Assembly (NCBI RefSeq): GCF_004010195.1
Contig: NC_057721.1
Location: 34,905,166 to 34,969,165 of the forward strand
Reading direction: 5' to 3'
DNA from: Chiloscyllium plagiosum
Lineage: Eukaryota
DNA: 64,000 nucleotides
Shown: piece after piece, positions 1 to 64,000 of the stretch
Numbering within the stretch: position 1 is the stretch's first letter
Layout of the letters: the number at the start of each line of letters is the position of its first letter
Translations under genes and position numbers: made by a program
Notes under the pieces: generated by a model
What the model was told of the DNA's origin: nothing
Databases searched by the model: none
Seen by the model: the letters and a program-made list of their open reading frames with translations, nothing else

Positions 1-300
1 CACTGCTTCTCTCTTACATATTCTGTTGTTTAAACCATCAAAGAACAACAACATGTTCGTCAAACATGATTTCCCTTTTATAAATCCATGTTGACTCTGA
101 CCAATCCGTCCATTATTTTCAAAGTGTCAAGTTATCACATCACCCATTATAAATTCTGGCATTTTCCCTATGACTGATTTTAGGCTAAGAGGTCTGTAGC
201 TCCTCATTTTGTCTCTCCCTCCTTTCTTAAATTATACTTGCCACTTCCCAATCTGCAGGGACCATTCCAGAACCTGTAACAATTTGAAAAATGACCACCA
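1..300 (-). mobile_element. Old CR1-type LINE RT fragment
   Basis: Minus strand reads like CR1 RT segments (SQHGFIKGKSCLTN; VPADWEVA), resembling better-preserved CR1 copies in this window. Confidence 0.7.
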
Positions 301-2049
301 TACATTCATAATCACTTGAAATTCTCCATTGATTCTCCATTTTCTATTTGGAAGGCTTTTCTTTTGAGGACAGACTCAAAGTAATCATCTTTTTTCTCAG
401 TGGACACACATTTATTTTTGCAAATCTTTTCTTTTATGCATACCTATAAGAACTTTTACAGTCTGTTTTCATTATTCTCACTCATTTACTTTCAATTGTA
501 TTTTCTCTTTCTTAAATATTTTACTTGGTTCTCTGTTCCAGAAATTAATACCTTAAATGTCCCTTAAAAATATACCACATTTCCAGATCTGAGGCCATGC
601 TTTCATCTAATGGAAATTCTATCATCAAGTACAAACATTTGCACTAAAACTATGAACATTGAGAGTCTATAGAAATTTAAGCACAAATATTATCAACTGA
701 TTTATAAGTAGCTACTCAAGCCTTCCGACTGTGTCACAATTGATGCTGGCCCAACGTTTCAGTGACCTACCAAATTATTTCCTTTGTTGATTCAGTGTCT
801 AATTTTGCCTCGTTGCATTTCAATGAAGTTCATCTGGATTCTTTCCAATATTAAAAATCCTATAGAAATGCAATTTGTTACTATACTATGTAAATATATT
901 TAAAAGATTCTCAGAAACTATTTTAAAAGTTAACACGTGTAGATCTGATTAGCAAGATCAGAACAATGGACAGTGAGATCAGGATCTGATTAGGTTGTAA
1001 TCCAAGCAAAAGAATTTGTTTGTGGAGTTAGTTTTGTTTAGAACCATCCATAGCACATCACTACTGAGATGTTATTCTCTTGTGTTTCATTTTTTCCTAA
1101 TTTCTGACAGCACAATATACACCATAATTGAAGGAGCTGGCATATTGAAGAGGAATGCAATCAAAATGCCTCCATGGAAAATTCAGTTGCATTGTACTGT
1201 GGTGTAATTTTTACCTAATCTAATGTTCAGTCTGTCACAGCACACCAATATATTAAATATAATTAGGTTAGCCTGAGGGAGCAAGGCAGAGAAGCATACT
1301 AGATATATAAACTTAATAAGAAAAATACAGGCCTTTTAAAAACAAGGCAGAATAAGAGAAATCAAAAAGGATAAAATAGAAGTTAAAGTTCTACATTTTA
1401 ACTTTGGATTGCATTGACTGACCAGTTTTACTGTTTCTACACGTGTTTCCTGATATGGTACTCTCCATTTGGGTACACAGGCAAAAGTATCAAGAAAATA
1501 TAGAGGAAGTATGACATTGCCTTTGGGTCACTGCATCCACCTGCTTCATTTGGTTACAAGTATGTGTTGACTACTCATTGCTGTGAACATCTTAAGTACC
1601 AAAGAATTTCCTTCAGCCTTCAATACATACAATTCAATTTTATCTGATGGCAAACAAATATTTTCTTTTGTGATTTTGTAGTCATTGCATTCATGAAATC
1701 AGTTTCAAGAAGATAAGGTGTTGTATTACTTTTGGAGCTCAGCAAAATTAATGCTCGAAAATAATGTTAAACGTAGGGAACTTATGCATCAGTTTCACCC
1801 AGAGTTAATGTTACATTTTTAAAGTCACACAAGATATGAGTCTATGATTCATTATCTTATTGCCATGTCCCAAGACATAAGATGTTGCTTGATAATCAAG
1901 CTAATTTTAATGTTATTAACTCATTTAAAATAAGATATGCAGACTGGAGAATACACAGTGCTTGCCACATAATGGCTTGGGACTAAAGGAATTGATGTAA
2001 TTTCACAAGACAATCACTTCACTGACCTGAAGTGTTCATATTTACTCAC

Positions 2050-2097
2050 TAACTAAAATAAATGTTTGTTTCCTTGCTATTACAGCCATGCAAAGAA
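2050..2097 (-). CDS. Candidate exon 2 of the MGNCC gene (48 nt, phase 2-2: SLHGCNSKETNIYFS)
   Basis: Acceptor tttgtttaaccttcag, donor TTA|gtgagt, frame compatible with exon 1 and open. No homology support. Confidence 0.3.
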
Positions 2098-2367
2098 CTG
2101 AAGGTTAAACAAATGAAGCGGCCTTCTGGAAATTGTTCCGTGATTGTTCCTAAGTTTTGTATTGTCTAAGCCTAACAAACTGCTAAGACTTGACAGATAT
2201 ATGCATTATCCCAGATGTTGCTCAATGGTTTTACCAATAAGGATAGCAAAACTCTGGAAAAAGCAAGGAACCAGAGTGCCAAGTTCTCATTGATTGGGGT
2301 TTGCTTTTGGCATGAAAAGTCCAGAAATCTAAACATTATGAAAGAATGACAGGCCAAGAACTGAATG

Positions 2368-3452
2368 TAGAGTTATAGAGTCATAGAGATGTACAGCACG
2401 GAAACAGACCCTTCAGTCCAACCCGTCCATGCCGACCAGATATCCCAACCCAATTTAGTCCCACCCTCCAGCAGCTGGCCCATATCCTTCCAAACCCTTC
2501 CTATTCATATACCCATCCAAATGCCTTTTAAATGTTGTAATTGTACCAGCCTCCACCACCTCTTCTGGTAGCCCATTCCACACATGCACTGTGCTCTGCA
2601 TGAAAAAGTTACCCTTAGATCTCTTTTATGTCTTTCCCCTTTCACCCTAAACCTATGTCCTCTAGTTCTGGACTTCCCCCACCCCAGGGAAAATACTTTG
2701 TCTATTTATCCTATCCGTGCCCGTCATGATTTTATAAACCTCTATAAGGTCACCCTTCAGCCTCTGATGCTCCAGGGAAAACAATCTTTCCCTATAATTC
2801 AAATCCTCCAACCCTGGCAACATCCTTGTAAATCTTTTCTGAACCCTTTCAAGTTTCACAACAACTTTCCGATAGGAAGGAGACCAGAACTGCATGCAAT
2901 ATTCCAACAGTGGCCTAGCCAATGTCCTGTACAGCCGCAACATGACCTCCCAACTCCTGTACTCAATACTCTGGCCAATAAAGGAAAGCATACCAAATGC
3001 CTTCTTCACTATCCCATCTACCTCTGACTCCACTTTCAAGGAGCTATGAACCTGTACTCCAAGGTCTCTTTGTTCAGGAACACTCTCTAGGACCTTACCA
3101 TTAAGTATATACGTCCTGCTCAGGTTTGCTTTCCCAAAATGCAGCACCTCACATTTATCTAAATTAAACTCCATCTGCCACTCCTGAGCCCATTGGCCCA
3201 TCTGGTCAAAGATCCCATTTAAATCCAATGTAACCTTCATAACTGTCCACCACACCTCCAATTTTGGTGTTGTCTGCAAACTTGCTAACTATACCTCTTA
3301 TGCTCACATCCAAATCATTTATAGAAATGATGAAAAGCAGTGGACCCAGCACCGATCCTTGTGGCACTCCACTGGTCACAGGCCTCCAGTCTGAAATACA
3401 ACCCTCCACCACCACCCTCTACCTGTGAGCCAATTCTGTATCCAAATGGCAG
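2368..3452 (-). mobile_element. 5'-truncated CR1 (HER1-like) LINE with 3' end
   Basis: ORFs 3206-3415 and 2662-3279 carry [26 protein letters not shown] and LYRTLARPLLEYC. (CTCTATGA)n-type tail at 2368-2388. Confidence 0.93.
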
Positions 3453-3919
3453 TCAGAATAAGGTCAGCCCAGAAAGATCACATCAACCTGCTTCCACAGG
3501 AGTCAAGCTGGTAAGTAACCTGGAATCCATAAGAACCCTTGGTGCTCAGTGGGCCAATTGTACCTGCACCACAAGAGAGGTATCTTAGCAGCTTTGTTAC
3601 CAATGGCCAGCAGTAAACAGTTACAAAAGATATGTCTAAAGTGCTGCCAGCAATCATCTGCCCCTTCAAATGGGGTGTCCACTTGCTGACTACACAAGTT
3701 TGGGTTTGTGCCTGGCATAACCATCAATGTAGCATTCCAAAGAAGCTTTGAACACCTACTAAATTCCTTTTCCGGGGTTTTTTTTTCTCTGATTTATAAT
3801 TAGAAGATGATTAATACAAATTATGAAGTTGTGCTAACTAATCTCTCTGTATAAAAAGATAAAATCATTTGACACCAAATTTAAGATACTCTTGACAATG
3901 ACAGTTCAAGGAATCTGAC

Positions 3920-5150
3920 CTGACGCCCAATGGTAGTAAGATTCACACTCATGTTACTGGCAACGCCGGTTTTCATTTATAATGTAACACAGTATCCCCA
4001 GTCATAGGTTTCGAAACACAGGTTTCGGGCCTCCAACAGCATTTGGATGGAGTGACACCAGGAAACATGACAATTAGGGAGTACTGCTGGCAGGTTGCTA
4101 GAATAATCAAGCTGGATCCTTATTTCTATTCCTTTGTCAAAAAAGACCCCGCCTTTTTAAAGCTGCCCTAACTTTCCAACATAATCCTTTTGCTCATGCT
4201 TTAAGAGTTAGTCATCTCCCGTTCAAAGAGACATTTCTCTTTCCAAAAACGAGTGAATTGTCTGGTACCAATTATAGGAACAGAACTATCCGCTTACGAC
4301 ATCAAAATGAATGTCTCGACAAAAATATCATTTTCAACATATAAAAAAAAACTGAACACAATACATTGAGTTGTGGGTCTTTACACGTTGGTGCTAATGT
4401 TGCATTGCTTGTACTCACTTCTGTGTTTTCTTGCAACAGTTCCCCATGTCACTTGTCAGACAGGTCTGCGGAATATCAAAGACTGCAGCTGTACACTGAC
4501 CCTCACAAACTCATCCAGCAGCTGGAAACATAGCACTAACATTTGTTAGACGGAAGTCTTCGACGTATCCGGAGGGGAAAAAGATGCGTTATACATTTAA
4601 ACAAAGATAAGAGCGTCATTTCCTCTCATCTGTCAGTTTGATGTCTGTTCCTCGGTGCACACAGAAAGCACTGTGAAAAACCTTTTTAAGAGAGACCGTG
4701 TTGAAGAACGATCAGCAAACAGTGAGAATAGGAACGTACATGTAGAATGGTGATGTTATGGTTCGGAAAGTAATCCTCAGGACTTTTAAGTTCTCTTTTC
4801 TCCTTACATGTACCGGGTCAACTAATGTGAGGTACTTGTATCACGAAAGTGCACAAACTAGAAAGAATAAATAATTTACCATCGAATGAAGTGTTTTTTT
4901 TAACCAATTCTGCTTTATTTAAATCTAACGAACTTAAACATCTTCGCTGATTTAAGGGATATTGCCAACACCACCCAACACTTCAAAATAATTATTGAGC
5001 AAAATGACCTCCTCATTCCTACACCACACAGTAAGAGTCTAACTTAATTCCTCAAATTTCTAATTATAATTTATTTCGGATTTCCTGCGTGAGTTTGCTG
5101 GATTTAATAACGCTTTTTAAAGGGAAAATAGATTAACATTTAGTCGTGAG
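3920..5150 (-). promoter_or_regulatory. CpG-retaining promoter region of the - strand gene
   Basis: Visibly more CpG than the flanks. ETS site CGGAAGT at 4551-4557, CAGCTG E-boxes near 4486 and 4519, AGATAA near 4605. Surrounds the ATG exon. Confidence 0.55.
4419..4447 (-). CDS. First coding exon, MGNCCKKTQ(N/K); predicted N-myristoylated and palmitoylated protein
   Basis: gacATGG Kozak context, ATG GGG AAC TGT TGC AAG AAA ACA CAG AA, then consensus donor gtgagt (phase 2), inside the CpG-retaining region. Confidence 0.65.
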
Positions 5151-6058
5151 CCATTGACTTGAAGTACCCATATTAGTCAAAAACATAAGCACAACATTTG
5201 GTTGTTAATTTACACTGCTTACAGGAGACTGCCCACATGTACCAGAGATTTTTCACCTCAAATGTGTAGTACAGAAACAAGCCATTCAGCCAAGCTGATC
5301 CGTGCTTTATATCCGTATATTGCACAAGGCTTCCTACACCCCCCCCCCCCCCCCCAACACCATCATTCCTACATCGACCTCTATCATTTCTCCGTCAAGC
5401 TTCCCCTTAAATTTATCAATAGAATCAGCTTTAACCAATCTATTACTACACAACACTGTCTGGGGGAAGAAAATCCTTCTGACTTATGTCTATTCTGTTA
5501 GTGATTATCTTATATTTATGTCCTGGGCTCACCCAAAAGTGGATTTTCTTTTTCACATCCACTCTATAATGTTGCACAATTTCAAAGACCTAACCAAGTA
5601 ATCTCCTCAACTTCTCTACCATAGAGATCAGCCTACTCAATCTTTACTGATAGTTGTGACCTTCAGATTCTGGTGACATCCCTGTAAATACTTTCTGCAT
5701 CTTCTCTGGTACTTTAAAGTCCTGTGGGGGTGAGAACCATGCAGCCAAGTGCGTTATCTATGAATTTAACATTTACTTCCATGTTTTTGGACTGTTGTCA
5801 AGGCCCTTGTGGAAATCTATGCATACCACACCCATTGTATTGCCGCCTGCTGACTCTGTTCTCTTCACAAAATTCAGTAAGGTTGCTTAAACAAGAACAT
5901 CCCTTTTAAAATCCAAGCTGACTTTTTATTTTGTTCCCTGTCAAATTATCTTTGCTCTCTAACTTCCTTTTACTTTATTTTTTGATGGTCTTTACATGTC
6001 ACCTGTCTGTGGCACTTGGGTTTTACTTTCTTTATAGTCTAAAATAAGAAGCTGCTAT

Positions 6059-6314
6059 TGTGAGGTTCCCTTCTTGAGGTTCTTGATGCAACTGCAATAC
6101 GCCAACTTCTGTCAACAGCCGCAATTTATTTTAGCAAGCACAAGCTTTTGGAGGATCATTTCACACTCTTCGCAATGCTTGGCGAGCATCTCAAGCAAGG
6201 CTCCCAGAACAAGGGAACCATCCTCCCTTTATACAGGGTTTTACATCACAGTCAGGAATGCACAAAAGATACAACCTTCTACCACTCCCCTATAGTCATG
6301 TGCCACCCAAAACA
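6059..6314 (-). mobile_element. Possible solo LTR
   Basis: Minus strand begins TG and ends CA, with TATAAA followed by AATAAA inside. No clear target-site duplication. Confidence 0.3.
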
Positions 6315-6530
6315 ATGTAAAATGATTAGACTATTTCTCAAAAAAATGTATGATTAGGTTATTCTTTAAAACAGTATGATTAGATTGTCACATCCTGCCT
6401 GGAAGACAGAAAAACACAGCCCCCGGGACATCCAATTTCTTACCTGTCAACAGGAAAAATGAACCCTTTAACATCTCACGATTTCTACATGAGGAACATG
6501 TCGACTGCTTTTCATCATTTCTTTAAGTGA

Positions 6531-6680
6531 TTTGGATGTGAATATTAGGGGTTTGCAGATGACACCAAAAATGGATGTGTTGTGTACAGTGAAGAAAGTT
6601 ACCTTAGAGTACAGTGGGTTCTTGATCAGATGGATCAATGGGCTGAGGAGAGGCAGATGCACTTTAATTTGGATAAAAGC
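6531..6680 (+). mobile_element. Short CR1 RT fragment
   Basis: ttggatgtgaatattagggg..tttgcagatgacaccaaaa..ggcagatgcactttaatttggataa matches other CR1 copies here. Confidence 0.7.
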
Positions 6681-7749
6681 CAGAAAACCAACTTTGAGTA
6701 AGTGTTATTATATGATTTATTACCTGGAGCTGATTGTCTTCCAAGCCACAAGAATCAAAATCAGTTTGTCAGTAGCTGCAGTGACAACGATAATAATTTC
6801 TCGAAGGCTGAGTTGTCTGAATGGATAATTGAGGTAATGAAAACATAAATACCTTTTCCAAAAGTCTCTCTTGCATAAAAATAAATGCCATGATATTGCA
6901 ACAGCATTTTAAGATGACAGAAACTATGAATACATTGTAGCTGGACAAAACTTATAAGGGACCAGTTACAAGTATTGGTGCAGTATCCAGTACACAATTT
7001 GTATGAGAAGTGCAGTCTATTTCAACTCTGTTAAGCTGTTCTGCACTCCTGGAGCTTTGCATGTCATGCACTTCAAAGGTACATGGGATATGTCTATGCA
7101 AGAAATCTGGTTCCAGAGATACAAGCAGATGCTGCAATAGGATGTAATCAAACAAGAAGCACAAGCAGAATGCTTACAACACAGCAGTGAGTATGCCAGA
7201 GACCTGCATAAATACAAGAACATAATTGAGGTTATCAGTAAGACTGACCAGGGTGAAGGTTAGGAGTGAAATAAACTTGAACTTGAAGCTGAATAGGCCT
7301 TTTGCACTGTGGGTGAATTCAAACAACTAAATAGTTTTGCCAATATTAATATTATATGCTTAAAGACAATTAATAAACACAATAAACATTCAAGACCAAA
7401 GTAACATGGAACTAATGCAATTATCATCCCTGTCAGAATCCTGAAAGCTATGTACCCGGATCATTGGAAGTCAGTGATACGACCTGCAACAGCATAATTA
7501 ACTACATTTAATGAGACTTCTATCCCTTGCGTTGTTACATTGACAATGAAATGCAGCTATGACCATTCTACATTGAAACAACATGAGCCTGAGTAGACCA
7601 GCATTATTGCTGTTTTTATATCTCAATGTTGTAACCATTCACAAGATCACCAATATCCTCGTTTCAGTAAAAGAGACCAAGAATACTCACTCAGTGCGGG
7701 AGCTAAAACCATTGTACCCAGACAGATTTTATATCAGAGAAAGTGTCAA

Positions 7750-8150
7750 AAGTGAAGTTCTGTTGCAACTCAGAGAAGATTCAATTCCATCAAATTAGTC
7801 TCCCAGAAAGTCTAGTGTTCACACATAAGATAAGCTTAAGAATCAGTTAGACGGTGTGAAATGTGCTGGCATTATTTATCATGTGCATCAGCATACAGAC
7901 TGGCGCAGTTCCATTTGTGCCATATGCATGGCAAGAGGAACATCAACATATGTTTGAATCACTCAAACAAGCGCTGCGAGCAGACCAGTTGCATTTAGAT
8001 TAAAAAGTCTATTACAAACATAATCCAATTATATCAACATAGAACATGAGGCACTTGTTCTGGTATATAGCATCACAAGATGAACCTGTTTGGTAAGAGG
8101 TTCAGTGTGGAAACTGATTACAAACCAACTGAAATTATTTTGCACAAAAA
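7750..8150 (+). mobile_element. Degenerate Ty3/Gypsy pol remnant (RT connection/RNase H)
   Basis: Frame-broken peptides AWQEEHQHMFESLKQAL, SNYINIEHEALVLVYSITR and LFGKRFSVETDYKP match Gypsy RNase H motifs (NY..IE.EALA, G..F...TDHKPL). Confidence 0.75.
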
Positions 8151-8881
8151 AAACTGATAAGGGCATTACTTAAACAATAATTACTTCTTGTAAAAGTAGA
8201 GGGATATGACTGTGACACTTGCTACAAACCTGGTACCAAAGTGGCTACACCTGTGGACATTGGTTTACCATACTATCAGAGGTCGTATCTGGAAGGCAAA
8301 GTTATATATGTCTGTGTGTATAATTTCACTCTTAGTGTATGCAATTTTATCTTGGAACCAATTCATTTCTGCTTTAAGAGCTGGATTGTGGGTTAATGAG
8401 CCAAGGATAAGGATGAAAACATATACAATGGGATGGAATATGTTAAGAATTGTGAAACTCCAATGGTTGGACAAGTGCATTTACATTATTTGACTATTAA
8501 TAACTGGAAGCTGAATTCTTCATTCTATTTTTGCATTATCTTATTTCCAATTCTTTCAAAATTCTGAACTTCACATTGGAATGTTTTAATGACAAAAGTA
8601 TCAGAAGGTGAAATTTAAGTGATGCAGAGCCAACATTCAGGAGTATATCTCTGTCCTGTGACAATATGAACAGTGCCATCTTTTTCTAGTGGTATGCCAT
8701 TGCAACACAGTACTTGTGCAGAGGTGGAGTCATTGTAACGCGTGACAGTGGCATTGACAAGAGACACAATCTTTTTGTTAAACATCCCAGAATACCAACA
8801 GTTTTTTCCAAATCATTTGATTATCCCAACTTCTGGCTTTTGCCTTACATGAATCATGTCGTACGCATTCATCAGATTTGC

Positions 8882-9207
8882 TTAGAATCCCTACAGTGTG
8901 GAAACAGGCACTTTGGCCCAACAAGTCCACACCGACCCTCCGAAGAGTAACCCACTCAAACCCTTTCCCCATTATTCTAATATAGACTTATTATTCTACA
9001 TTTTCTCCTGACTAATGTACCTAATCTACACATCCTTGACAACACATTATCTGCACATCTTTGCACTGTGGGAAGAAAGCCGGAGCACCTGGAGGAAACC
9101 CATGTAGCCACGGGGAGAATGTGCAAATTCCACACAGTCACCCAAGGCTGGAATTGAACCCGGGTCCTTGGGCATTGTGAGGCAGCAGGGCTGACCACTG
9201 TGCCACC
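8882..9207 (-). mobile_element. HE1-like tRNA-derived SINE
   Basis: Minus strand has the head ggtggcacagtggtcagccctgctgcctcaca..ggttcaattcc (A/B boxes) and a LINE-like 3' tail. Confidence 0.85.
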
Positions 9208-9473
9208 CACTACCTCAGCAAATTCCCCACTCTTTATTCCCCTTAACTCTCCTATCACCTACCACCAGCCTCTCCCTCTTCACTGCACACCACATGTTCT
9301 ATATGCCATTAAGAAACACTCTTTCACACTGCACTTTACTGTGCCAAGTAAATGAGCTTGTGTGTGGGAGGGAAAAGGGCTGATTACAGTTTATGTTTGC
9401 AGTGAGGAAGATTGTGTATGGGGGGAAAGGAGACCCAATTACGCTGTGTTGTGGTGAGGAGGAGGATGAGATA

Positions 9474-9477
<4 letters not shown>

Positions 9478-9507
<30 letters not shown>

Positions 9508-9589
9508 TGTGTGTGTGTTGTGTGCGTGTGTGTTGTGTGCGTGTGTTTTGTGTGTGTGCGTGTGCTGTGTGTGCTTTGTATGTGTGTGT
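9478..9589. repeat. Imperfect (TG)n microsatellite
   Basis: Directly visible. Confidence 0.95.
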
Positions 9590-10029
9590 CGGAGGTGTGG
9601 CAGGGAAAGAAGCTTCACCGATTCTTCCCTCACTCAGTGGGTATACAAAGTGACCTGACTGAAATGTCAGTGGCCGCTCACTCTCACATTTATTGTCTCT
9701 GCCTGATCAGATGTATTCTACTTCCCTCAAGAAGCCTAACCCCAGGTTGGGAGGAGCAGATGTCTTTGATCCAGATGTAGTAACAGTGAGGAAACTTTAT
9801 AATTTTTTTAAGATATTTCAGGAATCCGTAGCTTTTAAAAATAAAATCTGAAAAAGATTTAAGAGGTTGCATGAGTTGTAAATGGATCAGTTATAATTTT
9901 GGATTCTCAAATGCACTGGTCCATATGACCACTTTTTACCTAGAAGCAGTTCCAAGAGAAATTAAATCAAGTCGGCGGGCATGTGACCAGCAGACATAAC
10001 TAAAGTGACAACAAGGAAGGAAAAACAAA

Positions 10030-10160
10030 AGCAAAATATCAGGGATGCTGGAAATCTGAAACAAACACAAAAAATGTTGGAGAAACTCAAGAGATCTGGC
10101 AGCATCTGTAGATAGAGAAACAGCATTAATGTTTTGAGTTCAGTCTGATTCATCTTCAGA
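10030..10160 (-). repeat. Short dispersed Penelope-terminus-like repeat
   Basis: gatgctggaaatctgaaacaaac..ggagaaactc..ggcagcatctg motif. Related copies at ~39685, ~41270-41420, ~43765-43885 and ~47815. Confidence 0.55.
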
Positions 10161-11729
10161 CTCTGCTGCCTACGGAGAAACAATAAGCTCCTTGGAGGAA
10201 AGGAACTCAGATTCTGGTTGGAAGGACTATGTCATGGAGACCAGGTACCATAAAGACAAGATGGACTGCTTAATAACACCATTGGATAGTATCTGTCACA
10301 TCTGTTGTTTTACATGTAGTTTGTGGCCCATCCTAGCCATGGTACGCTTGCTAATTCATTATCAACTCGGTTGATGCTGATTCATGTTGAAGTACTGGTA
10401 AAAGTTAAAAATACAGTTTGTTTTTCCTTTTCTCATTTAAAAAAATTTTAAGTATTTTTTTTTCATTTGGGGATCATTTGAAAATGTAATCATTTTGTGT
10501 TTTAGACTCCATGTTCCCTGTGACAAATTGCATTGAGTGTAATTGAATCCTTAGTAAAAATGCAGACTGGGAGTTGGAATATTATTTTGCCTCATTTGAG
10601 ATCCTCAGTTTAAAAAATCTTTATTTAACTCATAGCATATTAAAATCAATATTTTCAAAATGGCCTTTGCTATAGGCATAATATTGTATGCAATTCTAAT
10701 TGCTGATAGTATCCCTTACTTCCATACCAATATCTACAAGCTGAAGCTGCTCAGGTGAAGTAATGGTTTGGTGGGTACATGAGCAATAAGTATGTAAACA
10801 GCACTTTTCAACTTGAAAATCACAGGTTTTCATGTTTATACAATTGTGCATTTATAATATGTGAACTTTAATAATCATATTCTGAATGTTATCACTTTGC
10901 TTTATTACATAAGGTGTGCAGGGGTAATGGTTTCTCCCATTAGCCTGTTTATCTGGAAAGAATGTACCTCAAAAGCTAATGGACACATTTTGTTGAAACT
11001 CGATGTGCAGGTATGGTCCATGGAATTAGATTTTGGTGAAGATGCAGAGTGGGATTGTTGAGTTTTTTCTTTAAAGGATTGACTGGGAATTAGGATGAAT
11101 TGCTGATTGCTTTAGTATGTTGTGGAATGCCTTAGCTGCTGTGGTGGAATTTGTTGCACCAGCCAGAATGTGAACAGAGTTTTCAGAGCAGGCTGTTGGA
11201 TATGGATTGCCATGAAGCTTCCCACAGTGTGTTGGAAGCTCTTAGTTAAAAACATCAACATTGCAGTCGCAGAGGAGCAACCAGGCAGAGAATTATCTCA
11301 TGGAAGAGTTGCATATTTGTGACATCAGTGAGTTAATACAGCGTGATAGAGATATGTTCTTCAGTGATTACTGTTCTGTTTTGGTTGGCACCTGGGCCAT
11401 GTTGGAAAACAATTTGGAACTCACGTTGTAAAATTCTGCCTCTTACTCAAAGAAGATTAGCAGGAAACCAACGTCTTCCTTTCTCTGTAAATTTCATATA
11501 TTTTACAGGAAAATCCAATGCAAAAGTTCACAATTAACACTATTGGTTAATAACAATATTATAGAATCTTCACAGGGAAATTTTTAAAAATCCAAGTTCA
11601 AAAGTAGATTGAAGGAAATATATGAAGGAAATCATCAAATAATATTTTAAGTTCTATTTCATATCCACTTTAAGATTTCTGTCCTTTCAGTTGTCAGGGG
11701 TCATTTTCAGTTGTCACTCATTATCATTA

Positions 11730-12189
11730 CCATTATCTGGATCTATCACTACCTGGTATGGCAACTGTACCATTCATGATCGGAGATGGTTACAGAGTGG
11801 TGAACTCAGCCCGGACAATCACAAAGGCCAACCTCCCAGCTATAGAATCCATTTACCAGGCCCGCTGTCAAGGAAAGGCCACCAGCATTCTCAATGATCC
11901 ATCCCACCCTGGCAATGTTTTTCTACAACCTCTGTCATCAGGGAGAAGGTACAGAAATCTGAACATACACACCAGTCGGTGCGTAAGTTTCTACCCTACT
12001 GTTGTTAGAATACTGAAAAACTCACAAACTCTTAACATTCGACCGTTTTTGTCTTTGACGCTGTTTACCTTTTATTTATTTATCAGTGCTACTTAACTCT
12101 GTGATCTACCTGTATTGCTTCCAAGACAAAGCTTTTCACTGTGCCTCAGTACACGTGACAACAAATTCAATTCAATTCAATTCAATTCA
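11730..12189 (+). mobile_element. Rex1/Babar-like LINE 3' end with (ATTCA)n tail
   Basis: Peptides ITTWYGNCT, RVVNSARTIT and ILNDPSHPG..LSSGRRYR, typical of the C-terminus of this clade; tandem attca tail at 12164-12189. Confidence 0.8.
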
Positions 12190-13702
12190 TCTTCTGGCCT
12201 TGTTTTAATACCTTAACACGATTTAAAGCAATGTTCAAAACGTCACACATGCTACTTAGTGCCAAAGTAATTTCTTATTAGCAGCATAAATAATAGCTTC
12301 TATGGGCATGTTTTTAGTTACTTATGAAATGTGAATGATTTTGGCAAAATTAACATTTATTGACAATCCATAGTTATTCTTAGAAGGTTAAGATTACTGC
12401 TAGTCTTCCATTCGATCCAGTATAATTCTTGTGGTGATGTGACTGCAATGATGTTTGCAATTGAATTCCTGATCCTAAACATCAGCAATAAAGGAACAGC
12501 GATATATATCCAAGTCAAGATGGTATGTGAGAGAGCAACTTGAAAATCATGTGATCAATCTTGTAGAACATGTCAGATTCCCATGAATAGGCTTGAGGTA
12601 GGACTCCTTTCCACCTCAGGAGTTGCCAATTCTCACCTCAGGGAGTTGCCAATCATTCAGAGCCAGGATGTTTTCCAGTTGCCCGAGTGTCACTGGGAGC
12701 AGTGGGCGCTACTGGTACTGTAGTCAAGATGAGGTGAGCTGCACAGGATCCAGCCAACATGTGGGTTAGTTAGGGTATCCCCAAGTGCCAAGTAAGCAGG
12801 CCCTTGTGAAATGGGGATTGGAGGGTCAGGACGTGAGGGGAGTTCAACCTGAGATGGGATAACACTTGCCTGGCATTTTGTGATGTGTCCACGGGACCCT
12901 CCACCAGCACAGGTTTCACACTTGACATAATTATCTCCCTCAGCCAGCTCAATCCCAGTACTGGCAGAAAGTAATCACTGTTTATGGATTCCATTTACCC
13001 CACAGTTTGGTAGGTTACCCATCACCACTCTTAAAATTGCGGCCTGCTGAATTTTAATTGGCTCCCAGTATAGACCCATTGGTCAGGGTGTCTCTAATCC
13101 ATTCCAAGGGGCTCTCCTGTCCTTCCTGGTGGTAGAGTTCATGGCCTGGGAAGTGCTATTAAATCGTTTAGTGAATTGCTGCAATATGTTTTGTATGTCA
13201 CACAAATTAGGCCAGGGTGCACCGGGTGTGGCTATTGAATCTTGTAACAGAAGTCCCCAGCACTAGCTACACTTTCTAAAATAGGAAAAATATAAATTAA
13301 TAGGATGCTGACTGGACAGAGACAGCTTACATATTTTTCCTAGAAGCGCAACAAATGGCTGAGGAAGCAAAATTAACACTAATGGTTTCTGAAACCATAA
13401 GGCTTACATATTTCCATATTTGTTATCTAACCCTGCAGATGCTGCTCACTTCTCTTGCTGCTCCTTTAGTGAAGATGGTTAAATGTCATCATATCTTTCC
13501 TCACATTGTTATTTGGAACTGGTGAGTTGCTCTGGAATTCATGTGACCTGTGTCTTTTGGCTTTGTTCCCCTTCAAAATTAGACTTGCTCTGTCAAAGTA
13601 GCAGGGACATCTCAGCAACCTTGGATATGCCTCAGCAGGAAGAGAAAAACATGCAAACTCGTTCAAGGCCAATTTCCAGTTCCGGTGATGTTTGGTAGGC
13701 TT

Positions 13703-14205
13703 GAACATAGAACATAGAACATTACAGCGCAGTATAGGCCCTTCAGCCCTCGAAGTTGCGCCGCTCTGCTATACTTATCTGAAGCCCATCCCACCTACAC
13801 TATTCCATGTATGTCCATATGCCTGTCCAATGACGACTTAAATGCACTTAAGCTTGGTGAATCTACTACTGTTGCAGGCAAAGCATTCCATACCCTGACT
13901 ACTCTCTGAGTAAAGAAACTACCTCTGACATCTATCTTATACCTATCTCCCCTCACTTTAAAGTTGTGTCCCCTCGTGTTTGCCGTCCCCATACTTGGAA
14001 CAAGGCTCTCACTGTCCACCCTATCTAGCCCTCTGATTATCTTGTATGTCTCTATTAAGTCACCTCTCAACCTTCTTCTCTCTAACAAGAACAGCCTCAA
14101 GGCCCTCAGCCTTTCCTCGTAAGACATTCCTTCCATACCAGGCAACATCCTAGTAAATCTCCTCTGCGCCCTTTCCAAGTCTTCCACATCCTTCTTATAA
14201 TGTGG
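13703..14205 (-). mobile_element. CR1 LINE 3' end, second subfamily
   Basis: ORF LERAQRRFTRM..RGDLIETYKI..FFTQRVVRVWNALP; (TTCTATG)n tail. Confidence 0.92.
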
Positions 14206-16921
14206 TATATAATTTTATAATACCGCATTATAAGAATATTTAACAACTCTGGGACATCATACAACAGTGTGATTTGATCAATATTTTCCCAGCTGTTACC
14301 CTTGTCCACTCAAATTTCCCTTTAATTGTATATATCCTTGCCCTGCACATTTTTTACCTTTTTAATGAACGATTCAAAACATGGGTCATATAGGAGATTT
14401 GTTACTCCGGAATTATGGAGATAACAACAACAATCCTGTGGGATAATACTAACAGAAAGTTATTTCATTCAGTACTAGATATCATACAATTTAATCTCCA
14501 TCACCCACTGAGCCTCCCATCACCGACAGTATTAGACACTCCCATTCCTTGTTGAATTATTTGTTCTTCTTTATTAAATGAGTTCCACATATTGGATAGC
14601 AATCAATTACAAAAGGAGTCCCCGAACTGTTTCTCTTGCTTATTGAATATCTCATTTTCACTAATGATTTCTAATTTTATTTTTCTCTTTTTCATTTGAC
14701 TCCTTTTAGCCTTTTTTTGCCAATTGGGAGCAGATTAGGTTTATTTAAAATCATATCTGTGGGTCTTTGACTTTTCATCCAGCCATTAAGATCGGGCAAA
14801 GATGTCTCTGCCCCATTCTTCATTTATTTCTGTGGATTCAACATTTTCACTGTATGTTTTACTCCTTCTATGTCTGTGTCCCTCAGTACTTAGATGACCC
14901 ACATCTCGAAAGTTAATTTCTAACATATTAAATCCAAAATGTTACTCTGGATCGTGATGTGAAGGTTTTAGGGAACACAGGGTGGAATCATCAAGGAACC
15001 CGAACAACATGGACTCTGAAGAAATGTGGTGGAATCAGAATTATGAGGGAACGTCCCAGAGCCTACCTTGGCATTGAGAGCGATTTGCTGCATCTTTAAA
15101 TTAGTTTCCAGGAATTGAGGTGAGCTTCTCAATAGGGAGAAGTGAGTTGCCTGTAAAGGGGGATTTATTGCTTGTTAATTACCTTACTAACTGCACATCA
15201 ACCTCATTAATCTGCAGCTTCCTATCTAATTACCCATTTTGAGTAAGCTGAATGCCAAGAATTCTTGAAATGCAAGTCAGAGCGTCTGCCCGGCAGCTTT
15301 GGACTGCTGCTGTCTATGAAGAGCCACCATGTTGGTCACCATGCAACTGCATCTCAGTGCACAATCCACACACGCCAGTCACACATACCCCTCAGACACA
15401 GACATTGGCATCTCAGAACATGATCTTCGCAACGTCTCTCCACTCCACTTGCAGTGTTTAGGAAGCCCAGACTGGTAATGTCTGGTACCCCAGCAGCTAG
15501 CATTGAAAGACTAGTGTGGGTACACTTGCAGAGGGCAGAGAATGGCACCCACAGCAAGCAAGTGTGACTCAAAGTCGTAGGGGAGTAGCCCTTACTGAAA
15601 CCATGTAGATACCCATCAGTCCCAGCAAAGTGAATCATGGGCAGCCTCCTGTACCAGGCCAGGGAATTGGACAGAGTCAGGTGGCTGATCAGGGTGTCTT
15701 CAGTCAGGGGTCCATGCCTCTAAGTGATCTTGGGAGAAGTCAGCATTTTGGAGAAAATGATGTTTGAAAACCAGCTTTAGTCAGATAAGAATATGAATTT
15801 TTGCAGCATCTAGTTCAACCAGAATAATCAGCAAAGGAAAGAGATGAAGTCATTGATGAAGGAATTAAAAGATTTAGTTTTCTACTTCATTGAAGGACAG
15901 GAGCTAATAAATTAGACAAGGACAGAGATCATCTAGTTGATCTTCCAACAGTACAGTCATGATGCAGATAACAATGTTGGTATCGGTGAATAATTAGGGC
16001 CTTATGTCCTTTTACATTTAAACCATCTTGTGAACTGGTATAAATAAATAGGACTCCTGCACCATCTGCTGGCCATATTTTACTATTACACCTTCAGTAA
16101 TCTGACAATTTCTTTTTCACCCAAATGCAGTGATGCTGAACTGGTTTTACTGTCAGTCAAATCACCGTCGAACTGAATTCGCTGTAAACAATATCAGTTT
16201 ATTTGATATCCACTAGAGTTGGTTAAACAATACTCCATGCAGCACAAAAGTAAAGTTGACTGTCTAGTTCAATGCCTCACTCACATCAAACTTTATGGTG
16301 CTTTTACAAGAGAAGCCCTTCAGGTGGAGCTATAACAGCAATGCTCAAACTGCAGAATAAGCCATTTTCCAACCTTTCATGGGTTCCCATCTCTATGAAT
16401 GTAAAGGTAAAGTCACCATTGTTTAATTGGAGCATAAAGTTCCTCTCTCATTAAAGAGAGATGACTAGTAATAGCTGAGAAGGATCGTTGTACATGGTAA
16501 CCTCAGCTAGTGTGTGGGAATTGAATTAAATCCATGCTAATGGCATCATTCCATTGCAATCCAACCATCTGAGCTAAACTGACCCCCATCCACAGATAAC
16601 TGAGTCTGCAGATTGGACTTCTCAGAACCCACCCAATCAAAGGGGAGGGAAGTCATCCACAATTCCAAGAGGCTGCCTAGAAAGAAGAGGAAACCTTTTG
16701 CTGATGTGAGAAATTCACACATCAGAAAAATATCAGGGCCTTCAAGAGATCAAGGGTGATAGAGAGAGAGAATGTCTGTGTGTGTGTATACAGAGGAAGA
16801 TGGGACTTGCGATAAAAGATTTTAGTTTTATAGCGAGATAGCAGAAACTAGAGGAAGTTAAGGAAAGAGTTGATCAAGGTACTCAAAATCATGCCATGAT
16901 TTGAATAAGTAAATAGAGTTC

Positions 16922-17015
16922 TGGATTAGTGGTGCTGGAAGAGCACAGCAGTTCAGACAGCATCCAAGGAGCTTCGAAATCGACGTTTCGGGCAAAAGCT
17001 CTTCATCAGGAATAA
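16922..17015 (-). mobile_element. Penelope-like terminal fragment with hammerhead motif
   Basis: Same sequence family as the termini of the 25940-27805 element; minus strand CTGATGA-AGAGCTTTTGCCC-GAAACGTC. Confidence 0.75.
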
Positions 17016-17024
17016 AAGTAAATA

Positions 17025-17865
17025 GAGTTCTACAGCATGGATACAGGTCCAACTCATCCATGCCTATCCAGGTTCCAAACTAAACTTGTCTCATTTGCTT
17101 GCTAGTGGCCCATATACCTCGAAACCTTTCCCATTTATCTACCTGTCCAAAGGTCTTTCAAATGTTGTAACTGTACCTGCAACTACTATTTCCTCTGGCA
17201 GTTCATTCCACATATGAACCACCCTCTATGTGAAAAAGTTGCACTTCGAGTCCCTTTTAAATATTTATCCTTTCACCTTCAAATTATGCTTTCCAGTTTT
17301 GAACTCCTCCACCCTAGGGAAAAGACCTTTGCTATTCACCTTATCTATGCCCTCATGATTTTATAAAACTCTATAAGCTCCAATGCTCCAGTGGAGAAAA
17401 CTCCAGCTTATCCAGCCACTCCCTAGAATTCAAACCCTCCAGTCCCGGGCACATGCATGTAAATCTTTTCTGCATTCTCTCCAATTTAATATTATCTTTC
17501 CAATAGCAGGGCAACCAGAACTGAACACAGTACTCCAAAAGCTGTACACCGCAACATGACATTCTATATATTCTCATACTCAATGGTATCAGCAATGAAG
17601 GCAAGTGTGGTAAACGCCTTCTTTGCCTGTCTACCTGTGATGCAATTTTCAATTAACAATGTACCTGAACCCCGAGGTCTCTCTGTTCCACAACACTTCC
17701 CAAAGCCCAATAATTAACTGTATAACTCCTACCTGGTTTGTCTTACCAACGTGCAATACCTCACATTTATCCAAATTAAACTCCATCTGCCACTCCTCTG
17801 CCCATTGACCCAATTGATCAAGATCCCTTTGTAGTCTGAAGTAACCTTCCTCACTGTCTACTATA
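17025..17865 (-). mobile_element. Degenerate CR1 3' part
   Basis: LLEYCVQFW..LERMQKRFT peptide and a 3' UTR like other copies. Confidence 0.88.
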
Positions 17866-20800
17866 ATAAAGAGAATTTGGATCTAGAGGCAACTTTCTAA
17901 CCAGAGCTTGCAAATTTGTTGACAAAAGGATCAGAGTAACATAAAACCATGCAGTGAGAAATTAAGATCCGAAATGGACTGCCAGAAAGGATTGTGGATT
18001 CAATGCTTACTTTCTGAAAGGTTTTCAATAAGTATTTGACAGGAAATATTTGCAGGACTATGGCAAAAGAGCAGGGGAGTGGGAATACTTGCATATTCTT
18101 TCAAACAACCAGGGCTATCACTGTGACTGAACAGCCTCTTTCTGAGCTATAGTATTCCATGATCCTATATATTATTATTAAAAATAGGTGAGTTCTGTGA
18201 ATTAAAATTATTTAACAATTTATATATGGCCTTGTCTTGACATATCCAGTCCCTTTTAAAACAAGCTGTAAAGTGCACATAGGAGTATGTGCTAAAACCA
18301 TGGCACTTTGATCAGATCACGCCACTACTGTGTGGCTTGACACTGGGCGTGGATGAGCATTCCCTTATACACAAGGGCTCAGATATTCTATCAGGATCAG
18401 AAGCTCTATTTCCAGACTTGATCAGAATACACAGACTCAATGCATGAATTCTCCTCTGGAAATTCATGGACAGGACCCTCCTGTTATAAAACAAGGGTGA
18501 CCTGTTGAGGAATCCTCACGGCCAACCATGGAAAGGATCACCTTGGAAAGCATGCCCCCTCTAGCAGCAGTCTATGTTCTGTGATGTAAATAGCCAGCAG
18601 CACAGCTCCTGTGGGAGGGTAGGTAAAGGATGGCAGGAGGGTTGGGGGTTATTTAGATGCCAGATGGGTGAAGGGGTTAAGGTGACAGGAATAGACCATA
18701 GGGTACCAGATGGCTGATGGGAGGAGTAAGGTCCCAGATGGGTATGGGGGTGTAGGCTGTGAGATGGGTGAGGGGATGGGGTGTGAGATGGGTGAGGACT
18801 GAGTGCCAGGGGTTAGAGTTGATAAGTGTTTTGGATCATGTTGGCGATGGCTCGGGGAGCTCATGTCCAGCAGGGATCATAGGGTGGCAATGTCAGGAAG
18901 AGGGTGTGTGTTGACAGCATGGAAGTGGGAAGGTGTCAGGAGGTAGGGAGAGAGTTGTTGGATCAGAAGGATGATGGATTGGGGTCGGGAGAGGGAGAAT
19001 GTATTTGGGGATTCAATTTAATAGTTACTCTGTGATTAAAGAATGTTTCTTATCCTCTAACTTTTCCTAAATAACTATTGATCTGGAGAGTTGGACTTTA
19101 AGGAGCTTTTACAGAAGGTTTTACAAAGGGGAGTTGCTGATTGGAGTTTAAAATTAATGGTTGATTCCCTCAGAGACAGCAGTGTTGAGATTTCCACATG
19201 GTCTGAATGCACAATTTCAACTCTGTTCCAATGGCTCCCTTAGAGAAAAAATACCTACAGATGTTGGAATCCAAGGTAGACAAGCAGGAGTCTGGAAGAA
19301 CACAGCAAGCCAGGCAGCACCAGGAAGTGGAGAAGTCAGCTCCTGAGCCATTGGAAAATCTGGTACAAATATTTAATCTACTTACAACAGTGACGAGCAG
19401 TGCTGTAATAGAGAATATCTGAAGTTAAGCTCCACTGGTAACACTGCCATTGTCAGGAAATCATCACGGACATACCCCGTCAGATCATCCTGAAGGTGGA
19501 ATATACAATGGGCAGAAGCTGAAAAGATGCAACTCTGTCCCAATGATTGAAAAGTCATCTCAATCACAACAGTGCTTTCGTACTGCATTAGCCCTAGTGG
19601 CCTCTAGTCAGTCTAGCACTCTAATGACGTCTTGGAGAGCCATGAGAATAGGATATAGCAAAGCCTGTAAGGGTAGGCATGGTGTGCAAAAAGATGTCAA
19701 AGGCTACTTCCTTAACGATAACTGACTGCAGACCTTGTGCTCATATAACCACGGAGATGAAGCTACAGGAAAGAGGGAACACTCACTTTGTCATCCTTAT
19801 TTATACAGATGATCAAACAGGGTCTGATAAAGACAAAAGGATTGAAGGTACTAGGGAGTATACAGACTAGTAAATTACCATGTGGGTTTAAATGGTGTAA
19901 AAGCCTGCAGCAGATACTATTCAGAGCAGACAGGCAGATACCAGTCAGAGGGGAAACCTCAGAAACTGATAGCATAGTCAACACAGAGTGCAGTATGTTC
20001 CAAGTAAGTTACAGATAACATTTACTGTTAGTGCTTTTTGTGGTTAGTGCTAGTTTTCTTAGTGTGTGTTTTGTTAGCTAAATAACCTTAAATATGAATC
20101 CATGAGTCCACTTTATTTGTACATAAATACAGACGAAACTATGTCAGAGCAGGTTGTGTTTCTGGAGTCCAGTACATATCCAGTTTATGGATAGTGGAAC
20201 AGTCCCCAGACAAATAGGGACTTAGAAATGCAGGAAATAGCTGATAAATTGAAAACTATTGATTGATATTTAAAATTTGGATTTGTCTGCCTTTCTCACA
20301 CCACACTTTGTTGCTAACTTTGTTGAAAATGCGCTTGTGGCCTTCCGAAGATAACTGATTTCTGAAAGTGTTCCAGGTAACTATTGCCCGTAGATTTTCA
20401 TTGTATAACATGACAGATTAAAATATTCAACAGACTACTGTATCCCTCACAATTACAATTTGGAAATTGTTCACAGATTTCAAGGAGAGAGCTGTTAATA
20501 CACCAACAATTACCTCCACGTGAGTCAGGCCTTTGTTTTTACTCAACAAACTTTAATATATGCTGATTAATAATGTTGTGTCAGTGGATTAGGACCCTGA
20601 TTCAACGTTCTAATGGTGTCATGGAGCAACACAGAGCTGAAGGTAAGTACCACTGAAGGGCAGTTACAACAATCTGGAAGAAGGCTGCAGACCTCTAAGC
20701 TGCAATACTGTCTCTGAAAGACACACTGAGATCACCTGAATCTAAAAATGTGAAGAAGGTAGATTAGTTATTACCCAGTGGAACTGTAAGTCAGAGCTTG

Positions 20801-23359
20801 GTGTGATTACCATGTATCACAGCATTGAGCATTAATGCATGAGAATCGATAGTAGAACGATGAAGGCTCAGCCTGAAGACAGTCCTTGTCTCTGCCTTCT
20901 CCCGGACCAGTCTTAAAAAGAACCCACAAAAAAGATAGTGACCACACTGGATTCATTGCCCAGAAAAGCAGTGGAGCTGAAGCAACAGATATATATGGCC
21001 TGGAGAAGAGAAGAATGTTTAAAACATCTTTTGAAGAAATCACTAGTACAGCTTTAAGACTGAGTAGCAGCCAGAAAAGCCACAGAGCTGGCAGTCGCTG
21101 TGAAGGAGGTAGTTCTGCATAGAAACTCCTCCAGAGAAACCACCAGAACATTGTAAGTCATGAACAAGTTTTTTATCCTTTGTTCATAAGATGAGGGTGT
21201 TGCTGATGGGTCCAGCAATTGTTACCTATCCCGAATTACCTCTTGAACAGAGTGACTAGCTCAGGCCATTTCAGAGAGCAGTTACGAGTCAATCACATTG
21301 CATGAAGTCACATCTGGGTCAGGCCTGGTGAGGATGACAGATCCAATCACTTAAGGAAAGGGATATAAAAAGATAAGCCAAGGAGTACAATTTAAACTTC
21401 TACTATTGAGTTAACAAGCTTCTGAACTATCGAATCAATGAAAAGTTTAACAAGGTTAAGATAATTCTGCAGATTAAAGAACACTGATTGGCAAATGGAA
21501 ACAAAATAAAATATGCAACTTGATGTATCAAAGGCCTAACAGTGAAACTTGTGAAATCGTTATTATTTCCACCATTTGAACAGCAAATTTGAAGTATGAT
21601 CCAACAAATAAATGTTATCAATTTCATTAATTAGAAGGCAAAAGAAATGTGCAAAACTGACGAAGTAGTCACAAAAATACCTGGAATGCAAAGAAAAGAT
21701 AAGTGGCAATGATCTTACAGTCGATATCTTGATTCAGTCAGAAAAATCATGGGATCTTATTGTGTGAAGCCAGATTGAGAACATTTCAACTCAAATACTT
21801 TGGCATTCTTGGAAAAGGAAGACATTCGAGGCAGTATCTGCTGACATCTCTAACTGGGAGCAACTAAGCATGTGTGCTCACATGCATACACAATTCCAAA
21901 CCCATCACATCACGTGAATTCTCAGTAACATCACACGCAAAGGCCACATGGTGCATGTGTTGAGCAGAAGTGATATTGAAAGAGGGTTTGGTAGAGGAAG
22001 TGAGGATCAGGCCAGGGAGGGAGATGTGGGATGGGGTGGAGGCCCTCTCCCCTCTCTCTCTCTCACTTTTACTCCACATCCTACCCCTCTGTCCCAGACC
22101 ACATTGCCAGTCCTCCTCTCTCCTCCTCTCTCCTGCTCTCTCCAGGGACACATTGGGGGCTATTCTCACTCTCTGTTCCTATTCAAAACCCCAAATGCAA
22201 ACTTAAGCAATACATAACTGGTGTCAGCAAATGCAACTTATTTTCAGTTGACCTCTATTAAGAAGCTGTATCAGTAAAGAAAAGTCAAACTTTACACTGA
22301 AAACAGCATTTGCCGGGGTTCCTAGAGGGATAAGTGAAGATTATGGCAAAGACAATGAAGTGATACTGACAGACATTGTTTTTATGGGAAATAGCAATAT
22401 TTTTAAGAAGGTGAAATTCAGATTTAAAGAAAACTGATTAGTTTATTTGAATCTGAACTTATGAGATCTGAAACATTTAAAGGATGACATAATCAAAGTT
22501 GGTACTGTCTGAGATTAAATAAAATTGTTTGACTTCCGTTGTTAAGAACATTGTAAGGATGCTTCTAAGACTCGCAAGAAGATAGAAATAGTAAATGTGC
22601 TTTGTGTTGAGAACTTGGAACAGTTTAAGGAAAAGAGCTGTATGATCTGGTTCAGTAGTTCAAGTATTTGTGTTGTGTATTTAAATGTTCGTAATTAAGT
22701 CACCACAACCATTTCTGTTAGAGAAAGTTATAGATCTGGATAATCTGTAGTTGGATAACACAATTGCAAATCGATAGTGACCATCCACATCTTCAGATAT
22801 GGTGGACAGAAGAAATCAGATCTCGAACACAAATTGAAATGTTTGGTACAGATTAACAAACAATGTGATAGTACATTCAATGGGCTAACATGTGGGTAAG
22901 CCTTTGGGGTGAAGCATGATTATATGATAACATGGATTTGAATGGTGTTGCATCACTTGAGGAGGAAGGCATGTAGAGCTCAAGGTGGGAATTGAGGAAT
23001 TCGTGGGACCTGTTAGACTATCATTGGAGGCAACCGTAATAAAAGCTAATGCACAACGGAAGAGAACAGACCCCATTCACTGAGATAACTGATGGGCACA
23101 TGCGACATCAAAGAAGACATTTGCAATATGCCCTGAGCATCCCATACAACAGCGGCAAACTAGTTTGGAGCAAATGAAAATGGTATATTTACAGGGATAT
23201 GGAAAAGGAAGAAATGCACGGAAAGAACAAGGTATGGTAAAAAGTGCTAATGACATCTAGTGAAGATGAAAGAGGTGTGGAAGAATGTGGGGAAGTTCGG
23301 TCCTGATGGGGCGATGGGGAGTGCCAAGAAGAAAGGATGATGGAAGTTGTTGGGGGGGG

Positions 23360-24008
23360 NNNNNNNNNNNNNNNNNNNNNNNNNNNNNNNNNNNNNNNNN
23401 NNNNNNNNNNNNNNNNNNNNNNNNNNNNNNNNNNNNNNNNNNNNNNNNNNNNNNNNNNNNNNNNNNNNNNNNNNNNNNNNNNNNNNNNNNNNNNNNNNNN
23501 NNNNNNNNNNNNNNNNNNNNNNNNNNNNNNNNNNNNNNNNNNNNNNNNNNNNNNNNNNNNNNNNNNNNNNNNNNNNNNNNNNNNNNNNNNNNNNNNNNNN
23601 NNNNNNNNNNNNNNNNNNNNNNNNNNNNNNNNNNNNNNNNNNNNNNNNNNNNNNNNNNNNNNNNNNNNNNNNNNNNNNNNNNNNNNNNNNNNNNNNNNNN
23701 NNNNNNNNNNNNNNNNNNNNNNNNNNNNNNNNNNNNNNNNNNNNNNNNNNNNNNNNNNNNNNNNNNNNNNNNNNNNNNNNNNNNNNNNNNNNNNNNNNNN
23801 NNNNNNNNNNNNNNNNNNNNNNNNNNNNNNNNNNNNNNNNNNNNNNNNNNNNNNNNNNNNNNNNNNNNNNNNNNNNNNNNNNNNNNNNNNNNNNNNNNNN
23901 NNNNNNNNNNNNNNNNNNNNNNNNNNNNNNNNNNNNNNNNNNNNNNNNNNNNNNNNNNNNNNNNNNNNNNNNNNNNNNNNNNNNNNNNNNNNNNNNNNNN
24001 NNNNNNNN
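23360..24008. other. Assembly gap (649 N)
   Basis: N run. Confidence 1.
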
Positions 24009-24344
24009 GGGAGTGGGGTGCTTTTGATTACCAGGCTGACCCTGGAACTCACTGGGCCACATGTGCCCTGTGCCCTCATTGTAACAGTGCACACTGGAAA
24101 TGGAAAACGGCTGTAAGCACACTCGAAATGGATGGAATGCTTTTGGGATTTCTAACCTGGTCACATCCTATTCCATCGGACAGCACATTTTATCTTCCTG
24201 GATGCATTGTACTGCCACATGAGGGAAAGGTGGCAGGAGCAGGGATTTAATGGGGGAGGGGGCATGACATCTGCTTGCACTATCATCACACTGGAAGGGT
24301 TTGTGAGCTCTCTGAAGGAAAGCTGACTATTGTGTATAGGAAGG

Positions 24345-24575
24345 CACCCTAGCACACTGCCCTCAGTATACCAGGCAGTACACACTGCCCTCAGTACACC
24401 AGGCAGTGCACAGTACCCTCAATACACCAGGCACTGCCCTCAGTATAACAGGCACTGCCCTCAGTTCACCAGGCAGTGCACAGGGCCCTCAGTATACCAG
24501 GCAGTGCCCTTAGTACACCAGGCACTGCCCTCAGTACACCAGGCAGTGCACAGGGCCCTCAGTATCAACCACAGG
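24345..24575. repeat. Degenerate minisatellite built from ccctcagtacaccaggca plus ctg or gtgcacaggg
   Basis: About 9 variant units visible. Confidence 0.85.
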
Positions 24576-24679
24576 CATTGGCTGTTCCAATAGCAATAGC
24601 AGGAAGAGCAGCAGGAGCCAGTACTGGATGTGGAACATTCTGCTGGGACATAACTTCCTGTGCAAGGGGGCTCTCACCA

Positions 24680-25160
24680 CTTAGCTGGAGAGCACTGGTC
24701 GAAAACCAAGTCTACATGCTTCCTCAGAGATAGCTGTGATAACAATACTGCAGGATATCCCAGGAAGATACTGCCTCCATCAGCCAGCTGCTGCATGAGC
24801 ATTTGGATCAGGAGGCAATCCCATTCCTGTTGCCTTGAAGGTGATCATTTCAAGGCATCACTGGGGATCATTGTGAAACCTCACAGCATCTATTCACAAA
24901 GATGCATCCTTTGCTAAAGCACAACAAGGTATCAGCTTTGTTTGGATGCAGCGAGTGAAGCAGACAGAGCCATTGGCTTTGTTATCAACACAGGATTTTC
25001 CTGTGCAAGGTAAAATTGATCGTACCAATGTAGTTTGCAGAGCTCTCTTTCCCCATCCAACAGTGTTCATAAATAGGGAAAACCTCCTCTCCATTAATGT
25101 GTAATCATCTGTGATCACATCAGGCAGATAATGCAGGCCTACACATGTTGTCTGGGGAGC
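24680..25160 (-). mobile_element. Possible highly decayed PIF/Harbinger transposase remnant
   Basis: Weak by-eye resemblance only. Confidence 0.2.
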
Positions 25161-25357
25161 ATTCACTAAATCTTTTGGTCCACTTCAATGCTTACAGGGA
25201 TGATTTATCAGTGATAAAGGATCCCCCTCAGATTTGGTAGGAACCCACAGCCAGAAAGCACAGCCGGTCAGGCAGCATCCAAGGAGCAGGTGAGTTGACG
25301 TTTCAAGCATAATCTCTTCATCAGGAAGAGCCTGACTCCTCAGAAACGCTGCAGACC

Positions 25358-25935
25358 AAGTCATACAGCATGGAAACGGACACTTTGGTCCCACCAGTCG
25401 ATGCTGAACATAATCCCAAATAAACTTGTCCCACCTGGCTCATATCCCTTCAAACATTTCCTTTTCATGTACTTATACAAATGCCTTTTAAATGTTGTAA
25501 CTTGTCCGCAACCACCAGTTTCTCAGGAAGATCATTCCACACGTAAACCTCCCTCTGTGTAAAATATTTGCCTCTCCCGTCTTTCTTAAGTCTCTCTTCT
25601 CTCACCTTAAAAATGTGTCTCTTGTCTTGAACTCTCCCATCCTTTGGAAAAGATACCTACCATTAACCCTATCCATGCCCCTCATGATTTTATAAACCAC
25701 GATAATGTCACCTCTCAACCTCCCACTCTCCAGTGAGAGAAGTCCCAGTTTATCCAGCCTTTCTTTATAACTCAAACCTACCATGCTTGGCAACATCCTA
25801 GTAAACCTCTTCTGAACCCTCTCCAGTTTAATAATATCCTTCCTATAACAGAGCCACCAGAAATGGACACAGTATTCCAGAAGAATCTTCACCAATGTCC
25901 TGTACAACCTCAACATGACTTCCCAATTCTTATAT
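25358..25935 (-). mobile_element. CR1 3' part, interrupted by a Penelope-like element and resuming at ~27803-27860
   Basis: ORF 25602-25916 LYRTLVKILLEYC..LERVQKRFTRM; the CR1 sequence continues after the insert. Confidence 0.88.
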
Positions 25936-25939
25936 CAGT

Positions 25940-27805
25940 GTCAAACAGTGCGGTGCTGGAAAAGCACAGCCAGTCAGGCAGCTTCCGAGGAGCAGGAGAG
26001 TCGACATTTCGAGCACAAGCTCTTCATCAGGAATGTGGGGGTGTGGCTGAGAGATAAGTGGAAGGGGGGTGGGGCGAAAGGAATGCGATATCTAGATGAA
26101 AATGGTGAAAGGTCAGAGCAGAGGGTGGAGAGAATAGGAGGAAGGAAGTGGAGAGGTAGGACCCAAACTTCTCTCACCCAAAATTCATAAACCTGACTGC
26201 CCCAGTCGACACATTGTCTCAGCCTGCTCCTGCCCCAACAAACTCATCTCTGCATACCTTGACACCATCCTGTCCCCCTTGGTCCAGGATCTCCCCACAT
26301 ACATTCGAGACACCACCTATGCCTTCCACCTCCTCCAGGACTTTTGGGTCCCCAGCCCCCAGTGCCTTACCTTCACCATGGACAACCAGTCCCTGTACGC
26401 TTCTATCGCCATGGCGAAGTCCTCCAAAGCCTCAGTTTCTTCCTTTCACGTCGATCCAAACAATACCCTTCCACTGACACTCTCCTTCAATTGGCTGAAA
26501 CTGGTCCTCACCCTCAACAATTTCTCCTTCCAACCTTCCCATTTCCTCCAGACCAAAGGGTTGCCATGGGCACCTGCATGGGCCCCAGCTATGCCTACTT
26601 CTTCATCAGGTACGTGGAACAGTCCATCTTCTGCAGCTACACCGGCACCATTCCCCACCTTTTCCTCCACTACTTCAATGACTGTATCGGTGCCAACTCG
26701 TGCTCCCATGAGGAAGTTCATTAACACCTTCCAACCTGACCACAAGTTCACCTGGACCATCTTGTTAACCTCCTCCGCTTCCTGGACCTTTCCATCTCCA
26801 TTTCAGATGATCGACTCAACACGGACATCTACTACAAACCCACCAAGCCCCACAGCTACTTCAATTACACCTCCTCCCACCCTACCTCCTGTAAAAACAC
26901 TATCCCTTATTCCAATTCCTCCGCCTCCACTGCATCTACTCCCAGGAGGACCAATTCCACTATAGAACATCCCAGATGGTCTCCTTCTTCAAGGTCTGCG
27001 ATTTCCCCTCCCATTTGGTCAACGATGCCCTCTGGCGCATCTCCACTTCCCACACCTCCGCTCTTGAACCCCATCCCTCCAATCGCAACAAGGACAGAAG
27101 CCCCCTGGTCCTCACCTTCCACCCCACCAACCTCCAGATACAATGCATCATCCTCCGCTGTTTCCACCAACTACAAACAGACCCCACCACCAGAGATATA
27201 CTCCCCTCCCCACCCCTACCTTTATTCCGCAGAGTCCATTCTCTCTGCAACTCCCTTGTTGGATCCATGCCCCCTACTAACCCCCCTCCACTCCCGGCAC
27301 CTTCCCTTGCCACTGCAAGAGATGTACAACCTGTGCCCAGACCTCACCCTTACCTCTGTCCAAGGCCCCAAAGGGTCCTTCCACATCCAACAGACATTTT
27401 CCTGCACATCCAAATACTTCATCCACCTTGTCCATTGCTCTCGATGTGGTCTCCTTTACATTGGGGAGACAGGGTGCCAACTCTCTGGAACATCTCTGGG
27501 ACACCCGCAACAAACACCGCACCACCCTGTGGCTGAACACTTCAACTCCCCCTTCCACTCCGCCAAGGACATGGAAGTCTTGGTCTTCCTCCACCGCCAA
27601 ACGCTTGCCACTATCCCAAGCCCCACCCCCCTTCCATTTATCTCTCAGACCCCTTGACCCCCCATGCCCCCACATTCCTGATGAAGATCTTATGGTCAAA
27701 ACGTCAACTCTCCTGCTCCTCGAATGCTGCCTGGCCTGCTGTGATTTTCCAGAACCACACCTTTTTGACTCTGATCTCCAACATCTACAGTCCTCACTTA
27801 CTCCT
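25940..27805 (+). mobile_element. Penelope-like retroelement (frameshifted RT + GIY-YIG) with inverted terminal repeats
   Basis: RT motifs FTMDNQSLYASI, AMGTCMGPSYA, LHYFNDC, TDIYYKPT and GIY-YIG FSCTSKYFIHLVHCSRCGLLYIGETG. 25940-26075 is the reverse complement of ~27620-27770. Confidence 0.9.
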
Positions 27806-28249
27806 TCCCAATCCCTCTACTCAAAGGACTGAGCAATGAAAGCAAGCATTCTAAATGGCTTCAAAGTCCATTTAGGGCAGGCCATAAACATCCTGAAGGT
27901 GAGATTCAGTTGCCTCTACTGAATGGCACAATGTAGTAAAGAGGGCCTCTTATCATAGTTATTTGCTGCCAGACAATGAAGAGAAAATGTCTTGGGACAG
28001 GATTAGACAGAGGAATGAGAGCACTGTTCCCTCTAAGGTGCAGCGGAGTTGTGTCCAACAAGCCAGAGGGGCACACAAAAACCTTACAATCACTGGTTTC
28101 CAAAGGGATGGAGATGTATAGACATATTTCTTTGAATGTCCGGTTTATTATGGATTAGTTGACTGAGAAACCACTATGTATAAGTTTCAGCATAACTCAT
28201 CAACTGAAAAGGGTTTCATTTCACACCATTGTTTGGAATAAAGGAAACA

Positions 28250-29870
28250 TTTTTATTTTCTATTTGCTTGTGATGTGAGAAGGTTCCAAGGCAGGAAGTC
28301 TTGCTGAGAAAACTTTAGGCTTTGTCCTAACTGTATGCACCTGTTGTTGCAGCTTGCTTGAACAGGGGCTGATGGAAGGTTGCACTGTCCTGGGCCAGCC
28401 CTCAATAAAGGGAAGGCAGGAATGGGCATGCTCACCCTGCACAGGGTTCCCCTGTGGCATCTACTTCTGTGGCATCCTACCTGACATCAGTAGTCACAGT
28501 CTTCATCCTGTCTCCTTGCAGCCCTTTACACTCTTAGGGTCAAACAATGTAACTCTGCAGTGCCTATGGGAATGAGCTTGCAGTACTATGAGTTCTTGGC
28601 TTGCCTGAGTAATGCTGAGAGACACTACTCAGATGTGCACTTCAAACCTCAAGTGTTAAAGATGTCCTGCTAATGGAAACCAAAGTACAAACATTTCATA
28701 AATAACCATGTCCTCAAAACAGCATTGATTTTCCTTTGCCTCCCACTCTCTAGATTTAACCTTGATGCCTAGAGCAGAGACAGAGGGAGCCGAGTAGCTG
28801 GTATTCCCCAGTGACAGTGCAGCCTTTGGTGAGTTTCTGCAGGAGGCTCATGCCTAGAGGGCCCTTTGTAGAGTCTCCTGCACAGATGCAAATGCACCCT
28901 CTTTGACCTAATCTGCTGCAGCCAATGAAGTCACTTGGAGATTGAGGTAAATGACTGGGGGTCCTCAGGAGTGTCCTGAAAGTGAGCCTCTAGGATATCT
29001 GCCTGTTGCTGCCACTCCTTGTAGCTGTCTACTGATATCAAGCTATCTCTTCGAGAGGAAGGAGTACCCTGTGTGAGGTTGAGATTACCTTCTCGCCTTG
29101 CCATTAACACTGAGAATGCATCACTTACGTAATGGAGTTATAGATGGCAGCCACGGAGTGTTCTGCTGTACCTGGGTCTCTGTGGGAGCAGCCAAGCCTC
29201 ACATACTGGAGTCACATAGTAGAACAAAGTTCAATAAATGCCACCATTATCCATACACTACACTAAGCGGCTGTGGCTTATCTGTTTGTTTCCCCCTGCC
29301 TCTGTCTGCAGCTTGACCTTATGGCTAAATACAGAGATATATCTTGTGCACAGGGCTCAGCAGCTGCCTTGTCACCGGCAATCTTCTGACTGTCAACAAC
29401 CTGGGGAGGGTTCTCCCTCCAGTGGCTGCAGGCACATGTCACTGGTATGTTCACCAAATTGTGTCACCACATCTAATCTACCTAAGATACCTACTGATGT
29501 GACTGTGTCCGTGTAGCTGAGTACCATGGTGATACCTCCTCTAAGGTTTCAAAGTTATCATCCCTCAGTGGTGGTAGCACTGCTGGGCATCTGCTGTGCC
29601 TGTTTCTGTTTTGCTGTCTGTTATTGATTGCTTGTGCCTGTGGAAGAGAAGAGGGACAATTAGTCGAAGAAGGTTTAGACTGCATGATATAAGCTGAATG
29701 TGTGAGACAGTTAGCATACCTGAAAAAAAAAGGTCTGATGTTCCTTCCTGCCATGCCAATCTAATCATCTGCTCAGGATTGATCTAGGTCCTCACTCACC
29801 CGTGGATCATCCCATCATCAATGTGGAGCTTCGTAAAGCCTCTGCCAGTCTTGGCGCCGCCCTTCTTAAT
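28250..29870 (-). mobile_element. Possible decayed Harbinger remnant (Myb/SANT-like and transposase-end fragments)
   Basis: Short peptides RAAPRL and RLAWQE resemble Harbinger Myb-like ORF starts; weak. Confidence 0.25.
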
Positions 29871-30069
29871 GTGTACCAGCTTGTTCTGTAATAAGAGAAA
29901 GAGAAGGGGTGTGTGTGATGGAGTGTCTGTGTGAACGCTGGACAAACATGCCTAGCCTTGACTGGTGCTAATCCCTCTCCAGTACAATGCCCAGGAAGTA
30001 TCAGAAATTGGAAACATAAGGCAGCAATGAGTTCTTCAGCACTCATCATTAAACGTCAGAACTTCAACA

Positions 30070-31045
30070 AGGAATTAGAATGGCTAAAAAGGGTCATGTA
30101 AAGTCATTAGCAACAGAATGAAGAGAATCCAAAGCTCTTTATGCATACATATAGCAAGAGGGCAATCAGGGAAAGGGTTGGTCCACTCAAGGACAAAGGA
30201 GGGAATCTGTGTGTGGAGCCAGTAGAGGTGGGTGAGGTCCTAAATGAATACTTTGTGTTGGAGTTCACCAAAGAGGAGGAATTGGTGGAAGATAATCTCA
30301 AGGAATGGAGTGGTGAATTTCTAAGCCAGGTTGCTAGTAAAAAGGAAGCGGTGTTGAGCATGTTAAAAAGAATTAGGATAGATAAATCCCCAGGTCCAGA
30401 TGGGATATATCCCAGAATATTGTGGGAGGCAACAGAATAAATTGTTGGAGCAACATCTTTGTATCCTCTTTGTCCTCAGATGAGCTCCCAGAGGACTGGA
30501 GAATTGCCAATGTAATCCCATTGTTTGAGAACGGTAGCAGGAATAATCCAGAGGTTTGTGAGTCTCATGTCAGTGGTAGGGAAATTATTGGAAAAGATTC
30601 TCAGGGACGTGATCTATATGCATTTACAAGGAATTGGACCTATTAGCGATAAACAGTATGGTTTTGTGCAGGGGTGTTATGCCTCACCAACTTGATCAAG
30701 ATTTTTGAGATGGTGATGAAGATGATTGATAAGTAAAACTGGTTGATGTTGTCTACATGGGCTTCAGTAAAGCCTTTGATGAGGTCCCTCATGGCAGACT
30801 GATATGAAAGGTGAAGCCTCATGGTATCGGGGTGCGCTGAGCAAGATGGATACAGAACTGGCTTAGTCATAGACACAGAGGGTAATGGTGGAAGGATGCT
30901 TTTTGGAATGTAGAGTTGTTCCACAAGGATCAGTGCTGGGTCCTCTGCTGTTTGTGATCTACATAAATCTAGTAAGTTTGCAGAAAATACAAAGATTGGT
31001 GGAGTTACAGATAGTGCGGAAGATTGTCAGAGGATATAGCAGGAC
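30070..31045 (+). mobile_element. Internal CR1 ORF2 fragment
   Basis: [49 protein letters not shown]. Confidence 0.9.
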
Positions 31046-34000
31046 AGTTGATGTTTCAGGTATGATCCCTTCATCAGGACCTATGTTTACCTGATGTTTT
31101 ATGTAAATCTGAACATTAATGCACACTTATTGGATAAACTTCCTCTTGAAATAAATAGAAGTAACTGTTTTCTGATTGTTGATAACAAGACCAAATAGTG
31201 CTCCCATATTAAATTTTTCAGATAGCCAAACTATGAGTTAATTACCTTGTGGCTAAATAACTCCCCATTAGTCCCAGATTGGTCTTTTACCAGTTTGACT
31301 TATGTCCACTTATCTCACTACTGCAGTCTCCTTGAAGCGTACTAACTTATTATTTACTATTTACTATGAAATATACTACATTTGACAGCTATTGACCTCG
31401 AACTTCAGATAGGCATCAGACCTGTTTTGATAACTGCCAATTGTAGGAAAATCTCCCTGCTTAGGTGCCAGTGTTTTCTGTGGTCACAATTCCTAAGCTG
31501 ACTGCTTCCTGAAGTGTCCATCTCTGCATGTTAGCTACTCCTCAACACAGCACAGGAGAACTGAAGCCACACCCTTCCCTCCCTGATGCCAGGAAACTGG
31601 AAATGTCCATTAAGGGCAGCAGTGGACAACAATTGAACCGCAAGGTAAGTTGCATGAAATTTGTGTAGCACATTTTCAGACATTACGTAGCCTTTGCTTT
31701 CTTGGTTCTTTTAAATATTTAATGATATTTTTATTGATTCATTGTAAATGTAATCTTTGTTGTTTGATTTATTCATTTAATAATTTTGTAATTTAATAAT
31801 TCACAGTGTGGTTCATTTTTTTTAATTTCCCCTTCAATATTCATTTGAATGAGTGCGTGGGATTGACAGATGTAAATGGGTAAGAGGGTAGAAAGGCTGA
31901 GGTAAGGGGATAGGGTGACAGTGGGATAGGATTGCACCTGGATACATAGACGTGTCAGTAAGGTAGTGATGGGTAGGTTATTAGGTTGATAGGGAATCAG
32001 TTGGATAGGCTGATAATTACAAGGGTGGCAGGTTGGTATCTGAGTAGGGTGGCAAGGGAAGCAGAGGATAAGTGGCAGGTGGATGAGCAAATAGATTGGC
32101 AGGTGATTGAGGCATAGGCTGAGTCAGGCAATAGTTGGATTAGATCATGGGAAGAGTCAGGTGGTGAGTTAGTGGCTGTTTGGATCACGGGGAGCCATGG
32201 ATTCAGCTCAGGGAGGTCAGGGAGTTTTTAGCTGGTTGGGGAAAATTTAGTGGTTAGTTTGGGTTAGGACAGATGTTTATCAGCGGGGTGTCAGGGAAAA
32301 AATGGTGCAGGCAAACATGGGTTGTTGAGAGTGTCAGGGCTGGGTCACAGGGGAGGATCAGTTCCATAGTTACTCAGGAGTTGGAGTTGGTCTTAAGCTC
32401 TCTAATCTTTCCTGGGTGACTATTCAAGTAAGTCAGAACCATCTAAAGTCTCCCACTTTATCTCAGAATTAAATGTGGATCAAGAGAGAAAACAGTTCCT
32501 CCTGTATTATGACCACATGGGAAGGCCTGAACTAACTTTCTTCTTTTTAATCTTCTTGGTCACTTGCAACAAAAGGTTGAATAATGATGGTTTGTGACCA
32601 AAGCCTTCTGCAATCACGGCAGTTCACTAGTTTGTACTATTTCCATAAGGAGCCATTCACAAGTTTCTCTTGAGTAAAAGAAAATTCTGTCACCAGCTAA
32701 CCCCAAGAAAAATAAAATTGTTTAAATAGCAGCTTGATTGTGTATACCAGTTGCCAAGCTCATCATATTAAATTTTGATAATTGTAGGTGATGTTGGATC
32801 TTCAACATGTGAATATTCTTATAATGGTATCAATCAAAGAGGAGGCGAGAAACTTTAGACATCTCCCAATGGTGGAGGGCAGTGGGGGAGTGAGGGGGTT
32901 TTGCTGACTGGTCTTATTGCCTTTGTAGAAATGTTAGTTTCAGTTCAGATGGTTTTTGACCTAATTCACATCGGTTTCATGAAACCTGTTCAAACTGTGT
33001 GGATCAAATGTTACCTGTGGCCATTTTAAGTCAATGTTTTTGGTCCCTTTTTAAAATCATTCCATAAAGCTTCCAGTCATTAAATTGGAATTCAAACATC
33101 AACAGTTTGAATATAGTTGTGTTACATGATACATCACTAAAATTGTTTCTGTCTGCATCTCTGCTCATTAAGAAACAACCTGCAACCATATCAATGCACA
33201 TGTCAATATACTTCTGATTTACTAACACTTTTGTACCAAAATCTCTGCTACTAGAATGATTTTAGTGCCATAAATACTGTACAACCCAAACTCATCTTCA
33301 CTTTACCATGATGGTTCACATCAAGATTGTGAACTCCACCCTTGTAATGTTGCTGGGTTTTTTTTTAATCGCCATTGGAAGGATTTCTTTCTCCTGTTTT
33401 GCCCTTCACTCAGTATGTGATTTATAGATTTCTTTTGCTAGATGATGGTTTAAAGTACTGGGCTATATTAGAGGCTGTTGGTGCAATGCTAAGATATGAC
33501 ACATGATACATTGTTCATTAACTTTGAGCACTCACCAGATGTCATTAACCTTCTTTCAGTACTGCAGTCCTGCACCCAATTTAGTAAGTTTCCAAGTTAG
33601 CCCCAACAGAATTTTAACTATTGTGGATAATGGAGTCAAATGATAAAAGAATTAAAGAGCATGCAATTCACATGGATACAAGTGGTCAAAGAAGGAATTT
33701 TTACATTATAGTCTCAGGCAGGCTTTGCTTAGCCTGTGCACTCTTCTACCATCCAACATCCACCTCTCTTGAGCCAGTGCCTGGAGCGTGGTCGAAGAAA
33801 AGACATAGTGACATGACAACAATACCAGGGATATAGAAATCAAAAGGACGAAAGCAAACATTTCAGAGAAACAAAACAATTTCCAGTGGTTAGAATAGTT
33901 TTGAGGTGGAAGGAGAGCATGTTCTGTTCGACCAATACAAACAATTTCTCAAAATCACCAAGAATACAGAATTTACTTCTATAAACAAATAGCTAATGCC

Positions 34001-34083
34001 CCCCATTCAAAATCCTCCTCCACTCAAAATCCACCTCCACTCAACCTGGAATAATGTATGGATCCCTTTCAGTTCTGGTAATT

Positions 34084-34410
34084 CAGTGATTAGCACTGCT
34101 GTCTCACAGTACCAAGGAAAAATTTGATTCCAGCTTTGGGTAACTGTATAGAGTTTGGACATTCTACCCGTGTCTGTGTGGGTTTCATCCACGTGCTCCA
34201 GTTTCCACCCACAGTCCAAAGATGTGCAGGTTAGGATTGGCCATACTAAATTTACCATAGTATCTTGGAATGAGCAGGCTCGATGGATTAGTCATGGGAA
34301 ATGCAAGGTTACAGGAATAGAGTAGTGAGGTCAGTCTGGGTGGGATGCTCTTCAGAGGGTCAGTGTGGACTTGATGGGCTAACTGGCCTGATTCAACACT
34401 GTATGGATTC
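34084..34410 (+). mobile_element. HE1-like SINE, diverged
   Basis: cagtgattagcactgctgtctcacag head, conserved core and tail. Confidence 0.82.
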
Positions 34411-35332
34411 AATAATTCTAAGGTGAGACTCACCACTGAAGAACTCATGTTTCTCCTTACAAACTCATCTTGAACAGCCCTCAGTTAGGTGTAGAGATCA
34501 AGAAACTTTCTATTTTGTATTTCCACACGCCATTAACCTCAATGTGTTCCAGAATCAGACATTTATTGATTGTGACTCACTGTGTGTTTCCCTTTCTAAA
34601 TTTCTAAATCCCTCTAGTGTGTGAATTTATGCCCTGCTATCAGTTTCAAGTCATACTGGTAACACTGAATGTGGTGGTGAGAATTTTTATAAGATCAACT
34701 ACTTGCTACTCCAGAGATGCAGGTATACCTCTGGAAAAAAATACAATTGCATCCAATGAGGACTTGTCACCACATACATTGCACGCAGCTATCCTTTTTG
34801 GCATATTGCTGGTATTTCTCTGCTCCCATAGAAACGCATTTGCTCAATAAATGTATTTAGTTATGAGGTTCAAGTGGAAAGCATAAATATCTTTTAGGAT
34901 TGGAATCATCATGAAGAAAAAGTCTTCCCACCCCATGACTTCTGTAATTACAACCTCTAGGCTGGTAAAGGGGTGTTATGTATTTTACTCCATCAACAAT
35001 TTGATCTCCATGCTTTCTGTTGAATGCAGACTTCAGGTAAGCTTTTTTTCTTTTTTTTTAATGAGGTGACATCACTGGCAAAGAAGATTGAACATCTTAA
35101 TTTTCCTTAAACTGAGTGGTTTGCTACACTATTTCAGATACACAAGCAGGAGGCTGGCAAAACACAGCAAGCCAGGCAACATCAGAACAGCAGTTATGAA
35201 TCAACGATATTGTAGTGGAGCTGGAGTCACATGTAGGCCAGACGATTTTCTTTCCTCCGAGCTATGATCAGTTTATTGTTACCATTACTGAGACTAGCTT
35301 TCAGTTCCAGATATGTAATAATTGACTATAAC

Positions 35333-35800
35333 TTTGATTTGATTTGTTATTGTCATATGTATCTAGGTACAGTGAAAGGTTTATTTTCCATGGAGTACAG
35401 GCAGATCATACCATACAAAGTGCATAAGGGTAATAGAACAGAACAAGGGATACAATGTTACAGCTGCAGGGAAGGTGCACACACAGCGAGATCAACATTA
35501 CATTTGAAATTTGAGAGATCCATTCAGAAGTCTGATAACAGCATGGCAGAAGCTGTATTTGAATCTGTTGACCTTTGTGCTATAAGCTTTTATATCTTCT
35601 GCAGAACAGAAAAGGTTGGAAGAGATTATAACCGGGGTGGGAGGGGTCTTTGATTATGTAGGCTGCCTTTCCCAGACAGTGAGAAGTATAGACAAAATCA
35701 GTGGATGTAAGGTTGGCTTACGTGATGGGCTGGGCTATGTTAACAACTCTCTGCAGTTCTCTTACAGTCCTGGGCAGACCACTTACCATACTAAGCCATG
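35333..35800 (-). mobile_element. LINE 3' end with short (AAATC)n tail, probably Rex1/L2-like
   Basis: Its terminus resembles the reverse complement of the 11730-12189 3' end. Confidence 0.5.
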
Positions 35801-36344
35801 ATGCATCCACACCTTCACCAGCTACTAAGATGGGATTTGGTTCCATATCCTCAAAGCATTTACCTGGGTCTCTAGATGACTAGGTTAGTGATATTACCAC
35901 TATTGGATCATCTCCCCCTCACCAGGTGTTGTTATCTGAAAAATTAGATATTTTTGAATTTCTGCATTTTCAAGTTCATCTTAGGCATTTCATTGAACAG
36001 TGGTAACTGATCTGTAATGTATTTCAACCTCTACAATTGTCATGTTTTGTGTAATATTACACAGAATACACAGGTATGTAAAGAATTCTGGTGAAAGATT
36101 TCCAGCATCTACAAAAGTTTGCTTTTGTAAAATGTAAAGACATCAGTAACTGAATTAAATACACTGACATTGTCAAATTTATCTGTGAACAATGATGGAT
36201 AGAAATCTTTTGGGCAATTATATCTGTTTTTTTTTATATGTGCTCTGGCTTATTTCCCTTTGCAGTTCCATCAGGTGTCCTGAACAATTTGGGCTCATTG
36301 TAATTAAGGTACTGAACAAAATCTGATGAAATATGGAACAATGA

Positions 36345-36682
36345 TAGTAGATGTGTGGGAACACCACCACCTGCAAATTTCCCTCCAGGCAACACACCAA
36401 CCTGAATTGGAACCACCTTGCTATTTTCATGAAAAAATGTTTTTTTTTCTGAATAAAGTATATTTTTGCAATTTAAAAAAAATGCTATTCCTTCACTGTT
36501 ACTGAGTTAAAATTCTGCAACTCCTTCCCCAACAGCACTGTGGCTGTACCTACAAAACATGGATTGCAGCGGTTCAAGAAGTCAAGATAGCTCATCACCA
36601 TCTTCTCAAAAGTAATTAGGAATGGACAATAATTGCAGCCCTAACCAGCAACATTCACATCCTGTCAATTAATTTTAAAAAT
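36345..36682 (+). mobile_element. 3' end of an A-tailed LINE family
   Basis: gggaacaccaccacctgcaa..ggattgcagcggttcaagaa..cacatcc..aaaaa. Related minus-strand pieces near 21170-21350 and 35045-35290. Confidence 0.55.
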
Positions 36683-37299
36683 ACTACCTTGCATATTAAT
36701 TTTAAAGAATTTCTACAGGAAACTCGTTTGTACTTCCTGCTTTCTCCCTTTGTTGTCTCATTTCTGAACGTTTGTCTATAAATTGGTCAGAGGTGTTGCT
36801 GTTTAGTGGTATTACATTACGCAGGGGCCATTGTGAATTAATTATAGTGCAGCCAATGTGGTAACGGTCAAATGAAGTATTTTAACTTACCAGGGGTTTG
36901 TACTGGCTTCACATTGTTAAAGAAACACATCGGTTATGATAATCCTTTTGGGATTTCTCAATTACTCCCAAACTTAGAAATGTGGATTGTTGTGATTTGC
37001 CATGAAGCAGATTTGAAGTTTGGCAGTTACCTAGTAATGTGGAATGGGGGCAGCTTTCCGAGAAAAAAATGGAGCATTACTATGTCGCTGATGCCTTGCG
37101 ACAACTGTTTTTGGCAGAATGTTAAAAATCACACAACACCAGGTTATAGTCCAAAAGGTTTATTTGGAAGCACTAGCTTTCAGAGCACAGCTCCTTCATC
37201 AAGTAGCCTTCATCATTTGGCAGAACCTGAACACTACAACTTCCTTTCCAGAACAGAGCTGTGACAGGACACAGGGACAAAGCGTTACACTCAGCAGCT

Positions 37300-38439
37300 C
37301 AAACCAAATATTTAGCTGACGCATGCATTTAATTCCAATCTTTGTTCATGTAAGTGTCCAGGAGCTGAAAATCTTATTTTGAATCAATTTGATTACGCCC
37401 CATGCGCTGTCAGATACAAGTGGTGTTCGACTTTCTCTTCTAGAGTCTAGTCGGCTTACTAGAAATCTCTTTGCATTTACCAATTATCATCAAATTTGCC
37501 CCCGTTATAAATAATTTCATTCGTCAGTGTGAGTACTTGGAAGTTAATCTACTTGCCCTGAACTTCGATTTTAAAAATGTTTCTAAATTTATCATCCAAT
37601 AACCGTTTCCACCTCCGCTCGAGTTTGTAAATTGAATTCTCAATATTTATACGCGATAACCTTTTACACTTTATGCATGATACGCCAATCATTTGAATTC
37701 GATGTGACTTCAAATCTTTTTAACGAAATAATTGAACACTATTTTCAGCGCGAGAACAGGTCGAGGAATTCCTCTCTCCTGCGGTATTGAACAATAATGT
37801 GGGGGGGGGGGGGGGGAGCGGGGATTGGTGGAACAATTGAGCCATTTCAGTCAATATTCAACTTCCCCACAAAGGCAGATTAGTTGTGATTTCTCAAAGG
37901 CGGAAGGAATCACCCCAAACTGTTCAGGAGTTTCTACTGCATTTGTCAGCAGGGGTCTTCGAATACCTGGCTGGCTGGCGCAATCTACATTCACGCAGGG
38001 GAACGAAAAGCGATTGACTCAAACACGAAATGGTGGAAGATCTCAGTATGTATTACATCAAGTAGCTTTTTTTCAAAAAAAATAAATTGCGGGCTTTATA
38101 TTGGGGTCATAATTTTGAACATTTCTTTAAAGCGATGTATAACACAGAAGCAATAATCCAGTAAATAATATCGCCCTTAAAAAAAAAGTACGAGCTAAAA
38201 ATTGCCATACAATAAACAGCGAGGTAGGTGATTCATTCGCCTTGATTTTCATAGTGGCCAGCAGCCCTGCTCCATTGCCTACTTACAGCTTTTTCTGAGT
38301 GCAGATGGTTTTGACAGTTTGGTTTGGTCGCTCGCCTCTGCTTTTTCCTCCAACCACCACCTGAGCAGAAACGCGAATCGTTTGCAGACACTCGGAGATT
38401 AAGAAAGTTGCAGAGGCTGCAGGGTTCTTTCCCGATGAG
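37300..38439 (+). promoter_or_regulatory. CpG-retaining promoter/5' region of the Ig-domain gene
   Basis: Elevated CpG from ~37300 to ~39500; ACTTCCCC at 37861 and GGCGGAAG at ~37899 (ETS/PU.1-type); G-run at 37801-37817. Confidence 0.55.
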
Positions 38440-38494
38440 ATGAGCTGGACCCGAGGTTCCCTGATGGCTGTGCTCTCCAGCTGCTGGCTGCAAG
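38440..38494 (+). CDS. Ig receptor exon 1, leader MSWTRGSLMAVLSSCWLQ
   Basis: Phase-1 donor AAG|gtacat; 83-nt intron with branch-like ccctaac and ctctttcag acceptor, joining in frame to the Ig exon. Confidence 0.85.
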
Positions 38495-38577
38495 GTACAT
38501 CACGCGAGTACCCCTTGTTTCCACTGAGTCCCACAGGAATGGAGCTGTTCCCTAACCTTGTGCACCATCTCTTTCAG

Positions 38578-38925
38578 CTTTACTACAAACAGCGGCCGCT
38601 GCAGCAATGCCCAGAGTGGTCAAAGGGAGAGTTAATAGCAGCATATTCCTGGAAGTGTCATTCGCCAATATCACTGACCAGGTCGACACGGTAGAGTGGA
38701 AGTATGTGAGCCCCAATACCCGACGCTCTATCGTCCAGTTAATGTCAGAGGAAGAGAAATGGAACACCCATTGGTTCAGCGGCTACTCACAGCGGGCACG
38801 AATCTACCCGAACCATTCCCTCTCCATCCAGAATGTGACTCTGAATGATTCCGGGACATATTCCTGCACAGTGACAGATTGGAATGGAGACGAGTTCACC
38901 GAGGACGTTGTCGTGACCGTGATCG
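38578..38925 (+). CDS. Ig receptor exon 2: leader end plus V-type Ig domain
   Basis: C-strand VEW, RARIYPNHSLSIQNVTLNDSGTYSC, G-strand VVVTVI; phase 1-1; donor G|gtgagt. Confidence 0.92.
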
Positions 38926-41593
38926 GTGAGTGTTGGGTATTCAATATCACAGACATTCATGGAATGAATTGCAATGAATCGTTGTCATTGGGAAACAGGG
39001 TTGTAAGTGGTGGGAGACATTGCGCGCTGCCTGTGCGGGTAGGTTGTGCGGGAACTGGAGGAAAACGCTTTGACATTTTTGATGTGTCTTTGCTTGGTTA
39101 CATTTTCACCTTTAAACAAAACCTAGACAACTCAATAGAGCAGCTAAAATCAGTGTTGTCCCTCATAAAAACTCACTGCTCACATCATTGCTTCCCATTT
39201 CTGTAAGAGCAGTGGTTGGAGACAGGAGACAGAAAAGTTGTGATTCTCCTCCTCCAGTGTTACTGAAAACCCCGTTTACTTGAGTAACTTTGTCCTCGAA
39301 CTGACTTTACCACATAGACTGTCATCTAGAAATATCAATGATTATTAGCCCACTACTTCCACATCACGAATCACTATGAAGTGCATCAATTATTGCTTTA
39401 GACAAACTGAATTGCAGGGACCAAATAATCCTCACTACAACCTTCAAACTCCGTGCAGTCTGCTCGACAGAAATCAGGGAGGATCAAACCATTTTTGTTT
39501 AGGTGCTCCTGCTTTTTATAACCAATCCATCAGGTGTGTCTGAGGACCGCCTTGTACAAGCGCCAAAAGAAACTTACAGGAGTCTACTGCCCTCCAGTTT
39601 AAAAAAAACACATCCAACAAACCCGTAATTTAAAATCCAAATTTAACAAAACAAATGGAGACTCACAAAAAAAAACTATAAAGTTGCGGGATGCTGGAAA
39701 CCTGAACCGAAAACAGAAATTGCTGGAGAAACTCTGGAGGTACATGAAACTCATTATGTGCGAAGACAAAGCAGGACCCAATAAGTTTGCTTGTCTTCAC
39801 AGAGCTACTGAGTTTCACCAGTAATTTCTGGGGTTTTCTTTGTTTAAACTAAAAGGAGTCGTTTACAAGTCGACTATCTCAGGATTGGCTTAGGGCACAG
39901 ATGGAACCGTAAGAGGTGAGTTCTGCCAATGGAAAGAGAAAAGCACAATGCAAACAGCAGAAGGATCACCGGGCTCTGTGTGCACTGCAAACGGGACAAA
40001 GGGTTCTCGAAGGAACAGCAGTTAGTTTGCATTAAGGTTGAAAAGTGTCTGTCATTGAAGCAAGTGATTAGCGTGAGTCCTTTGAATGTGAATGAGTCAT
40101 TTCACCTCCACCCCCATGTCTGGCTTTCTGAGGGTCGGTACTCTCATAGGCGAAAATTCTCATTGACGCCTCTGAGTTATAATGCTGAACTCTTTTTTTC
40201 TTGTTGTATCTCTTTTCCCCATCCCACCCCACCCCACCACACGTCTCCTCTTCCTTAAATGTCATCAAACTGCGGTCATTGTTTAGCGTGTGGGCCACAA
40301 AGGAACCAGTATCGCTGAAAGTCTTGGTGTTCAGCTTTTGTGTCGCCCTAGTGGTCTGGCAGTTATGTAAATTGGAAAATCCCAAGCATTTTCTTAAAGG
40401 TTACAGAGAGTGTTTTAAATCCTGTGAAGGTTATGGTTTTCGGATTGCGCAATCGAAAGACCACTTGAAACTTGATAGGAATGGAGATATTTTGCAGTTT
40501 GCTGGAGACGGAGTTGAGTAATTCAAGTGGCTATCTCTCCACATTCACCTCCCTCAACCCCCTACCCCGCCACTCCCCAGACACAATCACTTTGCCTTAA
40601 CGAAAGACGGAGCAAACTGGCGGGGAGTCTGAACCACTAATCTGCAGGCGTAATGGATGCATCAGGTACACATTCGTTACAATTTGGACAAATATCAATG
40701 ACAAAGGGCACCACAGGGAAACTGTATGAATGGCTGCACAGACTGAAATAGAAAGCAAAGGAAGATGCATTGATCAAAATGTCCAACAGGTTTTCCTCTG
40801 TTTTGTACCACTCTGCCTATCGTCAATTGGCCACTGTTTGAGAATTTGAATTCAGTTTAAATTAAAAGCGGGCTGTATGTAAATCTGCTGAATTGTTTAA
40901 GACAACTCACCTACTAAAGTTACACCCTTTGGGAAGGAAAGCTGACATCCTGACCAGGTGAGCCCCATGCCAATGTGCTGCCTCTTAACTGGTTAATTAT
41001 TAACAGACGGTACTTAGTTTTATATGTGTGCCGCAAACGTCAACTGATGTACCATCACTATCTCCACACAACGAGGAATGGGGACTACTATGTACCAGAG
41101 ACATTAAACAAAACTAATTGTGACCTTAGCTGAAGCGAGGAATTGTGTACAGAACATGCCTAGATGTGGATCTTTGGTTCTCTTCCCATCCATCTGGAGA
41201 GCAACCATATCAAAGTCAATACATTCTCTATCACCTTTCTAATTTGTGGAAGGGAACATGCTGCCAAGTTCACAAACAGGAGTTGTTGTACTCAGAATGT
41301 TAATCTGTTACCTCTCATCTGTTTCTTTCTCCACAGAAACTACAGAATTGCTGAGTTACTCCGGTCCATTATATTTTTATTTCAAATTTCCAGAATCTGC
41401 AATATTTTGGGTTTTTTATCAGAAACAGAACTTATGATTTCAAGAATTCTTTATGCTTGCATTATTACTGTATTCTGTTGTGTACATCTTTCTCTCTTTA
41501 AAATTATTTTGCTTCTCAGATTTAGTGAGGGGCTAGCCTTTCAAATAGGCCTTCCCAGTGTTCTGCATTATTAAATCCAGCAAGATTCATTGT

Positions 41594-41913
41594 CATAGAG
41601 TCCCTACAATGTGGAAACAGGCCCTTCAGCCCAACAAGTCCACACTGACCCACCGAAGAGTATCCCACCCAAACTCATTCCCCATTACTCTACATTTACC
41701 CCTGACCAATGCACTTAACCTACACATCCCTGAACACTATGGGCAATTTATCATGGCCAATTCACCTAACCTGCACATCTTTGGACTGTGGGAGGAAACT
41801 GGAGCACCTGGATGAAATCCACGCAGACACGGGGAGAATGTGCAAACTCCACACAGACAGTCGCCCGAGACTGCAATTGAACCCAGGTCCTTGGTGCTGT
41901 GAGCCACCATGCT
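41594..41913 (-). mobile_element. HE1-like SINE (intron 2)
   Basis: Core and tail match the other copies. Confidence 0.85.
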
Positions 41914-42555
41914 GTGATTATGTCTGTGTAGGATCAATGAATAAGGAACTAACAGTATTGGTGCCCCGTTTATGTGCAGTATGAAAGGAGCATTTACCAT
42001 TGCTGTCCGCTCACAGAAAACATTATCAATCTAACTTCTCTGACTTCTCTGTCATCCTCACTAATTATAAATCCATATTTTCATTGCTTGGTTCTTGCAG
42101 TTTGGATTTGTTTGCATGTGGAGTGTGTCTTATGGATAAAAACCATGCAAGTGCAGTTGTACTCCAAAGTTTTTATAAATTAACAAAGTCAGAGTTGCAT
42201 TTTGTGAAATTAGTGGGATTATGTCAAAATAAACTATCAGATTTGCAAATTAGTCACGCATCTTTTTTTCCAAAAATATACATTATCATTATATTTTAAA
42301 AATTACTTTAGAAAATACTTTAATTTAAAATTATAGAAGATACAATAAAATTCATTTCTTTTCCAGCATGCTCCACCCTTAGCTGTGATAATACAATTGT
42401 CATACTCAATATATACAAAACACATCCCTTGTCAGGCATTCATTCTGAAACTAGAACATTTTGAATGGAAAAATTACTGAAAGTGCAATAAATAAACTGT
42501 TCACTGTGCACCATTTTTGACTATGAGGTCCCTCAGAACAATTCAATGCTCTGGA

Positions 42556-42861
42556 TTAGATTACATTACAGTGTGGAAACAGGCCCTTCGGCCCAACAAG
42601 TCCACACCGACCCGCCGAAGCGAAACCCACCCATACCCCTACATTTACCCCTTACCTAACACTACGGGCAATTTAGCATGGCCAATTCACCTGACCCTGC
42701 ACATCTTTTTTGGACTGTGGGAAACCGGAGCACCCGGAGGAAACCCACGCAGACACGGGGAGAACGTGCAAACTCCACACAGTCAGTCGCCTGAGGCGGG
42801 AATTGAACCCGGGTCTCAGGCACTGTGAGGCAGCAGTGCTAACCACTGTGCCACCGTGCCG
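42556..42861 (-). mobile_element. HE1-like SINE, young CpG-rich copy (intron 2)
   Basis: Intact head gcggcacggtggcacagtggttagcactgctgcctcacag and B-box ggttcaattcc; possible TSD tggat. Confidence 0.9.
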
Positions 42862-44193
42862 CGTGGATGTTCACAGGTACTTACTTTCAGACCAAAGGGT
42901 TCTACAGTTTCCAACCACTCATTGTACTTCAGCTGAAAAGCTTTCAGCAGTGCCTTTTCTTCATTGCACCTCAACAACAGCTGTTCCAAGCTTTAGTGCA
43001 TTTCACAACACATAGATTTGGATGTTAAAATGTGCCAGAAAATGTTTAGCAGATCAAAGACATCCATCCTTTCATTGAGTTGATCATCCTCCAATTGCAA
43101 TTAGTATTTATGTCAATGCTCTTTCAAGGGAACTGCATGCAGAGTGCAATTTTGCTTCACAGAGCAGTTTAAGTTGAACCTCAATTAAACAAAAATTCTC
43201 TCCAGAGAATTCTGTCTTCTTTGCAAAAGTACTATTCATAGGGAGATGGACAACAGTCTGTTCTCCGCCACAACTGCCATGAGGGCAATGTGTAAAGGCA
43301 TTAAGATTCCAGGAAAGATCCAATGGGAAGGGACTTTCTAACCATCAGCCAAGCTACATCTTGATGCTTGTCTATAGGTGCTGGTCAGTCCACCAAATTG
43401 CATGTACAGTCTTATAGGGGCTCTGGTGTACACTACTTGATGCACATGTGATCAAAGGTGTTTTTTTCTGCATAATCTTTCCACAAAGGGCAATTTACAC
43501 CATAGTCCAACTTCTTGGAGCATTTCATAACAATGTGGCCAGACCAAATATTTCCAGCACTAATTGAATTTCAGAACTTCAAGTCCTTGTGAGTGAGTTG
43601 ACTTTCTTGGCCTGTGGATTGATTGCTAAATCTAATGGGATTGATTAATGGAAAAACATAAATCATAAATCTGACAATGGCCCAATCAATGGGAATGGAT
43701 TGGGTAGCAATAAAAGCAGCATTTCTGGCTGTAAATAACTCCAATAATCTCATATAAATGCAAAAACTGTGGACACCTGAAATACGAAATAAATACAATT
43801 CCAAAGAAGATTCATACCAGACTTGAAATGTTAACTCTGTTTCTTTCTCCACAGATTCTGCCAGACTGCTGAGTTTCTCCAGCATGCTCCAAAATTATCC
43901 CAACTCTCTCCACATGCCACTAGCTTGACCTTCTGCTGACTCCATAACAAAGTTTTAGGACTATGCTTAATTCCTCAGTAGTTTCCACAGTTTCCAATTG
44001 CTGTCCAGTCTCAGAGTTTCTTAAGTCATGTCCATCTGGAAGCACATATACTAACCATTATTAAAAATGGAAATTTCCTACATCTTGTGGCAAAATGTCC
44101 GCCTGATAGTATCCCAATTCACAAAAACGTGATTTGTAACAAAAGTCAACTCCACTTTTGTTGTTAATTCCTTGTTCACATTGTCATTTTCAG

Positions 44194-44271
44194 GTGAAAT
44201 ACAGATATATAACGGTTGGAACACAACTGGAGTCTTTAACCTGACTTTCATGAAAGCTAATGAAACCAATG
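44194..44271 (+). CDS. Ig receptor exon 3: stalk GEIQIYNGWNTTGVFNLTFMKANETN
   Basis: Acceptor ttgtcattttcag, donor G|gtaaga, 78 nt, phase 1-1, open; three N-glycosylation sequons. Confidence 0.8.
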
Positions 44272-44893
44272 GTAAGAATTCTGTTTGATCAGCGTTCTGA
44301 TCATTTTGTGAAACTAATGCATAGGATATAAAAACAGAAATAGCAAATTAAACTTACACCAAAATCCCAAATATAGATTAAAAGTTAATATATTTCTATC
44401 AATATTCTGTTCTTTTTTTCCATCATCTTCTAAAAATTATCCCAACTCTTTTAAAACTCTTTATTCACTTGATTGAAATGTGTAGGGAATTGCAGCATTT
44501 GACCAAATAAATAATGTTTGTCTCCATTATCTCCTTGTATCATACACAGCCCAAAATAAGTTTTGAGTACATATGTAGGCGGATAATTTGGTGTCACACA
44601 GTAGGAGTGATATATCGTTGGGTGTGTTTCAATTGAATTTTGGTAGCATGTAAACAGACTCCCACTTTCTTGGTCAAAATGGTAATTGTTGTAGTTAGAA
44701 TTATAAATTTGTAAAAGTGCTTAACTGAGAACACATTCATAACATGACAATGCCCAATAATACTTGGTTATAAAGAAGTAAAGTGCACATCTCCTGCTGC
44801 TGCAGATTCTTATTGAATTATGGTCATATTTATTTAAGGAACATTTAGTCAATCCCACCTGATTTCATCTAACATATTTAATTTACTTTTTAG

Positions 44894-45016
44894 ATTACAA
44901 GGTTTTTGAAAATTATGGTTTGATAGCTGCCTTATCTGGAACAGGAGCATTAATCATCATAGCTATTTTCACATGGGCTGTTGTGGGACATTGCAGGAGA
45001 AGGTCAAGAAGGCAAG
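44894..45016 (+). CDS. Ig receptor exon 4: TM DYKVFENYGLIAALSGTGALIIIAIFTWAVVGHCRRRSRRQ
   Basis: Acceptor tttactttttag, donor AAG|gtaagt, 123 nt, phase 1-1; hydrophobic helix followed by a basic stop-transfer cluster. Confidence 0.9.
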
Positions 45017-45266
45017 GTAAGTGGAGCCAAAATAATAATGGATAGCCATGTGACTGAGAATGCAAAACTAAAAAGGATTCTATGCTAGTTACTAATCAGG
45101 CACCAGTAGGTGACAGAAAATCAACATTGATTAAAATATCTTGTTTAACTAGAGAAAGTAATCTGGAATTAGTAAAATAAATTGAAGTAGTTGAAGTTAA
45201 AAAAAAAACAGTTGTCTAATACAGTTCAGTGAAGGAACCTGCAATCCCTACCTCCTATTTATCACT

Positions 45267-45597
45267 GCGGCACGGTTGCTCAGTGGTTAGCACTGCTGCC
45301 TCGCAGCACCAGGATACCAGGCTCGATTCCAGCCTTGGGCGACTGCCTGTGTGGAGTTTGCATATTCTCCCCGTGTCTGCGTGGGTTTCCTCCGGGTGCT
45401 CCGGTTTCCGCCCACAGTCCAAAATGTGCAGTTCAGGTGAATTGGCCATGCTAAATTGTGTTAGGTACATTAGTCATTAGTCTAATATTAGGTCCATTAG
45501 TCAGAGGGAAATGGGTCTGGTGGGTTACTCTTCGGAGGGCTGGCGTGGACTTGTTGGGCCAAAGGGCCTGTTTCCATGCTGTAGGTAATCTAATCTA
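45267..45597 (+). mobile_element. HE1-like SINE (intron 4)
   Basis: gcggcacggttgctcagtggttagcactgctgcc head; (taatc)n tail. Confidence 0.9.
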
Positions 45598-46789
45598 AAA
45601 CTATAATACCTTGTCAATGTGCTTTAACTCTTACATGCCCACAAAAGTGATTCAGTTGTACCAAAATATGACACAATTCAAAACGAAAGCTCCTCACAAA
45701 CTCCAACACCACTTTAGAACAATGATATGTGTGCAATAAATGTTGTTCTTGTCAGTAAAATCCATAACCAAGAATTAACTTAAAGAAAAAATAGCCAAGT
45801 ATTGTTAATAACGACAATGTAATTGATTCCTAAAAAGAATTTCCACTCTGCAATTTAGTCATGAAATGTGGTTACTTATTAAACAATTGATATGTCAGTA
45901 CAGATTTACTGAAAGGCAATGATTGATGAGGAAAAATGTGTGAAAGTCTTTGTAAATTTCTGTCTGGATTCTCTTTCAAGTTTGCCCTCAGTTGGTGGGA
46001 GATCTGAGGGAAGGCAAAGTTATTTTTCTCTACAAGAAGAATGATGATGTTAATGTGAGATACGAATAAATAGGGAAAAATAGAGACTGAGCCAGAGTGG
46101 GTATGTTATCTGTCAGCAAGAAGAAGAAAATCTTGATCAATGAAAGGAATTTTAAGGAAGAAAGGAAAATGGAGAAGTTTAAATCACTAATTAACATATT
46201 AATATATTGAAACAATAAGCATAATTAAAGAGGATACATATCAGGATCAGATGAATTATAAAGTTAATAACTTTCTGAAAGTTAAGTTCACTGGTGAATG
46301 CACAGAGGTACTAAAAACATTTTTTTTAAATGATTAACTTCAGTGTATTTGCTAGTTGAGACTGCCAAACCTCCTTTCACCCAGGATCCTTACAGGAGTT
46401 TTGCTCCACTCAGTAAACTTTCTCATAATCACCTATGATCTTAACAATTTTGGAAAATGAAACTTAAGATGTCTCTGAACTTTTCCATAGAAAAAAATCA
46501 ACAATATAATGTTCCATTGTGTTGATCGTAACTAATCCCGTGTAATTATTATCATTGTTATATAATAGTAATGTAGTAAAAATAACCATACATCAAGTAA
46601 TATGTTGTAAGCTTTTGTCGTCAAATTTTCCTGTTATGTCACTCATCAAACTGGTTGTTTTAAGGCTTTGGAAAATACAGAACATAACAGAGACCACAAC
46701 CACAGACACCTCTAGGGCTGATAAACCACAAACATTGCACTCCAATCTTTTGCTGAATGCTGATAACACAAATAAGTAAACTGGTTTGC

Positions 46790-47577
46790 ATACATGGAAA
46801 CAGTATAGCAATTGATGGGCTGATGGGCCAAGGAGTGGCAGATGGAGTTTAATTTGGATAAATGTGAGGTGTGACATTTTGGTAAGACACAACAGGACAG
46901 GACTTATACATTTAATGGTTGGGTCCTGAGGAATGTGGCCAAACAAAGAGAGCATGGGATGCAGGTTCATAGTTCCTTAAAGGTGGTTGGGTATAGGAGT
47001 CAGGATGTCATGTTATGACTGTACAGGACATTGATTAGGCCACTTTTGGAATACTGCATGCAATTCTAGTCTCCTTCCTTTCAGAAAGATGTTGTGAAAT
47101 TTGAAAGGGTTCAGAAAAGATTTACAAGGATGTTGCCTGGGTAGGAGGATTTGAGCGAGAGGAAGAGGCTGAACAGGCTGGGCTGTTTTCCCTGGAGCAT
47201 TGGAGGCTGAGGGGTGACCTTACAGAGGTTTATAAAATCATGAGGGGCATGGAAAGGGTGAACAGCCAAGGTCTTTTCCCCAGGGCACAGAAGTCCAGAA
47301 CTAGAGGGCACAGGTTTAAGATGCGAGGGGAAAGATTTAAAAAGGATCTAAGGGGCAACTTTTTCAGGCTGAGGATGGTGCATGTATGGAATGAGCTGCC
47401 AGAGGAAATGATAAGGGTGGGGACAACTAGAACATTTAAAAGGTATCTGGACAAGGATACAAATAGGAAGGGTATAGAGGGATATGGCTAAATGCTGGCA
47501 AATAGGAATGGATTAATTTAGGATATCTGGTGGGCATAGATAAGTTGGACTGAAGGGTCTGTAATCTCTATGACTTT
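46790..47577 (+). mobile_element. CR1 3' part
   Basis: TRGHRFKMRGERFKKDLRGNFF..VWNELP and a 3' UTR ending ctctatgact. Confidence 0.9.
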
Positions 47578-48384
47578 ATAATTACCTTAAAGCCCATAAA
47601 ATGTAAAGAATGGTGTGCATCATAACAAGTCACCCAGCAAACAACTCATACTGAGAGTGCAAATCAATTCATTTTATCATTGTTTGCATCAACAAATGTC
47701 ATGTAAGCACACAAGCAACTTCCTTACAAGATAAACCATTCTGAAACAATGACCTTTGTTTTCTTAAAGTAAGTAATACCATATAATGCATGTACATAGA
47801 TAAAGTACGATTGATGTTGAAATAAAAGTGAAAAATGCTGGAAATTCTCAACGGGCTAGGTCACACCTGGAAAGAAAAACAGAACTAATTTTTTGTGTTG
47901 ATTCATTTTCTTTATTCATCCAAAGATATAATAGTCAGTATTAAAGTAAAGTATAAATCTGAAGTGTAATAGTTTTTAAAAATTCTAAGATTTCAAGAAT
48001 TAACGTATAATATTTCAAAATCAAAATCTTAAGATATGTTCAGATGCATTGGTGGAATTTTAACTTCACAAAATGCATAGTTTTAGAGTCATGGAGACAT
48101 AGAGATGTACAGCATGGAAAAAGACCCTTTGGTCCAACCCATGCTTAACAGATATCCCAACCCAATCTAGTCTCACCTGCCAGCATCTGGCCCATGTCCC
48201 TCCAAACCCTTCCTATTCATATATTCATCCAAATGCCTCTTCAATGTTGCAATTGTACCAGCCTCCACCACTTCCCCTGGCAGCTCATTCCATACACGTA
48301 CCAACCTCTGCGTGAAAAAGTTGCCTTGTAGGTCTCTTTTATATCTTTCCCCTCTCACCCTAAACCTATGCACTCTATGCACTC

Positions 48385-48555
48385 TTGTGCAGTCCTTGCA
48401 TGGTATTTTGTACACTACATTCGTCTTGCTCATGTTGGGTATCGGGTCCTTCGTTCTGGTGACAACAGAACAACAACTCACCAGAACGAAGGACCCGATA
48501 CCCAACGTGAGCAAGACGAATGTAGTGTACAAAATACCATGCAAGGACTGCACAA
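48385..48555. repeat. 78-bp-arm inverted repeat derived from a Penelope GIY-YIG segment
   Basis: Arms 48385-48462 and 48478-48555 differ at one position, with a 15-nt spacer; they encode TRTKDPIPNVSKTNVVYKIPCKDCT. Confidence 0.9.
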
Positions 48556-49024
48556 NNNNNNNNNNNNNNNNNNNNNNNNNNNNNNNNNNNNNNNNNNNNN
48601 NNNNNNNNNNNNNNNNNNNNNNNNNNNNNNNNNNNNNNNNNNNNNNNNNNNNNNNNNNNNNNNNNNNNNNNNNNNNNNNNNNNNNNNNNNNNNNNNNNNN
48701 NNNNNNNNNNNNNNNNNNNNNNNNNNNNNNNNNNNNNNNNNNNNNNNNNNNNNNNNNNNNNNNNNNNNNNNNNNNNNNNNNNNNNNNNNNNNNNNNNNNN
48801 NNNNNNNNNNNNNNNNNNNNNNNNNNNNNNNNNNNNNNNNNNNNNNNNNNNNNNNNNNNNNNNNNNNNNNNNNNNNNNNNNNNNNNNNNNNNNNNNNNNN
48901 NNNNNNNNNNNNNNNNNNNNNNNNNNNNNNNNNNNNNNNNNNNNNNNNNNNNNNNNNNNNNNNNNNNNNNNNNNNNNNNNNNNNNNNNNNNNNNNNNNNN
49001 NNNNNNNNNNNNNNNNNNNNNNNN
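48556..49024. other. Assembly gap (469 N)
   Basis: N run. Confidence 1.
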
Positions 49025-50491
49025 CCTTACTGAAGTCCATATAGATCACATCTACCGCTCTACCCTCATTAATCCTCTTTGTTACTTCTTCAGAAAACTC
49101 AAACAAGTTTGTGAGACATGATCTTCCACACACAAAGCCATGTTGACTATCCCTAATTAGTCCTTGCTTTCCAAATACATGTACATCCTGTCCCTCATGA
49201 TTCCCTCCAACAACTTGCTCATTATCAACGTTAGTCTCACTGGTCTATAGTTTCCTGGCTTGTCCTTACCACCCTTCTTAAACAGTGGCACCACGTTAGC
49301 CAACCTCCAGTCTTCCGGCACCTCACCTGTGACTATCGATGATACAAATATCTCAACAAAAGGCCCAGTAATCATTTTGCTAGCTTCCCACAGAGGTCTA
49401 GGGTACACCTGATCAGGTCCTGGGGATTTATCCACCTTTATGCATTTCAAGACATCCAGCGCTTCCTCCTCTGTAATATGGACATTTTGTGAGGTGTCAC
49501 CATCTATTTCCCTACAGTCTATATCTTCCATATCCTTTTCCACAGTAAATACTGATGCAAAATACTCGTTTAGTATCTGCCCCATCTCCTGCGGCTCCAC
49601 ACAAAGGCTGCCTTGCTGATCTTTGAGGGACCCTATTCTCTCCCAAGTTACCCTTTTGTCCTTAATGTATTTGTAAAAACCCTTTGGATTCTCCTTAATT
49701 CTATTTGTGAAAGCTATCTCATGTCGCTGTTTTGCCCTCCTGATTTCCCTGGTAAGTATACTTCTACTTCCTTTATATTCTTCTAAGAATTCACTCGATC
49801 TATCCTGTCTATACTTTACAAATGCTTCCTTTTTTTTAACCAAACCCTCAATCATCTTTAGTCATCCAGCATTCCCCATAACTACCAGCCTTTCCTTTCA
49901 CCCTGACAGGAATATACTTTCTCTTTATTCTCATTATCTCATTCCCAAAGGCTTCCTATTTTCCAGCCGTCCCTTTACCTGCGAACATCTGCCCCTGATC
50001 AGCTTTTGAAAGTTCTTGCCTAATTGGCTTTTTGCCAATTTAGAACTTCAACTTTTAGATCTGGTCTAACCTTTTCTATCACTATCTTAAACCTAATAGA
50101 ATTATGGTCGCTAGCCCCAAAATGCTCCCTCACTGACACCTCATTCACCTGCCCTGCCTTATTTCCCAAGAGTAGGTCAAACTTTGCACCTTCTCTAGTA
50201 GGTACATCCATATACTGAATCAGAAAATTTCTTGTACACACTTAACAAATTCTTCTCCATCTAAGCCCTTAACACTATGGTAATCCCAGTCTATGTTTGG
50301 AAAGTTAAAATCCCTTACCATAACCACTCTATTATTTTGATGGAGGTTGGAGGTTAAAGTATTAAAAATTTGAATTCTGAGACATCCTTTCTACCAACCC
50401 ATCCAATTCTATGCCATCTAAGCAATGGTTCAGATGGGACTCTGAAATTGCAAATTCCACTGGGCAATTACTCCTTCATCTGGAGTTCTCC

Positions 50492-51230
50492 ATAAGACCA
50501 TAATACATAATAGCAGAAGTTAGGCCACTCAGCCCATTTAGTCTGCTCTGCCATTCAATCATGGGTGACAAGTTTCTCAATCATATTCTCCTGCTTTCTC
50601 CCTGTAACCCTTGATCTCCTTGACACTCAAGAACCTATCTTCCTCAGTCTTAAATTTACTCAGTGATGAGGCCTCACAGCCATCTATGGCAATGAATTCC
50701 ATAGATTCACCACTCTCTGTCTGAAGATGTTTCTCCTTATTTCCATTCTAAAAGGTCTTCCCTTAATTCTAAGGCTATGCCCTCAGTTCCAAGTCTCTCC
50801 TACCAATTGGAAACATCTTCCCAACATCTACTCTGTCCAGGCCACTCAGTATTCTATTTGTTTCAATTAGAGCCACACTCATCCTTCTATCGAGTATAGA
50901 TCCAGTTCCTCATATGTTAAGCTTTTCATTCCTGGGAATATTCTTGTGAACCTCCTCTGTACACACTCTCGGGCCAGTGCATCCTTCCTGAGATATGGGG
51001 CCCAAAACTGTGCACAATACCCCAAATATGGTCTGGAGCCTCAGATATACATTGCTGCTTTTATATTCAAGTCCTTTCAAAATAAATGCCATCATTGCAT
51101 TTGCCTTCCTTACCACTGACTCAACCTGCAAGGTTACCTTGAGAGAATCCAGAACTCTCAAGTCTCTTTGCACTTCAGATTTCTGAATTTTCTCTCCATT
51201 TAGAAAATAGTCCATGCCTCTATTCTTCCT
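50492..51230 (-). mobile_element. CR1 3' part, third subfamily
   Basis: YFLNGEKIQKSEVQRDL..KANAMMAFILKGLEYKS; (TCTTATGG)n-like tail. Confidence 0.88.
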
Positions 51231-51231
51231 A

Positions 51232-51480
51232 GATTAGAGTGGTGCTGGAAAAGCACAGCAGTTCAGGCAGCATCCGAGGAGCAGTAAAATCAACGTTTCG
51301 GGCAAAAGCCCTTCATCAGGAATACAGGCAGAGAGCCTGAAGGGTGGAGAAATAAGTGAGAGGAGGCAGGGCAGACGAAATGACCTGGGAGTCACAGTGG
51401 GAGAGGGACTCTCTGAGATACTTGTAGAGAGAGGAGGAAAACTTCTTCAAGGCAGGCATCCTTGCAAGAGGATTCGCAGT
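51232..51480 (-). mobile_element. Penelope-like 3' terminal fragment
   Basis: Same terminal family as 16922-17015 and 25940-26040. Confidence 0.75.
51287..51323 (-). ncRNA. Minimal hammerhead ribozyme motif
   Basis: ATTC-CTGATGA-A-GGGC-TTTT-GCCC-GAAAC-GTT-GAT: intact core, perfect helix II and an NUH triplet. Confidence 0.7.
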
Positions 51481-52714
51481 AGTAATTCAGGAGATGTTAG
51501 ACTATTAAATTAGTCTAACTCCTGGATAACTATGACCCCCACTTTATTCCACACTCCCACAACAGAGTTCCCCTAGACTCTTTCTACTTCCCAGAACCTC
51601 ACATGACCTCTCTCGCCCTGGAACCAGGACCCTTTCCCGCTGCTTGACACAATTCCCTCACTCCCTCCACCAAAGTTGACATGAACCCAAAGACCCAACA
51701 TTCCTCCTGCTTCTACACGGGACCTGATACCCCACTTTCTGCTGGACCCAATATCTCCTATCCACCCAAACCTACCCAAAACACTCCATCACCTATCCTG
51801 TGGAAAAGCAAGCCATGACTTTCCTATAGAGATAGGCTTTGAAAATCAAATTGGCACATATATCGGACTTTGGAAATTATGTCTTATCTATTCTCATTGA
51901 CTTCAATGACCACAGCGGTTTGTAAAGGCAATCAGTGATATACCCACGAGTAGATTCTCTGCTATCTTCATTGATAAAGTCAGAAGCTGTTATCATTTTT
52001 ACCACCAATGTGATACAGTGTGTTTCACACCTACCAACCCACACCATCCACCAACCCCAACCATCCAGAAAAATACACTTTATAAATCATAACTTCTAAA
52101 CAATTGTGGATGGCAGTTGCTTTCCTGTGAAATTTGCCCAGATATCACTGTACCACAATTTCAGACCATGTTATCATTGCAGTGGAAATTTGCAGGTGGA
52201 GAAAAATACAATTGGCTTTGGAGAAACTGGTGTGACAGAACTTGATTGGCAATGTGTAATTAAACCTCTTTAGGTACAGCCAGTCTGCCGTTATACAGCT
52301 GGCAATGATGTAAAACCAGTAAACATGTAGCGCACAGCTGTCAAACCCCAGATATGGCTGATGATCTGGAGTTGTGTTTCTGCATGTTTGAATGCTCATT
52401 TTTAACATTGGGAAAAGTGCAGGAGAGACAGCCACTTCTGTTTTAAGTGAAATACATTATATACTTGAAAAATATATCAGCATTTTGTAAACTAAATTGC
52501 AATGTTATGCAAAGATTATGCAACCCTTGCTGTGAACTTTAAATGGTGTGAGATTTCCTGCCAGACAGTTTCTCACACCTCCAAACTTCATTGGTCTCAG
52601 GAGTCAAATCAGGAACTCACTTCCAAGTTACACCACTATTTTCATTTTGATACCTCCTCATTTCAAAGTGAAAGTGATGGCATATATTAAAACAAGATTA
52701 AACTGAGACATCAG

Positions 52715-52753
52715 CCTCAATTGTAATTCGCCGATCTTGCACCCCACCCCCTG
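52715..52753 (+). CDS. Possible extra cytoplasmic exon ASIVIRRSCTPPP (39 nt)
   Basis: Strong donor CTG|gtaagc and phase 1-1 in frame, but the acceptor lacks a pyrimidine tract. Confidence 0.3.
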
Positions 52754-53224
52754 GTAAGCAGGAAAGGAGAATTAATTCTGCACGTAGATACAGAATGACA
52801 TGTACTGAAACAGGAGATGCATTTAGAATAGTTATTGGTAACATGCTTCTCTTGCAGTTAATCAGGTGCCCTTTTATTTCAAAGGCTGGTGGATGCTTTT
52901 TTAAGATCACCAATTACATCAAAAGCAATATTTCTGGAGGCCTCCTGTTAACCCTCTCAGATAAGACCATGTAGAGGTCTTAGAGAAGAGGAGTATAAAA
53001 GAAGTACATAACAATGGAGGAAAACAGATAAGATTTGACAATCTCACTACTTTGTACTTAATTATTATAGATACAAATCAATGTCCTGAATCTCCCTGTC
53101 GATTAGAAAGCACATATGACATCTTGCAGTCCAAGTTTAGTGTGCAATCATTTGTAAATATGATTGTTGCTCCATTTCTTGAAGGAACACTCACCATAAT
53201 CATATTTTATTTTTATCTTGACAG

Positions 53225-53313
53225 GTAAAACAACGAAGGATAAACAATCTCATAAAGATAGAAACAATGAAAGTGATGACATCTATGAAAACATGGGCAG
53301 GGTACCACAATAA
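53225..53313 (+). CDS. Ig receptor terminal exon GKTTKDKQSHKDRNNESDDIYENMGRVPQ*
   Basis: Strong acceptor ttttatttttatcttgacag, phase 1, acidic YENM phosphotyrosine motif, TAA at 53311-53313. Confidence 0.82.
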
Positions 53314-56300
53314 ATGTGGTCGTAGACACAAGACATTTAAAAACTGTCATGACCTCAGTTGTGCCAAAGTGATCAATTATTTTGTCCCCTTGATCAATAG
53401 AGGAACACAAATTTTTAATGTTTTTCTAAATACTCCTGCTGTAACTCTGGTGAGAATGTGGGTAAGCCTACAAACTAAGTTGATAGTACGAGCGGTGCCA
53501 TATATCAGGAATTCAGGTAGCCCTGATTTGGTGTGAAGCTTCTGTCTTATGTGAATAAAGACACTGGCACAGAGACAGTGAGCACTCCACTCACTTGTTC
53601 TTGTAACTCTGGCCTCTGAGAAACATAGTCTCTCTTTGGAAGCCAGGGTGCCAAGAAGATTGGGGCATGTGATTTTTGACGTATTTAAATGCCTTTTTTG
53701 GGAGGGAAAACAGCTCAGGCACCAAGGTTTCAATTTCCAGTCCCTTCCAATAGCCTGATATGTATTCCTGGAGGTACTTGTTTCGACTTTATAGTTGATG
53801 CATCTTTGCAGTGACTCCTTACAATGCAACAGCATCTGGGTCAGAGAAGCAGCAGTGAACTTCCTCCTGGCATAATTGTCAATAATGCCGATTGATCATT
53901 TCAGCATTTAAACATGCAATTTGGCCTCCAGTTTTATATGTTGTCCAGATGTATTTGAACTGGTTCCTTTGTTGTTTTATTAACCATTGAGAAAAGAAAA
54001 CTTGAATCATAGAATTCGGCAGTATGGAAGGAAGAGTCCATCATGCATCTGCTCATCTACTCAAAGAGGATCCACTCGCTTGCTCTCTTCCCATATCCTA
54101 GTACTTCCTCTTAAAAGATAATGTACACCTAGTTCCTGATATTAGTAGAATACCTAACAATTCTCCATTGAAAATCCTAATCTTCAGACTTTTGAACACC
54201 TGTTCAAGTCCCTCTTTATCTTTCTTCCACTAATTAGAAAAGCCCAGTTTCTCAAACCTTGTATTACTTTGTTACCTGAATGAACCTTCTTGGAATGGAA
54301 ATTGGAGACAATATTCTGTAGCCTAACCAATGATTCAGGTAGTGATACCTCTTTGTTTATGTACTATGTTTGAAATTGCAAAACCTGAGATACCAAATGT
54401 TTGTTTGATGATAAAATGGCCAATTTGATCTTCCATTTTAAATGATCTGTATAACTGTTCATTTAGCATTAATGTTTTAGCATTTATTTTCTTTTTTGTC
54501 ATTTTCTATGTTTATAATTCACCTTTTTTCTTCAAAAATGTATCACTTTATATTTTGCCCTCTTATATTTCATGCAACCTGTCTCTGGACAATTTAAAAA
54601 TCATTAGCCTTTGAAATTACAAACATTGCAAATTTTCTCAGAATGGCTCACACTTCACTCAAAATGTGCCAAAACCCTACACTGTACTTAACCAGGTGTC
54701 AAGACCCTGACCCCTGGCTAAAAGGTTGGGGAGATCTTGTTCACAAACTTGCCAGCCACACCAAATAATTTAACACTGGAAGACATCTGTCCATGTGTGG
54801 AGGTGTAGTCCAGCCTCAGAGATCTCTTGGCAATTGGATGACGAGCAGCACCAAGACCCAGAAGCAGTGGGTGGGCGTGGTGTTCACTCTTAGGACCACA
54901 GCAAGTCCTAACAAAGAGGAGCCCAGACTTAGAGGTAAGCCCAGAGTAATTTTGAGGCCAGGTGGCAGATGCCTTGAAGGGAATGAGAACAGGGTTTGAA
55001 AGTCCAGGGAAGTGGGCGAGGAGAGAATTATGAACTTCGGGTGTTGGGTGAGGGGTTCTGTCGTGCCTTTAATGGGCTCAATGATGGGGACCCACTAACT
55101 AGGTTCAGCTCCCTCCCATCTTTGCCTCACACCAACCCACACAGTGCTGGGGAATTCCAATGTGGACACTACCCCTGTCACAGGTAATAAATGAGAGTGC
55201 CTTCCCCACCTCATGAGTCCTCCATGGTGAGTGGCTCTCCAATATCCATTCCACCTTTCATTAACTTTCACACAGGTCAGAGGCAAGCGGACAGATGGTG
55301 CAAAAGCCAAACTGTGAATTTTACATACTACCCAACTTCAAATTTTCCAATAGGAAAGTGTATAATCTAAACCCTAACCTTGTGTTTAAATAGACATGCC
55401 AGTGCAATTATAACAGCAGAGCAAGACCAATATTGAGGAAATTCCCATCGATATTTCAGTTGCTCCCTATTTACTTTGCTTTTGTAAATTTCTAAACTGT
55501 GTTCTAATGTTAAAGTATCGACATAGATTTTTTAGTAACTGGGGACAAAATGTCAGATTAACAAAAAAAATGAAGACAGTGTTCTTATAAAGCATTGTTA
55601 GGGAATGAACATTACTCTTCTTTAAGCAAATCCTTAATTTGCTGTTCTTTTTGTCAAATTAATAATGCAGCATTTCAGTTTTCCCTGTTCCTGAGAATCT
55701 TTCCTGCTGTTTTAATTCTTAAGTACTACAACAAAGATGTATATTTGCTTGTATTCAAGATTTAACTTACTGTTTCTAACATTACAAAATGTGTGCACTG
55801 AAATTAGCTTTAAATGCTACTTAATCTGTCCTGTTCAATCCTTTCCAGATGGGTGTAATTCATAGATGGCTAGGTTATATGTAACAGGCCGCATGCAAGG
55901 TCGAGTCTGAGATAATAATGTTGATTAATCGATGATGTTCAGTTTTTTTGATGAGAAGACAAGACTGATGATCCAGAATGACAATTATAACTTCTCAAAC
56001 ACAGAATTATCCTAAAAGTTTACACCGAGTATTCTGACTGTAGAATGTGAATGAATCTCACAGACAATTAACGGTCTGGGTGTGTGTTTTTTTAAGTGAC
56101 TAGAAACTTGTCAAAGGTGATTGAGTGAGAATGGTTTTGTAGGAAACAGACACCGACCTATGGACAATCATTAGCAAGCAAGTGTGTGGCATCTTTATTG
56201 TTTATATAATCAAATAGAAGAGGGGAATATATATCTTTGCTAAACTGTATAATATTTGTTTATTTTTCTTGTGTAAATAAAAGTCATTATTGGTTCAAGG

Positions 56301-56334
56301 CCCATTACTCTGTCTTTCAATGAATCTTCAATGA

Positions 56335-56527
56335 GTCCAAAGATATGCCCGTTAGATGGATTGATCATGCTAAATTGCCCATAGTGTCCAGGGATCTGTA
56401 TGTTAGCAATGGGAAATGCAGGGTGACAGGGATGGTGGAGGGGGGGCTGAATCTGGATGGGATGCTGTTTGAAGAGTTGGTGTGGACTTGTTGGGCTGAA
56501 TGGCCTGTTCCAACACTGTAGGGATTT
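56335..56527 (+). mobile_element. Headless HE1-like SINE fragment
   Basis: agtccaaagatatgc..gctaaattgccc..gtggacttgttgggc. Confidence 0.75.
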
Positions 56528-56734
56528 AATTCTTTCAGTGAGAGAGAGAAAGTTGATACATGAAGTAGCATTAGTGAATGCCAAGCTACAAGTGGACAGA
56601 GCAACGACTCACTTTTAGTCTAGTAGTTCTTGCTATCAATTAATGTTGAACAAAAAGATACACTTCAGATGATAGGAGATTTAAGATTTATTTTAGAAGT
56701 AGCTGTGTCTGCCTTCAACAGGGACCTATGTAAT

Positions 56735-57147
56735 CACCCATAACAAGATTTGGAGATGCCGGTGTTGGACTGGGGTGGACAAAGTTAAAAATAACACAAC
56801 ACCAGGTTATAATCCAACAGGTTTAACTGGAAGCACTAGCTTTCATAGCGCTGCCCCTTCATCAGGTGGTTGTGGAGTATAAGATCATATGACACAGAAT
56901 TCATAGCAAAAATGACAGTGTGATGTCACTGAAATGGCACATTGAAAACAAAAACAGATCGTTGGTTAAGTCTTTCAGCTTTTAGAATAACCATATTAGT
57001 TTTGGTTCTTTAATATGTGAATTCCAGAACTTTATTAAAGTTACATTCAACATTCAAACATTGGGACACAGACAGACTTTAATCTCACACCTTCAAGGCA
57101 GTATCTGAGCTGTGATGCCACCTATTGTTGAAGCTAACTTGAGAATG
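56735..57147 (-). mobile_element. Left part of a fold-back Penelope-derived element (second terminal family)
   Basis: Inverted copy of 59524-59795; hammerhead motif at 56834-56868. Confidence 0.7.
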
Positions 57148-59527
57148 TTATAGAGTCACAGAGATGTACAGCATGGAAACAGACTCTTCAGTCCAACTCA
57201 TCCTTGCCAACCAGATATCCCAACCCAATCTAGTCCCACATGCCAACATCCGGCTCATATCCCTCCAAACCCTTCCTATTCACATACCCATCCGGATGCC
57301 TTTTAAATGTTGTAATTGTACCAGCCTCCACCACTTACTCTGGTAGCTCATTCCATACACGTACCACCCTCTGCGTGAAAACGTTGCCCCTTAGATCTCT
57401 TTTATATCTTTCCCCTCTCACCTTAAACCTATACCCTCTAGATCTGGACTCCCCGACCCCAGTGAAAAGGCCTTGTCTATTTATCCTATCCATGCCCCTC
57501 ATGATTTTATAAACCTCTATAAGGTCACCCCTCAGCTTCCGATGCTCCAGGGAAACAGGCCCAGCCTATTCAACCTCTCCCTATAGCTCAAATCCTCCAA
57601 CCAGGCAACATCCTTGTAAATCTTTTCTGAACCATTCCAAGTTTCACAACATCCTTCCAATAGGAAGGAGACCAGAATTGAATACAATATTCTAACAGTG
57701 GCCTAACCAATGTCCTATACAGCCGCAACATGACCTCCCAACTCCTATACTCAATGCACTGACTAATAAAGGAAAGCATATCAAATGCCTTCTTCACTAT
57801 CCTATCTACCTGTGAATCCACTTTCAAGGGGCTATGAACCTGCACCCCAAGGTCTCTCTGTTCAGCAACACTCCCTAGGGCCTTACCATTAAGTGGATAA
57901 ATCCTGCTAAGATTTGCTTTCCCAAAATGCAGCACCTCGTATTTATCTAAATTCAACTCCATCTGCCACTCTTCAGCTCATTGGCCCATCTGGTCCAGAT
58001 CCTGTTGTAATCTGAGGTAACCTTCTTTCCTGTCTACTACACCTCCAATTTTGGTGTCATCTGCAAACTTACTAACTATACTTCCAAATCATTTATGTAA
58101 CTGAAAAAAAGTAGAGGGCCCAGCACCGATCCTTGTGGCACTCCACTGGTCACAGGCCTCCAGTCTGAAAAACAACCCTCCAACACCATTATCTGTCTTC
58201 TACCTTTGAGCCAGTTCTGTATCCAAATGGCTAGTTCTCCCTGTATTCCATGAAATCTAACCTTGCTAACCAGTCTCCCCTGGGGAACCTTGTCGAACTC
58301 CTTACTGAAATCCATATAGATCACATCTAACGCTCTGTCCTCATCAATCCTCTTTGTTACTTATTCAAAAAAACTCAATCAAGTTTATGAGACATGATTT
58401 GCCATGCACAAAGCCATGTTAACTGTCCCTAATCAGTCCTTGCCTTTCCAAATCCATGTACATCCTGTCCCTCAGGATTCCCTCCAACAATTTGCCCACC
58501 ACAAACGTCAGGTTCACTGGTCTATAGTTCCCTGGCTTGTCTTTACCACCTTTCTTAAACAGTGGCACCATGTTAGCCAACCTCCAGTCTTCCAGTACCT
58601 CACCTGTGACTATTGATGATACAAATATCTCAGCAAGAGGCCCAGCAATCATTTCCCTAGCTTCCCGCAGTGTTCTAGGGTACACCTGATCAGGTCCTGG
58701 GGATTTATCCCCTGGGGATTTATCCACTTTTATGTGTTTCAAGACATCCAGCACTTCCTCCTCTGTAACATTTTTCAAGATGTCACAATCTATTTCCCTA
58801 CATTCTATATCTTCCATGTCCTTTTCCACAGTAAACACTGATGCATCTCCCCCATTTTCTGCGGCTCCACACAAAGGCCGCCTTGTTGATCTTTGAGGGG
58901 CCCTATTCTCTCCCTCATTACCCTTTTGTCCTTAATGTATTTGTAAAAACCCTTTGGATTCTCCTTAATTCTATTTGCCAAAGCTATCTCATGTCGCGCT
59001 TTTGCCCTCTTGATTTCCCTCTTAAGTATACTCCTACTGCCTTTATACTCTTCTAAGGATTCATTCGATTTATCTTGTTTGTACCTGATATATGCTTGCT
59101 TCGTATTCTTAATCAAACATTCAATTTCTTTAGTCATCCAGCATTCCCTGCACCTACCAACCTTACCTTTCAGCCTAACAGGAATATAATGTCTCTGGAC
59201 TCTCGTTATTTCATTTCTGAAGGCTTCCCATTTTCCAGCTGTTCCTTTACCTGCGAACATCTGCTCCCAATCAGTTTTTGAAAGTTCTTGCCTAATACTG
59301 TCAAAATTAGCCGTCCTCCAAGTTAGAACTTCAACTTTTAGATCTGGTCTATCCTTTCCCATCACTATTTTAAAACGAATAGAATTATGGTCGCTGGCCC
59401 CAAAGTGCTCCCCCACTGACACCTCAGTCACCTGCCTTGCCTTATTTCCCAAGAGTAGGTCAAGTTTTGCACCTTCTCTAGTAGGTGAATATTGAATCAG
59501 AAAATTTTCTTGTACACACTTAACAAA
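57148..59527 (-). mobile_element. 2.4-kb 5'-truncated CR1
   Basis: Frameshifted ORF2 from the end of EN through RT to the 3' tail; flanked by aatgt on both sides. Confidence 0.94.
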
Positions 59528-59800
59528 TGTAAGTTTAAAGAAGTTCTGGGATTTAAATATGAAAGACCCGAAACTAACATGACATTCTTAAAGATGAAAG
59601 ACTTAACAAATAATCCAGTTTCTATCAATATATCATTTCAGTGGCATCATACTGTAATCTTTTGTTATAAATTCTGTATCATATGATGTTATACTCCACA
59701 GCTACCTGAAGAAGGAGCAGTGCTCCGAAAGCCAGTGCTTCTGAAAACACCTGTTGGAAAATAACCTGGTATTGTGTGATTTTTAACTTTGTCCCATAAC
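59528..59800 (+). mobile_element. Right part of the fold-back Penelope-derived element
   Basis: Reverse complement of ~56770-57048; hammerhead-like motif at 59703-59737. Confidence 0.7.
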
Positions 59801-60955
59801 AAGAAGTTGGATGTGGACATTTGGAATTGTGGAGGTCAGTTAGCTGGATATCGGGTTTGCATTCAGAGTGATGTCAGCAGCACATTTTCAATTACCACAT
59901 GGGCTGAGGTTACCATGGAGGACTCTCCTTCTCAACCTCTACCCCTACCAGAGACATGGCAATGCTCAGGTTAAACCAAGTTGTCTTCCCTGTCTACTGA
60001 GGGGTCAGCACTGTGGTCTGGTCAGACTATAGTGATTTTACCCAATGTGGTATTGATGATTCCAACAGACATTTATTGTAACTAACTATTATGTGCAAAA
60101 TTACATTCCTCAGGCACACATTAAGTTAACATGTTAGAACAGAGAAACATACTTCAGGAGTGTGTTATGTCTTAAGTGATCTAAGGTAAGATATAGTATG
60201 AGGTCTTTTACCTTTGCTCCCATGCGAAGATGCGGTGTTGATATCATGAGCATGTCTCTTAAAAGTATGCTAACAGACTGATTGTGAGACATGACACAAC
60301 ATCTCACTTGTTCCTTAATTTAAAAAAAATCCCAAATGGATATACATGGTTGTGTCTGTTACCATTTCAGTAATTATACAAATAGGTAAAAACACAATTT
60401 ACAAGACTAACATTTTAAACCTCAATGTAATGTTTAACAATTTATCTTGCTCTGGTGATTGTATACCTGCCTAGAGAGGTATGCGTTGCTGTCTTTTGCA
60501 TTTGTTTCACAATTTGGTTGTCTTGCTGCTGGTTGTTGTCACTCAACATTATCACACAATCATCATTCTTGGACTATTCTTCCTCACTCTCTTTTTGCAT
60601 GATTGGCCGGCTTTACATTGCTTTGAGCTGGCTTCTGTACCTTCATTGGATTGCAACATGATTCATGAAACCTTTGCTGGTATCCAAATATTTGTATTTA
60701 CCTTTTTAATTTAGACTGTCTGTTCAGTGCACAGTCACGGTAGTTATCTGCTTGCTCCCATCTCCTCCATCTCTTTAATTCTCCTTTGTCTTTCAAGAAG
60801 AATGTCCTATTTGCTATGCAAAGTGAAGGGTTTTATTTGCCTTCTGAGTATAAGTTATGCTGTAGATGGTATACCCTTCTGCATTGGTGTTGCACAACAT
60901 ACAGTATTGCAATATGAAAATCTTGCTTGTTGTTTAACCCTTAATGATCGTTGAT

Positions 60956-61165
60956 TTAATAGTATGTATTGTATGTTCTGCTAGACCATATGAGCATCAA
61001 TGGGTAGATAACAGTACAATATGGATCACTCAAGACTTGGTGTACATCTTGAAATGATTTGCCAGTGTGCTGTGCTCCATTGTTAGACCCTATTTGATCT
61101 GTAATACCAAATAAACTAAAAATAGTGTTCAGTGTGATAGCAATGGCCATGCTTGTTGAAGTTTT
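60956..61165 (-). mobile_element. Gypsy integrase core remnant
   Basis: TSMAIAITLNTIFSLFGITDQIGSNNGAQHTGKSFQD matches the rve motif F..FG.P..I.SDNG.QF....F. Confidence 0.75.
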
Positions 61166-61199
61166 AAGTTGTTAAACAATGGGAAATTGAGAGAAGTAA

Positions 61200-62984
61200 T
61201 CCATCACAAAGTTGTCTGCAGCAAGTGTCTTTGGTTGCAAATCCTATCTCGTTGCATGAAATGCTTAGAGCGGCAGTTAGAGGTAAAGAGGAATTTGCAA
61301 GAGCTAGTAGGTGTAATGGATGGCAGTTATAGGAATGGAGAAAAGTCGCAGATACAGTCAGGTAGATTAGTTAACTCCAGGAAAGGTAGGGGAGGTAGGC
61401 AGGTAGTACAGGAGTCTTCTGTGGTTATCCCCATTTCAAACAAGTCTGCTCTGGAAAATGTAGGGGGTGATGGACTCTCAGGAGATTATAGTACAAACAG
61501 CCAAGTTTCTGCTATCGAGACACATTCTAATGTAATGAGGGGTATGTCAGGTTCCAACCAATTGATTGTGATACGGGATTCTCTCGTCAGAGGCACAGGT
61601 AGACATTTCTGTGGACAGTAGGAAAAGATCAAAGTGGTGTGTTGTCTCCCTGGATCAAGGATATCTCAGAGAGGGTGCAGAATGTTCTCAAGGGCGAGAC
61701 GGACCAGCTGGAGGTCATTGTACACACTGGAACTAGTGACATGGGAAGGGAGAAAAATGAGATTCTGAGGGGAGAATATAGAAAGTTAGGCAGGAATTTA
61801 AAAAGGAGGTCCTCAAAGGTAGTAATACATGGATTACTCCCAGTGTTACGAGCTAATGAGGGTAGGAATAGGAGGATAGAGCAGATGAATGCATGGCTGA
61901 GGAGCTTGTGTATGGGAGGATTCACATTTTTGGATCATTGGAAGCTCTTTTGGGGTAGAAGTGACCTGTACAAGAAGGACAGATTACACCTAAATTAGAA
62001 GGGGACTAACATGCAGGCAGGGAGATTTGCTAGAGCTGTTTGGGAGGGTTTAAACAAGTAAGGTGGTGGTGTGGGACTAGGGAAGTAGTGAGGAAAGAGA
62101 TTAATTTGAGACTGGTACAGTTGGGAAAGGGAGCAAGTCAAACAGTCAGGGCAGGCAGGAACAAAGCAGAGAACAAGGTAGGACTGATAAATTAAACTGC
62201 ATTTATTTCAATGCAAGAGGCCTAACAAGGAAGGCAGATGAACTCAGGGCATAGTTAGCAACATGGGACTGGGATGCCATAGCAATTACAGAAACGTGCT
62301 CAGGGATGGGCAGAACTGGCAGCTTAATGTTCCAGGATACAAATGCTACAGGAAGTACAGAAAGGAAGGCAAGAGAGGAGGTGGTGTGGCAAGGAGATAA
62401 GGGATAGCATTACTGCTGTTCTTAGGGAGGATATTCCTGGGAATACATCCAGGTAAGTTATTTGAGTGCAACTGAAAAATAAGGAAGGAATGATCACCTT
62501 ATTGGGATTGTATTATAGACCCCCCAATAGTCAGCGGGAAATTGAGAAACACATTTGTAAGGAGATTTCAGTTATCTTTAAGAATAATAGGGTGGTTATG
62601 GTAGGGGATTTTAACTTTCCAAACATAGACTGGGACTGGCATAGCATTAAGGGTTTAGATGGAGAGGAATTTGTTAAGTGTGTACAAAAAAAATTTCTGA
62701 TTCAGTATGTGGATGTACCCACTAGAGAAGGTGCAAAATGTGGCCTACTCTTGGGAAATAAGGCAGGGCAGATGACTGAGGTGTCAGCGGGAGAGCACTT
62801 TGGGGCCAGTGACCATAATTCTACCAGTTTTAAAATAGTAAAGGAAAAGGATAAACCAGATCTGAAAGTGAAAGTTCTAAATTGGAGGAAGGCTAATTTT
62901 GATGGTATTAGGCAAGAACTGTCAAAAGCTGCTTGGAGGCAGATGTTCACAGGTGAAGGGATGGCTAGAAAATGGGAAGCCTTC
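61200..62984 (+). mobile_element. CR1 5' half: ORF1 SGNH-esterase remnant and ORF2 APE endonuclease
   Basis: IVIRDSLVRG, IVHTGTSD, DRLHLN; then YFNARGL, YRPP, GDFNFP and SDHN. Confidence 0.9.
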
Positions 62985-64000
62985 ATTTTTGGGAACAGCG
63001 AGAGCAAGGACTGAAGGCTGCCGGTTAGGTAAGTTAATAATTTAAAAACCTAGCTCGTGAATAGGCAGAGCGCACACTGAGCAGGAGTGCAAACAGGACT
63101 GCTGAGTAAGTGAGGTAATATACTTAGGCGGTTGCTTTACCTGAAACACTACTTAGGTAGTGTCTCCCACCCATCCTCCTCCTCTAACCTTGGAGCTGGA
63201 TGAACCTTGGATCATTTGGGAGGCTGAGAGAGTTATAGGGGGTTGTCACACCTCGGGTACAGGAAACAGATAGATGGGTTACAGTCAGGGGATGGAAAGG
63301 GAACCAGCAGACAGTGCAGGGATCCCCTGTGGCTGTTCCCCTCAATAACAACTATACTGTTTTGGATACTGTTGGGGAGGAAGACTTATCAGGGGTAAGC
63401 CATGGGGTACAAGCCTCTGGTACAGAGTCTGTTCCTGTTGCTCAGAAGAGAAGTGGGGAGAAGACTAGAGCATTAGTCATTGGGGACTCCCTAGTTAGGG
63501 GGATAGATAGGAGATTCTGTGGGAATGAGAGAGCCTTGCAGTTATTGTGTTTCCTCCCAGCTGCCAGGGTTCGTGATGTCTCGGATCATATTTTTAAGAT
63601 TTTTGGTGGACGGAGAGCAGCCCCAAGTCGTGGTCCACATAGTCATAGGTAGGAAAAGGGATGGGGATTTAAGGCAGAAATTCAGGGAGCTATTACCTGT
63701 GCCACGTGCTAGCGAGGCGAGGAATAGGGAGAGAGAGGAGTTGAACACGTGGCTACAAGGATGTTGTAGGAGGGAGGGTTTCAGATACCTGGATAATTGG
63801 GGCACATACAAACAGGATGGTCTACACCTGAATCAGAAGGGCACCGATACCCTGGGAGGAGCTTTGCTAATGTTCTTTGGGAGGGTTTAAACTAATTCAG
63901 CAGGGGGATGGGAACCTGAATTGTGGCTCCAGTGTGCAGGAGGTTGAAAGTTGTGAATTCATTAATAAGGACTCAAGGTCACAAGAGTGTACCAGCAGGC
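62985..64000 (+). mobile_element. Second CR1 5' end with ORF1 esterase remnant
   Basis: VIGDSLVRG, PQVVVHI and DGLHLN; starts abruptly inside the previous ORF2. Confidence 0.85.

Follow-up and report, generated by a model that had tools for sequence, protein, structure and literature searches.

LOC122555553 of Chiloscyllium plagiosum encodes a 230-amino-acid type I IgV protein which, on balance, we take to be a leukocyte cell-contact receptor whose tail tyrosine, when phosphorylated, would serve as a docking site for PI3-kinase (p85 subunit). An immune adhesion or co-stimulatory role is likely as judged from sequence, and the assignment to leukocytes is drawn from the genomic neighbours and the tail motif. 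The gene appears to represent a real, undescribed orthogroup of its own with a familiar architecture. It lies on chromosome 12, in the window of 64,000 nucleotides analysed in this study, where the following features were located:

37251..38750, no strand: CpG-rich region spanning both first exons, candidate promoter (putative role)
38030..38045, + strand: alternative first coding exon of RefSeq isoform X2 (217 aa, without a clear leader)
38440..38494, + strand: exon 1, leader peptide, 55 nt, with the ATG at 38440 and a phase-1 GT donor
38578..38925, + strand: exon 2, single IgV domain, 348 nt (from Pfam, the predicted model, fold searches and alignment columns)
44194..44271, + strand: exon 3, glycosylated stalk, 78 nt, with sequons N144, N150 and N157
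44894..45016, + strand: exon 4, transmembrane helix and basic stop-transfer stretch with Cys194, 123 nt
53225..53313, + strand: exon 5, cytoplasmic tail and stop codon, 89 nt
53284..53295, + strand: tyrosine motif YENM, residues 222-225 (consensus D-[IVT]-Y-E-x-M-G-[RK]-V-P)
53554..53559, + strand: candidate polyadenylation signal AATAAA (pattern match only)

The initial annotation had proposed a five-exon coding sequence of 693 nt with phase-1 junctions, and this model was borne out: the exons have AG/GT ends, every junction is phase-1, the open frame encodes 230 aa plus a stop, and the assembled translation is identical at 230/230 residues to XP_043557513.1, the RefSeq product of this uncharacterised locus. 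The alternative first exon joined to exons 2-5 reproduces XP_043557514.1 exactly. CpG observed/expected ratios were 1.10, 0.91, 0.78, 0.74, 0.53 and 0.71 in 500-nt windows starting at 37251-38501, compared to 0.00-0.43 upstream and 0.46-0.52 from 39001. The proposed layout of leader, IgV, stalk, transmembrane span and tail also agrees with hydropathy, Pfam and the predicted model. The leader, assigned from hydropathy rather than by a signal-peptide predictor, is moderately hydrophobic (peak 1.28) and is kept in orthologues. Hydropathy reaches its maximum (2.13) at residues 169-187, within a transmembrane helix of approximately residues 169-191 that is also present in the predicted model, contains no charged residue and includes a Trp188 that is invariant among orthologues. 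The lack of a C2 exon is supported by a splice-site scan and Ig profiles, which found no additional Ig exon in introns 2-4, and by nine full-length orthologue models without C2; the sequence has a gap of 469 N bases (48556-49024), but this follows the transmembrane exon and so leaves no place for a C2 exon of the ectodomain.

Exon 2 encodes a V-set domain (Pfam E 5.8e-11) that also scores 30.8 bits against Receptor_2B4 (cut-off 21), and its AlphaFold model has a pLDDT of 75-90 over residues 31-130. As initially described, the domain lacks the canonical B-F disulfide, since Val45 (38655-38657) occupies the B-strand cysteine position, with Cys115 (38865-38867) of the F strand and Trp59 present. 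The B-strand cysteine is missing and the F-strand cysteine retained in 10/10 chondrichthyan V domains, while the B-strand cysteine is present in 4/4 sturgeon/paddlefish rows; judging from these rows, its absence is specific to chondrichthyans. With exon 2 sequons at N38, N49, N97, N104 and N108, strands C, C', C'', F and G are free of all eight ectodomain sequons in C. plagiosum (by model and alignment). This glycan-free front face is found in only 6/9 chondrichthyans and in 0/4 sturgeon rows, with sequons at aligned positions 60, 63, 65, 79 and 112. The stalk and the C'' strand are the least conserved regions (mean pairwise identity 0.42). A membrane-proximal extracellular cysteine, present in 5/9 chondrichthyan orthologues, could allow a disulfide-linked dimer.

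For the V-domain tree, 4 near-duplicates and 13 more distant rows were removed from 43 and two shark TIGIT-type exons were added. The domain groups with SLAM-like and CEACAM-like domains, apart from nectin/TIGIT/CD200-type domains (support 86/83), in agreement with the CD2/SLAM-like character originally assigned to it. The tree does not choose between the two: a SLAM-like clade was neither recovered nor rejected (AU p=0.152, shark SLAM-like rows only), and a clade with CEACAM N domains gave AU p=0.117, with local similarity over strands D-E-F. Fold matches were tied among CD166, nectins, NTB-A, TIGIT and CD48 (Z 16.2-15.2) and singled out no family. Among the best single-domain sequence matches in the PDB are CEACAM N domains and CD2; when the family profile or the paddlefish protein served as query, the PDB matches were multi-Ig proteins, with no single-Ig receptor prominent. 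A C2-set profile search meant to place CD2 matched nothing anywhere and is uninformative on CD2. Members of the CD2/SLAM/CEACAM group (CD2, CD48, CD84, NTB-A, 2B4, CEACAM1/3/19) resemble the shark protein in the V domain without a B-F disulfide and in the Receptor_2B4 match above cut-off, and in the D-E-F stretch, which aligns with that of CEACAM1, three sequons coincide in position. However, the shark protein has no C2 domain and keeps the F-strand cysteine, its sturgeon relatives have the B-strand cysteine, and its tail carries YxxM instead of an ITSM (TxYxxI/V), ITIM or ITAM.

It is quite improbable that BTLA or TIGIT, named mammalian genes of the CD200 cluster, has this gene as a strongly diverged orthologue. 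Both are single-Ig receptors, Btla lies next to Cd200 in human, mouse and rat according to excerpts of a preprint (bioRxiv 10.1101/2023.08.29.555319), the epaulette-shark orthologue bears an automated TIGIT-like name, and a TIGIT V domain matches exon 2 third in the genome (28.6 bits). The TIGIT/CD226/CD96 group also shares the genomic cluster and a tail tyrosine motif with the shark protein, and TIGIT its single IgV and transmembrane span. Nevertheless, a TIGIT grouping was rejected (AU p=0.0069, one mammalian TIGIT row), the (V/I)(S/T)Q, AX6G and T(F/Y)P motifs of the PVR family occur in 0/14 V domains but 3/3 in the TIGIT control, the tail has no ITIM, and separate TIGIT-type exons with better scores (35.3 and 33.6 bits) lie at distances of 0.55 and 0.7 Mb. 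BTLA, which is absent from the PDB and fold-search matches listed, is set apart by tail motifs rather than by the tree, in that its tandem ITIM and ITSM (excerpts of PMC12151841) are missing from the tails of this family.

It is likewise unlikely that the protein serves neural or epithelial adhesion outside the immune system, in the manner of VSTM5 or HEPACAM, and that its gene sits in the CD200 cluster by chance. VSTM5 is a neural adhesion protein, and CD200 itself is expressed in neurons. The top clusters by language-model features were VSTM5 (0.97), with CEACAM19 for the paddlefish protein (0.96), and the automated name VSTM5-like has been given to the orthologue of horn shark and to a paralogue of elephant shark; VSTM5 also has one V domain, a transmembrane span and a short tail. 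However, the feature Atlas gives no alignment and reports the nearest clusters even when they are unrelated, and the shark protein differs in its stalk exon and conserved tyrosine motif. A true VSTM5 orthologue should also surface in an index-free search, but VSTM5 is not among the best 150 of 320 matches, in which the proteins of approximately 200 aa are all members of the family or its paralogues.

The cytoplasmic tail has a single conserved tyrosine in a YxxM motif and no ITAM; no ITIM or ITSM pattern was found in the 17 tails examined. Residues Y, E, M, G, V and P of the motif block are invariant in 9/9 chondrichthyans, mean pairwise identity over residues 218-230 is 0.77 (nine species), and 4/4 sturgeon/paddlefish rows likewise carry Y, E(+1) and M(+3). 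In 20,000 shuffles of the 37-aa tail, YxxM arose in 2.5% and YxNM in 0.2%; because the motif is rare in shuffles and kept across species, we regard it as more than a chance occurrence. The pY+2 residue is the sole freely varying column of block 222-229 among chondrichthyans (N in 4/9, S in 3/9, K in 2/9), with asparagine missing in elephant shark, horn shark, white shark, Mustelus and sawfish, and Y-E-K-M found in Mustelus and Pristis. Sturgeons and paddlefish have two motifs, IYTNM and IYENM, with asparagine in both (5/5 records). Asparagine may be ancestral at this position, given its retention in these fishes and that a single base change separates N codons from those for S and for K.

Grb2 SH2 domains read pY-X-N-X and those of PI3K read pY-X-X-M (excerpts of PMC3787023). 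The YENM motif had first been interpreted as a CD28-like site for both p85 and Grb2; the p85 half stands, with Y-E-x-M in 9/9, but the Grb2 half does not, with asparagine in 4/9. Since the former is fixed and the latter is not, the conserved tail signal is best read from the alignment as p85/PI3K-type and not clearly CD28-like and dual. There is only a small chance of a CD28/DAP10-like dual receptor that engages Grb2 and p85 through YxNM and has secondarily lost Grb2 binding in some lineages. YENM in four of nine chondrichthyans, the paired sturgeon/paddlefish motifs and the IYGN encoded by a putative tail exon of paralogue B all fit such a receptor, but the 5/9 lacking asparagine demand several independent losses, and known Grb2-dependent ITTs, in excerpts of one study, are strict at YXN but not at YXXM (PMC4263166), the reverse of the shark tail. 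The same excerpts report that the YXNM of the mIgG ITT, although it formally fits the p85 consensus, binds Grb2 alone and not p85, so a YxxM match alone is no proof of p85 binding.

A third reading of the tail, also improbable, is that the motif serves mainly as an endocytosis or sorting signal (Yxx-hydrophobic, AP-2 type) in a protein that mediates adhesion or scavenges ligand and is cycled from the surface, as with CTLA-4 YVKM. Sorting signals tolerate other bulky hydrophobic residues, while methionine at +3 is fixed in 13/13 aligned rows, and acidic residues ahead of a tyrosine, as precede Tyr222, suit a kinase site. The free pY+2 position fits sorting equally well, however, and the Y-E-K-M of Mustelus and Pristis resembles YVKM, which in mammals, like YxNF in teleosts, supports clathrin-mediated endocytosis (excerpts of PMC11599192). 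Sorting and signalling roles are not mutually exclusive.

Compared to the CD28 family (CD28 with YMNM, ICOS with a YMFM-type motif, CD28X with EYEDM, and CD28H), the shark protein has a similar leader, single IgV, stalk, transmembrane span and short YxxM tail (YxxM in 9/9 and YxN in 4/9 orthologues), but it lacks the canonical disulfide and the transmembrane YxxxxT, and the neighbours identified here are others. In excerpts of PMC11599192 that family is defined by a proline motif in the CDR3-like loop (PPP/EIP); the PPP-type pattern was found in 0/14 V domains here, and the loop reads TDWNG in C. plagiosum.

Full-length orthologues were identified in nine cartilaginous fishes including elephant shark (31-95% identity, 222-232 aa), along with a truncated basking-shark model, so that the family spans sharks, a sawfish and a chimaera. 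The elephant-shark protein finds LOC122555553 first in the C. plagiosum genome (46.9 bits, next 32.4). The nine chondrichthyans agree with the earlier description of a cartilaginous-fish receptor, but the family is probably shared with sturgeons and paddlefish, whose proteins are reciprocal best hits of the shark gene. The V-domain tree does not recover a shark and sturgeon clade, which is not rejected either (AU p=0.096), and with a V-only profile the sturgeon rows score 63-70 bits, barely above paralogue C at 54-65. No teleost or tetrapod orthologue appeared in two word-indexed searches or among the best 150 of 320 index-free matches, which is weak evidence of absence because one of the word-indexed searches missed three known family cluster representatives (P0007, P0008, P0009) and only those best matches were covered. 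A lungfish match (P0170, E 5.8e-4) was rejected as a relative, being a two-V protein without the tyrosine motif.

The gene is flanked on two sides by Ig genes: approximately 135 kb upstream lies a nectin/CD200R-type V+C2 gene, with nectin-3 and CD200R1 as matches of its C2 domain, and approximately 60 kb downstream are the V exons of a CD200-like gene (OX-2 as best PDB match, E 2.3e-12). TIGIT/CD226-type V exons lie at 34.26 and 34.40 Mb on the same chromosome; the names of these V+C2 and TIGIT-type neighbours are provisional because the transmembrane and tail exons of the former and the tail of the latter were not found. Further neighbours are an ARL13-like gene and a syntaxin. Two paralogues on chromosome 12 bring the related shark genes to three. 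Thus the description of an orphan without a recognised orthologue was only partly correct: no one-to-one orthologue among well-known genes was found, but the gene is annotated in RefSeq, has two paralogues and belongs to a CD200/TIGIT-type cluster.

If it is a p85-recruiting receptor, its front GFCC'C'' face would bind a partner on another cell, as do CD2/SLAM/CEACAM-type domains, and clustering would lead a Src- or Syk-family kinase to phosphorylate Tyr222. The resulting pY-E-x-M would dock p85 and raise PIP3/Akt as a co-stimulatory or survival input, with Grb2 binding optional and possible only in lineages with asparagine at pY+2. Because the membrane span has no charged residue, the receptor would signal by itself and not through a DAP10, DAP12 or FcR-gamma adaptor.

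Among living lineages, cartilaginous fishes are the oldest to have immunity based on antibodies and T cells. A more speculative scenario, which we find doubtful but worth stating, is an ancient jawed-vertebrate co-stimulatory family that arose in the CD200/TIGIT cluster and was kept in cartilaginous fishes and sturgeons but lost in teleosts and tetrapods; of its three shark paralogues, which bear different tyrosine tails, the present gene would couple a CD2/CEACAM-type domain to PI3K as the activating counterpart of the neighbouring TIGIT-/CD200R-type genes. CD28X, described in excerpts of PMC11599192 as a YxxM receptor that sharks, sterlet and gar have retained but that was not found there in teleosts, is a precedent for this taxonomic pattern, and the same excerpts report co-receptors lost in mammals but found in cartilaginous fishes (CD28X, CD28HL1-3). 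No paper found mentions the six family identifiers or describes the gene by topic (subscription papers, bioRxiv supplements or shark single-cell marker tables could hold a description), and the identifiers are absent from the supplements of PMC11599192 (nine files) and PMC13262535 (one file). If the proposed function is correct, the ancestral co-receptor set would gain a CD2/CEACAM-type branch in the form of a conserved YxxM receptor from the CD200/TIGIT cluster, which would extend the catalogue with a familiar architecture and change no principle. For work on shark lymphocytes it would offer both a marker and a signalling tail open to experiment, and the N, S and K variants that nature supplies at pY+2 lend themselves to testing p85 versus Grb2 recruitment.

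The five exons of LOC122555553 built from the window (G000:C12:34905166-34969165, on chromosome 12 of the C. plagiosum assembly) have canonical AG/GT ends, with every junction in phase 1, and give an open frame of 693 nt encoding 230 aa. The modelled protein matches RefSeq XP_043557513.1 ("uncharacterized LOC122555553 isoform X1", Chiloscyllium plagiosum) at every residue; the anatomy proposed in the initial annotation was right, and the feature is real. The gene is annotated in RefSeq and undescribed within the literature searched, where family identifiers returned no paper. The case for its transcription rests on the RefSeq models together with conservation. CpG enrichment spans the first exons. 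Use of an alternative first exon reproduces isoform X2, which may stay out of the secretory pathway because this exon substitutes for most of the leader. This exon and the assembly gaps lie as follows:

window 38030-38045: alternative first exon of isoform X2, 16 nt
window 23360-24008: assembly gap, 649 N
window 48556-49024: assembly gap, 469 N, in intron 4, 3' of the TM exon

Most other long open frames in the window resemble LINE or other repeat fragments. Three protein records, P0157 and P0158 from Pristis and P0008 from Cetorhinus, are alternative or truncated models that diverge exactly at exon junctions of LOC122555553 (4/5 and 3/4), suggesting that intron positions are conserved.

When the C. 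punctatum orthologue was used to query 1.84 billion representatives in an index-free search, 320 matches came back, and the best 150 of these were examined. Full-length orthologues are found in C. plagiosum, C. punctatum, Hemiscyllium, Scyliorhinus, Mustelus, Heterodontus, Carcharodon, Pristis and Callorhinchus, besides a truncated model in Cetorhinus. Their automatic names conflict (uncharacterised, TIGIT-like, VSTM5-like, RAGE-like), as expected where there is no named orthologue. The chondrichthyan orthologues group on a single branch of the V-domain tree (96/95), and LOC122555553 is the first match of the Callorhinchus protein in the C. plagiosum genome. The idea of a shark-only orphan needs correction, given relatives in sturgeon and paddlefish and two shark paralogues, B and C. 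In sturgeon and paddlefish the proteins have the family's layout and tail end (tail z 3.9; paralogue C, -0.1). Searched against the shark genome, the paddlefish protein finds LOC122555553 first (42.7 bits; next 27.5), and in a profile built without sturgeon rows the sturgeon and paddlefish proteins come directly behind the sharks, with full-length scores of 75-95 bits where paralogue C scores 61-70. The V tree speaks against this, as a clade of sharks and sturgeons is absent from it, though not rejected (AU p=0.096); orthology is probable as judged from these comparisons. No teleost or tetrapod member was found by searches too insensitive to demonstrate loss. The family constitutes a new orthogroup among receptors of an already known kind. 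The paralogues, in numbered stretches of shark DNA, are as follows:

L058:8536-8919, minus strand: paralogue B V exon, lacking both canonical cysteines
L054:6524-6658, minus strand: paralogue B TM exon
L054 about 2355-2430, minus strand: paralogue B candidate tail exon, carrying IYGN (Grb2-type)
L075:9730 to L077:5097 (G000:C12 60.61-60.63 Mb), plus strand: paralogue C, single-V layout

Paralogue B spans about 34.59-34.63 Mb of G000:C12 and is nearer to paralogue C than to LOC122555553. Paralogue C has the same single-V layout as LOC122555553, with the tail VVYSTYV...YPNY, and its orthologues in Cetorhinus, Carcharodon and Callorhinchus are all uncharacterised or auto-named.

Exon 2 encodes a V-set domain with Val45 in place of the B-strand Cys and with Cys115 retained. 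A scan of the introns found no further Ig exon, in agreement with the single Ig domain described initially. Fold searches confirmed the V-set, with CD166, nectins, NTB-A, TIGIT and CD48 tied (Z 16.2-15.2, rmsd 1.6-2.0, 94-104 aligned); a second fold search was similar. A 28-row tree split nectin/TIGIT/CD200-type domains from the family, its paralogues and SLAM-like and CEACAM-like domains (86/83, unstarred). The best tree placed the family, the sturgeons and both paralogues weakly on one side of a branch (58/88). SLAM-like and CEACAM-like groupings were absent from it and not rejected (p=0.15 and p=0.12, respectively). A grouping with CD200-like exons was rejected (p=0.029). So was a grouping with TIGIT (p=0.007), which argues against LOC122555553 being a diverged TIGIT; the TIGIT row was recognised via a PDB match. 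"CD2/SLAM/CEACAM-like" is thus a fair description of the domain's appearance, upheld by its side of the tree; the lack of a C2 domain and the kind of tail set the protein outside those families. The missing disulfide cannot on its own prove CD2 ancestry and may be a chondrichthyan loss, since the sturgeon relatives keep both canonical cysteines. The canonical Cys pair is also missing from further shark V exons in L002 (C37), L005 (C101345) and L088 (C8), which score 28-47 bits against the family profile and are farther from the family.

The stretch of chromosome 12 examined around LOC122555553 covers about 1.06 Mb and has the following features:

34.26 and 34.40 Mb (L113:156-530 and L127:4113-4526), minus strand: two V exons of TIGIT/CD226 type, both with the canonical Cys pair and a TFP motif
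34.63 Mb, minus strand: paralogue B
34.81 Mb (L036:995-1387 and 3181-3603), plus strand: V+C2 gene of nectin/CD200R type, its C2 matching nectin-3 and CD200R1
34.94-34.96 Mb, plus strand: LOC122555553, between the V+C2 gene and the CD200-like gene
35.02 Mb (L010:8967-9299, L011:878-1264, L011:3063-3239), plus strand: CD200-like gene, a tandem pair of V exons and then a TM exon
35.13 Mb: ARL13-like exon
35.16 Mb, strand opposite to the ARL13-like exon: syntaxin frame, which we take to be STX19 from the human arrangement

The two TIGIT/CD226-type V exons are 91% identical to each other. A TM exon lies 3.4 kb downstream of the copy at 34.40 Mb, with no C2 exon found between them, and this copy is a candidate shark TIGIT; a tail exon was sought for this type and not found. 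No TM or NPxY tail exons of the V+C2 gene were found within the next 135 kb. Mammalian CD200 has a V+C2 layout, whereas the shark CD200-like gene has two V exons and a search for a C2 exon found none. The human region with CD200 and BTLA also contains TIGIT, CD96 and CD200R. Btla flanks Cd200 in mammals, according to bioRxiv 10.1101/2023.08.29.555319. The portion of PMC11599192 available defines CD28-family motifs and describes CD28X, a YxxM receptor with neighbours other than those of LOC122555553; CD200, TIGIT and ARL13B are not mentioned in that portion.

Residues 218-230 are the best-conserved block (mean identity 0.77), and the tail Y, E, M, G, V and P are invariant in all nine cartilaginous fishes. 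SH2 domains read pY-X-N-X (Grb2) and pY-X-X-M (PI3K), as given in PMC3787023. The CD28-like dual Grb2/p85 motif first proposed for YENM must be revised, as pY+2 is Asn in only four of the nine fishes, Ser in three and Lys in two. A dual Grb2/p85 receptor, an unlikely alternative, has support in the sturgeons, which keep Asn in two tandem tail motifs, but is opposed by the Ser or Lys in five of nine. The sturgeon Asn suggests that Grb2 binding may be ancestral and dispensable. Grb2-dependent ITT motifs keep YXN strictly and YXXM not (PMC4263166), the reverse of this family, in which YxxM is fixed and pY+2 free. This pattern suggests that p85 is the partner under selection, although a YXNM match need not mean p85 binding (PMC4263166). 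No ITIM or ITSM was found in the 17 tails examined, which argues against a diverged BTLA.

The most probable reading, at moderate confidence, is that LOC122555553, with the anatomy and conservation observed, is a contact receptor signalling through p85/PI3K/Akt. We infer its cell type, ligand, phosphorylation and binding: the V domain would engage a partner in trans, Tyr222 would be phosphorylated, p85 would dock there and PI3K/Akt signalling would follow. Less probably, the tail motif could be a sorting signal, or the protein a non-immune adhesion protein, a dual Grb2/p85 receptor or a diverged BTLA or TIGIT. The TM contains no charged residue. A membrane-proximal extracellular Cys occurs in five of nine orthologues, C. 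plagiosum not among them, and a juxtamembrane Cys on the cytoplasmic side is frequent; these cysteines may serve dimerisation and palmitoylation.
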